A stretch of 64,000 bases of DNA from Octopus sinensis. Its lineage: Eukaryota. The notes beneath the pieces were generated by a model that did no database searches, had not been told where the DNA came from, and worked only from the letters and a program-made list of their open reading frames with translations. Both the position numbers and the translations under genes were made by a program. Within the stretch, counting starts at the first letter, position 1. Every line of letters begins with the position of its first letter. This document shows positions 1 through 64,000 of this stretch, piece after piece. Location of the stretch: contig NC_043007.1 of NCBI RefSeq assembly GCF_006345805.1, positions 22,940,001-23,004,000 on the forward strand, written 5' to 3'.

Positions 1-589
1 TTAAGACACTGGGATGTCCTATGAGGAAGATTTTGCTAGCTATTTCTAGAGGGTAAGTGACTGCATAGCGGCTTCCTTATTGAAACTAGTTTTCAGACCA
101 GGCATATAGGAGTTTACCACAGAATACTAGCTACTTTTGTTGAGGCACAAGTCTGTGACTGAGGAGGCACATGGTTGTCTTCTGATCACATGGCTGCAAA
201 ATCAGACACAAAACTTTATTTTTTTTTTAAAGAAACAAGCAATGAAGGCTTGTAACATTTTGAGATAAAAATGAAGTCTTAGATGACCCTAGCTGTATTT
301 TCGTCAACTTATTTTTCCCAGAGGCACCAGCGAATAGCAGTAAAAATAAATTTTCAATCAAAACTTTTAACAATTTTCAAGTTGGAGAAATCACCATTGT
401 TTGCAAACAGGAGTTAAGTCCCCTTCTAGTGACGAGTAAGTTTTTAAGAGTTTTGTTGTCTTTTTTTTCCATCGAAGAAAAAAGTGCTTTGTTGATATAT
501 GGGCAACACACACACACACACGAACATGTATGCAATAGGTGTACATACGTACGTGTGTGTGTATGAGTGTGTTGCCCATATATGTATAT

Positions 590-1330
590 ATATAAAGACT
601 TAGTTGTGATCTGAACATAACCGCTTCTGACAGAGGATCGGGAGCCCTTTTGGGCATTCTATTTTCCTTGCTGGAAGGGTTCCCAACTCATGGGCAAATG
701 GGGGTTAGATGATGGGGGTGGTGTTTTCAAAGGGCTGGCATGTGCAACCTGATCACCTCTGCCAATCAAACTCCCAACCCATGCGCTCCCGTCACGACAC
801 TGATTCTGCAGAACTGGGTTGGGTGTGAAAACCAACTTTAAAGTATAAATATAAATGCTTTTGAATCAGTAATATTGTTTGGTTAAGTCCTATTTGGGGT
901 GAAAAATCAATAAACTGATTCCTTATGGGGTTTTCCATTTAATCAGGATAAAAAAAAAAAATCGATAAACCGATTCCGTGTAGGATTTCCTAATAAAATT
1001 GGCTACACCCCATTTTCAACCATAACTTATACCAATTTTGATGTATTTTGTTCAAACTTGATGCCAGCATTACTTAGGACTCATGGGATCTTTGAATGCT
1101 CTAAGTTCTCCAAAAACGAAAAAAAAAAAAAATAATCGATGAGTAGGAAAAATCGATAAACCAATTCCTTATGGGATTACCCAATCAAGTTATCTGCGAC
1201 TCATTTTCAGCCAAATGTTTACCAAATTCAACGGATTTCGCCCAAATTTGATGTCGACGTTACTTAGTTTGGTTTGAAATAAAGAACTTGATTAGCTTAA
1301 TCCTAACTCAATCCCGGATTATACTGCTAG
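590..1330 (+). mobile_element. Degenerate Helitron-like element
   Basis: Ends ATCCCGGATTATACTGCTAG|T like the other Helitron-like ends; internal diverged repeats (AAAATCGATAAACCGATTCC). The 5' boundary is uncertain. Confidence 0.45.
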
Positions 1331-2455
1331 TTTTGAGATAAAAATGAAGTCTTAGATCTACCAGAATAATTCTACAGATTAAGTGAATGAGATATGAGAT
1401 GCCAGTCAACTTAAGGAAATTGGCTTAAAGGAAGAATAAATGGAGGGAGAAGTTTAATATGTAAAATATTGATTTTTGGGTGCTGTATTAATGCCATGGT
1501 ACCATTTTACAGCTAGATGGACTGAGCAAATTTAGTTGTAACTATAAACATTGAACAGCTGTAGGATATAAACCATTTAGTGTTTTGGTGGTATTAGTCT
1601 GACAGTTTACTGAGCAATTGGTGGCTGCCCACCATTGGCGTAGCTTTGACCCTCTGACATCCAACTGGCACAGTTAGTAATGGGCCCCACGTTAAAAGTG
1701 ACCCTAGGTTAAACCACAGAAAGATATCTTCTAAATTTGGTGCATATAATCAGCTGACTAGGTAACCAGAAAACGAAAATGTAACAAATCAGCAGAAAAA
1801 AGATCTGGATTTTGTGGGTGTCTGCGAATGATGGTGTGTGTGAAAGAGAGGGTGGGATGACTGGATAGGGGTGAGTGAAATAACCGTTGCAGACAGATTA
1901 CTCACTGGGGATAAAATATGGCCAGGAATGGAGCAAAGGAAGATGGAATTAACTAACATGGTTCCCTGTGGTATTGTTGTTGTTTAACCAAGGTCAGACT
2001 TGGTCAAGCAGATCTATGTTCACAGGTATTCCAAGAATGACCATAACACCTCTCCCTTTTCTCTTTCAGCAATAGAAATACTCTGGACTACATTATCCAA
2101 CGTGTCCTTTTTTTTTCAGTAAGAGAGTGGTGTAGTTTGGAGGGAGACTTAGCTGGTGTTTCTAGCAGATCAAGCAACCATGTAGAGGCCACATTGTTGG
2201 GTCATAGTCCAGAATATAAGACACAGTAGGTTAAGAGGAATAGGGGATGAGGTGAAATATGGTGAATCAATGAATGGGGGCAGATGTAGGAGGGATGGTC
2301 ATTATGGAGATTAGGTCATTGGATCTAGATTAAAATTTTGTCAATAAAACATGGATACTTTATGGCAGATATAGCATGCACATACACAGCAGACATGCAT
2401 ATACTTATATCTATATGTGTGTGTGTATATACACACACACATGTATATTTTATAT

Positions 2456-2511
<56 letters not shown>

Positions 2512-2536
2512 CATACATATATATTATGCAAATATA

Positions 2537-3811
2537 CAAGGGAGTGCTGAAAAGTTCCTTTAAAAGTATTGTGAAAGGGTAGGGCTCTCTTGTAAAGGTA
2601 CAAGGGAGGTAGGACAACTGTTTAGGAGAAAATATGTAAAAAATCATGATGGTATACAATATATCATTCCCCTTTTTTGCAGATTTAGCACAAGGTGGCA
2701 GTTCCTACAGTAGATTTTGAAAAACTGAAGCACAGGTGGTCATGAAGTTTCTCTTTTTGAGAGGCAAAGGAGTGGCAGAAATCCATGATGAGATGAAAAA
2801 AAGACTTGAAGGATGGCTGCCCATCTTACTCCACAGTGAAAATTTGGGTGTCAAGGTTTTTTGGTCTGGTCATTTCAGGGTCACAGATGAACCCCAGTCA
2901 GAATGGCCAACTTTTGCAACTGCCAACACTGTGCATGTCATGATTCTCGAGGACTGCTGGATTTCAGCCGAAGATATAGCTGAGACTCTGGGGATTTCCT
3001 GCGAAAGAGTTAGGCACATCGTCCACGACATTCAAGACGTGAGAAAGCTTTCCACAAAACGGGTGCTGAAATGCCTGGATGCAGACCAGAGAACATCAGA
3101 GTGACAACTACATAAGTGATTTTGGACCAGTTTGCAACAGGAGAGGCTGATTTTATGGCTTGTTTAGTCACCAAACTTGGCTTCATCATTATGATTCCCA
3201 GACCAAGCAGCAATCAATGGAGTGACACCACAGCTGTTCACCATGTCCCAAGAAGTTTTGGACCCAGAAGCCAGTTGGAAGAATTCTGGCTTCAGAGTTC
3301 CGGGACAAAGATGGAGCACTCCTCATAAAATATCTGCCAAAGAGTCACACCATCTATGCAGAATACTACAGGTCTCTGTTGGATGAACCGCATGAAGTTT
3401 TGAAACAGAAACACCATGGAAAGCGGAGCAGTGGAGTCCTGTTTTTGCAGGACAATGCAACATCATGCACAACACATGACCTCTATGGAAAATACGTGAC
3501 TTTGGCTTCGAATTGGTAGACCACCTGTCTTACTCACCTGACCTGGCTCCCTCTGATTATCATCTCTTTCCACAACTGAAGAAACATCTCAAGGAATTGA
3601 AATTTCACTCTTATTCTGAAGAGATCACTGCTACAGAGGCCTGGTCGGAGACTCAACCTTCCAACTTCTTTTACAGGGCTTAGAAAAACTGAAGGACTGC
3701 TGCAATAAATTTGTGAATCTGAGAAGGGGGAATATGTTGAGTAAAATCATGATTAACTGATCCTCCTGTATTTTCTTTTACCCAAAGCCTCCAACTTTCA
3801 GAACTCCTTTG
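2537..3811 (+). mobile_element. Degenerate full-length mariner-family DNA transposon
   Basis: Imperfect TIRs CAAGGGAGTGCTGAAAAGTT / AACTTTCAGAACTCCTTTG. Frameshifted transposase remnants: N-terminal HTH (KFLFLRGKGVAEIH), ISAEDIAETLGIS, FLQDNA, YSPDLAPSDYHLFPQLKKHL. Confidence 0.9.
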
Positions 3812-3823
3812 TGTGTGTATATT

Positions 3824-3905
<82 letters not shown>

Positions 3906-4905
3906 CATACATATATATATGTATATCATACATATATATATATGTATATTATACATATATTATGCAAATATATCTATTATATTATACATATACATAATAT
4001 TATGCATATATACATACATACGTACATATATATATATTATACGCATGCAAAAGTATCACAGAAATAACACAAGTAAAGTTTGGGAGAAAGAGGAAACAAA
4101 CAAACAAACAAAAAGTACCATGCATGGTGAGACAGGCGAAAGCCTGTACCTAAAAAGCATGGAAATATAAAGTGAGCAAAATAACAAACCAAGAAGTGTA
4201 CAATGAAGATTAATATGCCATAGGAAAGAAACAGAAGAGTAAAAAAACAACTATGATACCAAAAAAAGACATTTGTTTACATGGCTGGTTCCACTGTAGA
4301 CCTGCCAAGTCAACAGGCGTCTGTTTTTGGTATCATACATTTTTATCTTTCTCCTACCTCTCAAATTTTTTTCTGCTCTTTGATAAAGGCCATCACCCAA
4401 AGCATCAGATTCTCTTCTGTTTCTACCTTTTGCATACTAAGTTTCATTACACACATCTTAGTAAGTTTTTTGGTTTTTAGCTTTATATTTCTACACTTTT
4501 CAGGCACATGTTTTAACTACAAGTGGTACTTTTTTCTTGCTTGTTTCCTCTTAGCCTAAAATTTAACTTGTGTTATTTTCTTAACTATTTTCATTCTAAT
4601 GCCTATATAAAATTATTCTCCACTACTTTGTACATTTACTGTAACAATTATACAGACAGACAGACGCAGACACATATAAACAATTTGGGCCAAGATGGAT
4701 AAGATGGGCGCAATCAAGATAGAACTGGAAGCGCATTGTGACCAGCAGTGTATAACATGTGATAGTCTAGTTGATAGAGGTGATATATACATATACATAT
4801 ATATATATATCTCCCATGCTAGCATAGAAAAATTAATGTAAAATAATCATATTTTTCCCTATATATAATAAAAAATAATTTGAGATTTCATAAAACTGTC
4901 CAGGC

Positions 4906-5165
4906 TTACAGAGAATGCTTTAAAGTGACGGTATGACAATCTAATCCATCTTTAGATATTACAATAGGCTGTGTGTAAAGTAAAGGAACCATGTTACAGA
5001 GTCCTTTCACGGAACAGGTGTAAAGAAGGCACTCAAAGTGTACTTGAAAGGGAGTACACTGGTCAATCACTGGTATATGGATGTCAATTCTGGGTTGATT
5101 GGTCAAATCGACGATGTCACCATTTGTTTTTGTGAGGTTTGCAAGAAGCTGTTTGCTGGCATCAT
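4906..5165 (-). CDS. NHLRC2: NHLRC2 exon 10 (terminal; TAA at 4908-4906)
   Basis: DDASKQLLAN...GDIVDLTNQPRIDIHIP...CLLYTCSVKGLCNM...YTQPIVI...TLKHSL*; cttcag acceptor; 260 nt. Total CDS 2166 nt = 721 aa + stop. Confidence 0.88.
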
Positions 5166-6772
5166 CTGAAGCAAATGAGAGAAAAGAAAATATTATAATT
5201 GTAAAAAGTGCAGTAATAGCTGTGACAGCAACACACAGAGTTATTAATTGAATGGTCGTGAGTTCAAACCTTATTCTAACCATTATGAGCAAAACACCAT
5301 AATGACTACCTATGAGCCAAGGTAGAGTGACAGGTAAATCTGCTGCCTATGGATAAGGATGTCAATGTTGTGCTAGTAATTTATGTGTCTACCATGGCTA
5401 GGTTCTAACAAGTACAGCTGGAGCACTATCAATTAAGTCACCCAGACTGAGATCAGTCACTAATTGTCTCAATGGGATCCAGGACTGTGGGTATGATTTA
5501 AGTTATTAGGGGTGGCCGATTATGATTATAGACAACGTAGGTGTCTGTTTCTTAACTACCCACAAGGGGCTAAACACAGAGGGGACAAACAAGGACTGAC
5601 AAACGGATTAAGTCGATTACATCGACCCCAGTGCGTAACTGGTACTTAATTTATCGACCCCGAAAGGATGAAAGGCAAAGTTGACCTCGGCGGAATTTGA
5701 ACTCAGAACATAGCGATGGGTGAAATACTGCGAAGCACTTCACCCGGCGTGCTAACATCTCTGCCAGCTCGCCGTAGGTGTCACATTATGATTGGGGTTA
5801 TATAGGGGTGGTTTATTACCATAAAATACAATGTTTAACTCCAGGACAGCTCTGGTCCAGCAGACCTATGATCAGAAATATTAAAGTCATGACCATCCTG
5901 TCTTTTATTCAGGGTATGTCTAGAATTGGGGTGGCTGGTAATGATTAAGTGCAATATGGGATAAACAGTTTTATGTGTAACACGGGGTGGCTAGTTACAG
6001 TTATGAGCTACATGGGGGCAGCTAGTTATAATTATTTAGTTACATGGAGTGGCTGGTTTGCAAGCTTCCTCCATGTTAAAAACTCCAAATCTAAAATAAT
6101 TTATTTTATAAAACAACAATGACGAGACAAATCATCTGAAAATGACTACATAAATAAATAAACACAGGTACCCATCTCTAGCTGGGTATCTCATAAGTGA
6201 TGAGGTGCTCTGTTGCTTATACTCAAACAAACTTTGATTAGACAGTCCAATCATGACCAACTTGTCATTTTTTGAGGGGTTGGGTGGAGTATATACAACA
6301 ATATCTGATGTGTCTTTCCTAGCTTGAAGATAAGAGAATAGGACTGATATTTTTAGCAGTACTGGATACCGTATAGAAGCTCCTTTATGTTCAGTGAAGT
6401 AGACAGACTGTAGAAACGTAGAGGATGGTAAATTAATGACAAAACAGTGTACATTAGCAGGATTAGAACCTGCTGGTCTATCATTACCTCCACCTTAGCA
6501 AAGGCAGAGGTATAGTTTTCAGTCATGTTTGTTTGTTTGTCAGTGAACAAGATATCTCAAGAACCGCTGGGAGAAAAATAAAGTCTACAACCCAACATCA
6601 CACATGGTCTATCAGATGGGTTCCTTAAGGTTTCTGTAAACCCAATTTCACTGAAAACCTAGGGTTAACCAGAAGCTATAATAGATGCTTCCTTAAGGTC
6701 CAGTGCAACAGGGGACATAATAAAGACAACTTCTTAAGCACATAACCAAAGAAAGATAGAAATAATCCAAAC

Positions 6773-6995
6773 CTTCAGTGAAAATCTGCCAACAGCTGAC
6801 CATGTCATTGGTCAATGAAACGCCACTTCTGAAACTGATGTCTAACTGGAATGTTAGACAACTTGATGAACATAAACGGACAGTTTCCAAAAGCTGAGCT
6901 TTTGTCTTTTTCGGCGTGATGCGAAATCTTGTCTTATCTAAATCACAGGAATTTACGTTTACCGATTCTTGTAGTTTTTCTATCTTCAAAGGAAA
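6773..6995 (-). CDS. NHLRC2: NHLRC2 exon 9
   Basis: FPLKIEK...LTFQLDISFRSGVSLTNDMVSCWQIFTE, resembling the recalled SGSKLTEGVSSCWFLTAE; ttgcag / GTTTGG; 223 nt, phase 0/1. Confidence 0.88.
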
Positions 6996-7931
6996 CTGCA
7001 ATGGAGAGAACAAAAATTAGAAATGTTCAGACAGACATATACACATAAATATAGACACATATTCACACATATAGATCCAGGATAGACATACATTTACACA
7101 TAAGTACAGATCCAGGATAGACACACACACACACACACACATTCATACACCCAGAAATATACACGTTTTCTCTCTCATACATACACAGTCACAGTCATGC
7201 ACCCATACATGCAGATACACTTACTCGCATTTGCACAACACATTCACACACCCAGACATACAGTTACACTCACACAAACACACACACATCATCATCATTG
7301 TTTAACATCTGCTTTCCATGCTAGCATGGGTTGGACGATTTTGACTGAGAATGGCGAACCAGATGGCTACACCAGGCTCCAATCTTGATCTGGCAGAGTT
7401 TCTACAGCTGGATGCCCTTCCTAATGCCAACCACTCCGTGAGTGGAGTGGGTGCTTTTACGTGCCACCAGCACGGGGCCAGTCAGGCGGTACTGGCAACG
7501 ACCTCGCTCGAATCTTTTTACACATGCCACCGGCACAGATGCCAATAAGGCAACACTGGTGACGATCACGCTCGGATGGTGCCTTTTACGTCCCACCAGC
7601 TCGGAAGCCAGTTAGCCGCTATGGCAACGATCACGCTCGGATGGTGCTCTTGGCGCTCCACTAGCACGGGAGTGGTGATATATACTGTGTAGCAGACACA
7701 GCAAACCCATGTCAGCATAGGAAAACATATGTGATGATGATGATGATGATGATGTGCCAGTGTCATAGATAACGGTTAGATCCATGGTCAGGGCAATGAG
7801 ACATGATAAATCAGTAAAGGATCAGACTCCAGTGTCCTGCAGTATTAAGTTATCTTTCTTAAGATGTCCAATGAAATGAGTGTTAATGATATCCAAGGAG
7901 ATAAATTGTTATTATGTCATTGGAGAATAAA

Positions 7932-8395
7932 CATCATCATCATCATCGTTTAACGTCCGCTTTCCATGCTAGCATGGGTTGGACGGTTCAACTGGGGTCT
8001 GGCAAGCCCGAAGGCTGCACCAGACTCCAGTCAGATCTGGTAGTGTTTCTACAGCTGGATGCCCTTCCTAACGCCAACCACTCCGAGAGTGTAGTGGGTG
8101 ATTTATGTGCCACCAACACAGGTGCCAGACGAGGCTGGCAGACGGCCACGCTCGGATGGTGTTTTCTTATGTGCCACCGACACAGGTGCCAGATGAGGCT
8201 GGCAGACGGCCACGCTCGGATATGGTGCTTTCGGTGTTTTTCTTATGTGCCACCGACACAGGTGCCAGACGAGGCTGGCGAACGGCTACGATCGGATGGT
8301 GTTTGTTACGTGCCCACGGCACGGAGGCCAGTCGATGCGGTACTGGCTACGGTCCCGTTCGGATGGTTTTCTTATGTGCCACCGGCACTGGTACC
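7932..8395 (-). mobile_element. (GAT)n-tailed retroposon family E with internal ~50-65-bp tandem units (also ~7287-7670, 16750-17007, 20263-20730, 47134-47555, 54181-54417, 60480-60773)
   Basis: Shared GGTTGGCGTTAGGAAGGGCATCCAGCTGTAG...CCATGCTAGCATGGAAAGCGGACGTTAAACGATGATGATG end; variable number of GTGCCACC...CGGATGGT units. Confidence 0.8.
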
Positions 8396-8462
8396 ACAAG
8401 GATACAAATTCCATCAATTAGTATAATGAAAGTAATTAGTCTAACTGGTTTAAGTTACTTAC

Positions 8463-8672
8463 ATCAGACAGGGAGTTTGTGTGTAAATCAAACAGTTTTA
8501 TGCGGTGGTTATTGGTATCTGCAATGTATATTAACTGCTTGGCTGCATCAACTGCCACATCAGCTGGTTCGTTAAATGATGACAGTAATGGGTCAGTAGA
8601 AATCAAGTCCCCTGGCTGACCACAGCCGATCAATGTAGAACAAGATTTTGATGACAAATTGACACGTTTGAT
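8463..8672 (-). CDS. NHLRC2: NHLRC2 exon 8 (last NHL repeat)
   Basis: IKRVNLSSKSCSTLIGCG...FNEPADVAVDAAKQLIYIADTNNHRIKLFDLHTNSLSD; (TC)n-ttttgcag acceptor, GTAAGT donor; 210 nt. Confidence 0.95.
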
Positions 8673-8852
8673 CTGCAAAAAAGAGAGAGAGAGAGAGAGA
8701 GAGACAAGATGAAGTAAAGCAAAAGAAATATTTATTATGAATATTACTTGGGAATAATCATGTAACTTCCTTACCGCAAAAAAAACCTGCACAAATACAA
8801 CCAAAATACACATAGTATACATGATGACATGTATCTCGAGTGTTTTTGCAAC

Positions 8853-9317
8853 AAGGGCTGTGGAGCCGGAGTCGTGGGGTTGGAATTGAGGAGTTGTGGA
8901 GTGGAGTCGTGGAGTCAGAGTCGTGGGGTTGGAATTGAGAAGTCGGAGTCGTGGAGTCAGAGTCGTGGAGTCGGAGTCAAGGAGTCGGAGTCATAGAGTT
9001 GGAATCGGAGTCGGAGTCAGAAACAATTAAGGGGCAGTCAGATTTGGAGTCGGTAAAACTGTACCGACTCTGATTCCGATGCACAATTTCTTTAATATAA
9101 ACCAGTTATAACATATCAGCCTACTCAAAGTACAAGCGTATGCATATGCTTTATGAGATATGTAGACCACAATCACTTAATTACATAAATAGGAGTCGGA
9201 GTCGGAATCAGTGTCAGAGTTGGAATCGGAGTCAGAATAGGAGTCGGAAGTGCCAATAGTACAGGTGTCGGAGTCAGAATTGGAGTCAAAGTTTTTTGTT
9301 TCGACTCCACAGCCCTG
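8853..9317. mobile_element. hAT-type MITE with internal GGAGTC repeats
   Basis: TIR (A/C)AGGGCTGTGGAG(C/T)CG; 8-bp TSD tttgcaac / cttgcaac; subterminal GGAGTC arrays. Confidence 0.8.
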
Positions 9318-9379
9318 CTTGCAACTCAAAAGACTATGGAGCATCAATATAAAGATTTATGAAGTAACAGCAGCTTTAC

Positions 9380-9508
9380 CTTGTGGTTATAAGTATCAGC
9401 AACTATGAGGGGACCATCGGGAGAATCAGTTAACAGCTCAACTCCAAGAGGATGTTGCAATTTCGCCTCAATGCCGGAACCATCCACATCGCCATAAGCA
9501 AAAAGATT
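9380..9508 (-). CDS. NHLRC2: NHLRC2 exon 7
   Basis: [43 protein letters not shown]; tgtag / GTAAAG; 129 nt, phase 0/0. Confidence 0.95.
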
Positions 9509-9646
9509 CTACAATTAAAGATTAAGAAATAGATACCTGACATAATTAACAATTTATTTAAATTATATAAAATTTAAAAGAATTACTGTAGGTAAATAGA
9601 ATAAAAATTGGCAGAAAAAGGGAAATGGATCATCACCCTTCGTAAG

Positions 9647-9811
9647 TGCGCAGGAGTGGCTGTGTGGTAAGTAGCTTGCTAACCAACCACATGGTTCCGG
9701 GTTCAGCCCCACTGCGTGGCATCTTGGGCAAGTGTCTTCTGCTATAGCCCCAGGCCGACCAATGCCTTGTGAGTGGATTTAGTAGACGGAAACTGAAAGA
9801 AGCCTGTCGTA

Positions 9812-9897
<86 letters not shown>

Positions 9898-10101
9898 GTT
9901 TGTGTGTCTGTGTTTGTCCCTCTAGCATTGCTTGACAACCGATGCTGGTGTGTTTACGTCCCCGTTACTTAACGGTTCGGCAAAAGAGACCGATAGAATA
10001 AGTACTGGGCTTACAAAGAATAAGTCCCGGGGTCGATTTGCTCGACTAAAGGTGGTGCTTCAGCATGGCCGCAATCACATGACTGAAACAAGTAAAAGAG
10101 T
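9647..10101 (+). mobile_element. tRNA-derived SINE family A (other copies ~11757-12139 -, 13045-13454 +, 13662-14000 +, 27323-27703 +, 31468-31822 -, 39169-39583 +, 41725-42066 +)
   Basis: Head AGGAGTGGCTGTGTGGTAAG...GGTTCAG(T/C)CCC with A/B-box-like motifs, internal (TA)n/(TG)n, and GTAAAAGAGT tail; many near-identical copies. Confidence 0.85.
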
Positions 10102-13100
10102 AATGTTTACCATTCATTGGAGTGAGGCCATTCTGGGGCATTGCCTTCAAGGGTTTAACTCTTTAGCATTCAAATTATTGTCAAAGGTAACACTTATTTA
10201 TTCACATTGTTTTGAATTATTCATGCATTATCCAATAGCTCATAGCTGAGATGTGATTGTTTATTTTTAGAATGACATTGTAGGGTAGGTATGACAGGCC
10301 AGATCTGGCCAGCTTGAACATAAAAGAGGCAGGATATTTTGGCCAGATATGGCCTGTTTAAGTGCTAAAGGGTTAAATCAAACAACTCAATGACAGTACC
10401 TTTTCTTTTATTCCATTAGTCTCTTATGCCAAACCTCTTTGTCACTGGCATGTAAACAAACCAACACAGGATGTCAAGCAGTAATGGGAGAGAAATACTC
10501 ATGCACACACAGATATACACATATACACAACAGGATTCTTTCAGTTTCCATCTACTAAATCCATTCATGAGGCATTGGTCAACCTGGACCAATAATAGAA
10601 GACAACTGCCCAAGCTGCCACATGGTGAAAATGAACCTGAAACCATGTGGTTATGAAGCAAACTTCTTGACCACACCTGCAGCCATCTAAATAATTTACA
10701 TTTTTATATAAAGGGTAAAGGCCCCCTTTGGTCATAAATGACCTTGGGATTGCACCTAGAAAGTTACCCTTCAAAGACTGACACAGTTTGGCACCAGTGA
10801 TGTCGCAACTCATTTCTACAGTTGAGCGAAATGGAACAATGTGAAATAAAGTGTCTTGCTCAAGAATAAAACACACAACCCAGTCCAAGAATTGAACTCA
10901 CTACCCCATGATTGTGAGCCCGACTCTAACCACTGAGCCATGCGCCTTCACTTACATTTACATAATACTATAAATACGTAATATTTTATAGTTATATATT
11001 AATTAAAATATTATATGTAATTACACAATAATTTATACAATTATGTAGGAGTTTATGTCAATTATGATTCAATTAAATATGATGAGAAGATTACAGTGAT
11101 TTGAATTTACTGAACTTTGAATCTCTTATTTATATTATATATATAACTTGTTATATATTACTATATATATATAGCTAAATTATATATATAAGAGCGCATA
11201 TATATAAATACAAACAATGAAATTAAAAGATGGGAGAAATACAGTAAACATCTCTCATAATAACACACCTTGTAATTAAGAAGATTAATTATGTGTGAAA
11301 TAAAGCCATGATAATTAGGATTATTGAAGGGGATTAGTGACACCGGCCAAAGTTATATTTTCCAAACAACGTTCTAAATAGCCAGTAATCCTCCCTCCCA
11401 TGTGAACACGCACAACTGAACCTATCAAAGGTTGCTTGACCAGTTAGAAATAATCTTCAGGTCATACCATATTTACTTGGGTAGTCCTCGTATATGCTGC
11501 TATTTTGATGCCACAAGTGTCTGTGTGTCTACAGACTGTATGCATGGTCACATTTGGTTGTGTGGTAGGTAAAGTATTTCTTTTCGTAACCATGTGGTCT
11601 CAGGTTCAGTCCCACCATGCAGCAATCTCGGGCAAGTGTCTTCTACTATCATCTCAGGCTGATCAAAGCCTTGCTAGAGAATTTGGTGGAGAAAAACTGT
11701 GTGTGTATGTGTGTGCATGCATGCATGCACATGCACACATATGTTATTCTTTTATTCTCTTACTTGTTTCAGTCATTTGACTGCGGCCATGCTGGAGCAC
11801 CGCCTTTAGTCGAGCAAATCGACCCCGGGACTTATTCTATCGGTCTCTCTGGCCGAACCGCTAAGTGACGGGGACGTAAACACACCAGCATCGGTTGTCA
11901 AGCAATGCTAGGGGGACAAACACAGACATACAAACACACATACACACATATATATACATATATATATACATATATACAACAGGCTTCTTTCAGTTTCCAT
12001 CTACCAAATCCACTCACAAGGCATTGGTCAGCCCGGGGCTATAGCAGAAGACACTTGCCCAAGATGCCACGCAGTGGGACTGAACCCGGAACCATGTGGT
12101 TGGTTAGCAAGCTACTTACCACACAGCCACTCCTGTGCCTATGATGAGCTTCTTTCAATTTCTGTCAACCAAATCCATTCAAACAGCTTTGGCCAGTCTG
12201 GGGCTGTAGTAGAAGACACTAGTCCAATGTGTTGTGAAGTGAGACTGCACAGTCATGTGGTTGAGCGACAAAATTTGCACTACACACCTATGCCTGAAAC
12301 AACTTAACCCTTATTTCTTTAAACATATACGAGCAAAACGCCTCCCGTCCAATGGACAGTGCTGAGTTGTCAAACATTTAAACCAAATTTTCTCAAATCA
12401 ACTTGTCCGACTGTCCCATTTTGTGGCATTATTTCAAGCCAGCTGGCTTTTTTTGTGCAAACTGTATGTGCATTTTTCTCACATACGTGTAGTATCGATT
12501 GCAACAGCTGATGTACTTGCGCGTACAAATGCACATTCCCACGGCTTTATCGATCGCATTCTCACCTGGAATCGATTTTTTTTATTTTGTAAGACTTATA
12601 CAAACCCTGATACCATCGGTATCTACATATCAAATTTGAACACAATCGGATGGAGGATGCCTGAGATCCTAGAAGACACACAGACAGACAGAACGGATTT
12701 TATATAATAGATTGGTCCTTCCCAAACCACAGGCCCACAAGGCCAGTTTCCTGGATTCTGTGGTGTATTTATTCCTTCTGGGATAGGATGCCAGTCCATC
12801 GCAGAGTTACTCCTTTTTAACAGCTGAGTGGACTGGAGCATTGTGAAATGAAGTGTTTTGCTCAAGAACACATCACCCAGTCCAGGAATTGAAACCACAA
12901 TCTTATGATCATGAGTACAACACCTGACCACTAAGCCATGCTCCTCCACATATACATACATAAATGTGAATAAATATATATGTATGTATTTTGGTCACAT
13001 AATCATGTAAAAAAAGATGTATACATATGTAAATATATATATATAGGCGCAGGAGTGGCTGTGTGGTAAGTAGCTTGTTTACCAACCACATGGTTCCGGG

Positions 13101-13210
13101 TTCAGTCCCACTGCGTGGCACCTTGGGCAAGTGTCTTCTACTATAGCCTCGGGCCGACCAAAGCCTTGTGAGTGGATTTGGTAGACGGAAACTGTAAGAA
13201 GCCTGTCGTA

Positions 13211-13250
<40 letters not shown>

Positions 13251-13454
13251 TGTGTGTGTTTGTGTGTCTGTGTTTGTCCCCCTAGCATTGCTTGACAACC
13301 GATGCTGGTGTGTTTATGTCCCCGTTACTTAGCGGTTCGGCAAAAGAGACCGATAGAATAAGTACTGGGCTTACAAAAGAATAAGTTCTGGGGTCGACTT
13401 GCTCGACTAAAGGTGGTGCTCCAGCATGGCCGCAGTCAAATGACTGAACAAGTG

Positions 13455-13486
<32 letters not shown>

Positions 13487-14134
13487 TTTGTTTATTAAAG
13501 CTACCATTGGTTTCATGTTAAGAAATATCTTAACAATATTTCAAGCCAATTGTATAGAAAAATTGTTGAGATATTTCTTAACATGAAACCAATGGTAGCT
13601 TTAATAAACAAATAAAGAATGAGTGCTCAATGTGGTGTTGAGCACACATTCTCATTGTTCATAGGTGTTGGAGTGGCTGTGTGGTAAGTAGCTTGCTTAC
13701 CAACCACATGGTTCTGGGTTCATTCCCACTGCATGGCACCTTGGGCACGTGTCTTCTACTATAGCTTCAGGCTGACCAAAGCCTTGTGAGTGGATTTGGT
13801 AAACGGAAGCTGAAAGAAGCCCATTGTATATATGTATGTGTGTGTATATGTTTGTATCCCTGTAACTTAGCGGTTTGGCAAAAGAGACCAATAAAATAAG
13901 TACTAGGCTTACAAAGAATAAGTCCTGGGATCGATTTGGTCGACTAAAGGTGGTGCTCCAGCATGGCCACAGTCAAATGACTGAAACAAGTAAAAGAGTA
14001 TTTACTTTCAACTCTCTATTTAACTGAATATGAACTATATGCTTTTATATATATATATATATATATTTGACAACATGGTCACATTAGTAAATATATTTTT
14101 GACAATATAGGTACACTAGTATATATTAAGTTAC

Positions 14135-14360
14135 CGTAGGATTCCTCTCAGCTCCAACAACTGCTCGGACGGCCTGTGATTTCAGGTCAAAACACCGAAT
14201 ACTTGAACTCTCACAGTCAGCGATGTAGACACAATGCTGTGATGGACAGTAAGTTATTCCGGATGGCTGTGCAAAGGAAGCTTTCAAAGGGTAGCTGTTG
14301 TTCCGGTTCTCTTCACACCCACTGCCAGCAACGCAGACACAGGTGCCGCATTCATATTGG
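14135..14360 (-). CDS. NHLRC2: NHLRC2 exon 6
   Basis: QYECGTCVCVAGSGCEENRNNSYPLKASFAQPSGITYCPSQHCVYIADCESSSIRCFDLKSQAVRAVVGAERNPT; EENRNN and FAQPSG motifs; aacag / GTAAC; 226 nt, phase 2/0. Confidence 0.95.
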
Positions 14361-14637
14361 CTGTTGTATAGAATATTTAGAAAACAAATACAAAAAAATC
14401 AGGTAAAAAAAAATGACTTCAGTTTTAACAACAGCAACATAATAAATGCTAAAATGGCCAGCTGGCAGAAACGTTAGCAGGCCGGGCGAAATGCTTAGCG
14501 GTATTTCGTCTGCCGCTACGTTCCTCCGACTGTGAGTCCGCTGCCCTAACCACTGGGCCATTGCGCTTCCATGCTTTTCTCAAAAAACAAAATACCCAGT
14601 AGTTGTAAGGCAATACTGTGATGAAGTGGTTATTTAC

Positions 14638-14731
14638 CTCTTTTGAAACCAGACTGTATCTTGCAAGAAATAGGCCCAGATTTGATGTGAACCAGCCAGA
14701 GCAATCAGGAGGACATCAGGTTTACCAGAAA
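14638..14731 (-). CDS. NHLRC2: NHLRC2 exon 5
   Basis: (V)SGKPDVLLIALAGSHQIWAYFLQDTVWFQK(S), matching the family motif IAMAGTHQIW; tttcag / GTAAAT; 94 nt, phase 1/2, bridges exons 4 and 6 exactly. Confidence 0.93.
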
Positions 14732-15760
14732 CTGAAACAGAAATTAGATTTTATACCTAACACTTTTAGAAATCACAATGTTATAAATTACTCTGGTTTT
14801 TGTCACATTATGGGGGTACAAGACAAATCTATCAATGCAGGGCAAGCTAGTCTGTTACTGGTTAACTTCTCTCAAGCTGAAAATCTGATACCAATCACAA
14901 ATAGCCAAGTTAGGCTGACTCCAGCTGCTATAATAATAATAATAATAATCTTTTCTACAAAAGGCACAAGGCCTGAAATTTTGGAAGAGGGGTTAAGTCA
15001 ATCACATTGACCCAGTACTCCACTGGTACTTAATTTATCAACACTGAAAGGATGAAAGGCAAAGTTGACCTTAGTGGAATTTGAACTCAGAACATAAGGA
15101 CAGGCGAAATGGCACTAAGCATTTTGGCCAGCGTGCTAACCATTCTGCCAGGAACTTAGAACATAAAGAGCCAGGACAATTATTGCAAGGCATTTGTTTT
15201 ACATTCTAATAATTTTGTTAATAATAATAATAATAATCCTTTCTACTATAGGCACAAGGCCTGAAATTTGCAGGAGGTGATAAGTTGATTACACCAACCC
15301 CAGTACTCAACTGATACTTATTTCATTGACACCGAAAGGATGAAAGACAAAGTTGACCTTGGCAGAATGTGAACTCTGAATGTAAAGACAGATGAAATGC
15401 TGCTATGAATTTCCCCTGGTATCCTAATGATTCTGCAAGCTTGCCTCCTTAAAGAATTATTAAGGTAATATTTCCTTGTGACCGGACATGTTTTTGCAGA
15501 AGATTGGAAACAAAGGATATCACATGCATGATGGTGACACTCATTTACAACTATCATGTGATACCAAGGCAAGGTGATAGTAAGAGTCTCACACACATAC
15601 TCATGACAGGCTTCTTCCAGTTTCAGTGGGACTGAACCTGGAATCATGGTCATGTGGTTGAGAAGCAAACATTATACCATACAGTCATACAAGAACCATG
15701 TTGCGGTCCTACAACTGTACATAATACTATTAATATCTTTTATTCCTACAGGGTACTTAC

Positions 15761-15893
15761 CAACAGAAGGTACCATCACCAAATCATAAGGAGAGCAAAG
15801 TTGTTGTTGTGTACCAAGTTTTCCTCCTTCTTTATCATCACCTTGGAAACCGGTTCCTGCAATTGTGGTGACTTTATTGTTGGTCAGATCAAT
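15761..15893 (-). CDS. NHLRC2: NHLRC2 exon 4
   Basis: IDLTNNKVTTIAGTGFQGDDKEGGKLGTQQQLCSPYDLVMVPSV; tgtag acceptor, GTAAGT donor; 133 nt, phase 0/1. Not in the ORF track in this frame. Confidence 0.93.
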
Positions 15894-17457
15894 CTACAAT
15901 GACACAGGGGAATCAGAAAACAATATGAGTTAGGGAGAATAACAGGTACTACGTGACTCAAATTGCATGGAATAATTTAGGAAGAGTGACAGATACTGAG
16001 TAACTCAAACTCCCGAGTGTGAGTCATGGAGAGTAATGCTATTGAGTCACTTGAACTCCAAAGAACAAGTGGAACCGATATTGAGTGACAGAAGAAGTAA
16101 ACTACAGACTCTAAATGAGTAGAATTCAGTTGATTCTGTTAGTGAAGCAGAAACCAACCACATGAAACAGGGAGCTTCTATGTATCTACTTGATCTACTG
16201 AATGTAGCAACCAAGACTTCCCCTACAAACGCCTGTCTTTTAAAATAGGGTCCATAGATTAAAAGTTGAGGACCATATATTCTCTGGTAAATATATCATC
16301 ACCACAATCAGAAGGTTGATCAAATTGATTTTCAACCCAAAGTGTTATATTGGAAAACATTCTTCCATGTCCTGAGTCCAGTTGCCATTGGCTAGTTTCA
16401 GGTGTATATTTCGTTTGTCACTGTTATTTATGACAACCCTAACCTTAAAACCTTAACCCTAAGCCTAAAACCCTAACCCTAAAACCAGTACAAACACACG
16501 AACGATGTCATAAATAACAGTGGCAAACGAAAAATACACTGCCAATGGTTGTTGTTGACAAACAACGGCAGTAATTTTATTCAGCTGAATACACGTCATT
16601 GATTGGTTGAAATTACCAAAATAGGACAACTTTAACGTGAAATTACTTCGTAAATATAAGCTTTTCTCAAAAATGTTAAGAGTAAAATATATTTTATATG
16701 ACACATTCTACCAGTGTCCAAAGTTTGAAAGCGTTTAGTTACCGATTGGCTTCTGTGCCAGAGGCACGTAAAAAGCACCATCCAAACATGGTTGATGCCA
16801 GTTCTGCTTTACTAGCTCCTGTGCTGGTGGAACATAAAAAGGACCCACTACACTCTTGGAGTGGTTGGCGTTAAGAAGGGCATCCAGCTGTAGAAACTTT
16901 GCCAGATCAGATTGGAGCCTGGTGTAGACTACTGGCTTGCCAGTCCCCAGTCAAATCGACCAACCCATGCTAGCATGGAAGACGTTAAACAATGATGATG
17001 ATGATGACATGCTAGAAAATGCAACCAAATTACATAAAAATTACACCCTACCAACTTTAAAAAGGACACAATGGAGAATATGGTCCTAGATATATACATA
17101 TATATATACATATAAAGAGAGAGAGAGAAAGATGTGTGTATATATATATATATATACAGAGAGAGAGAGAGAGAGAGAGAAAAAGACTCCAAAGAAAGGG
17201 AGAAGAAGAAAATAGAGAGAGCAAAGAGAAAGGGAGAAGAGAGAAAGAGTAGAAGAGAGAGGAAGAAGAGAAAGTGTGTAAGAGAGAAAATGAGGGAGTG
17301 AACATGTGAGAGAGTGTGTATGAATGAGAAAGAGAGAGAGAGTAAATATACATGAGAGAGTGTGAAAAAAGAGTATGCATGTGAGAAAGAGAGAGAGAAA
17401 GTGTGTGTGTGTGTGTGTGAGAAACAGAAAGAGAGAGTGTGTGTGAGTGAGCGTTAC

Positions 17458-17592
17458 CTTTCTCACGGAATGGTTGTCACAGTCTGCAACATACAATGTC
17501 TGGTGGTTTAGCACTAAACCCTGAGGATTATTGAATCTGGCATTTTGAAAAGAACCATCTTGAAATCCTTTCTCAGGTCCTCCAATAACAGT
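17458..17592 (-). CDS. NHLRC2: NHLRC2 exon 3 (NHL repeat)
   Basis: TVIGGPEKGFQDGSFQNARFNNPQGLVLNHQTLYVADCDNHSVRK; tttcag acceptor, GTAAC donor; 135 nt, phase 0/0. Confidence 0.95.
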
Positions 17593-17835
17593 CTGAAATA
17601 ACAAGAGTAGAAACATGTATAACTATGTGTCACCCATGACCTGAACATGGATAATAGTCTTGCTTTCCAAATGGTTTCCTTAACAATTTCTAATGACATT
17701 GAATACAATGATAACGGTGAATCCATCTCTCTCACACACACACATACAGAGGTACACACATTAAGAGGCACACATATGATAGTAAGAAAAAAATGATAAA
17801 AGCAATGATGATGGTGATGATGATAATATATAATA

Positions 17836-18390
17836 TTGGGTCGTCCGGAAAGTTCGTGCCGATTTTTAAAGGAAATTAAAAGGTCAATAAATACTTGTTA
17901 TTACCCAAGCATTACCAGGTGTTCATGAATGATGGATTATGATAGGTTGAGGCTTTCTGCCAATCCTCGGGTTGTGCAATGTGGGTTATTCTCAATTAAT
18001 GACTTGATTTGGTCATCATCTGTAGTGGATGGTCTGCCTGATCATTCTTTATCAATAAGGCTACAATCTCCAGCTCAGAACCTTGCGAACCACTTCCGTA
18101 CAGTTCTTTCGGATAAAGAAACATCAACGTAAACTGCACATATTTCTTTGGTTGCTTGTGAAGCATTTTTCCCTTTGCGGAAAATGAAAAGCATCAAGTG
18201 CCGAAAACAAACCTTCTTATCTTCCATTTTAAAGGGTTACAGAATTAACACAGGTTATAGGAACATAAATGTTCTTCCATGAAAAGATAGCTTAAACTGT
18301 GCTCTAAATGGAGGTGTAGTCAAATCCTATTCTAAAATAAGTCGAAAGGTAAGCTACTATAAATCGGCACAAACTTTCCGGACAACCCAA
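17836..18390 (-). mobile_element. Internally deleted mariner element
   Basis: 30-bp TIRs TTGGGTCGTCCGGAAAGTTCGTGCCGATTT / AAATCGGCACAAACTTTCCGGACAACCCAA with TA TSD. From 18227 on minus: MEDKKVCFRHLMLFIFRKGKNASQATKEICAVY...RTVRKWFARF*, an HTH region with stops. Confidence 0.9.
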
Positions 18391-18929
18391 TAGTTACAAC
18401 AATAATGTAATGATGATGATGATGATGATGATGAGGGTAGTAGTAGTGGTTGTGATATTAGTTTGAGGAGATAATTATGGTAATGACAATGATAATAGTG
18501 TGATAATATTGACAGTGGTGATGGTGATGGTTTTGGAAATATTCTCTTCTGCTCTAGGCACAAGGCACAAAATTCTGGGAGAAGGGGCTAGTTGATTTAA
18601 TCGGGGTTGATTAAATAAGTACCAGTTACATACTGGGGGCGATATAATTGACTTAATACATTTGTCTGTCCTTGTTTGTCCCCTCTAAGTGTAGCCCCTT
18701 GTGAGCAGTAAAGAAATACTATAGGCACAAGGCCTGAAATTTGGGGGTGGGGGATAGTCGATTACATTGACCCCAGTATTCAGCTGGTACTTATTTTGTT
18801 GACCCTGAAAGGATGAAAGGCAAAATCGACCTTGGTGGAATTTGAACCCAGAATGTGAAGACGGACAAAATACCACCAAGCATTTCACCCGGCACGCTAA
18901 CCATTCTGCCAACCTGCCACCTTACTTAA

Positions 18930-19148
18930 CCCTGTAGTGTTCAGATTATCCTATCAAACATAATGCTTATTGATTCCCATTGATTTGAATTAATCAAGCA
19001 TTATCTCATATCTTCAAGATCTTGATGGTGTAATTACCTAATGTAGAATAACATTGTAGGGTGGGTGTGAGAGCCTGGATCTGGTCAGTTTGAACATAAA
19101 ACAGATTAAATATTTTGGCCGGATATGGCCGGTTTAAATACTAAAGGG
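18930..19148. mobile_element. piggyBac-like MITE family (copies also at ~10155-10376, 20038-20243, 21255-21468, 49418-49781)
   Basis: TTAA|CCC...GGG|TTAA ends; shared internal sequence (TTTAGAATGACATTGTAGGG, CCGGATATGGCC). Confidence 0.65.
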
Positions 19149-19278
19149 TTAATAATAATAATAATAATATTTTTAGTACTAGTGACAAAGATGATGATGA
19201 TAATGATGATGGTAGTGGTAGTGGTGATGATGATAGTGACACTGAAAAAGATGCCGTTTCTAAAATAAAAATACTTAC

Positions 19279-19880
19279 CTTAATGACACCTGAGGTAAGA
19301 TCACAGCCAAGTATCCTATTGTGACCACTGTCTGAAATGTATAACATTGACCCCTGACCATCAACACAGAGCTTTCCAGGAAACTGGAGAATGTCCTCGC
19401 ATCTCTCTAAATGATTTTTCTCTAAATGTAGCGGCAACTGGTGAGGTTTTATCAATCCAGTCTCCCCGTAATACTCCAAGGCAACATCAATAAATTCCAG
19501 TATTCTCTGTCTGTTACCTTCTCCAGCGAACGAGTGAAGATACTCATTGTTGGGTCCAAGGACAACAAAGGTTGGCCAACAATTTATCATGAGTTCATTC
19601 CAGAGGTAGGCCTCAGGGTCGTTAATGACAGGGTGCATGATGTTGTGACGTAGTACAGCATTCCTTACATTGTCCAGCACTTTCTCGTTGTTGAATTTAG
19701 CCGAATGGACACCGATCACAACCACACCTTTCTCTATGCTGTAAGTTTCTTCCAGGATTTCCAAGTCTGGCAAAACATGAAGGCAGTTCATGCAACAGTA
19801 AGTGAAGAAGTCTAAGACTGCCACTTTACCCTTCAGATGGTTGGTCAGCGAGAGAGGAACAGAGTTCAGCCAGTCACAAC
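19279..19880 (-). CDS. NHLRC2: NHLRC2 exon 2: thioredoxin-like domain and first NHL repeat
   Basis: 602 nt between AG acceptor and GTAAGT donor. Contains GKVAVLDFFTYCCMNCLHVLPDL, IGVHSAKFNNEK, WPTFVVLGP and FPGKLCVD...ISDSGHNRI, all NHLRC2-family motifs. Confidence 0.97.
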
Positions 19881-20912
19881 CTTCACAACAAACAAAAAGA
19901 AAGAAAGAAAAAGACATGAAAGTGTGAGAATAATATATATATGTGATACAGTAACACAAGGGTACAGATCTACATATCTAACCCTTTAAATATCCACCCA
20001 AAATATCCTACCTACAATCATCATCATCATCATCGTTCAACCCTTTAGTATTCATATTATTCTATCAAATATAATACTTATTCATCCATATTGTTTTAAG
20101 CTAATCATGCATTATTTCATAGGTTCAAGATTTCGATGATGTTATCACCTATTTTTAGAATGACATTATAGGTTGGTGTGAGATACCAAATCTGGGTAGT
20201 TTTAACATAAAACAGGTAAATTATTTGGGCCGGATATGACCAGTTTAAACACTAAAGGGTTAATGTCCGCTTTCCATGCTAGCATGGGTTGGACGATTTG
20301 ACTGAGGACTGGCGAACCAGATGGCTGCACCAGGCTCCAGTCTGATCTGGCAGAGTTTCTACAGCTGGATGCCCTTCTTAATGCCAACCACTCTGAGAGT
20401 GTAGTGGGTGCTTTTACGTGCCACCAGCACGAGGGCTAGTCAGGCTGTACTGGCAACAGCCACGCTCAAATGGTGTTTTTTTTTTACGTGCCACCTGCAC
20501 AGGAGCCAGTCCAGCAACACTGGCAATGACCTCGCTTGAATGTTTTTTCATGTACTACCGGCACAAGTGCCAGTAAGGCGATGCTGGTAATGATCATGCT
20601 CGAATGGTGCTTTTTATGTGCCACTGGCATGGAAGCCAGTTTGCTGCTCTGGCAATGATCATGCTCGGATGGTGCTCTTAGTGCTCCACTAGCGTGGATG
20701 CCAGTCATCGAATTTGATTTCGATTTCATTCAAAATGTCATTCGAAAAATAAAACAATCACACTATCAAACTGTTGAAGCTTTGAGATAATGCAATGACT
20801 AATTCAAAACAATGTGAATAAATAAGCATTACATTTGACAGAATAATCTGAATGCTAAATGGTTTAGAAGAGCTAATTCCTTTACGTGTGATATATACAA
20901 ATAAATGCACCC

Positions 20913-21147
20913 TTTTTAAAGCCTAGCTAGGCTCATGGGCCCGGTTTCCCAGTTTCTATGGCGTATGTGTTCCACAGCTGGACGGGACGCCAGTCCATCG
21001 CAGCGTTACTCATTTTTGCCAGCTGAGTGGACTGGAGCAACGTGAAATGAAATGTTTTGCTCAAGAACACAACACATCGCCTGATCCAGGAATCGAAACC
21101 ACAATCACGATGCTAACACCCTAACCACTAAGCCGCGCGCCTCCACA
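20913..21147 (-). mobile_element. tRNA-derived SINE family D (also ~10714-10950 -, 12720-12948 -, 47850-48040 +, 60800-61018 -)
   Basis: tRNA-like head followed by TGTTCTTGAGCAAAAC..TTCATTTCAC.TTGCTCCAGTCCACTCAGCTGG, shared by all copies. Confidence 0.75.
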
Positions 21148-22452
21148 CTTAGGTGTGATATAATGAGCAAGTTTTCAAAATAACCATATTTGATGGCATA
21201 GGAGACACACCCTTATTTCAGCAGTACAAATTCAGGAAAGGAGTTTTTAGTGCCTTAACCCTTTTGGCCATATCTGGCCAAAATATTCTTATTCTATGTT
21301 GAACCTGGCCAGATCTGGCCTCTGCCATCAACCCCGTAATGTCATTGTAAAAAAAATAAACAATCACATCATCTAAATCTCAAAGCTACAAGAGAATGCA
21401 TGAATAATTCAAAGCAGTGAATAGATAAGTATCACATTTGACCAAGTAATCTGAATACTAAAAGGTTAAAGGCAAATATTCTTATACTGGCTTAAGGTGC
21501 ATCTATAGACTTATTGTAGAAACTTTCCACAGTGACAGGAGCCCAGATCTATATATTTATAACATTCAACCCAACAGTGTGGAGGCACATGGCCTAGTGG
21601 TTAGAGCAGTGGACAGGCGGTCAAGGGATCGCGGGTTCGAATCTCAAACCGGGCGATGTGTGTGTGTGTTTATGAGCGAAACACCTAAGCCCCACACGGC
21701 TCCGGCAGAAGGTAATGGCGAAACTTCTGCTGACTCTTTCGCCACAACTTTCTCTCACTCTTTCCTCCTGCATCTTGCAGCTCACCTGCGACGGACCGGC
21801 GTCCCGTCCAGGTGGGGAACCTATATGCCAAGGAAACCAGGAAAACCGGCCCTTATGAGCCAGGCCTGGCTCGAGAAGGAACAACAACCCCAACAGTGAC
21901 ACAGGGTCACATCTGTGTTTACTCATGGATAAGTTGTACTATGATTTACTTGGTTTAATTAAAAAAACAAAAAAACCTAGGGTGTGGCTTATATACAAGG
22001 CAAAGCTAACACTGAAAGATAAGAAATCTGTACCAAGATTTAGCGCTAGATTAAGGGCGTGACTTATACATAAGCAAATATAGTATATATAACAGAAGAA
22101 ATAAAACAGTTTATAAGACATGAAATAACATGAGAACCTTTATGTGGTCACTCTGCCTGCTAGAAATAGCAACTAATTCTCTTGTAAATTACATTTTGCT
22201 ACCTTTAAAAAGGGGTTGTGTACATTGGATAATGAAATCCTGTTCGAATAAAAAATGGGGGGGACATGGTAAAAACACTTTTGATCATTGGCCAGAGGGA
22301 GCGGGATTAGCCTAAACTACTACTAAATAACAAAACATTTAGTCATGTAAAAGAATATGTAGTGTGATAGACTTAAAAATTACATAGAAGAAGAATCAAT
22401 GTTCCTTTACCATTTTCTCTATCTATACCCACTGTGTTAATGTGTGTGTGTG

Positions 22453-22485
<33 letters not shown>

Positions 22486-23043
22486 CTGTCCCCACTACCA
22501 CCACTTGACAGTCGATGGCCGGTTTGTTTACGTTTCCGTAACATAACGATTAGAAAAGTACCGAGGCCGATTGGTTAAACCCCGTTAAGGAGGTGCCCCA
22601 GCATGGCCGTAGTCCAATGAGAGAAACAATTAATTATATTTACTGTCAACAAATCGTTCTTTACAATATTTAAACAGATCTTATCCAATTCTCTCTTCAG
22701 TCTCATCTCATTTATAGAAACAAGACACTCTCTGTCAAGCGAAGAACATCTTAATTTTTCATTTCTCCTCACAAAACACCATCTTTAAACTTATTTTGCA
22801 AATATTATTAATAAATAACACCGGACACTGACGAAAGAATGGGACTAAATACAGTTTTTAGTTTCCTACTCCACGTTCGAATTCAGTTGGTGATCGACAT
22901 ACTTTTTATTTTCTCACCGGGCGGGAAAGTCGATAAAAAAACATAACCGGTTTTTAATGTTCTACTATCCTACTTGTATAAAGTATCAGGGACCTGAATG
23001 TATGTTATGTACTACTAAAAAGTTTTGATACCTATGTAATTAA

Positions 23044-23298
23044 GGTACTATTTAAGAAAAGTGGTCCCGGTGCGCGCACTCGCGTATCCGCACTAGCTAG
23101 TCGTGACTAGTCGATCCTTACTTTGTGTTTTTGTGTTTTATTTACTTTGTTTAAAAAAATTATTTACTTTGTGTAAAAAAATATTTATTTTGTGTTTTAT
23201 TTGCTTTGCTAGGTAGTCGTTGTAGGATCGACTAGTCACGACTAACTAGTACGGATGCGCGAGTGCGCACACCGGGACCACTCTTCTTAAACAGTACC
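23044..23298. mobile_element. Palindromic MITE with ~75-bp CpG-rich TIRs
   Basis: GGTACTATTTAAGAAAAGTGGTCCCGGTGCGCGCACTCGCG... with its reverse complement at the right end. Inverted copy at 55609-55873, partial copy at 56006-56073. Confidence 0.8.
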
Positions 23299-23557
23299 GG
23301 TTATTAATGACGGCGAAAGTAAAGAATACGCACACCCAGTGTTTAGGGTTAGGGTTTTTGTTACGCCGAAAACGGATGGCATACGTATTCTCTACCTCTG
23401 CCTAAATAACAATACAGGCAGTGCTTGTTGTGCTGGAATCTAACGGTGGTGGACACTTTTAGTGTACCACACTGTGTGCCGAAGCCTCTTGTGACTCACA
23501 ATGGGCAGAGATATTGAACTACGAATACTCGGGAGAAAAGAAACCTCTCACCTTTAA

Positions 23558-23776
23558 CCCTTTCGTTACCAACCCGCCTGAAACTGGCTCTGGCTCTGTA
23601 GTACAAATGTCTTGTTTTCATAAGTTCTGAATTAAAATCTTCCACCAAACCTTAGTCACAATTTATGTTTCTAACACCAGCTTAATGATAACTAAGTTAT
23701 TTTACTAATTCTTTGTTATATTTAAAATTAATTGAAAGAAACAGAGCATCTCAACAGAAATATGGTAACAAAAGGG
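23558..23776. mobile_element. piggyBac-like MITE
   Basis: TTAA|CCCTTTCGTTACC ... GGTAACAAAAGGG|TTAA. A related decayed copy lies at ~62950-63330. Confidence 0.7.
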
Positions 23777-23976
23777 TTAAGGCTGATTTTCTCCCCTCCA
23801 TACACACCCAAGCACGTATCTGACTCATACACTGTTCACTTCTCAGACATTTGTACATTAAGGTACATGCTTTATACGCACTTTTGACAAGTTGTGGTGC
23901 ACTGTATACAATAATGTCATTATTATTTATATACAAGTGTACACACACAGTCACTTCAACTCCCGTCAATCTACCT

Positions 23977-25150
23977 TAAATTAACTTCGTAGGCATCTCT
24001 TACCATTTGCAGAGATAAAAGAGAAGTTTCTATGTTGTCTACGCGAATTTTATTTGTAATTTTTCAGGAGTTACAGCCAACTTTATAGCTTGTTTCAAGA
24101 ATTCAAGAAGAGAAAAAGAAAAAATACATTTTGCTACACACAAAAAGGTTGGCTGACGCAATTTTAATGTTTAAAAATAAATTTTATGATTAAAAAAAAA
24201 AAGTCTGAAATCAGCGACTGAAATTTAAATAAAGGGTAGACCAACAAGCATATTATAACGATCGCAATAATAGTTATGTTAATGTAAATTAGTAATAAAG
24301 CAAAAGTTAATTATAACTGTGTGTATGTACTGTTAGTGTTTACAACGTCTGTTAGGGTGTGGTGTGTTTATACCAATTTGGCTGCATCGAGAATTTTCGG
24401 TCAATATAAAGATCTTCACTCGTTAAACAAAAACACAGCCTGTGTAGAAAACGAATGTGACAAAAAAAAAATTGCGCAAACGAACCGGGTGGGGGAGGAC
24501 TTTCGGAAAATTCACAAGATCCGATTTTTCCGTCATAACTTTCGGGAAAATGCATATATATATACATTTTCCCGAAAGTTATGACGGAAAAATAGGATCT
24601 ATATATATATATATATATAATATATATATATATATATTGATTTTATTTTTTAACGGAATCCCACGTTTTTTGTTAAGGAGGATCCGATTCTGAAAAAAAC
24701 TGAAATTTTGAAAATGCGATTAAAAAATTTTTTTTTCAGAATCGGATCCTCCATAACCAAAAAACGTGGGATTCCGTAAAAAAAAAAAAATAAAATCAAT
24801 ATATATATCCATTTCCCCGAAAGTTATGACGGAAAAATCTGATTTTGCGAATTTTCCGAAAGTCCTCTCCGCATTCCCCAGGTTCGTTTGCGCAGTTTTT
24901 TTTTGTCATTCGTTTTCTACACAGTTATTAACACCCAACAGGCTACTTTTTTTTTCTCTTTTTTTGGTTTTTGTTAACGGGTGAAGATCTTTATATTAAC
25001 CGAATTTTCCTCCATGACAAGATACAGAATGTGTGTGTGTGTGTGTGTATATATATACACACACAAATTACAACTAAAATTCGCTTAGACAACTAAGAAA
25101 CTTCTCTTTTATCTCTGCAAATGGTAAGAGATGCCTACGAAGTTAATTTA
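23977..25150. mobile_element. ~1.2-kb foldback-type element with nested inverted repeats (NHLRC2 intron 1)
   Basis: ~85-bp terminal inverted arms (TAAATTAACTTCGTAGGCATCTCTTACC...). Internal inverted blocks ~24390-24560 vs 24790-25005 and ~24652-24697 vs 24731-24778. Confidence 0.75.
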
Positions 25151-25276
25151 GGTGTGTGTATATATATATATATATAATATATATATATATATAGAAATCA
25201 AATATAAAATATAAATTACAAAGTGGGACAAGAACGCAAAAACACACAAAGAGACGACACAAAAAAACAGACGGGT

Positions 25277-25327
<51 letters not shown>

Positions 25328-25616
25328 GTAGGTGTTCAACAAGTACAAAATCATTTTGAATTTCCTTAGTGATAAAGCCGTTAATTTACAATATAACGGA
25401 AGCCGATCGTGAGACGTTCATGCTTTTCTAGAACAAACTGAAGCAAGTGGAGAGTCGAAACCGCTTGGGCGAAGTCAACTCGATATAAGTTTAGCGAAAC
25501 AGAAACAAGGAATGAAGGGAAAGTATGTTTTAGTTTGAAGAAACAATAAAAGAACGACAGATATACCGTTAAAACTATAGAAATATATATATCTAAATAA
25601 CTGGATATTAACTAAC

Positions 25617-25770
25617 CGACAGGAAAATCTGGTATTGTGAATTTGTACTTGGAACTAATTAATGCCAAATGTTCGGTAATTAGATCCCGCCTTTCCTTTT
25701 GAAGAAGTGTTTCTTCTAATTTCATCTCCAGGTCTCCGCATAATTCCAAGATACTGTTTAGATCCGCCAT
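25617..25770 (-). CDS. NHLRC2: NHL repeat-containing protein 2, coding exon 1 (start codon)
   Basis: Translates MADLNSILELCGDLEMKLEETLLQKERRDLITEHLALISSKYKFTIPDFPV(G), then donor GTTAGT; 154 nt, phase 1, fits exon 2. PDFPVG|CDWLN matches the recalled NHLRC2 PEFPEG-LEWLN. Confidence 0.9.
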
Positions 25771-26556
25771 AATTAACACATGGGAGCCAAGGAAGATAAC
25801 TCTATTTTCTAATCCTCAGATTTATTTATTTATTTTTTAAATTTTCATTCATCAAAATACCTGCATCGATTTTCGTTCGGTCACCGGTGTTAAACAATAT
25901 CGAGAGCCTAATTAATGCTTAGATACGAGAACGCTTGGTAAACCATGCTGCTGTAAGCATTCGATTTACAATAAGTCAGTGCAGGAACGTATTTGTGGTC
26001 ACTAGTGCTGGTAAAAATAACTGTTAAATCTCTCCCTCAAAATCACATCTGCTGTTTCCAAAAAAGCAAAAGATGACATTCTTTTCTACTCTGGGAAGAA
26101 GGCCTGAAATTTTCGGGTAAGCGGCCAGTCGATTAGATCGACCCCAGTTCGCAACTGGTACTTAGTTTATCGACCCCGAAATGATGAAGGCAAACTCGAC
26201 CGCAGCGGAATTTGAACTCAGACAGACGAAATACCGCTAAACATTTCGTCCAGCGTGCTAACGTGTCTGCCAGATCGACGTCTTAGAAAGTTGACATCCG
26301 ATATACAGTAATATAAGATTGTTATAGCTGGAAATACTATGTCCATTGCAAGTCGAACGGTAATGCGGAAATCGTCTTCTTCCTTCTTTCTTGATATTTG
26401 AGAGGGTGAAATGACTAAGATTACAGGATCGCTTTCTGAGGATCGCATGACAGTTGGGTCGACATTGCTTTTTACATTGACCACTGGGGTCAATACTATG
26501 ATAACACACCCAATGTTGTTGTTTGTGACCAGATAAGATCTTATCAAAATGACTTA

Positions 26557-27060
26557 CCGTAAATCCTCGTGTATAATCCGCATCCCCCCCCCCAAAAAAA
26601 AATTTTAAGGTCAAAATCCCTAGTGCGTACTATATACGAGGTTAAAAATGAAAATTATTTTCTAAGCAATGTCCGAGTCTCTATTTGTTGTCCGGCAATG
26701 TTTATTCCGACGCATTTTGTGATGTTGGGCGCGAAAATATCTTAAGCTAAGCCTGAAAGCAATGAAGTTATAAAAGAATCATCCATAACTTGCAGTAAGC
26801 AACATTTATTAAACGTTATTACTGTTATTTCTTTATTTTCTGCAAACAAAATGCACAAAAAAGCTACACGTTTGCATTTTGTTATATACACAATGATAAT
26901 AATAAAGAACGTTACTGTATACATTTTTACAAACCAGGGACGTTATATAAACTTCCTTGACTCAAGTTAGAGAAAGGGTGCGTATTATACAGAGGGTTTA
27001 GGTTTTTCAGAGGTACAGCCCCTTAAAAATCCCCTGCGGACTATACTCGAGGATTTACGG
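26557..27060. mobile_element. Tc1/mariner/pogo-type MITE
   Basis: TIR CCGTAAATCCTCG(T/A)GTATA / TATACTCGAGGATTTACGG flanked by TA. Confidence 0.8.
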
Positions 27061-27193
27061 TAACTCATAAGCGGGACGTTACAAGCACTACTACTCCCGG
27101 GAACAGTGGTGGTTGAAAGGTGGTCCCTCACTCCTCAATGCCCGGGAACTTCTGGTTTAGAGTCATACCCAGCACATACATACATACATGCAT

Positions 27194-27319
<126 letters not shown>

Positions 27320-28588
27320 ATATAGGAGTGGCTGTGTGGTAAGTAGCTTGTTTACCAACCACATGGTTCCGGGTTCAGTCCCACTGCGTGGCACCTTGGG
27401 CAAGTGTCTTCTGCTATAGCCCCGGCCGACCAATGCCTTGTGAGTGGATTTGGTAGACGGAAACTGAAAGAAGCCCGTCGTATATATGTATATATATATA
27501 TGTGTGTTTGTGTTTGTCCCCCTAGCATTGCTTGACAGCCGATGCTGGTGTGTTTACGACCCCGTCACTTAGCGGTTCGGCAAAAAAGAGACCGATAGAA
27601 TAAGTACTGGGCTTACAAAGAATAAGTCCCGGGGTCGATTTGATCGACTAAAGGCGGTGCTCCAGCATGGCCGCAGTCAAATGACTGAAACAAGTAAAAG
27701 AGTATATATATACACATACAACATTTGCTAGAAAACTGACTGAAGCAGGTGATTTTTCTCCAGTTTATTATAAAACAGTTCAGTTACGGCGAAAACAACA
27801 ATTATTCTCTTATACTTTAGGCACAAGGCCCGAAATTTTTTTGGGGGAGGGTGCCAGTCGATTAGATCGACCCAGTACGCAACTGGTACTTAATTTATCG
27901 ACCCCGAAAGGATAATAGGCAAAGTCGACCTCGGCGGAATTTGGACTCGAACGTAAAGACAGACGAAATAGCACTTGGCCCGGCGTGCTAACGATTCTGC
28001 CAGCTCACCGCCTTAAAATAACAATTATTGACACTGTTCCGTTGTTTCTTTAGACATTTCTTCTCTCTTCTGCTATACTTCCCCTTCAAATTCCAGCCTC
28101 ATCAGTCTATCCGTCCGTATCTCTCTTTTATTTCTTATTTCTTTATTGCCCACAAGGGGCTAAACATAGGACGAACAAAGACAGACAAAGGGATTAAGTC
28201 GATTACATCGAGCCCAGTGCGTAACTGGTACTTAATTTATCGATCTCGAAAGGATGAAAAGCAAAGTCGACCTCGGCGGAATTTGAACTCAGAACGTAAC
28301 ACCAGAGGAAATACCTATTTCTTTATTACCCACAAGGGGCTAAACACAGAGGGGACAAACAAGGACAGACATAGGTATTAAGTCGATTACATCGACCCCA
28401 GTGCGTAACTGGTACTTAATTTATCGATCCCGAAAGGATGAAAAGCAAAGTCGACCTCGGTGGAATTTGAACTCAGAACGTAACACCAGAGGAAATGTCG
28501 CTAAGCATTTCGCCCGGTGTGCTAACGTTTCTGCCAGCTCGCCGCCTTAATTCCTCTCTTTTATTTCTGTCTTCCTCTTACCGTTTCT

Positions 28589-28662
<74 letters not shown>

Positions 28663-29250
28663 TCTCCCCCCTTCAGTTTATCATCCTCACCGGCACCCTC
28701 AGTTTCCCCTCCCATCTCTCTACTTCATACAAGAACAGATTTCAGCCAATAAGGATTGTGAGGAATAGCGACCGACTCCCTTCCATAGCATACCTTACTG
28801 TCTTAAAAGAACCAGACTACATAGTCCCATGACTGGACCACCTTCCAACACCTGTCTACTCTATAAGGTACAATGTTGACAACAACATCGAAAGATATTT
28901 TAAAGGGAAACAACTCCATCTCATTTTAAAGCTAACTGCTATCCCTTCTGTAACAATTCCGCTTTCAACTGAAGCCCTTCAATTTTAACAACACATATTA
29001 TGAGCTTGTGGGTACTAAAACCCCGATCTCAACTTGTCAGAGGTTCGTTTCTATTCCACAACACTCAAATGCCTAATAGTGATTGCTGACAATGGCAGCG
29101 CATCAAAAGTTTACGAGAATGAGATATAATTGAATTTGAAGCAGAGAAGGAGAGGAGCGATTAAGCGAAAGAGACAAAAGAAAGGGTACGAGGAAGAATG
29201 AAGTGACACACACACACACACGCATACATGGATGCATTCATATATACACA

Positions 29251-29301
<51 letters not shown>

Positions 29302-29352
29302 GATAGATCGGTAGCCACTACACACATTTTTTTCTCTCCTTGTTTTTTCTGT

Positions 29353-29394
29353 GTCCCTTTCTGTAGAAGAGCGTAGGCTCGAAACGTAAAAGAC
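29353..29394 (+). ncRNA. Ultra-minimal hammerhead-like motif (core variant CUGUAGA)
   Basis: CUUU-CUGUAGA-A-GAGC-GUAG-GCUC-GAAACGUA-AAAG; ACGU palindrome. Sits in a ~180-bp unit between (TA)n tracts. Confidence 0.45.
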
Positions 29395-29485
29395 TTTTTC
29401 AATTCCTGGGCGTTATACTATTACATCTGCTTGTTTTGTACACCTATCTTTGTCTTTTTTTTTCTTGAACTCTCCCTATATAAAT

Positions 29486-29564
<79 letters not shown>

Positions 29565-30028
29565 ATAATAACAAAGGGTAAAATTAATTAAGAAGTAATC
29601 AATAATTTCACCAAGTAGAATTCGGTATGAAAAAGGACCATTTCACGGTAAACTTAAGTAATACTTTATAATTAGGGTTCAGCAAAGATTTGCTTTACCA
29701 CATACCGAAGTTTAGAAATAGCAGCCAAAAAACCTTAGCTATTTCTTCTACTTTAAAAAGGGACAACCAGAAAAACTAAAATACTTGAAAACAATCCACA
29801 CAGGCTGAGAGGATTGATTTTCGTTATTTTTCCTCTCTGCCTGCGTGGATTGTTTCCAAGTATTTTAATTTTTCTGGGTGTCCCTTTTTAAAGTAGAAGA
29901 AATAGCTAAGGTTTTTTGGCTGGTATTTCTAAACTTCGGTATGTGGTAAAGCAAATCTTTGCTGAACCCTAATTATAAAGTATATATAAGTCCAACCCAT
30001 GCTAGCAAGGAAAACGGACGCTAAATGA

Positions 30029-30085
<57 letters not shown>

Positions 30086-30504
30086 CATACACTCACACAT
30101 GTTTATCTATGAAAATGAATTAAGATCAACACAAAGAGTAATAGAAAGGAGAATGCCGAAAATTAAAGAAAATGGATAAGTGGGGAAATTACAGATTAAG
30201 AGTAGCAACAAGTTTGATGGAAAATATCTGGAAAATAAAAACTCTGAAATGTTTTTTAGCAGGACATGTTTTTAGAAGAAAGGACAATAGCAAATTGGCA
30301 GAGTGGACATCATGTCCAGAAAAGGAAATAAGGGAGGACCATGAAGAAGCTGAGATGAGACTTTGTTAAATTCTTTGGCATACAAAAATTGATGAAGAAA
30401 ACATCAGACTTCGGTTGTGGGAGAGTACATACTGAAGCATTTGTCCAGCAGTGGACTGACCATGTGCAAGGGTGATGAAGATGTGAAAATAGGATATAAG
30501 ATAA

Positions 30505-31060
30505 TATGGCATCTGCCATATTCTGAACGCCTTACTTCCCTGGGCATGGATACATTGAAACTCTGATGTCTCGCAGCTGACTTGGCAGACACCCATAAAA
30601 TTATTAACCATCTTACAAACAATAACTCTGAGCACCTTTTCAAACTCCGCCTGTCTAACACCCGTGGACATGTTTACAAAGTCAGAAAACAGCACAGCTC
30701 CCATGACTTTCGGAAACATTTTTTCATGCTAAGAGTTGCTGAAGCATGGAACAAACTGCCGGCATCAGTTGTTAGTTGTCGGAGCACTGCATCCTTCAAA
30801 ACTTCCATGCTTCCTGAGATTCACCAACACTACACCTGATTTTCTCCCCTCCATACACATGCAAGCATGTATCTGACTCATACACTGTTCACTTCCCAGA
30901 CATTTGTACATTACTGCATATGCTTTATACGCACTTTTGACAAGTTGTGGTGCACCTGAGCACTGTATACAATAATTTCATTATTACTATTATTATCATT
31001 ATTATTATTATTATTATTATCAGTATTACAATTATTATTATTATTATTATTATTATTATA
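30505..31060 (+). mobile_element. CR1-type LINE 3' fragment with (TTA)n tail (shorter copies 43575-43968, 23781-23930)
   Basis: LADTHKIINH...TRGHVYKVRK...RKHFFMLRVAEAWNKLPASVV is typical of a CR1 ORF2 C-terminus; the 3' UTR is shared by three copies. Confidence 0.8.
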
Positions 31061-32896
31061 ACCAGAGAAACACTGGGTCAGTTGTATAAAAGTATTTTGA
31101 AATCTGTCAACGAGTCTTGGAAGAATGACTCTTCTCAAAGTTTGGCAAAGTCTAACAGAATTAAATGTTGAGGCATTTATGTGTTTCTCAGTATGGACCC
31201 AGCACGAGAAAGAGACAGAAGAGAGAGAAAGAGAGAGAGTGATCTTTTACTGCTATGTAGAGATAGACAAAAGGAAACTTGATTTACTGAGGCCTGTCCT
31301 GGCCAAGGAAGGTCAACAAAAGGGCCTGATAGAATAAGTACCAGACTTTAAAAGAAGAAAAGGGACTGGGGGGGGGGGTCAATTCATTCAACTAAAAGAT
31401 CTTCAAGGTGGTGCCCCAGCATGACCGTAGTCTAATATAATAATAATATAAATCTATTAGTCCAATTTACGTGGTCATGCTGGAGCACCGCCTTTAGTCG
31501 ATCGAGCAAATCGACCCCACGACTTATTCTAGTACTTATTCTATCGTTCTCACTTGCCGAACCGCTAAGTTACAGGCACGTAAACACGCCAGCATCGGTT
31601 GTTAAGCGATGTTGGGGGGAGGGGACAAACACAGACATACAAACATATATACACACACATATATATATATACATATATATACGATGGGCTTCTTTCAGTT
31701 TCCGTCAACCAAATCCACTCACAAGGCTATAGTAGAAGACACTTGCCTAAGGTGCCATGCAGTGGGACTGAACCCGGAACCACGTGGTTCGTAAGCAAGC
31801 TACTTACCACACAGCCACTCCTATTACAATAAGTAAAGATTAGGAGATTTTTTTTGTTTTTCAGAAATTGCATAAAAAATTGGGTTAAGCCCTTTGGCAG
31901 CTTGGCTGATTTGGGCAAGTTGGTAGGAGGTCAAAAAAATAAAAAATAAATAGGTCAATAACTAATTAAAAAAAAAGAAAGAAAAAAGGAAGAAAAATGA
32001 CTGAAACAAGTACATGGAATTTTGATGGAAGATTTTAATTTAGATCACCTTAAACCAAGGAATTTATATCATAGAATTCAGATTGGTCATAGACCAGTTG
32101 ATATCAAAAGAGTTAAACACTTCATCAAAACATTATCTTAGTCATTCGTACGATGATTATAATGTCATCAATTCATGCCATTTTTTCCTCTAGCATATAT
32201 CATCCATTCATTTTAAGTACCCAGGCATTGTGGTACTCGACTCAGTTTTGTCTTGATATGTATTAATTGTAAGGCAGCAAGCTGGCAGAAATGTTAGCAC
32301 GTTGGGTGAAATGCTCAGCGGTATTTTGTCTGCCGTTACATTGTGAGTTCAAATTCCGCCAAGGTCAACTTTGCCTTTCATCCTTTCAGGGTCGATTAAA
32401 TAAGTACCAGTTATGCACTGGAGTCGATATAATCGACTTAATACCTATGACTGTCCTTGTTTGTCCCCTCTATGTTTAACCCCTTGTGGGCAATAAAGAA
32501 ATAGGCATTTCGTCTGCCGTTACATTCTGAGTTCAAATTCCGCCGAGCTCAACTTTGCCTTTCATCCTTTCGGGGTCGATTAAATAAGTACCAGTTACGC
32601 ACTGGGGTCGATATAATCGACTTAATTCATTTGTCTGTCCTTGTTTGTCCCTTCTATGTTTAACCCCTTGTGTGTAGTAAAGAAATAGGTATTTCGTCTG
32701 TTTTTACGTTCTGAGTTCAAATTCTACCGAGATCAACTTTGCCTTTCATCCTTTCAGGGTCGATAAATTAAGTACCAGTTGTGTACTGGGGTCAATTTAA
32801 TCGACTGGCTCCCTCCCCCAAAATTTCGGACTTTGTGCCTAGAGTAGAAAGAAATATTAAGGTGGCAAGCTGGCAGAAATGTATGCACGCCGGGCA

Positions 32897-32980
32897 TAGT
32901 AGTAATAGTAGTAGTAGTAGTGGAGGTGATAGTAGTAATAATAGGTGGTGGTGGTGGTGGTGGTAGTAGCAGCAGCAGTC

Positions 32981-33011
<31 letters not shown>

Positions 33012-33047
33012 GTGGTGGTGGTGGGGATGTTCGTGGTGGTAGTGGTG

Positions 33048-33079
<32 letters not shown>

Positions 33080-33186
33080 TGGTGGTGGTAGTGGTGGTGG
33101 TGGTAGTAGTAGTAGAAGTAGTAGTAGTAGTAGGTGGTGATGGTGGTGGTGGTGGTGGTGGTGGTGGTAGTAGTAGTAGTAGTAAT
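32897..33186. repeat. Compound (GTA/GGT)n microsatellite
   Basis: Direct inspection; source of the poly-T/H/Y/V ORFs. Confidence 0.95.
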
Positions 33187-34600
33187 GCATTTGAAAGCAT
33201 TGGACCAAGCAACGATTGTGGAGACTGGCAAAGTGACGTGCCAGTGTTGTTGTATTTTTACTTGTCTTATTGCATTGTTCTGAGGTGGGGGAGGAGGAGG
33301 CTGTCATTCTTCTAGCATTGGAGAGAGAGAGAACGCTGTAACTGGTTTCAAAATAATAATGATAACGATGATAATGAGGTTGTTGGCAACTAAACCAGTA
33401 ACCCTCATCAAGCTTGTTTGATGAGGAGGGCGATGTTTGGGCACCCTGGGGATGAGGAACAAGACCTATTTCTTTATTGCCCACAAAGGGCTAAACATAG
33501 AGGGGACAAACAAGGACAGACAAATGGATTAAGTCTATTACAATGACCCCAGTGCGTAACTGGTACTTAATTAATCGACCCCGGAAGGATGAAAGGCAAA
33601 GTCGACCTCGGCGGAATTTGAACTCAGAACGTGATGGCAGACAAAATACCTATTTCTTTTACTACCCACAAGGGGCTAAACATAGAGGGGACAAACAAGG
33701 ACAGACAAACGGATTAAGTCTATTACAGTGACCCCAGTGTGTAACTGGTACTAAATTAATCGACCCCGGAAGGATGAAAGGCAAAGTCGACCTCGGCGGA
33801 ATTTGAACTCAGAACCTAACGGCAGACGAAATACCACTAAGCATTTCGCCCAGCGTGCTAATGTTTCTGCCTGCTCGCCGCCTTCATGAGGAACAAGACC
33901 TGTCAAAGGTTGGATGAACACATGAGAATCAATGGCCATCCGATTGTGTATATATGAGAGTTGGTTGTGTGGATTCTCTGAGCCTTGGTTCACAACCCAC
34001 TTAAGAGGGGAAACGAACAGTACATGAAGAATTGTCACAAAGCAGGGTGCTATTAAAGACAAAAATTGAAAAGATGTGATGCTAGATGCAAGGGTTAGAA
34101 GACTACTTTCGGGGGAAATAGAGGGAGAACTACATATGGTGAGTGTTGGCAACATGGGGGGCATCTGTCCATTGAAAATTCACCTCAGCAAACTTTGTCC
34201 AATTCATGCAAGCTTGGAAAAAGTGGTTAAAATGATGACGACGATGCTGCCGCTTTACCAACAACATCATAGTTGTAACAACTGTGACGTTATTGGTAAA
34301 ACATGTTCTTTATCTATCTCCTTAACTTCTTGCAGATCTTAAGTAAAATTATACTAGTGTGCCCTTCTAATTTAATTAAATTCTATGTCTTTGTGCAGCT
34401 AAAGATTGCTCTACATTTTAAATTGATGTAATGAAATGATTGCATTGTTCAATTAAAAGGAGTTGCATGAAACGATCGTACTGCATTACCTCTGGATATC
34501 CTTGTTGCTTATTTTGATTATAATCACCTTATTTTGAAATTGTATGGATAATACCGTACTAAATTCTGGTGCCTCAACTCAAGTACCATATTCATCTGAA

Positions 34601-34671
<71 letters not shown>

Positions 34672-34675
34672 TATA

Positions 34676-35667
34676 CTAGCAGTATCGCCCGGCGTTGCTC
34701 GGGTTTGTAAGGGAAATAACTATAAGCATTTTTAGAGAGTTATAGCCAAAAAATAGCAAAAAAATGCATTAAAAACGGAAAAAAAATTATAGTAAATTTT
34801 TTTTAAATCGTTGACTCATCATAGACATTTTTAGAGAGAGTTACTTCCCTTGTATAATAGCAAAAAAATGCATTAAAATGGAAAAAAATGATGGTAAATT
34901 ATTTTTAAAATCGTAGACTCATCGTAGACGCGCGCTAATACCCAGAAGGGCTCGATATGAATCACGACTATAAGATACCCGGTTTTGGTTAAACTGCACC
35001 ACAAAATGTGGGAGTAGTTAGGAATCTAAATCGTAGGAGACAGACACTCACACAACTTCACTTTTATAGATATAGATATATATATGTACGAGCAAAATGC
35101 CGCTCCCACCCCCCCGTCCATTGGATGATGCTGAGTTGTCAAACATTTAAACCAAATTTTCTCAAAACAATTTGTCTGACCATCCCATAGGCCTCTCCTT
35201 TGAGAAACTGATTTAATCTAAATTTGAGACACCAGCAAAAGTAGAAATAAAGATGACTTTTTTTTTTCTATTCCAAAGAAAAACGATTTTATTCACACAA
35301 ATATGCAACCGAAGAGTTTAAAGTACCAGTAATGATAAGGCTGTTGACTGGGAGAACACAAACATGGTTTAAACAGTAAGCTTGGCAAGAAAGAAACGAA
35401 GTTAAGGCAAAATAATTTCTGACAGACAGAACGGATTTTATATAGCAGCTGATGTACTTGCGTGTACAAATGCACGTTCCCATGGCTTTATCGATCACAT
35501 TCTCACCTGGAATCGATTTTTGTAATTTTTTCAAGACTTATACACACCCTGATATCATTGGTATCTACATATCAAATTTGAGTGCAATCAGATGGAGGAT
35601 GCCCAAGATCCTACAAGACACACAGACAGACAGACAGAACAGATTTTATACAATATATATATATATA

Positions 35668-35710
<43 letters not shown>

Positions 35711-36700
35711 ATATAATATATATATACTAGCAGTATCGCCCGGCGTTGCTCGGGTTTGTAAGGGAAATAACTATAAAGCATTTTTAGAGAGTTATAGCCA
35801 AAAAATAGCAAAAAAATGCATTAAAAACGGAAAAAAAATTATAGTAAATTTTTTTTAAATCGTTGACTCATCATAGACATTTTTAGAGAGTTACTTCCCT
35901 TGTATAATAGCAAAAAAATGCATTAAAATGGAAAAAAATGATGGTAAATTATTTTTAAAATCGTAGACTCATCGTAGACGCGCGCTAATACCCAGAAGGG
36001 CTCGATATGAATCACGACTATAAGATATCCGGTTTTGGTTAAACTGCACCACAAAATGTGGGAGTAGTTAGGAATCTAAATCGTAGGAGACAGACACTCA
36101 CACAACTTCACTTTTATAGATATAGATATATATATACGAGCAAAATGCCGCTCCCACCCCCCCGTCCATTGGATGATGCTGAGTTGTCAAACATTTAAAC
36201 CAAATTTTCTCAAAACAATTTGTCTGACCATCCCATAGGCCTCTCCTTTGAGAAACTGATTTAATCTAAATTTGAGACCCAGCAAAAGTAGAAATAAAGA
36301 TGACTTTTTTTTTCTATTCCAAAGAAAAACGATTTTATTCACACAAATATGCAACCGAAGAGTTTAAAGTACCAGTAATGATAAGGCTGTTGACTGGGAG
36401 AACACAAACATGGTTTAAACAGTAAGCTTGGCAAGAAAGAAACGAAGTTAAGGCAAAATAATTTCTGACAGACAGAACGGATTTTATATAGCAGCTGATG
36501 TACTTGTGTGTACAAATGCACGTTCCCATGGCTTTATCGATCACATTCTCACCTGGAATCGATTTTTGTAATTTTTTCAAGACTTATACACACCCTGATA
36601 CCATTGGTATCTACATATCAAATTTGAGTGCAATCAGATGGAGGATGCCCAAGATCCTACAAGACACACAGACAGACAGACAGAACAGATTTTATACAAT
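34676..36700 (-). repeat. Tandem duplication (period 1051 bp) of two head-to-tail Helitron-like non-autonomous elements
   Basis: Units start at 34676 and 35727 and are nearly identical. Each is a TC...hairpin(CCCGAGCAACGCCGGG)-CTAG element (34676-35076; 35727-36126) plus a second element (35088-35650; 36136-36696) also present at 12329-12711. Confidence 0.8.
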
Positions 36701-36720
36701 ATATATATATATAATATATA

Positions 36721-36757
<37 letters not shown>

Positions 36758-36800
36758 TAAATAAATGGAGTTGAACGCAGATGTTATTCAAATTCTTTTA

Positions 36801-36886
36801 CTTTCAACATATGTTTCGAAGACAACATTGGTTTTATTCCAAAGGAATAAACTGTGTAAAATAATGCAACCTTCTCATCAGGAAAG
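36801..36886 (-). ncRNA. Minimal type-I hammerhead ribozyme motif with extended stem II
   Basis: Minus strand: CUUUC-CUGAUGA-GAAG...CUUC-GAAAC-AUAU-GUU-GAAAG. 5-bp stem I; long stem II with inner hairpin UUUAUUCC/GGAAUAAA; palindromic stem III ACAUAUGU. Confidence 0.7.
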
Positions 36887-37092
36887 ATAAACAAAGGATA
36901 ATTCATTCATCCATTTACATATATATATATAAATTATTTTTGTTAAGAAAAACAGAAAGTTGCTAATTTCAAGCATTTGCTAGGGCTATTGATAATGCCA
37001 AAAGTGAAGCAATTCCATGATATCAATCAAAGCCACAGCTGTGGGACCAACTGCTTCCCTTCATGCCTCCTATCACTCAAACCCAGAATACA

Positions 37093-37338
37093 TTATCCAA
37101 CTATATTTCGATCTCTTATGACTCCAGCTTCATGTAGAGACATTAGCAGAGCCTTCACGAACATCACCAGTTGACCATGGGGACTATTCTTCCCTTCGTA
37201 ATCATGGGTGTGCAGCAGTTTAATTGCTTCTCGGCTGAGTTTGGTGAACAGGCTCAGCACGCGATTGAGATCCTTCATGCCAAATGAGTCTGCTGCTCCA
37301 ACCAGCTGCCAGATGTGGTTAATTGTTGAGGATGTATC
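37093..37338 (-). CDS. Orphan secreted protein, terminal coding exon
   Basis: tattttgcag|GAT ACA...GGA TAA; 81 aa of non-repetitive, amphipathic-helix-like sequence; AATAAA on the minus strand at 36838-36833. Confidence 0.75.
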   Translation of the reverse strand, partial: DTSSTINHIWQLVGAADSFGMKDLNRVLSLFTKLSREAIKLLHTHDYEGKNSPHGQLVMFVKALLMSLHEAGVIRDRNIVG

Positions 37339-37604
37339 CTGCAAAATAGCATGTTAATGATATGTTATGTAAAGTATAGAAGTGTATTACATGATGTGTA
37401 AATATTATCAAGTATTGAGTTTGATATTAATACATAATGGGAATTAATCCATATGTGTTTTTTTAAATGTCAGAAATATCATTTATGCAAGTGGCAATAA
37501 ATCTATCTGTTTTTTTTTTTTTAAATTCTGTTTATATCTCTCCACACATACACATACATACACACATCCCACCTCAAATATATATGTGTACACACACACA
37601 CACA

Positions 37605-37923
37605 CGATGGTGGCGGTGACAGTGGCGATGGCGGTGGTGGCTGTGGTGGTGGTGGTGGTGATGGTGGTATTAGTTTTGGTGGTGGTGGCTGTGGTGGTGG
37701 TGGTGGCGGTGGTGGCGGCAGCGGTGATGGCTGTGGTGGTGGTGGTGGTGATGGTGGTAGTAGTTTTGGTGGTGGTGGCTGTGGTGGTGGTGGTGGTGGC
37801 GGCAGCGGTGGTGGCTGTGGTGGTGGTGGTGATGGTGGTGGTGATGGTGGTGGTGGCGGCGGCGGTGGCGGTGGTGGCGGTGGCGGTGGCGGCGGCGGCA
37901 GCGGTGGTGGTGGTGGTGGTGGC
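37605..37923. repeat. Compound (GGT/GGC/GAT)n microsatellite
   Basis: Direct inspection; source of the poly-P/T/V ORFs. Confidence 0.95.
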
Positions 37924-38529
37924 ATGAGTTAGATAGTTATACATGGTTCTAATGAGTCAAGGACTGTATTGTACACCAGTATCTGCTTTGGTATGGTCCC
38001 TATGGCTGGATGCCCTTATTAGCACCCATGTGTATTGGGTGCTTTCTTTGTGCCACTGGCACTCTTGGGGTCACCATGTAGCTTGCAAGTCAACGATTCC
38101 AGGGCAGCAGGATGTTCGATGGGGATTAAAGTATAAAGGAAGAGATTAGTGGGCAGCAGCTACAAGACTATTCACCTTTACAAGAGAGAATAAAAATGAA
38201 TTAGAAATATCTGCAAGGAGATGGACAGTGGTGATGAGGTATCCAGAGGGTATCTTAGGTAGCAGGAGTAGTAGTGAGTTGGGTGAATATATGATCATAT
38301 ATGAAAAGGACCCCCATTGGTCATTTGGACCCCAGTTGAGAACCATTGCTTTTAACTGTAGTGTGATTTAAGAGGTATTTGACTGCTATTTCTAGCAACC
38401 AGCTCAACTAACCATGTTAAGGCTTTTTCATCAGCTTGTCCCAGTAGTATTAGATAACCATAGAGGGAAGTGCAGTGTAATGATTATTGTAATGAAAAAT
38501 ATAGTTTGACCAGGTTCTAAAGTACTTAC

Positions 38530-38623
38530 ATTGTTTGAAACAATTTGCATTTCTAAGTGACCAAGTTGAAACTTCAGTTGTTCTATAATTTGGTCAGCCG
38601 TTAGGGACTTCTGAGAAGGGTCA
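38530..38623 (-). CDS. Orphan secreted protein, coding exon 3
   Basis: ttttttcctttcag|T GAC CCT...AAC AAT|gtaagt; DPSQKSLTADQIIEQLKFQLGHLEMQIVSNN; 94 nt, phase 2/0. Confidence 0.75.
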
Positions 38624-38749
38624 CTGAAAGGAAAAAAAGTTGGACAATGAGAGTGTGGCATTGTAATGTGAGCCTAAACTGTGGTAGTGTTGAGTAATAT
38701 GATGTTGTGTTGTATTCATTTATTGTAGTGTAATGTGTAATATATTATA

Positions 38750-39159
38750 CTAGCAGCTAAGCCCAGTTTCACCCGGTCTGTTTGGATAATGTGGCTGTGT
38801 TCATTTTCAGTTAGGCATAATCTATAAGAGCGTTTTTCAACCTTATCATTTCGGGTCCCCTGTTTCGATTGGAGCCTTCAGTTGTATGAAAATTTCCTGA
38901 CCCCACCCCGTCAGAAAACAGCTTCTAAGCAACTGGTTGTTTTATTGGCGGAAGAAAGAGGGGAATTCCATTAGAAGAAGATTTCATCGATTTTCTCCGT
39001 AAGTATGGGGGCTAGGAAAAAACTACAAACCACATTCCAATCTATGCACCTGTCTCCACATGTGTGCCCTTTTTCACTCAAATCCACCCAGCCGTTTGGC
39101 TGTGAACCTCAAGACAAGAAAGAATACAACAATCGTCTATCTCCAATTTATATTATAGA
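38750..39159 (-). mobile_element. Non-autonomous Helitron-like element
   Basis: On minus: A|TCTATAATATAAA...CCGGGTGAAACTGGG...CTAG|T (TC start, subterminal hairpin, CTAG end, AT target). Confidence 0.7.
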
Positions 39160-39331
39160 TTAAACATAGGCACAGGAGTGGCTGTGTGGTAAGCAGCTGC
39201 TTATCAATCACATGGTTCCGGGTTCAGTCCCCTGCGTGGCACCTTGGGCAAGTGTCTTCTACTATAGCCTCGGGCCGACCAAAGCCTTGTGAGTGGATTT
39301 GGTAGACGGAAACTGAAAGAAGCCCGTCGTA

Positions 39332-39365
<34 letters not shown>

Positions 39366-39811
39366 CGTGTATGTTTGTGTGTCTGTGTTTGTCCCCCCCC
39401 CAACATCACTTGACAACTGATGGTGGTGTGTTTACATCCCTCTAACTTAGTGGTTCGGCAAGAGATACTGATAGAATAAGTACCAGGCTTACAAAGAATA
39501 AGTCCTGGGGTCGATTTGCTCGACTAAAAAGGTGGTGCTCCAGCATGGCTTCAGTCAAATGGCTGAAACAAGTAAAAGAGTAAAGGAGTAGGCATGGCTG
39601 TGTGGTAAGAAGTTTGCTTCCCAACCACATGGTTCTAGGTTCCATACCACTGTGTTTCACTTTGTCTTTTACTAAACCTTCATACATAGATGCATACATA
39701 AACACATACATGCTTGCTTACAAACATACATATACATATATTGATAGCTATATACATAAATTCACTCATGCATGCATACATGCATACATATATAAACACG
39801 TACTTACATAC

Positions 39812-39842
<31 letters not shown>

Positions 39843-40172
39843 CTTGCTTGCATACATACCCTTTTATATATTAAGAGTGTAGCATGGCTGTAGTATGATG
39901 TAATGCTGTAGATATTTTATTCTGAGATGTGGGCTGGGAAAATATATTCTGAGATAATTGTACTTCATACAAAGAGAAGCAGAAACCTATTTGTATTACC
40001 TGTTCACTTTGTCAGAAACATCTGTTTCTTGTATAATTTCATGTTGCGGTTTACTGGAGTGTATCAAATACTGGTCCGGCTTCTCTCTGCCAAGGAAAAT
40101 ATCACAATGCATCAACGAACCTTCCTTTCCCAGCTTTTGTTTTTTACTCCCCACTCTCTGTCTCACACCATA

Positions 40173-40270
<98 letters not shown>

Positions 40271-40348
40271 CTCCCAACTCTGTCTCACTCCATATATGTG
40301 TGTGTGCATGTGTGTATAAATATATATATGTATATATGTGTATATATA

Positions 40349-40381
<33 letters not shown>

Positions 40382-40430
40382 GAATACACACACACACACA
40401 TATATATATATAGCCACTCTGTATCTCTCC

Positions 40431-40478
<48 letters not shown>

Positions 40479-40640
40479 GTATATATGTGTGTGTGTATGT
40501 ATACACACACACACATATTATAAATACATATTATATATATTATAGTTCAAAACTGAACAAAGAAACAAAACAGATGACAGAGACAGGTGAGGGAATAACA
40601 AACAAGATGTATTAGTTTAACACTCAGGGAAAATGGAAGA

Positions 40641-40680
40641 AGTCTATGATGTTTCAAACCTATGCCCTTCTTCAGAAAAG
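40641..40680 (-). ncRNA. Decayed hammerhead-like motif, same family as 29353-29394
   Basis: Minus strand: CUUUU-CUGAAGA-A-GGGCAUAGGUUU-GAAACAUC-AUAGAC. Flanks align by eye with 29330-29460; several differences look like CpG decay. Confidence 0.35.
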
Positions 40681-42274
40681 AATGAGGATGGGAAACAATG
40701 GAGAGAGGAAAGAAAAATGTGTCTGGATTAACGGTTGCATATGTTGAATTGACCAGAAGGAAGGAAGTGGTTGGGGACAAGGGTGGCTAGGGAGACAGCA
40801 GTGAGCTAAGGGAAATAACACAGGACAAATTCTGCTATGTTAAATACCTAACAATAAGAATTCTTGGTTTAGTAAGATCACCTCCTCCTCTAGAGGTTGT
40901 ATCATAATTACCAAATGGCAATGAAAAGTAGCTCCACTTAGGGAGGGGAGATAATCTCAAGTGTCAAGAATTCTCCAGAATAGACATGCCGTTAGGAAAA
41001 AGGAAGGCTTATTGTCTGGATACAAGAGGAGACCCATGGATAAATGTTTCTTATTTCTTTATTGCCCACAAGGGGTTAAACATAGAGAGGATAAACAAGG
41101 ACAGACAAAGGGACTAAGTCGATTATATCAACCCCAGTGCATAACTGGTACTTAATTTATCGACCCCGAAAGGATGAAAGGCAAAGTTGACCTCGGCGGA
41201 ATTTGAACTCAAAACGTTACGGCAGACAAAATGCCTATTTCTTTACTACTCATAAGGGGCTAAACACAGAGGGGACAAACAAGGACAGACAAACGGATTA
41301 ATCAATTACATTGATCCCAGTGCGTAACTGGTACTTAATTTATCGACCCCAAAAAGGATGAAATGCAAAGTCGACCTCGACGGAATTTGAACTCAGAATG
41401 TAACGGCAGACGAAATGCCTATTTCTTTACTACCTACATGGAGCTAAACACAGAGAGGACAAACAAGGACAGACAAACGGATTAAGTTGATTACATTGAC
41501 TCCAGTGCGTAACTGGTACTTAATTTATCGACCCCGAAAGGATGAAAGGCAAAGTCGACCTCAGCGGAATTTGAACTCAGAACGTAGTGGCAGATGAAAT
41601 ACGGCTAGGCATTTCTCCCGGCATGCTAACATTTCTGCCAGCTCACCGCCTTTGCTTTTATTTCTGCTTACTGATACCAGGTTGATAGGTACAAATACAT
41701 AAATTTATATAAAAAATACATAACCTGCGTGGCACCATGGGGAAGTGTCTTCTAATATAGCCTCGGGCCGACCAAAGCCTTGTGAGTGGATTTGGTAGAC
41801 GGAAACTGAAAGAAGCCCGTCGTATATATGTATATATATATATGCATGTGTGTGTTTGTGTGTCTGTGTTTGTCTCCCTAGCATTGCTTGACAACCGATG
41901 CTGGTGTGTTTATGTCCCTGTTACTTAGCGGTTCAGGAAAAGAAACCGATAGAATAAGTACTGGGCTTACAAAAGAATATGTCCTGGGGTCGAGTTGCTC
42001 GATTAAAGGCGGTGCTCCAGCTTGGCCGCAGTCAAATGACTGAAACAAGTAAGAGAGTAAAAGAGTGTAACCTCACAGCATGGTCAGCTAAACACATGTG
42101 ATAGTGCATTCTGAGTTACTGAGTATTATGAGCGGTTGCTGGAATGCATTTTTGTGGTACAAGCAGAATCTCTAACTGATCTCTGGCCTGTGATATCAGA
42201 GAACAATCTGTGATAAGCATAATGTGGTTCACAATTGAGCTTACTGTGTTACACCAGATCAGTGATGAATAAAA

Positions 42275-42657
42275 GGAGGCGCAATGGCCCAGTGGTTAGG
42301 GCAGCGGACTTGCAGTCATAGGATCGCGGTTTCGATTCCCAGACCGGGCGTTGTGAGTGTTTATTGAGCAAAAACACCTAAAGCTCCACGAGGCTCCGGC
42401 AGGGGATGGTGGTGATCCCTGCTGTACTCTTTCACCACAACTTTCTCTCACTCTTACTTCCTGTTTCTGTTGTACCTGTATTTCAAAGGGACGGCCTTGT
42501 CACTCTCTGTGTCACGCTGAATATCCCCGAGAACTACGTTAAAGGTACACGTGCCTGTGGAGTGCTCAGCCACTTACACGTTAATTTCACGAGCAGGCTG
42601 TTCCGTTGATTCAGATCAACCGGAACCCTTGTCGTCGTAACCGACGGAGTGCTTCCA
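42275..42657 (+). mobile_element. tRNA-derived SINE family C (also ~21579-21895 +, 50128-50233 -, 52758-53060 +, 54855-55162 -)
   Basis: GGAGGCGCAATGGCCCAGTGGTTAGGGCAGCGGAC...GGTTTCGATTCC head with A/B boxes; body shared among copies. Confidence 0.8.
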
Positions 42658-42796
42658 TGATGAATAAATAAAATTGATGGGCAAGGTTACACGTACTGGA
42701 AACAGAATATAAACTATCAGCCCTTTGGCTGGTTGCCTAATGCTCTATACAATCAAACAGTTACAAATAAGGATTAGATTCAATTTCAAATATTAC

Positions 42797-42818
42797 CTTC
42801 TTTCGTCATTTCCACAAC
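42797..42818 (-). CDS. Orphan secreted protein, 22-nt microexon
   Basis: tttctttgtttcag|GTTGTGGAAATGACGAAAGAAG|gtaata encodes (G)CGNDER(S). Phase 1/2 is what is needed to join the flanking exons. Confidence 0.68.
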
Positions 42819-44064
42819 CTGAAACAAAGAAAACAACAAATTTTACTATGGTAAGCTGCAACAAAGAAATCCTTTAAGTAATATAAAAGAAAACAAGGAA
42901 GATCTTCAGAGATTTCTTTTAGATTGGAACTTTATCTCTTCTGACAACTTATTATCAAAGCTGTAATGTTGCTAGAGGTGTAAGGGAAATAGACCACCTT
43001 GGGTGAAGCTTTTATGAGGGCAACACTTTTGTATAATCTTATATAGACTGTATAGATCCCAGTCGGGGTAGCAAATTCAAGGGTTGCCCTGAGCAGCACA
43101 CACATTTTAGCTTTGCTACAAGCGACTCTCTATAATAGTCATGGGCACACTGGGGTACAGGGGTTTTCCTGAATGGCATGCCAATAAAAAATTACCTTGA
43201 ATTATTTTAGCTGTACAGCCCACCTAATAATGAACCATGTCTCATGTGGTCTACTTCTCTAAAAACAAAGGTTGCTCGTGCCTGTTATATATGGTAACTC
43301 AACCTTCTAGAAACTGAAACAAGAGGGAGATTTGATCTATTAAGTTCAGCAATCAAATTTCCCTTGAATCACAGGTTATGTTCTTGAAAATAGTATAACA
43401 AATTAGATAACATAGACTTCAATAGACAAAAGACAGGATGGTCTTATGTGGTGACCACCACCACCACCACCAGCTATCAACAACAGCAACAACAACAACA
43501 ACAACAGTACCAACAAGATCAGTAACAAATGCAACAGCAATAGTCACAACAGCAGTACAGAAGCAGCTTCAAGAAAATTATTAACCATCTTACCAACAAT
43601 AACTCTGAGCACCTTTTCAAACTCCACCTATCTAACACCTGTGGACATGTATACAAAGTCAGAAAACAGCACAGCTCCCATGACTTTTGGAAACATTTTT
43701 TCACACTAAGTATTGCTGAAGTATGGAACAAACTGCCAGTATCAGTTGTTAGTTGTTGGAGCATTGCATCCTTCAACACTTCCATGCTTCCTGAGATTCG
43801 CCAACACTACACCTGATTTTCTCCCCTCCATACACACGCAAGCATGTATCTGACTCATACACTGTTCACTTTCCAGACATTTGTACATTACTGCATATGC
43901 TTTATATGCACTTTCTGACAAGTTGTGGTGCACCTGAGCACTGCATACAATAATTTCATTATCATTATAACAAGAACTACAGCCTCATCCATTACAACAA
44001 CAATAACACTTCCATCACTGTAACAATAACTGCCCCCCGGTAACCATTATAATATATAACATAC

Positions 44065-44119
44065 CTGCAGTGTTCTGCCAACAAAACAAAACTGCTGTGA
44101 TAAAAAAGAGGGTCTTCAT
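44065..44119 (-). CDS. Orphan putative secreted protein, coding exon 1 (signal peptide)
   Basis: ttttctattcttttag|CA ATG; MKTLFFITAVLFCWQNTA(G) has a basic residue, hydrophobic core and small residues; donor CAG|GTATGT; 55 coding nt, phase 1. Confidence 0.72.
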
Positions 44120-44303
44120 TGCTAAAAGAATAGAAAAGAAAAAATGCCTGATTTCAGCTGTCCCTTAACATATAACAGCTACTGGTGTGTAGAAGGTGTG
44201 TAGCATGTAGTAATAAGCTACACACACACACACACACACAGGATTCAATTGAATCAGGTACTTAAATGGTATATCTAAATAACAACAGATGGATAATGGT
44301 TCG

Positions 44304-44405
44304 TTTACTACAGCTGTTTCCAACAAGTTTTTTTTTATTGATGAATAGAGATATTATTACATCATGCAAAAAAAAAAAGAAAGAAAACTGTTTTCATCAG
44401 GTGAA
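44304..44405 (-). ncRNA. Partly degenerate type-I hammerhead motif
   Basis: Minus strand: UUCAC-CUGAUGA-AAACAGUUUU...AAAACUUGUUG-GAAAC-AGCU-GUA-GUAAA. Palindromic stem III ACAGCUGU; one mismatch in stem I and one at the base of stem II. Confidence 0.55.
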
Positions 44406-44694
44406 TATACGTGAATTACACATTTAAAACGTTCCAAAAGTCACCAGTTTGTGCCACTTCTTGATATGATTCCTGCACAAAATTTTAGTGAACGCGATAG
44501 AATATATATATATATATGTATGTATATATATATATATATAGTCAAGAAACAAGGGAAGGGATTATTATTTTAGAAGTGGAGATTGTAAATTTGGAAGTTA
44601 TATGATGAGTTAATATAGAGGTTTACAGATTACTAAAGGTCATTTTTAAGGAGTTATATATATGTATGTATATTTATGTATATAAATATATATT

Positions 44695-44742
<48 letters not shown>

Positions 44743-44912
44743 TAAATAAATGGTACAACGAAGTACTGATATTTACTGGAAAATAGCGATCATAATAAAT
44801 ACGACGCTATTGTATAGCTTCACTGCGTATATAGTAGCTAAGACGTGTGTGTGCTACAAACATGAAAAAAATTTGTCTTACCTCTGAAAAATGAAAAACC
44901 TAGAAACGGATA

Positions 44913-44983
44913 ATGCAGGACCGGTTTCAGACTCTTCAAATATGTTTGACAACGTAGATTTGATTTGTCTTCATCAGCTGCAT
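44913..44983 (-). ncRNA. Minimal type-I hammerhead ribozyme motif (Penelope-like-element type), canonical core
   Basis: Minus strand: AUGCAG-CUGAUGA-AGAC[34 nt]GUCU-GAAAC-CG-GUC-CUGCAU. Perfect 6-bp stem I, 4-bp stem II base, palindromic stem III ACCGGU, GUC cleavage triplet. Confidence 0.75.
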
Positions 44984-45744
44984 ATACCTAGACAACATTT
45001 CAAATGTTGCCACATCTATGCCAGTATATATATATATATATATATATATATGTGCAGTTCTATATTTAAGAGACAAGGAATTACTCTTTTACTTGTTTCA
45101 GTCATGTGACTGTGGCCATGCTAGAGCACCACCTTTAGTCGAGCAAATCGACCCCCAGGACTTATTCTTTGTAAGCCTAGTACTTATTCTATAGGTCTCT
45201 TTTGCCGAACTGCTAAGTTACGGGGATGTAAACACACCACCATCGGTTGTCAAGTGATGTTGGGGGTACAAACATGTATGTATGTATGTATGTATGTGTG
45301 TATGTATGTATGTATGTATGCATGTATGCATGTAAGCATGTTTGTAAGTAAGTTTGCATGTATGTATGTGTATGTATGTGTGTATATATGTATGTGTGTA
45401 TGTATGTGTGCATGTATGTATGTATGTATGTATGTATGTATGTATGTATTGAAGGTGACTCTTTGTACCTAACTCAGAACATGCAATTTTAAAAATCCAA
45501 ACCATATAATTACATAGGTTATATATAGCTTATAGTTTATATATATAGCTTATAGTTTATATATAGCATATATGTAGCCTCTTTATCACTGTAATTCAAA
45601 AACATGAAGGATTTATCTCAAAATTGGATTTTATATTTATACATGATGTGTGCGTGTGTGTCTGTGTGCGTGCATATGATATTTGTGTATATTTATGTAT
45701 CTACGCTATATTTTTGAAGTGAATACATATCCATGCTCATAAAT

Positions 45745-45786
<42 letters not shown>

Positions 45787-45919
45787 GAAGGAAAATTTAT
45801 TTTAAGTCTTCTCAAATATGAGTTAATTAATTCTGTCCAGAATATATTTCTAGCCTTGCTCTAAACAAATTTTGGTTTTATTACATTCAGAATTATTTAA
45901 TTAGCTCATATGGTCAGTG

Positions 45920-46066
45920 CACACACCACATAGTCTCTCTCTCACACACACAAAATACAAACACGTTCACACATACACACACATTTGTATGTATGTGTGT
46001 GTGTGTATATACATACACATACATGCAAATACATATACACACATATAATATATATATATATATAGC

Positions 46067-46101
<35 letters not shown>

Positions 46102-46122
46102 GCATATACATATATAATATAC

Positions 46123-46204
<82 letters not shown>

Positions 46205-46390
46205 CATCATACATACATACATGTATATATATATATACATATATAATTACATACATACATCATGCATACATATGTGTGTGTGGATATATATATATATATT
46301 TGGTATGTATGTTATGTATGTATGTATGGTATGTATGTTATGTATGTATATATATATATATATATATATATCTATCTATCTATCTATCTA

Positions 46391-46445
<55 letters not shown>

Positions 46446-46540
46446 ATATATATATATATAGATATATATATATATAGATATATATATATATAGATATATA
46501 TATATATATATCTAGATAGATAGATAGATAGATATAGATT
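45920..46540. repeat. Long compound (TA)/(CA)/(TATG)/(TAGA)n microsatellite field
   Basis: Direct inspection. Similar fields at 2420-2530, 3810-4040, 40170-40540, 45275-45450, 49040-49200. Confidence 0.95.
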
Positions 46541-48124
46541 GTAATATTATTTTGTCATGCACTAAATGGGAGATTTACATTGCCAGGTAGTTTATTTTTA
46601 ATTTTCTTTGATATACAAAACACCTGATTGAAAATGTATATGGTTCTGATGATATAACCTCTCAACTGAATGGTAGCCAATTTGGACAGAATCAATGTAT
46701 TATATCTTGAACAATTTGATTTAGAGCAAAATTAATAATATATTCTAGAGTAGAACTAATTAATGTAGATCATCATCATCATTATCATCATCATCATCAT
46801 CGTTTAATGTCCGCTTTCCATGCTAGCATGGGTTGGACAATCATGGGTTGTTCATACATATCTATATATATATTTATATGTACATATATATAACAGTATA
46901 CATACACATACACATGTATATCTGCGGGTGTAACTGTGTGTTAAGAAGTTTGCTTCACAACCATATGGTTCTGGGTTCAGTCCCACTGCATGGCACCTCA
47001 GGATACTGTCTTCTACTTTAGCCCAGGGCTGATGAAAATCTTGAGAGAAGATTAAGCAGATGGAAACTGAAAGAATCCTATCATATATGTGTGTGTATTT
47101 GTATGTGTGTGTGTGTGTGTATGTACATGTGTCATCATCATCATCATCATCATCATTGTTTAACGTCTGCTTTCCATGCTAGCATGGGTTGGACGATTTG
47201 ACTGAGGACTGGCAAACCAGATGGCTGCACTAGGCTTCAATCTTACCTGGCAGAGTTTCTACAGCTGGATGCCCTTCCTAATGCCAACAACTCTAAGAGT
47301 GTAGTGGGTGCTTTTACGTGCCACCGGCACGGGGGCCAGTCAGGTGGTACTGGCAATGGCCACGCTCACATGGTGCTTTTTATGTGCCGCCTGCACAGGA
47401 GTCAGTCCAGCAGCACTGGAAACAACCTCACTTGAATGTTTTTTTCGTGTGTCACCAGCACAAGCGCCAGTAAGGCGACGCAGGTAACGATCACGCTCGA
47501 ATGGTGTCTTTTACGTGCCATTGGCACGAAGGCCAGCTTGTTGCTCTGGCAACGATCATACTCATATGGTACTCTTAGCGCTCCACTAGCAACAGATGCC
47601 AGTCATCGAATTTGAATGTCTTTATGTTTGTGTTTGTCCCCCACCCCTGCTTGACAATCGATGTTGTGTTTGATTATGTCCCCATAAGTTAGTGGTTTGG
47701 TAAAAAGATACTAATGGTGTTAGCACCAGGCTTAAAAATAAGTACTGGGGTCAACATGTTTGACTGAACCCTTCAAAGCAGTGCCCCAGCATGGCTGCAG
47801 TCCAGTGACTGATGATGATATTCTTTATGGAATAGTATATCTTTATATGCGGAGGCACGTGGCCTAGTGGTTAGGGTGTCAGCACCATGATCGTAAGATT
47901 GTGGTTTCGATTCCTGAACCGGGCAACACGTTGTGTTCTTGAGCAAAACGCTTCATTTCACATTGCTCCAGTCCACTCAGCTGGCAAAAATGAGTAACGC
48001 TGCGATGGACTGGCGCCCTGTCCAGCTGAGGAACACATACAGAGCCAGAGGCAGTTTCAGCCGGGTTGGTATCAAAAGGGTTAATTGTGAATATGAAGGA
48101 AACAAGGTAAGACAAATCAGTTGT

Positions 48125-48547
48125 GGGATCTTTTCAGCTTGAACGGCAGTTTTTAAAAATAATTTCCATGTAACTAAACACTTTTAAACTTCGTATACTA
48201 GTAGAATGTGTTTATAAAACATCTTTTTCTCTTGGCTTTATTAAGAAAATTCTATAGTTTGTAGATATTTGTTGTTTTTTTTCTTCAATTTCTGCAATTT
48301 CAACCAATCAATGACGTCTATTGAGGTGAAAACATTCTGTGCCGTATGAATATGTCCCTCGTTTAAGAAACAGATTGGGTTTATTTACATTTCTGAAGAA
48401 AAAAAATACCCTTCCCCCCACTCCTAACCCTAACCCTAACCCTAAAACAGATTGAAATGCAATAGATCGATACTAGGGTCATAATTATGGGTGACAATTT
48501 CATATGACACCGCTAGAAAAAACTGCCGTTCAAACCGAAAAGATCCC
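48125..48547. mobile_element. MITE with 6-bp TSD and internal (CCCTAA)n
   Basis: TIR GGGATCTTTTC(A/G)G(C/T)TTGAACGGCAGTTTT; TSD AGTTGT on both sides. A related inverted copy lies at ~16400-16745. Confidence 0.75.
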
Positions 48548-49109
48548 AGTTGTGAAATGGGAGATTTGAGATAAAAAATTTCATTAGCAACCAAATTACC
48601 GTTTGTACGTGGCTGTATGTGATTAATCCAATTATTTCTTTATATTATAAATGTTCCAGTCCTGCAGAGTTGAATGGTGTTGGTTATAAAACTTGAGAGC
48701 TTCTTGGGTAGAGTATACGGGAATTGTTTCAGGCAGAGCTTATTGACTGTGATAGAAAAGAGTTGTGTATTGGAAGCACTGTCTATCAGGGATGTGGTTG
48801 TGGTGCTGGGGAAAGCAGGCTTGGGATCAAATCTTAAATAAAGTAGCCTGCTCTGTTCTAGGTTTGAGAGTGTTACAGATGGCACTATAGAAGTTATCTT
48901 ATCTATCAGTGTACTTTTGTAAGAATGTGTGTGTTTGTGTGTGTGCGCATGTTGTTATATGTATGTGTGAATGTTTATATTTGATTGTGTTTGTGTGAAT
49001 GTGTATGTATTAATGTATTTGTATGACAATGTGTTTGTACGAGTGTATATATATATACATACATACATTCATATATATATATATATGTATATGTGTGTGT
49101 GTGTGAGTG

Positions 49110-49146
<37 letters not shown>

Positions 49147-52100
49147 GTATATATATATGTATATATATATGTATATATATATAGATATATGTATATATAT
49201 GAGTAAACATGAGTGTGGATTTATTATTGAGTGTCTGTGAGGGTAAGTGACAATGTATTTGTGTGTGTGTGTGTGTGTGTGGTGTGTGTGTGTGAGCACG
49301 TGCGTGTGCATGTGTGAATACAATTCAGTTTATGTGATTGGTTTTTTTGTGTAACCCTGATGTGTGACTGTGAGAGAAACAGATATCGCAAAATCTGTTT
49401 CAAAGAGTTTTAAGATTTAACCTTTTAGCATTCGGATTACTCCCTCAAATTTAATACTAATTAAGGGTTAATGATTATTGAAAACGCTGCAAGTTGCAAC
49501 AAAAATTTTGATAAAAATAAATAAGGAAATGAGTGGAAATTGGTGAGTGTGCTAAATTAATAAGGCATGAAAAGAGAATGACTCTCCTCAGACATAATTA
49601 ATTTATATTGTTTTGAATTAATTATGCATTGTCTTGTAACTTAGAGATTTTAGTGATATAATTGTTTATCTTTAGAATGACATTGTTGGGTAGATGTAAG
49701 AAACCAGATTTCAACAGTTTGAATATAAAACAAGTAGAATATATTGAGCCTGAAATGGCCCGTTTAAATGCTAAAGAGTTCTTTTATTCTTTTATTGTTT
49801 TACTTGTTTTGGTCATTTGACTGTGGCCATACTGGAGCATCACCTTTTATTTGAGCAAATCAACCCCAGGACTTATTCTTTGTTAGCCTAGTACTAATTC
49901 TATTGGTCTCATTTGATGAACCGCTAGTTATGGGGACGTAAACACACCAGTGTTGGTCAAGCGATGTTGGGGGGGGACAAACTCAGATGCACAAACAAAC
50001 ACACACACATACACGTGCGCGCACACACAGATGCACACATATAAATACAACAGGCTTCTTTCAGTTTCTATCTACCAAATCCACTCACAAGGCTTTGGAA
50101 TCGCCACCACACCCTGCCTCATGGACCTTTAGGTGTTTTTGCTCAATAAACACTCACAACGCCTGGTCTGGGAATCAAAACCGCGATCCTATGACCGCAA
50201 GTCCGCTACCCTAACCACTGGGCCCTTGCACCTCTACAATATGTGTATATATGTATGTATATGCATGTATGTATATTTGTATGCATGCATGATAATGAAG
50301 TTATTGTATGCAAAGGCGGCGAGCTGGCAGAACCGTTAGCACGTCGGGCGAAATGCGTAGCGGTATTTCGTCTGTGTATACGTTCTGAGTTCAAATTCCG
50401 CCGAGGTCGACTTTGCCTTTCATCCTTTCAGGGTCAATAAATTGAGTACCAGTTACGCACTGGGGTCGATGTAATCGACTTAATTCGTTTGTCTGTCCTT
50501 GTTTGACCCCTCTATGTTTAGCCCCTTGTGGGTAATAAAGAAACAGATAATGATGTTATTGTATGCAGTATTCAGGTGCACGGCAACTTGCTAGATAATG
50601 GATAAAAGAGAGGACAAAAAGCATAAATAAGTCAAGTAAAATTGTTAAAAAAAAAGCAATGAAAACCAAAAGTGCATACGAACATTCCACAGAATAAAAC
50701 AGACACACAAAAAAACCCCAGAAAAAAACAGAAAAAGAAGCAGTAAAAGAGCCACACCCACACATGTGCCCCCCTCCCTGCACATACATATCTTTAGTGA
50801 ATGTATGTTAAAGTAAGCTAATGTCAATTTTATGCTAATTTTTACCCTGGTGGCTGAATGATGAAATATTACAAGACTGTTACACAATTACCTATTGCAC
50901 AACTGATATGAATAGACAGGTAAGGTGGCGAGCTGTCAAAATCCTTACCTTGTTGGACAAAGTAATAAGTGGCACACCTTCCGAATTCACATTCTGGGTT
51001 CAAATTCCTCCAAGGTTGATTTTGTCTTTCATCCTTTCGGGGTCAATAAAATAAGTACCAGCTGAAAAACTGGGGTCCATGCAATTGACTTACTCCTCCT
51101 CTAAAATTACTGGCCTTGTGTCAAAATTTGAAACCAGTATGTGTAAACAAATGATAGACCTAATCTAATAATGAAAGAGGATTTAGTGAACTTTTGTTAC
51201 ATAATTCATCATCATCATCATCCAGTGTTTTAAATCCGGGTTTTCTCCCCATTAATGGGGTGGCCGGATCTACCTCAATGCCATAGCAACCGAGGTAGGC
51301 AGGTGCAGACTACCCCAACCTTTGGGCTGGCTGGTGCCCATTCTCCCTTGCTATCATGAGGCTTTCTTGGGGCTGGGTTTACAAAAGGGAGCATGCCCCT
51401 CTTACTCTCAACCTCAGTTTCTAAACATGAGTGGTCCCGAGACCAAGGCCTCTATCATGATTTTAAAGAAATGTGGTGGAAAACTAGCTCAGGAAGGAAG
51501 GGACACTACTCCCTGAGACCCCTTTCGGAGACCCCCCCCCCTGCCTAATTTTTAGTAGAGAACACCAGTTTTCCCAGATGCAGTGTATAGCTGAGGAGTG
51601 TGCATACCATTTTATTCTGTTTATTTATTTACTCCTTGTCTTGACATCATACAACTTTTGTAAATGAATGTCATTGATTCCCACTGTTCTGTAAAAGCAA
51701 GTCTAGCCATAGAAAATATTACTTTGGTTGGAAACAAGTAAGGGTCGGCGTTAAGAATTTGCATCTGGTTACAGAAAATCAGCCTCATTAAATTCCATCC
51801 AACCCATGCAAGAGGATGTTAAAATAATCCTTTCTACTATAGGCACAAAGCCTGAAATTTGGGGATGGGGGTAAGTCGATTATATTGATCCCAGTACTCA
51901 ACTGGTACTTAATTTATCGACCCTGAAGGGATAAAAGGCAAAGTTGACCTCAGCAGAATTTGAAGTCAGAACGCCGTGACGGGCATAATACCTATTTCTT
52001 TACTACCCACAAGGGGCTAAACACAGAGAGGACAAACAAGGACAGACAGACAGACGGATTAAGTCAATTATATTTACCCCAGTGCGTAACTGGTACTTAA

Positions 52101-52622
52101 TTTACCGACCCCGAAAGGATGAAAGGCAAAGTTGACCTTGGCAGAATTTGAACTCAGAACGTAGCGACAAACGAAATACCGCTAAGCATTTCGCCTGGCG
52201 TGCTAACGATTCTGCCAGCTCGCCGCCTTGAGGACGTTAAAATAATGACAATGATGATGACCTGAGTTTTTTTATCTTCTTTCTTTTTACTGTTTTCCAT
52301 TTGTTTAATTTTGCAGAATTCTTTTTCACTAAATTGCTGTAGTTCTTAATTTTTATTGTAATATTCTCAAATCAACAGGTGTGGCTGTGTCGTAAGAGGC
52401 TTGCTTCCCAACCACATGGTTCCAAGTTCAGTCCCACTGTGTGACACCTTGAGCAAGTGTCTGCTACTATAGCCTTGGGCTGACCAAAACCTTGGGAGTG
52501 GATTTGGTAGACAGAAAGTGAAGGAAGCCTGTTGAGTGTGCGTATATATTTATATATATATAAAATCATCATCATCATCATCATTGCTTAATGTCTGCCT
52601 TCCATGCTGGCATGGGTGGGAT

Positions 52623-52665
<43 letters not shown>

Positions 52666-55608
52666 CATACATACATATGTGTATATATATAATATATAAT
52701 ATAATTTCTATATACTATTACATACATTATATATGTTTATATATATATATGTGTGTGTGGAGGCACAATGGCCCAGTGGTTAGGGCAGCAGACTCGCGGT
52801 TGTAGGATCACGGTTTTGATTCCCAGACCAGACGTTGTGAGTGTTTATTAAGCGAAAAAACCTAAAGCTCCACAAGACTCCGGCAGGGGGTGGTGGTGAT
52901 CGCTGCTGTACTCTTTCGCCCCAACTTTCTTTCACTCTTTCTTCTGTTGGGTCTGCTCGCTTACCCAGCAGGGTGGCGTCATTTGAAGGCTAAAACAATG
53001 CGAAGCGCATTGTGACCAGTGATGTGTAGCAACATCTGATAGCCTGGTCGGTCACGGTCATCATGGTGATATATATATATGTATGTATCTATGTGTGTCT
53101 TTGTGCTTGTGTTTGTCCCCTACCACTGCTCGACAACAAGCGTTGGTGTGTTTACGTCCCTGTAACTTAGTGGTTTGGCAAAAGGCAAAAGATAAACCTT
53201 TAGAAAGAAATAAGTTCTGGGGTTGATTTGTTCAACTAAAACCCTTCAAGGCAGTGCTCCAGCATGGCCACAGTCAAATGATTGAAACAAGTAAAAGACA
53301 AAGGATGTTAATGAAAGTATCATGCCCCTTTGTTTATTTATTAGTAATCGTAAAACTTATCCTTTCTGCATGTTGCTTTTTAATATTCACTTTTCATTTT
53401 ATCTAGTTTTATCTTGTATGTTGTGAACTTATGCTTTATCTTCAGCCTTAGAAAAGCTTTTACTTTCACCAATGAGTACTGCTATATGTGTACTGCTTTT
53501 TCACGCACACAAGTTGAATGCTTATTTATTATTTCACTTCCCCATCAATCATACATGCTTTCTTATCTATCTAACTATTTTTAACTAATTTCTATATCTA
53601 TCTAATTATTTTAACTAATTTATCCATTACCCATCTCGCCTCTCGTGTATTCATCAACCATCGTGTATTCGCGCCTTCTTCCTCCGGACAATCTTTATTT
53701 AAAAAAAAAAACGCAGCCCCAAACTTCTGCTCTTTCATTCATTCATTCATCTAACAGATAAGTTGAATGCTTATTTATTATTTCACTTCCCCATCAATCA
53801 TACATGCTTTCTTATCTATCTAACTATTTTTAACTAATTTCTATATCTATCTAATTATTTTAACTAATTTATCCATTACCCATCTCGCCTCTCGTGTATT
53901 CATCAACCATCGTGTATTCGCGGTGCACCCGCCCTGCCCACCCCACCACCAATACGGATATCTCTATATTTTTGCTCCATCCATACCGGATGTCGCTTCT
54001 CCCACCACCATAATAGGTGTCTACTCTTCGAACCCCCCTCTTCTATACGCTATTTCACCATGCATTACCCCTCTCTTGATATCCTACGTTCTACTTGCCG
54101 AGAACCTGTCATCATTTCTCTGAACCACCCCTCCCCACTGGTGCTCCCCTATATTTCTGCACCCCCCACATAAAAAAAGCACCATCCGAACGTTGCCGAT
54201 GCCAGACCCCTCTGGCACCTGTGCAGGTGGCACGTAAAAAACACCCACTACACTCGCGGAGTGGTTGGCGTTAGGAAGGGCATCCAGCTGTAGAAACTCT
54301 GCCAGACTAGACTGGAGCCTGGGGCAGTCCCTTGCTCCCCAGACCCCGGTCGAAACCGTCCAACCCGTGCTAGCGCGGAAAACGGACGTTAAACGATGAT
54401 GATGATGATGATGATGACAAGGAAGTAAAATAAGATAAAGCATAATTCATATAACTTAATCTGCTTTTCATTGGTATGTGTAACTAGGGTAAATTCTAAG
54501 CATATGTCATTCAATTTTCTAAAGAAAAAAATGATAATGCTCCAGATTTGTATAGTTAATAGTTTTTCTTGTACACCTACACAAGTATGCCCTCTCGATT
54601 TTGTTTCCTCATAACATTCAGAAAAATAGATGTTTCTAAATGAAATTTTCTACAAATGCCTTTCAGATGGTGTGGATTACGATTATATAGGAATTTATGG
54701 TAAAAAAAATTGGTGGGGGGGGGGGGCGCTCACATCACATATATCTACAAAATACAACTTGAAATTTTGAAAACATTGTCTCAGCATGTGTTAACACCCA
54801 CCAATTTTTTTCTCTGTAAATTTCGATATAATGACAATCAATACTGTCTGAAAGGTCACCGTGATCACCGTGACCAACCAGGCTATCAGATGTTGCTACA
54901 CATCGCTGGTCACAATGCGCTTCGCATTGTTTTAGCCTTCAAATGATATCACTCTGCCGCTAAGCGAGCAGGCAAACAGAAGAAAGAGTGAAAGTTGTGG
55001 CGAAACAGTACAGCAGGGTTCACCACCACCCCCCTGCCGGAGTCTCGTGGAGCTTTAGGTGTTTTCGCTCAATAAACACTCACAACGCCCGTTCTGGGAA
55101 TCGAAACCGCGATCCTACAACTGCGAGTCCGCTGCTATAACCACTGGGCCATTGCGCCTCCACATCTGAAAGGTATTTGTAGAAAACAAAAATAACCGCC
55201 ACTCACACACCTGAAAGTTATGAGGAAACAAAGCCGATGGTGGTGGGGACTTGAGAAGGTGTGCTGCTACTTTCATGAATAAAATATGTAATTTTAAAAT
55301 ATATTTAACAAGGACATTATTGTTTGATCGAATACAAGAGGGAATTTAATGCTGAAATTCTTGTGCATTGCCTGTACACGAATTTGGTGGTGCATCACTG
55401 TATTGAGTTAAAACAATATACATTTTATTTAAAATCGATTAAGCATAAATATTTCAAATATTAATATTTGCTGCTTTAAATTGGCAAAAATTTCCCGAAA
55501 ATACCAAAAGTTAAAAAGAGTTATGACGGGTTAAATGATGTGCTTCGATCAGAACTACGTTAAAAGCTTGTAGTAATTAAGTATTTGTGTGTAGGTGTGT
55601 GTGTATGT

Positions 55609-55873
55609 GGTACTACTTAAGAAGAGTGGTCCCGGTGTGCGCAGTCGCGCATCCGCACTAGCTAGTCGTGACTAGTCGATCCTACAACGATTACCTAGCA
55701 AAGTAAATGAAACACAAAATAAATAATTTTTTAAAAACAAAGTAAATAAAACACAAAAACACAAAGTAAATAAAAGAAAAACACAAAGTAAGGATCGACT
55801 AGTCACGACTAGCTAGCGTGGATGCATGAGTACGTCAGTGCGCGCACCCGGACCACTCTTCCTAAGTAGTACC
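55609..55873. mobile_element. Second copy of the 23044-23298 MITE (opposite orientation)
   Basis: Same TIRs; the internal A-rich spacer is the reverse complement of the T-rich spacer of the first copy. Confidence 0.8.
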
Positions 55874-56111
55874 TGTGTGTGTGTGTGTGTGTATGTATGT
55901 TTGTCTTTGTGTCTGTCCCTCACCACCGCTTGACAGTCAGTGCTGGTTTGTTTACATCCCATAACCTAGATGTTCAACGAAAGAGACCGACAGAAATAAA
56001 TACTATGACTAGCCAGCGCGGTTGCGCGAGTACATGAGTGCGCGCACCGGGACCACTATTCTTAAGTAGTACCTCAAAGCAGCGCCCCATCCCACCACCA
56101 CCACCACCACC

Positions 56112-56880
56112 ACCTATTTCTTTACTACCCACAAAGGGCTAAATACAGATGGGACAAAGACAAACAAGGACAGACAAACAGATTCAGTCGATCACATCGA
56201 CCCCAGTGCATAACTGGTACTTAATTTATGGACCCTGAAAGGATAAAAGGCAAAGTCGACCTCGGCGGAATTTGAACTCAGAACGTAGCAGCAGACGAAA
56301 TACCTATTTCTTTACTACCCACAAGGGGCTAAACACAGAGGGGACAAAGACAAACAGATTAAGTCGATCACATCGACCCCAGTGCATAACTGGTACTTAA
56401 TTTATGGACCCTGAAAGGATGAAAGGCAAAGTCGACCTCGGCGGAATTTGAACTCAGAACGTAGCAGCAGACGAAATACCTATTTCTTTACTACCCACAA
56501 GGGGCTAAACACAGAGGGGACAAAGACAAACAGATTAAGTCGATCACATCGACCCCAGTGCATAACTGGTACTTAATTTATGGACCCTGAAAGGATGAAA
56601 GGCAAAGTCGACCTCGGCGGAATTTGAACTCAGAACGTAGCAGCAGACGAATTCTTTATTACCCACAAGGGGCTAAACACAGAGGGGACAAACAAGGACA
56701 GACATAGGTAATTAAGTCGATCACATCGACCCCCAGTGCATAACTGGTACTTAATTTATCGACCCCGAAAGGATGAAAGGCAAAGTCGACCTCGGCGGAA
56801 TTTGAACTCAGAACGTAGCAGCAGACGAAATACGGCTACGCATTTCGCCCGGTGTGCTAACGATTCTGCCAGCTCACTGC
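56112..56880 (-). mobile_element. SINE family B (Meta-domain-like), four-unit tandem array; other copies ~5546-5773, 27805-28549, 32271-32850, 33466-33884, 41050-41652, 50313-50543, 51829-52229
   Basis: Head GGCGGCGAGCTGGCAGAA...GAGTTCAAATTCC; core GCCTTTCATCCTTTCGGGGTCGATAAATTAAGTACCAG resembles the MetaSINE central domain as recalled. The copy at 5546-5773 has TSD CGTAGGTGTC. Confidence 0.8.
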
Positions 56881-56989
56881 CACCACCACCACCACAATAA
56901 CAACACAGCCGCAGTTCAATGACTGAAACAAGTAAAAGCTAAAGCGGTTAATAAGAGAAAGAAGAGTTCTATCGTAGTTTCGTTTAAGT

Positions 56990-57312
56990 ATCCGGGCATT
57001 ACCTCCGCTTGATTCGACGCATGCGTATAATTGGGCACGTGTTGTGCATCTGCCTTCGCCGCCGCCGTCATCATCATAGTGATTGAGTCATTTAAAGCCG
57101 ACGACGACGAGCAGACATTTGGTCCGGATTGAACACGTCGCTAGAATAATCTTCAATTCCGATCGAACACGCAACAACAAACAATTCCCTCAACTACTGA
57201 AAAGTACCGTTTCAGTAATTCCACACCTGAACACCTGAAAGTCATTTGAACAATTAATTTTCTGAAACCCTGTTGCTTAAAAAAAGACAAAAACACACAC
57301 GTTTAGGTAAGT
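56990..57312 (+). promoter_or_regulatory. Probable promoter and non-coding first exon of a + strand gene extending beyond the window
   Basis: Unique CpG-rich sequence; palindrome ACGCATGCGT (57017-57026, NRF1-like), E-box CACGTG (57036-57041), GCC repeats, consensus donor AG|GTAAGT at 57306/57307. No coding exon found downstream. Confidence 0.45.
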
Positions 57313-60300
57313 CTTTTTTAGGATTATGTCTCTTTTGTCTATATATATATATATATATATACACTCATCTGTTTTTTTTTTCTGTTATCGGATGTAAGTT
57401 GTTGTTTAGCCCCCAACTTAGCCTTGATCGAGCTGGCTTCGAGTGAAATATGATCAAAGTCGTCCCAGCCGTGGCTATCCCATCTGTAGTGGATATCTAA
57501 GACTATGCTATCTGATGCATCTGTTCATTTACTGAGATAGCATGTATTTGGAGAGGGATTTGGCTGCTATTTCTCTTAGGTTGAACGACCGTTCTTTGTT
57601 GTGATCGGGACGGATTCATACAAGTTTTCGTTAATCATAGTTTGACCGAAAACCCTGCATGGACATCAATTAAGGATCTGCCTTTGAAAACAACAAAACA
57701 AAGATTTCAAACGAAGGTAACAGAAACCACCTACGATGAAAAGAGATAATTTGTGTGGATGCTTTTTTCTTCGTTAATATCAAAGCCTATGTCCTGAAAG
57801 CCTGGATAGCTTTATGCGGTTTAATCAAATATATGAGGCACAAGTTTTCTTGATACTGGTAAGAAAAATGACGCCAGATATTTTAGAAATCACGAGTGTT
57901 TTTATGCAGTTTACTGGTGGTGTGTGTTCGTTCCTTTGTCGCATTGTGTGATGGTGTGAGCCCTTCTCTGTTTAAAAATCTGTTTTGTGTGTGTGTGTTT
58001 TACACCTAACACTTGAAAAAGCTTATAATGTACCGTAACCCGTTTAGCGCGACAACGCATACTAATTCGGTGAACCGACAAAAGGTTGAAAATACATGCA
58101 GTTGATGGGCAATTACAACAGTTTTATGTTGTAGACAAATATAGACAAGCGTATCTTGTAAAGACAAAGACACGGTAACGGATATTATTGGTATAAACTG
58201 CTTTATTCTTACTATGTTAAGCATCCCTTGACAGCTGAAGCTGTCCGCATTATGTCTAAAACAAGCCGATCGACCTCCTTAACAAATATGCAACATGTCC
58301 TTTTATAACTTTTTTTCGCGACTTGCTTTCGATTTTTAGTTGAAGCAATACAGTACTTATGTCGCTGACATGTAAAGCATAAGAGTTACATAGTCCTGAT
58401 CCCTACTTCAGCCCTATAAAGTAAAAGGATCTTCTTTAAGGAGAAATCATGAATGCTTTTCTCTCTTTATCTTTTCATTATACATCGACTTTTCTACTTC
58501 GATTCCTAATTGGTGTCGCTTCGCTTGCTTTGCATGAGTCCTTATTGGAAAGCATGATCGTCAATACACCGCTCCCCTGGGCTCACTCGATAATTTTTCG
58601 TCAATGGTTGAAAATACTGTCGAGTAAAATGCTATTTCGATAGATTGCATCATCTCTTCTCACACATCTGTAGCACTTTTCCGCCTTCACACGCGAGTAG
58701 TCAAGGAGGGAACTTTCCATAGTTGCCCGACTCGCTAAAAACAGCGGTCAAATTTCTGGGAAAGGGATTCGTTTAATGGGGCATGCGGTTCCCAAAATAT
58801 ATGAAAAAGGACTGAACTAGCGCTAAACAATACTTTCACAACACAACTCTTTGCAACTAGCTTTCGTTTCGCGATCAAGAAAACTTTTTTCTTTTGACTG
58901 TTAATAATACTCCTGAGAAGAATTTGGACGTCACATTTTCATATTGTCCTAATCTTTAGACAAACAAATGATGAAGAAAGAGTTTGGGGTATTCGTTATT
59001 ATTATTAGCACATCATAAACAGTGTGGAAAATAAAGTGCAAACAAATCTAAGGATACGGTAAGAAATATCTGGATGCGTGATTACAGCGGCGTGTGTGCA
59101 ACAAATTTTGTCATTTATTTTGTTCTATGCTTAATATTGAAGATCTGCGACCAATAGGTTTACAGTCAGAACTAATCGGTCTTTTTAGAGGTGTCTTAAA
59201 AGCATTATTCACTATGTTCCCCCTTTCCAAGACAATGTGATTTAAAGGAGGTAAGGCTGCTATTTCTAGCAGGTTGAGGAACTACAAGCATAAGAGTTTA
59301 ATGACCTGATGTTTCATGACTGTGAAGATGTTTTGTGTGTGCGTGTAACGTTTGCCTATTCTTGTTTGAATGACGAAATTGTTCGCTTAAATATTGTCAC
59401 GATTTTCCTACCCCTTCCTGTATCCCTCTCTCTCTCACTCACTTTCTCTCTCTCACACACACACATACATACATACACACATACACACACACACACACAC
59501 ACATACATACACGCACACAAATAATATCTTCAATCTTTTCAATTAGCTCTCGATAGTCCTAAGTTTATGTTTCCCTTTTACTTTTGTCAGTCGAACGATA
59601 CAAGTTGCTGATCAACAGTGAGTGTGCCATGTTAAACTGCAGTATCATCTTATCTCTTTTTTGCTTGTGTTTTTTTCTGTGCATCACCTCGTCCCTTTGT
59701 ACAAAATCAGTTTCTGACCAGCAGTTCCTAGCATCGTACATGAGAATGCAACACCCTAGTTCGATCGATCCAGTTTCGCTTCTCTCACTTCTTTTTGCAA
59801 TATTCCGTTCTCTTCTAAAACTAGCGCCGTGAAAACAAATTACTGTCCCGTCAAAATTATCTTGGCTCGACGAGAAGCTGGCATAAACTGAGATAAGTTC
59901 AGGGTAGTTGTACTGGATGATATAAACAAAGTATTTTCAATGAAATATCCCTCTGGGTGAAGTTAAAAAAAAAAAAATGAATACCCTCCTAGAGGACTCC
60001 CTAAGAAAAGGGGAGGTAATTTCAAGGAATTGCGAATTAATTTCAAAATTAATGTAATTGAAAATGTGGTCATTGTTTGGTGGTATTTAGACAGATGAAA
60101 AAGGCGGCGAGCTGGCAGAAACGTTAGCATGCCGGCGAGTCTTCTTTTTTGCATATCACTGCAAATACTTCTAAAACCTACATTTCCTCTTAGTATCCTT
60201 GTGATTCATGTTCTGTTATTCCTGCACACTGATATTACACATCCAGTTCAGTACACTCATTTCATTGTGTTATTAATACCAGTTTACAAACAAATGGATG

Positions 60301-63300
60301 ATTTGGAACATTCAGAGTTATTAGCTTAATTTTCTTTATACTGATGATGAGGTACACTCTCTGCATTTATTAGAGAATTGCCTTTGCCAGTGTAAAAGAT
60401 GAATAATTCATAGGGCTGGTTTTCTAAGGCCTGAAATCGAAATCGCTCAAAAATCAATGGAAATTGTAGTTGTGATACAGTGCCGGTGGCACGTAAAAGA
60501 ACCATCCGAACGTGGCTGTTGCCAGCGCTGCCCCGACTGGCCTCTGTGCTGGTGGCACGTAAAAAGCACCAACCGATCGTGGCCGTTGCCAGCCTCGCCT
60601 GGCACATAAAAAGCACCCACTACACTCCAGGAGTGGTTAGTGTTAGGAAGGGTATCCAGCTGTAGAAACTCTGCCAGATCAAGATTGGAGCCTGGTGCAG
60701 CCATCTAGTTTGCCAGTCCTCAGTCAAATCGTCCAACCCATGCTAGCATGGAAAGCGGACGTTAAACGATGATGTTTATTATGTGGTGTCTATATCCCCC
60801 CCCCCCGGTCCCTGGACAGGACACTAGTCTGTCACATGATCACTCATTTTTGCCAGCTGAGTTAGTTAGTTAGTTAATTATATGGCTCAAAAAGCAAAAA
60901 GCAAGGCCATGTAGGAGTGTTTTGTTCAAGATCAATGCATTGCACACTCCAGGAATCAAAACCAAAATCTTATGATTGTAAATTCAACACCCTAACCACC
61001 AAGCCATGCACCTCCACTTTACCAATGAAGTTCAGAGGAAAACAAAAGCAGTTTGTGTGATACCAGTTTGGTAATGGGAGTCGCTGGAGGAGCTGTCACG
61101 TAAACATATCTTACCACCTGCAAAGCTCTGCTCAGATATTTCTGTCAGACTAAGATTTATTTTAATCTTATACTGTCTCCAGCACTTACAGAACAGTGAT
61201 ACTATTTGATCTGTAGCTGGAGTGTGTGGGGAGACTGTTGACGGGCGTTAGGTTATGATTAAACACTGGTAGCCAACATGTTAGGTCACTGACAAGCCCT
61301 TGGTTCATTAAGCCTGGGACTGAAGGAGCCTCGGGTTCATTGTGAAGAGGGCGAAGGAAAGGCACAGACGTGGCTCTGTGGTAAGAAGTTCTAGGTTCAG
61401 TGTCACTGCATGGCACCTTGGATAAGTGTCTTTTGCTATAGTCTCTGGCCAACCAAAAGCCTTGTGAAGGTATTTGGTAGACAGAAACTGAAAGAAGCCC
61501 AAATCACAGTTACACACGGCATTGACCCCTCACCTTTTAAACAACATTACCTCTTACACTAAAGGCAAGCATCAGATATATATGTCAGGAGTCATAATTT
61601 CCAGACATGCATGACATACCTTGCCACAATTATTACACACTTCTTATATGTACATAAAGCAAACCTCAAACAGGCTCTCTCAGAAAAAAAGATTCCCCAC
61701 ATACTTTGTAATCCTCTGCACAAATAAATTTCTAATATTAATAACCATAAGAGTAATAGACCATTACATAGTAATAGGTTCTGCCCAACTGAAGCCACTC
61801 CTATACATACTGCTATCAAGGCTCACATTTTCTAGATCCAGATGATATAAACTAGCTCAGCTGAGCCAAAAAATATTTAAAGAATCTTCCATATTAACAT
61901 TGTTGTTATACATTATAAACCAAATATTTCACTAAAATTCTGAACTCTGCATCATAGATGCAATAATGCTATCAATTGTGTGACCCAACAACCAAAAACT
62001 GGAAGCTTTTTCTCTCATTTGATACATGAGAAAATATTAATTTCTGAATTTGCTATCATCATCATAATCATCATTTAATGTCTATTTTCCAAGCTGCTAT
62101 GGGTTGAATGGCTTGACAGAAGCTGGTAAGGGCAGGGGCTACACCAGGCTCAATTGTCTGTTCTGGCATGGTTTTTATGGTTGGATGCCCTTCCTAACAC
62201 CAACCACTTTACAGGGTGTACTGGGTGCTTTTTATGAAGCACCGGTACCACTACTTTTTACATGGCACCAATGCTTTTTACATAGTACCATCCCTGGTGC
62301 TTTTAATGTGGCACTAGTATCAATTCTGCTGTGGTAGATGGGCCTTCTTGAGTACAGCAAAACGCCAGATGTCTTGATCTTTTGCTTTATAAAGAAAAAT
62401 TATAACCTATGTTCATGCACGCACACATACACACACACAGAGCTTCCGCAACACATGGCTTTGTGAAGTGCTGCTGTATATACATAACCACAAATATATT
62501 CATCATATAAGCAATGTTCATTGGGTATTACTACACAAAATTTCTGTTGTGCAACAAGTACACAGCAATACGCCTGTAATCGGACATGCTACAGGCATCA
62601 TTCAATGATTAGATAATCTTATAACCAGCTGGGAATATATGATGTAGTTGATGGATGTGAGGGGAATTGGGGGTGGATGAATGGAAATTATGTTCCATAT
62701 TTGGAAATTGCACTATCAATAGTAAGGTCAATATCCTCATCATTATTGCCACTATCATTACATTTATGGTTTTTTTTTATCGGCATCATAATCACCATTA
62801 GTGGACAAACAGCATTCATCAATAAATCATTATGCCAGACAGCCACACCGCTCCAGCATCGAATACTGTGTGTATGACAGATTCTATATGATGGAAGTAC
62901 TAACATTGTTTTAACTGATCCACAGACTTATAATAAAGTCTATTAAACATTTTGTTACTAACCCACCTGAGAATGTTCTTTGGATCATGCAGACTTCTTG
63001 TTTTTAAGTGATCGAAATTTAAACATTCCATCTAGATTTCCTGTTAATTTATGTTCCAAGTGAGGTATACTTGCCATCTCAATATGGCTAACCACTAAGG
63101 GCTACAAGCTACAGTAACACCCACCATTAGTGGTTAGCCGTATTGAGATGGCTAGTATACCTCACATTGCCGTGCAGTTACTGTTTACACCTCGTTCAGA
63201 GATTTATTATTGTTATGTTCCAAGTATCAGCTTAATAACGACAAAGTTGTTTTAAATTCTTTAATCATTTTCAAAAATTGAAACAAAGACGGTATATTAC

Positions 63301-64000
63301 CACAAAAACATGATAGCAAAAGGATTTAAATAGAGCTGATGAAGCGTGTTCAACAACATTGATTTTATTATTACCACCTCTACCACCACCACCATCACCA
63401 CCATCCTTGTCTTGCTTTCTTAGTTATTAGGAATGTTTTTAACTGGTGTGCCCTCACAGGGTCTACTACTTACAGTAGATCAACACCCTATGTAGAGTTA
63501 AATTATCTTTCATTTACTTATTGCTTTAGGAAAGAGGGGTTGAATGCTGGGTCTTTGGATTCTTAGGATTTAGTAAATTTTAGCTGTTTTTTTTTATATA
63601 TTTAGTTAATGTTAAGGATGGAAAAGTCTTATTGTTGTTGGTTATGCTAATTTTATTGATTTTTTTTTAGCAATTTAGTTCTCGTTTCTATTAGCATGAG
63701 AAGAAAATAGTTTCAATTACTAACAGGGATGAGACTTTTAAGAAACATGTTTGTTGTTTAGACCCAGGTTAGCTTTGACGAAAGATGTTCCAATCATGAC
63801 CATCCCATTTGTTATTTAAACGACTCCAATGAAAATCTCTCATATAGGCAAATCATTGACAACACTTAATTTGGTTCCATTGAATATTCTGAGGTTCTTC
63901 AAGACAACTTATGCTTCTTGATGACATCAAGCCCTAACCCTAACACTAACCCTTCAATCAGAGCAGTGACAATACATTGCAACTATGAGTTCTATTTCAT

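Follow-up and report, generated by a model that had tools for sequence, protein, structure and literature searches.

The four hammerhead-type motifs that lie on the minus strand at a host gene of Octopus sinensis are very probably sequences of four different dispersed repeat families, likely placed there by independent insertions and likely without a ribozyme role for the gene. They were studied in a stretch of 64,000 nucleotides, hereafter the window, for which an initial annotation had proposed a gene-regulatory switch. Since each motif is a copy of a different, widely scattered repeat, ordinary neutral insertion is the likely explanation, rather than such a switch. The hallmarks of insertion that were observed comprise family membership, abundance, (TA)n flanks, variable 5' truncation and inverted junctions, and an RT/endonuclease frame was found upstream of H4-family hammerheads. 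The motifs (H1 to H4) and their elements are as follows, in window coordinates.

44730..45026, minus strand: H1 element, a 5'-truncated copy of a non-coding tandem unit of ~429 nt, between two (TA)n tracts
44913..44983, minus strand: H1 hammerhead with the palindrome ACCGGU; stem I has 6 bp, and stem II has 4 bp and a long loop; cleavage predicted 3' of C 44919 (GUC)
44241..44465 (approximate ends), minus strand: H2 element, an old repeat copy with ~80% identity to its own family
44304..44405, minus strand: H2 hammerhead; core and palindrome ACAGCUGU retained, stem I and the closing pair of stem II broken
40545..40807, minus strand: H3 element, an old repeat copy
40641..40680, minus strand: decayed hammerhead of H3; stem II is weakened, and ACAU stands in place of the palindrome ACGU
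36745..36887, minus strand: H4 element, located in the 3' UTR of the host gene; 3' terminus of a Hydra-like Penelope-like element (PLE), with a (TA)n tract at its end
36801..36886, minus strand: H4 hammerhead with the palindrome ACAUAUGU; stem I has 5 bp and stem II 6 bp; cleavage predicted 3' of U 36806 (GUU)
36833..36838, minus strand: first AAUAAA downstream of the stop codon of the host gene; it sits in a hairpin of H4 loop II, 27 nt ahead of the predicted cut
36888..36918, plus strand: inverted piece of 31 nt from the far 3' tail of the H4 family, abutting the 5'-truncated H4 copy in a PLE-type inverted junction

All four cores (CUGANGA...GAAAC) were indeed found on the minus strand where the initial annotation had placed them, starting at 44977 (H1), 44400 (H2), 40675 (H3) and 36881 (H4), and the helix III palindromes of the three best motifs (H1, H2, H4) are distinct, as it had stated. 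H1 and H4 possess the CUGANGA/GAAA core, an NUH site and paired stems I and II of a type-I hammerhead; H2 and H3 fall short of the full core and stem features. Only H3 had been regarded as decayed, which it is, but H2 is decayed as well: its stem I retains only two contiguous pairs, and the closing pair of stem II is mismatched. A hammerhead descriptor returned three matches in the whole window (H1, H2 and H4), while 91 of 100 shuffled sequences gave none and nine gave one. H1 also aligned with Rfam Hammerhead_HH9, scoring 27.2 bits where the gathering score is 52 (E 0.014 over the whole window, 5.8e-5 locally). A local Rfam search gave no hammerhead match for H4, H2 and H3 were absent among the 150 of 211 matches listed in the whole-window search, and none of those listed reached its gathering score, most being microRNA matches on TA/CA repeats. 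That the motifs are chance matches in AT-rich sequence could be argued from this lack of an Rfam match for H4 and from the failure of H2 and H3 under a strict descriptor; however, the window count exceeds that of every shuffle, the strict descriptor found nine matches in a 400-kb genome sample (forty 10-kb pieces) against none in 10 shuffles, and a common layout recurs in different families although their stem sequences differ. Chance matching is thus vanishingly unlikely as a general reading, and is already refuted for H1 and H4. The earlier assignment to type-I hammerheads with a palindromic helix III, of the PLE or retrozyme kind, is supported.

On their 5' side, copies of H4 continue into RT and GIY-YIG-like frames that share the strand of the hammerhead; an early idea, in which the parent frame lay opposite the hammerhead, was rejected accordingly. 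One frame of 517 aa (L252:3605-5155) ends ~200 nt before an 81%-identical hammerhead, and its relatives of 670-730 aa show full-length alignment and Hydra-clade marks, one of them with a sub-cut-off GIY-YIG match (E 0.0011). Atlas provided RT-like leads for the parent frame. A Pfam search with the parent frames themselves returned no RT or GIY-YIG match, and a search for homologs gave none among longer proteins and, at similar length, one Octopus protein with an uninformative name. As in PLEs, the family carries its hammerhead in a terminal repeat on the coding strand, and shows 5' truncation, inverted junction pieces and an optional tail with two 3' ends. The inverted piece was scored in 4 of 15 copies, and the window copy also has one; among 43 distinct records, 10 stop at end 1, 17 read through it (seven of these seen to end ~157 nt later) and 16 do not show end 1. 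The exact motif pattern, like that of H1 17-18 nt long, had 781 matches and none in the reversed control, and 14 of 15 copies are followed by (TA)5, for which the background is 24%. The cut site is GUC in 90 of the first 100 family matches listed, and GUU in the window copy. By inspection, the endonuclease lacks the CCHH motif; the CxCX5C linker is absent from six copies (L078, L086, L087, L092, L094 and L252) and present in relatives, and the copies read are truncated before the DKT motif, which the relatives have. Given the missing linker, we file the putative parent as Hydra-like and not as a Hydra-clade member; its RT motifs were compared with the published alignment by eye.

H1 resembles a non-LTR retrozyme, being a short tandem unit with a type-I hammerhead and no protein-coding frame. 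Its exact pattern gave 89 matches and none in the reversed control; direct repeats of 410-433 nt occur in 8 of 30 loci, two-hammerhead tandems were found at three places (L023, on C5 and on C6), and (TA)5 follows 26 of 30 copies, against the same background. No PLE frame is continuous with the unit in the 30 loci, and a search for an autonomous parent found none; a single weak match (E 0.004) lies ~1.3 kb upstream of the unit in L030, beyond the shared region. A 14-nt terminal motif before (TA)n is common to the H1 unit and the H4 PLE family. First-look candidate counts (855, 548, 2436 and 1913) were rejected as copy numbers, the exact matches of H1 being only 89. For H2 no parent was found, ~600 nt of common upstream sequence having no recognisable frame; the Hydra-like frames that follow it in L248 are unlike those in L249, and both were treated as neighbours. 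Most H3-family copies have CUGUAGA as the core, and at one locus (L252) the family extends 5' through ~1 kb of CA-rich sequence into a Neptune-type RT remnant (positions 2010-3020, H3 strand), whose motifs resemble, by eye and at this single locus, the Neptune rows of a published alignment. The remnant gave no Pfam match, and no endonuclease was found in it. H3 is likely the end of a putative Neptune-type PLE.

The gene itself is modelled here with 159 aa and the following coding exons.

44065..44121, minus strand: exon with the start codon (44119) and, by eye, a hydrophobic N-terminal stretch
40000..40084, minus strand: coding exon modelled from GT-AG sites and frame
38530..38623, minus strand: newly recognised coding exon of 94 nt, spliced to the last exon in RNA-type contigs
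37093..37338, minus strand: last coding exon, with the stop codon

The previous figure of 138 aa missed the 94-nt exon, which is joined to the last exon in contigs from three of four runs; the model without it has 137 aa. A further, non-coding exon is inferred upstream, because an acceptor-like pyrimidine tract precedes the start-codon exon. None of the listed sequencing runs is recorded as RNA; those used were taken as RNA by guess, with a GT-AG joint as sole support, and reads were examined over 33001-39300, the 5' exons of the gene being outside. H1 and H2 precede the start-codon exon, H3 falls within a modelled intron, and a spliced contig, in one of the four runs (X11), reaches H4 only, to 36818. 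The initial placement of the motifs in the gene therefore holds as to strand, but spliced RNA places only H4 there. A longer 3' UTR suggested by contigs at 36307-36444 was rejected, as that stretch is repeated and its depth did not track the gene.

Copies of these families are dense in the genome. The 400-kb sample contained 24 copies at 17 sites, from which octopus hammerhead remnants are estimated at ~100,000 per genome, as an order of magnitude; each of the four motifs retrieves at least 40 scored copies spread over chromosomes, and the window holds two further copies on the plus strand (29343-29400 and 34374-34507). Because of this density, about 80 same-strand clusters of four within 8.2 kb are expected per genome by chance (79; range 10-443), although such a cluster is uncommon per window, at ~0.2% of 64-kb windows. 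Neighbouring copies of other families were in the same strand in 11 cases and opposite in 13, and the strand-bias check inside genes, as originally suggested, revealed no sense excess (4 sense, 6 antisense; a weak test with 10 copies). The window copies are no better preserved than their own families. The fallback reading of the annotation, i.e., neutral insertions into (TA)n that share a strand by chance, is favoured by the evidence. It is to be noted that H1 and H4 retain core, stems and palindrome, which counts against the explanation preferred here, as do the lack of a parent for H1 and H2 and an H3 link from one locus without a Pfam match.

Judging from established PLE biology, reverse transcription would have a fixed starting point immediately 3' of the hammerhead and would frequently halt early, so that most insertions would be short, hammerhead-bearing ends. 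Where the parent RNA is a tandem, two hammerheads would be paired by the palindromic helix III, but a single copy would lack a partner in cis and show little cleavage. In published work, lone minimal PLE hammerheads showed no cleavage and dimers little (PMC4209133), and for an anole PLE no RNA-seq ends fall on the cut site (PMC11167929). The switch originally proposed, in which homodimers of two host-gene transcripts cleave and cap the RNA when it is abundant, draws on the shared strand of motifs and gene, on the inclusion of H4 in the transcript at least to 36818, and on improbable active monomer folds (predicted probability ~2e-7 for H1 and ~2e-4 for H4). Each palindrome is, moreover, predicted to pair with its own kind alone: homo-duplexes have energies of -7.0 to -11.1 kcal/mol, whereas hetero-duplexes reach -2.7 or are weaker, in agreement with the annotation's view that the different palindromes would call for homodimers. 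However, the predicted Kd of the bare palindrome duplexes, ~1e-6 M (H1) and ~1e-5 M (H4), is far above the usual level of a single mRNA, 1000 copies per picolitre being ~2 nM by our own estimate. H2 and H3 are decayed, and at most one motif is in the mRNA; the cut site of that motif, H4, is a derived GUU, and the first poly(A) signal lies within it. Hundreds of other family copies could supply any dimer partner, which would not be gene-specific, since contigs of family-like sequence that come from other loci contribute to the depth over H4 (in sum, 744 versus 21 for the gene's contig in X9, and 654 versus 350 in X1, depth being a poor measure). Chance clusters being also expected at the measured density, a concentration-dependent, self-limiting switch is highly unlikely. 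Family-wide cleavage in trans, whereby the H4 of a nascent or mature transcript pairs, by way of helix III, with RNA from other family copies and is cut upon element de-repression, is likewise quite unlikely: the 781 exact motif copies, the family-like contigs in RNA-type runs and the retained core and stems of H4 speak for it, but the GUU site is derived, the 3' half may be missing from the mature mRNA, and cleavage by PLE hammerheads is slow even in tandem dimers (PMC4209133, PMC6765202).

H4 may have another use, in that its insertion could have been adopted as the 3'-end signal of the gene, the AAUAAA directing polyadenylation 10-30 nt downstream; we regard this as possible, at somewhat less than an even chance. 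The estimate refers to use of the poly(A) signal and is compatible with independent insertion. The hexamer is the first AAUAAA or AUUAAA past the stop codon, the next lying 500 nt on, at 36339; the spliced X11 contig ends at 36818, 14-15 nt beyond it, and exon-overlapping Xenopus retrozymes tend to occupy 3' UTRs (10.64898/2026.07.22.740005). On the other hand, contig ends in repeats are often graph branches, those of X1 and X9 falling at 36888 and that of X17 at 36920; an 8-bp hairpin (-5.7 kcal/mol) is predicted in which the AAUAAA makes up one arm, a non-canonical AAUGAA occurs at 36907, and the signal was inherited with the element rather than made at this gene, since 13 of 14 other H4 copies have it. 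Because the signal sits 27 nt before the cut site, polyadenylation from it would likely leave the mRNA with an incomplete ribozyme; the mature mRNA would in that case end inside the ribozyme, which would then be incidental or at most cut downstream nascent RNA. A composite reading, also of low probability, about that of cleavage in trans, makes the PLE end a 3'-end module, its loop giving the poly(A) signal and its hammerhead, trans-activated by ~800 sister copies, cutting 27 nt downstream in competition with polyadenylation.

Hammerhead_HH9 is a conserved, low-copy element. H1 fits the core, stem I and base of stem III of this amniote intronic family (Rfam RF02275), but its match is under the gathering cut-off and it is a multi-copy mobile repeat. 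The Hydra clade of C-terminal EN+ PLEs includes Hydra-1_Obim of Octopus bimaculoides (Craig et al. 2021, PMC8557442). The H4 parent is similar in RT motifs, which fit the published alignment by eye, in a C-terminal GIY-YIG-like domain without CCHH, in a 3'-end hammerhead and in (TA)n insertion; it differs in missing the CxCX5C linker in the six copies read, and its hammerhead is unlike that of Hydra-1_Obim. Its motifs had no match in the supplement of PMC8557442, where line breaks can hide them. Animal non-LTR retrozymes have units of roughly 200-400 nt (Cervera and De la Pena 2020, PMC7229834; Li et al. 2026, 10.64898/2026.07.22.740005), which H1 resembles in its tandem, non-coding unit, in its canonical-like type-I hammerhead and in occurring as monomers, partial tandems and dimers, although it is slightly larger, has a long insert in loop II and shares its terminal motif with the H4 PLE family. 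Finally, metazoan PLE hammerheads (Cervera and De la Pena 2014, PMC4209133) share the type-I layout, the palindromic helix III and a predicted dimer dependence, and likewise exist in thousands of copies per genome, most of them single; the differences are a long loop II (40-70 nt) and palindromes of 6-8 nt in H1, H2 and H4, and CUGUAGA in most H3-family copies.

The finding is ordinary in that Hydra-clade elements are already listed for Octopus and hammerhead remnants are abundant in octopus DNA. Nonetheless, the 14-nt end in both the H1 unit and the H4 PLE is a sequence-level hint that the PLE moves the retrozyme, and (TA)n is targeted by the H4 PLE family although it lacks the cysteine linker to which the targeting has been ascribed as a proposal. 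If cleavage in trans were true, it would provide a host function for PLE hammerheads; and if the PLE end were a trans-activated 3'-end module, de-repression of the retroelement would be a genome-wide switch on octopus transcripts with such ends.

Inspection confirmed the four minus-strand hammerhead motifs (H1 to H4) at the positions proposed in the initial annotation, including the decay of H3. The motifs and the exons of the gene that hosts them are as follows, with the palindrome forming helix III.

44913-44983, minus strand: H1, core at 44977, stem I of 6 bp, stem II of 4 bp, palindrome ACCGGU, site GUC
44304-44405, minus strand: H2, core (at 44400) and palindrome ACAGCUGU kept, stem I with only 2 contiguous pairs, stem II closed by a mismatch
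40641-40680, minus strand: H3, decayed, core at 40675
36801-36886, minus strand: H4, core at 36881, stem I of 5 bp, stem II of 6 bp, palindrome ACAUAUGU, site GUU
44119-44065, 40084-40000, 38623-38530 and 37338-37093, minus strand: host gene model, 159 aa, last junction from contigs, others modelled

A descriptor scan retrieved 3 motifs in the window; of 100 local shuffles, 91 contained none and 9 contained one. H1 aligned to Rfam Hammerhead_HH9 with a score below the gathering cut-off, while the Rfam search of H4 gave no hammerhead match. The GUU site of H4 contrasts with GUC in 90 of the first 100 family matches listed; GUU sites are cleaved more slowly than GUC. In a check that is rough because best matches served as comparison copies, the window copies were preserved no better than their families, the respective divergences being 0.041 and 0.015 for H1, 0.068 and 0.095 for H2, 0.131 and 0.138 for H3, and 0.054 (inflated by the junction) and 0.023 for H4.

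Contigs of four sequencing runs, presumed to be RNA or of unknown kind, were compared with 33001-39300 only. In three of the four, 37337 was joined to 38529 over a GT-AG intron; the proposed 138-aa product is approached by the model lacking exon 38623-38530 (137 aa), whereas the contig-joined exon makes it 159 aa. The spliced contigs end at 36888 (runs X1 and X9) and 36818 (X11), so that one run places H4 within the 3' UTR at least as far as 36818. Run X11 also carries ~225 nt, without placement, 5' of the start-codon exon, and an acceptor-like tract precedes 44121. Since this sequence is unplaced, H1 and H2 lie either in a 5'-UTR intron, which would end in that tract, or outside the transcript. 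A long GGT/GGC triplet tract occupies 37600-37925 in the last intron, and near-identical repeat copies ~1 kb apart (35260-35640 and 36307-36680) lie 3' of the gene.

All four motifs belong to dispersed repeats, each with at least 40 scored copies elsewhere in the genome; exact-pattern matches numbered 89 for H1 and 781 for H4, against 0 for reversed controls. Family copies have a fixed downstream end and a variable upstream extent, and the nearest named protein matches of the genome's repeats were Octopus proteins. The suggested insertion into (TA)n is supported for H1 and H4, where (TA)5 follows 26/30 and 14/15 copies compared with 24% of random stretches, but H2 (6/15) and H3 (4/10) were not clearly enriched. 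Long inverted-repeat, MITE-like elements also occur in the window, at 24640-24788 and 55630-55870.

The parent of H4 resembles a Penelope-like element (PLE) of the Hydra clade. At locus L252, a related element has a 517-aa frame ending ~200 nt 5' of an 81%-identical hammerhead; this frame has 14 relatives, some of 670-730 aa, and the five aligned carry DKT and a CxCX5C-type linker and lack CCHH, which are Hydra-clade marks in Craig et al. 2021 (PMC8557442), whose supplement already holds Hydra-1_Obim from Octopus. A Pfam search of the H4-parent frames gave no direct match, one relative had a GIY-YIG match below cut-off, and an Atlas search yielded RT-like leads. However, unlike the clade, the present octopus copies lack the linker cysteines, and the parent is therefore filed as Hydra-like rather than as a tested clade member. 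The window copy runs from (TA)n through 31 nt of the far tail of its family, in inverted orientation, and a truncated end to (TA)n, matching the PLE junction pattern described by Craig et al.; a two-ended PLE tail is described in PMC11167929.

The H1 unit measures ~429 nt; 8/30 loci show terminal redundancy or tandems, and no coding frame was found in the 30. It fits a non-LTR retrozyme as described in PMC7229834 and 10.64898/2026.07.22.740005. The same 14-nt motif terminates H1 and H4 ahead of (TA)n, present in 24/30 H1, 13/15 H4, 0/15 H2 and 0/10 H3 copies, and in the window at:

44730-44753: stretch with the shared terminal motif of H1
36745-36768: stretch with the shared terminal motif of H4

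This common motif suggests that an H4-type enzyme mobilises the retrozyme-like H1 unit. A similar motif occurs at a second H4 end, 157 nt further. Opposite an H1 copy, the GIY-YIG endonuclease terminus of a further PLE lies at L002:237-659 (Pfam E 3.8e-6), with a hammerhead-like motif, by eye, near 1150. H3 copies have in common ~1 kb of CA-rich upstream sequence, which in one locus runs to an RT remnant resembling, by eye, Neptune rows. Among H3-like cores (L062-L075 and L219-L247), 13/15 read CUGUAGA, 1 CUGUUGA and 1 CUGAAGA; U at core position 6 is thus carried by a large family, as judged from sequence. No parent element was found for H2. At L111:2750-5318 (G000:C1:135000001-135010000), a tandem array of period 535 nt holds six identical intact hammerheads with palindrome ACAAUUGU in two orientations, and looks like a young retrozyme array.

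Chance probably accounts for the clustering on one strand. Forty 10-kb stretches at chosen round coordinates on 18 chromosomes gave 9 strict-descriptor matches, against 0 in 10 shuffles, and 24 copies by homology, merged by hand into 17 sites. This extrapolates to ~115,000 sites genome-wide and to 79 (10-443) clusters per genome in which four copies lie on one strand within 8.2 kb, or ~0.2% of 64-kb windows. The window holds six copies against 2.7 expected (p 0.06), and the background is probably under-counted, as the seed library is rich in the window's families. Two of the hammerhead-family copies, at 29343-29400 and 34374-34507, lie on the plus strand past the host gene's 3' end. Around 63 focal copies, other families occurred at twice the background density, with 11 copies sharing the focal strand and 13 on the other. 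For genes, forty further stretches were drawn from 134 kinase and 57 helicase matches, with unplaced contigs and whole-domain matches dropped; stretches may reach outside the gene, and 4/40 extend or neighbour chosen genes. Their 10 copies (4 sense, 6 antisense) revealed no strand bias, at low power, and their lower density agrees with the depletion near exons reported for Xenopus in 10.64898/2026.07.22.740005. On unplaced contigs of assembly G000 such as C6303, C8702, C9497 and C8460, many kinase and helicase matches are densely packed and broken by short segments containing stops, in contrast to the chromosomes, and may represent a compact foreign genome within the assembly.

The proposed homodimer switch, self-limiting with transcript concentration, was unsupported, although its premise that different palindromes pair only like with like was borne out: predicted homo-duplexes reached -8.3 (H1), -11.1 (H2) and -7.0 kcal/mol (H4), and mixed pairs -2.7 or weaker. 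For the two intact motifs (H1, H4) the predicted Kd falls around 1e-6 to 1e-5 M, and hundreds of other loci carry like partners. Lone copies fold poorly, with predicted active-fold probabilities of ~2e-7 (H1) and ~2e-4 (H4); in published assays, single minimal PLE hammerheads did not cleave and dimers did so little (PMC4209133; PMC6765202). In tandem RNA of the parent, the palindromes would bring two hammerheads together. The first AAUAAA 3' of the stop codon lies in H4 loop II, 27 nt before the predicted cut, and polyadenylation 10-30 nt past it would mostly remove the ribozyme's 3' half. That the host gene uses this signal is a possibility we rate slightly below even, because a hairpin is predicted to enclose the signal and the contig may stop there at a branch of the assembly graph.

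PLE hammerheads, retrozymes and Hydra elements in Octopus are already known kinds. The present families were undescribed in the literature matches listed (octopus/cephalopod hammerheads, Octopus Penelope, hammerhead poly(A)), and repeat libraries or other supplements may contain them; an Octopus vulgaris repeat paper leaves ribozymes unmentioned in its main text (PMC13282606). Overall, the motifs are real, their origin is ordinary and a regulatory switch is unsupported. For the Hydra-like elements, a family lacking the CxCX5C linker (L078, L086, L092, L094, L252) is yet located in (TA)n, which counts against this linker doing the targeting.

Follow-up and report, generated by a model that had tools for sequence, protein, structure and literature searches.

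LOC115217579 of Octopus sinensis: a spliced gene with an optional exon, encoding a likely secreted protein of four predicted helices

What kind of protein is encoded by the small exons on the minus strand between positions 37,093 and 44,119 of our window, a 64,000-nucleotide stretch of Octopus sinensis contig NC_043007.1? A sequence-only reading had proposed four exons that join into a 138-residue secreted helical protein. We find that LOC115217579 exists as a spliced gene and has one exon beyond that proposal. Its five coding exons (phases 1, 2, 2 and 0) and candidate 3' end are as follows.

44065..44119, minus strand: coding exon 1, with the start codon and signal-peptide-like residues 1-18; a phase-1 intron follows
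42797..42818, minus strand: coding exon 2, 22 nt, with the likely cleavage site and the mature N-terminal Cys-Gly
40000..40086, minus strand: cassette exon, 87 nt, phase 2-2, in frame, encoding a 29-residue polar linker
38530..38623, minus strand: coding exon after the cassette, with the end of the N-terminal tail, predicted helix A and the sequon Asn
37093..37338, minus strand: last coding exon, with predicted helices B-D, a conserved C-terminal tail ending in Gly and the stop codon
36833..36838, minus strand: candidate polyadenylation signal, the sole AATAAA/ATTAAA within 36701-37093

The four exons first proposed have canonical AG/GT ends and form an open 138-codon frame, whose translation is the very protein first stated. 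That protein is RefSeq isoform X2, but this is not the sole form, the 87-nt exon having been missed. RefSeq already annotates both forms as uncharacterised LOC115217579 (XP_029643186.1 and XP_029643187.1): isoform X1, of 167 aa, contains the cassette exon, and isoform X2, of 138 aa, is the exon-skipping product. Annotations of O. vulgaris and O. bimaculoides likewise give a length of 167 aa, and the cassette has no counterpart in the Argonauta protein. One contig in each of three out of four runs (three studies) covers only 40000-40088 of the locus; the loose ends of these contigs carry letters of the 38530-38623 exon on one side and of exons 2 and 1 on the other, the 3' end of exon 1 being joined to exon 2. 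Because the loose ends hold neighbour-exon letters, three junctions of the 167-aa form are seen spliced. The splicing expected from the sequence-only reading is thereby partly borne out. The remaining run of the four examined, X17, had no contig on this exon. Judging from their lengths, two contigs, if colinear, would reach to about 36888 and 36854. The last exon was found in 20 of the 24 runs listed, all 20 without tissue labels and none recorded as RNA; 14 of them, from four studies, are guessed to be RNA.

How widely is the gene shared? Our searches turned up orthologues in no species other than three of Octopus and Argonauta hians, all octopods, in keeping with the lineage restriction suggested earlier: LOC106880006 (O. 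bimaculoides), CAI9730563.1 (O. vulgaris) and GAB1601351.1 (Argonauta hians), all uncharacterised or hypothetical. A repetitive protein of 3622 residues was dropped from the relatives as a chance match. The open frame is preserved in 4/4 species, as the earlier reading would have it, and over aligned columns the protein is 84% identical to that of O. bimaculoides and 52% identical to that of Argonauta. Overall, 64 of 172 columns are invariant, in an alignment of four species of which three are close relatives. A search of the O. sinensis genome found a single copy and no paralogue; three side matches (L002, L003 and L006; E 0.06-5.9), of which L002 sits amid retroelement-like frames, were dropped.

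Several features stand out from this alignment. The N-terminus is hydrophobic, and cleavage before the Cys is among the top two sites in both lineages (matrix scores 4.55 and 4.97); in Octopus a cut after residue 15 reaches 4.75, and Argonauta sites leaving the Cys inside the signal peptide score 3.8-3.9. One Cys follows the signal peptide in all chains examined, with no internal disulfide and no cysteine scaffold, and no further segment reaches the hydrophobicity of a membrane anchor (the highest mean over 19 residues is 1.43 in Octopus and 0.95 in Argonauta). The N-D-T sequon is formed across the last exon junction, within an S-N-N-D-T loop that is invariant at 5/5 positions. Helix D is the most conserved helix (12/18 invariant), and the C-D loop, which contains one Lys, the least conserved segment (1/8). 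Within the helices, 24 of 38 hydrophobic positions are invariant against 17 of 38 polar ones, as expected for a folded core. Gly is the last residue in 4/4 species. The signal-like start, four amphipathic helices, sequon, lone Cys and terminal Gly are all kept in Argonauta, and on these features the sequence and the structural models agree with what was first described; a secreted, helical protein is likely.

The two AlphaFold models, built from four-sequence alignments and of low to moderate confidence (mean pLDDT 58.9 and 53.9; pTM 0.43 and 0.42), predict the same four helices with short loops between them: A-B, B-C and C-D loops of 5, 4 and 8 residues in one and of 5, 1 and 7 in the other. 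A two-copy complex prediction scored 0.02 (mark 0.32). Neither model had a Foldseek match at E <= 0.001, an outcome in line with the absence of a recognised family in the earlier reading. The best VIA-align Z values were 9.7 (rmsd 2.6, 92 aligned) and 8.6 (rmsd 2.9, 88 aligned), in the range that the tool calls common. The matches were alpha-solenoids, syntaxin-type bundles and designed proteins, and no cytokine, secretoglobin or apolipoprotein was among the best 50 listed. Searches by sequence likewise gave no described family: the best Pfam E was 0.13 for the 167-aa form and 0.0054 for any of 5 members, with no family common to more than two; PHROGs reached 0.0032 and NCBIfam 0.028; the single match among PDB sequences was a de novo designed helical repeat (E 0.024 and 1e-5); and the ESM Atlas gave no usable match. 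Saposin-like proteins have six conserved Cys, and this identity was rejected since that pattern is absent, a single Cys following the signal peptide. HPt phosphotransfer domains have a conserved phospho-accepting His before an x-x-K-G motif; here that position is occupied by Trp, the His close by gives way to Arg or Glu in other species, Pfam gives no match, and this identity was rejected too. According to PMC7378365, the up-up-down-down cytokine fold requires long loops; the short predicted loops therefore disallow that topology, and a cytokine- or hormone-type bundle in the strict sense, as once suggested, does not fit.

What might such a protein do? With somewhat less than an even chance of being right, our preferred reading is that the gene, single-copy and with two isoforms, makes a secreted, N-glycosylated helical protein that serves extracellularly as a ligand or binding protein and not as an enzyme; its functional step is read from anatomy. 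Cleavage of the signal peptide before Cys20 would leave a flexible tail, 15 or 44 residues long, with Cys-Gly at its start. The Asn in the invariant A-B loop would be glycosylated in the ER, and helices A-D would pack up-down-up-down. The binding surface may comprise the conserved helix D together with the beginning of helix B and the C-terminal tail, and the terminal Gly may be converted to an amide. At the end of the flexible tail, the lone Cys would most likely be a covalent tether, linked by a disulfide to another copy or to a partner; the optional exon would set the tether length.

A carrier of lipids or small hydrophobic ligands, whose helices would open on lipid as in exchangeable apolipoproteins or enclose a ligand in a dimer as in secretoglobins, is an unlikely alternative. 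Each helix is about half hydrophobic, the hydrophobic moment of helix C is high (up to 0.72), and the bundle is not locked by an internal disulfide. PMC11884772 describes secretoglobins as small, secreted chains of four helices that have a Cys near the N-terminus, three exons, phase-1 then phase-0 introns, and a proximal and a distal Cys through which an antiparallel dimer forms. The octopod protein shares the small chain with four helices, here predicted, the N-proximal Cys, and a phase-1 first and phase-0 last intron, but it lacks the distal Cys, has five coding exons and a longer chain, and shows no sequence similarity in our comparison. The same paper reports secretoglobins from vertebrates only and not from invertebrates. 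That there is just one helical domain, and no repeats, also counts against a carrier.

The protein might instead be an exocrine product (of saliva, mucus or egg coat) or a membrane-active gland secretion, in line with the gland origin suggested earlier, which we consider distinctly unlikely. It is small, signal-bearing and lineage-restricted, and its signal peptide is identical at 19/19 positions between two Octopus species, against 121/148 in the mature chain (chance about 0.02); between Octopus and Argonauta, however, only 5/19 signal-peptide positions agree. Gland effector families are commonly expanded, unlike this single-copy gene, and a pI of about 6 (near-neutral) in 3/4 chains and the want of a cysteine scaffold also speak against this origin.

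Improbable, too, is a lipid-anchored paracrine ligand, in which Hedgehog acyltransferase (HHAT) would palmitoylate the free N-terminal Cys and keep the protein near the producing cell. PMC8061759 names Hedgehogs and fly Spitz as known clients, and states that one of the first seven residues of a substrate must be basic and that position 2 may be Gly, Ser, Ala, Pro or Gln. The likely mature start is Cys-Gly in 4/4 species, so that position 2 is an allowed Gly in each; 3/4 species, all Octopus, have an Arg or Lys within the first seven positions; and an exon in the O. sinensis genome matches human HHAT chains (E 1.3e-11). However, Argonauta has His only in these positions, without Lys or Arg, the domain is unrelated to Hedgehog and Drosophila Spitz, and the cleavage site is uncertain. 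An N-terminal Cys is by itself insufficient: a Cys start is predicted for 87 human proteins, and none of them besides the Hedgehogs was shown to be an HHAT substrate. It is a long shot that the protein is a palmitoylated four-helix morphogen or paracrine ligand invented by octopods, an HHAT client of a new kind, distinct from the Hedgehogs and the fly EGF ligands, whose alternatively spliced linker would set the reach of the helical head from the membrane.

Only a slim chance attaches to a prohormone that would release a helical, amidated peptide some 30 residues long, comprising helix D and the tail. The terminal Gly, a possible amide donor, the strong conservation of helix D and the variable, Lys-containing C-D loop are consistent with it. 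In amidated neuropeptide precursors, conserved dibasic sites flank the conserved peptide; here no dibasic site is conserved, since the one at Octopus residues 24-26 has no counterpart in Argonauta and disappears from the 138-aa form, and helices A-C and the sequon are conserved, unlike prohormone spacers. A highly diverged four-helical cytokine (leptin, growth hormone, IL-6 or Unpaired type) acting through a Domeless/gp130-type receptor is scarcely credible: a size of about 120-150 mature residues, likely secretion and four helices are shared, and such ligands diverge beyond sequence detection, but the A-B loop of 5 and C-D loop of 7-8 residues are too short.

What does the gene offer for further study? 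It is already annotated yet unstudied, one more of the many lineage-restricted secreted proteins in octopus genomes. As the Cys-Gly start, the predicted glycosylated loop, helix D and the terminal Gly are kept between Octopus and Argonauta, the gene lends itself well to functional study. Its importance would rise if the product turned out to be a signalling ligand, and would be greatest if HHAT lipidates it. Neither the gene identifiers nor two short peptide motifs were found in any paper searched, and the gene was not found in the searched portions of the supplements of PMC9815951, PMC9712504, PMC13230822, PMC9476566 and PMC7693380. The uncharacterised signal-peptide protein obimac0019980, which marks immature optic-lobe neurons (PMC9815951), is likewise octopus-restricted and of no family. 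It is described as largely disordered with two helices, and its E value to O. sinensis is about 3e-88, against 2e-109 and 6e-84 in our pairwise comparisons; it is probably another gene.

An NHLRC2-like exon, without similarity to LOC115217579, adjoins the locus. Isoform X1 of O. bimaculoides is N-terminally extended, and two upstream stretches of the window may belong to the gene.

55912..55962, minus strand: repeat-derived stretch, candidate upstream exon sequence, 16/17 identical to residues 1-17 of O. bimaculoides isoform X1
56901..57310, strand unassigned: CpG-rich candidate promoter or first-exon region, with a minus-strand donor at 57003 and a plus-strand donor near 57307

The latter region holds 24 CpG per 300 bp, against a window median of 5.

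LOC115217579 is a genuine gene, present in the existing annotation and restricted to octopods; it belongs to no known family, and we correct here the exon structure proposed for it. Its product is likely a secreted helical protein. The sequence-only reading had proposed 138 residues encoded by four exons, and the region (G000:C11:22940001-23004000 in the genome assembly) indeed holds four minus-strand exons with canonical splice sites that reproduce this protein, but an extra 87-nt exon had been overlooked. Our reading of the region places it, AG/GT-bounded and in frame, at 40000-40086, where it extends the protein to 167 residues. RefSeq lists both products for Octopus sinensis, as isoform X1 (167 aa) and isoform X2 (138 aa). 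The coding exons are:

44065-44119, minus strand, exon 1
42797-42818, minus strand, exon 2
40000-40086, minus strand, cassette exon, skipped in the 138-residue form
38530-38623, minus strand, exon 3
37093-37338, minus strand, last exon

Contigs from four public sequencing runs were aligned to 39875-40150. Three runs, each from a different study, gave one contig apiece, covering only 40000-40088; the fourth gave none on this interval. The loose ends of the three contigs carry the start of the next exon on one side and exon 2 followed by exon 1 on the other, and the cassette exon is therefore spliced in. Of the splicing proposed earlier, the exon 1/2 junction is directly seen, as are exon 2/cassette and cassette/exon 3, while the last junction is present in annotated proteins of four species. 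In run X1 (a sequencing run, not the isoform) the contig measures 145 nt. With a word length of 31, an alternative branch formed by an 87-nt cassette that has 2 nt in common with the skip path would have exactly this length (85 + 2 x 30), from which we infer that the long and skipped forms both occur in that run. Each of the three contigs is one letter off the genome within 40000-40088, which may reflect an allele or RNA editing. The last intron contains an imperfect GGT/GGC repeat (37607-37925), and the long open frames that it produces, rich in Gly, Pro, Thr and Val, do not point to a gene.

Relatives were sought among 5.8 billion clusters, the queries being the last exon, the complete protein and a profile, and by a full HMMER pass with the last exon over 1.84 billion representatives. 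As the suggestion of a lineage-restricted protein had anticipated, these searches matched only O. sinensis, O. vulgaris (orthologue at 99%), O. bimaculoides (84%) and Argonauta hians. The Argonauta protein has 142 aa, is 52% identical over aligned columns and lacks a counterpart of the cassette exon. Nothing from squid, cuttlefish or other molluscs turned up, although the most sensitive search relied on a single 81-residue query, which distant relatives may escape. Searches of the O. sinensis genome gave no second locus. Gene and protein identifiers are not named in the searched literature, nor was the gene found in the accessible parts of the supplements of PMC9712504, PMC13230822, PMC9476566 and PMC7693380, some tables of which may carry tissue data. 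An uncharacterised signal-peptide gene, obimac0019980, marks immature optic-lobe neurons (bioRxiv 10.1101/2022.06.11.495763; PMC9815951); it could not be mapped to LOC115217579, which its published description, in the portions available, fits poorly.

What might such a protein do? Residues 1-19 are hydrophobic, in keeping with the proposed signal peptide, and a polar tail follows, longer by 29 residues in the long form. The mature chain probably begins with Cys-Gly, because a von Heijne matrix gives cleavage before Cys the top score in Argonauta (4.97) and, in Octopus, the second-best score behind a site after residue 15 (4.55 versus 4.75). AlphaFold, run on four-sequence alignments, predicts four helices for the Octopus chain and likewise for the Argonauta chain (mean pLDDT 58.9 and 53.9), at 35-54, 60-73, 78-101 and 110-127 of the 138-residue form, which agrees with the roughly four amphipathic segments first noticed. 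The sequon and terminal Gly singled out earlier are both invariant.

Positions identical in O. sinensis, O. bimaculoides and Argonauta
A-B loop, including the sequon: 5/5
Helix D: 12/18
Helix B: 8/14
Helix A: 10/20
Helix C: 11/24
C-D loop: 1/8
C-terminal tail, including the last Gly: 5/11

Since an invariant surface sequon accompanies the signal peptide, the protein presumably passes through the ER; the invariant residues show no obvious catalytic or metal-binding pattern. We tentatively propose, at slightly short of even confidence, that the protein is secreted and glycosylated and works non-enzymatically as a helical ligand or binding protein, with its single N-terminal Cys serving as a tether. 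The data show the gene structure and its conservation; we infer secretion, glycosylation, the fold, the tether and the function. Secretoglobins offer a fair working analogy, although the octopus protein has neither the gene structure that defines them nor their distal Cys (PMC11884772). The Cys-Gly start also resembles Hedgehog, and a ligand lipidated on this Cys by Hedgehog acyltransferase (HHAT) would be of high interest. For a chain cleaved before this Cys, the published HHAT rules hold in three Octopus species, and the genome carries an HHAT-like exon at locus L013:1501-1686 (G000:C10638:1727-1912, minus strand; E 1.3e-11 to human Hedgehog acyltransferase chains), the one of nine MBOAT matches tested, picked by eye. 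However, the rules hold only partly in Argonauta, and because an N-terminal Cys alone is insufficient for HHAT (PMC8061759), we consider lipidation unlikely on present evidence. Two further MBOAT matches on small contigs, L007 and L008 (G000:C12622 and C2502), have equal span and score and internal stops; they are possibly one locus assembled twice. The cytokine-like reading suggested earlier is disfavoured in its strict sense because four-helical cytokine topology requires long loops (PMC7378365), whereas the loops in the AlphaFold models are short.

In O. bimaculoides, isoform X1 has an N-terminal extension that agrees with 55962-55912 (minus strand) in 16/17 residues, which suggests that the transcription unit begins about 12-13 kb before the start codon, perhaps in a CpG-rich stretch near 57 kb. 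The match sits in a repeat with about 10 further copies in the window at 70-79%, and may be an exon derived from this short repeat. The CpG-rich stretch (56901-57310) has splice donors in both directions and is a candidate bidirectional promoter. A gene with thioredoxin and NHL-repeat parts (exons at 8436-19977, minus) is located downstream in the same orientation; we take it to be NHLRC2 or NHLRC2-like, and it has no similarity to the helical protein. Just past the 3' end of LOC115217579, a segment of about 1.07 kb is present in two tandem copies (34634-35708 and 35684-36754) with 98.8% identity, which reflects either a recent duplication or an assembly artefact.
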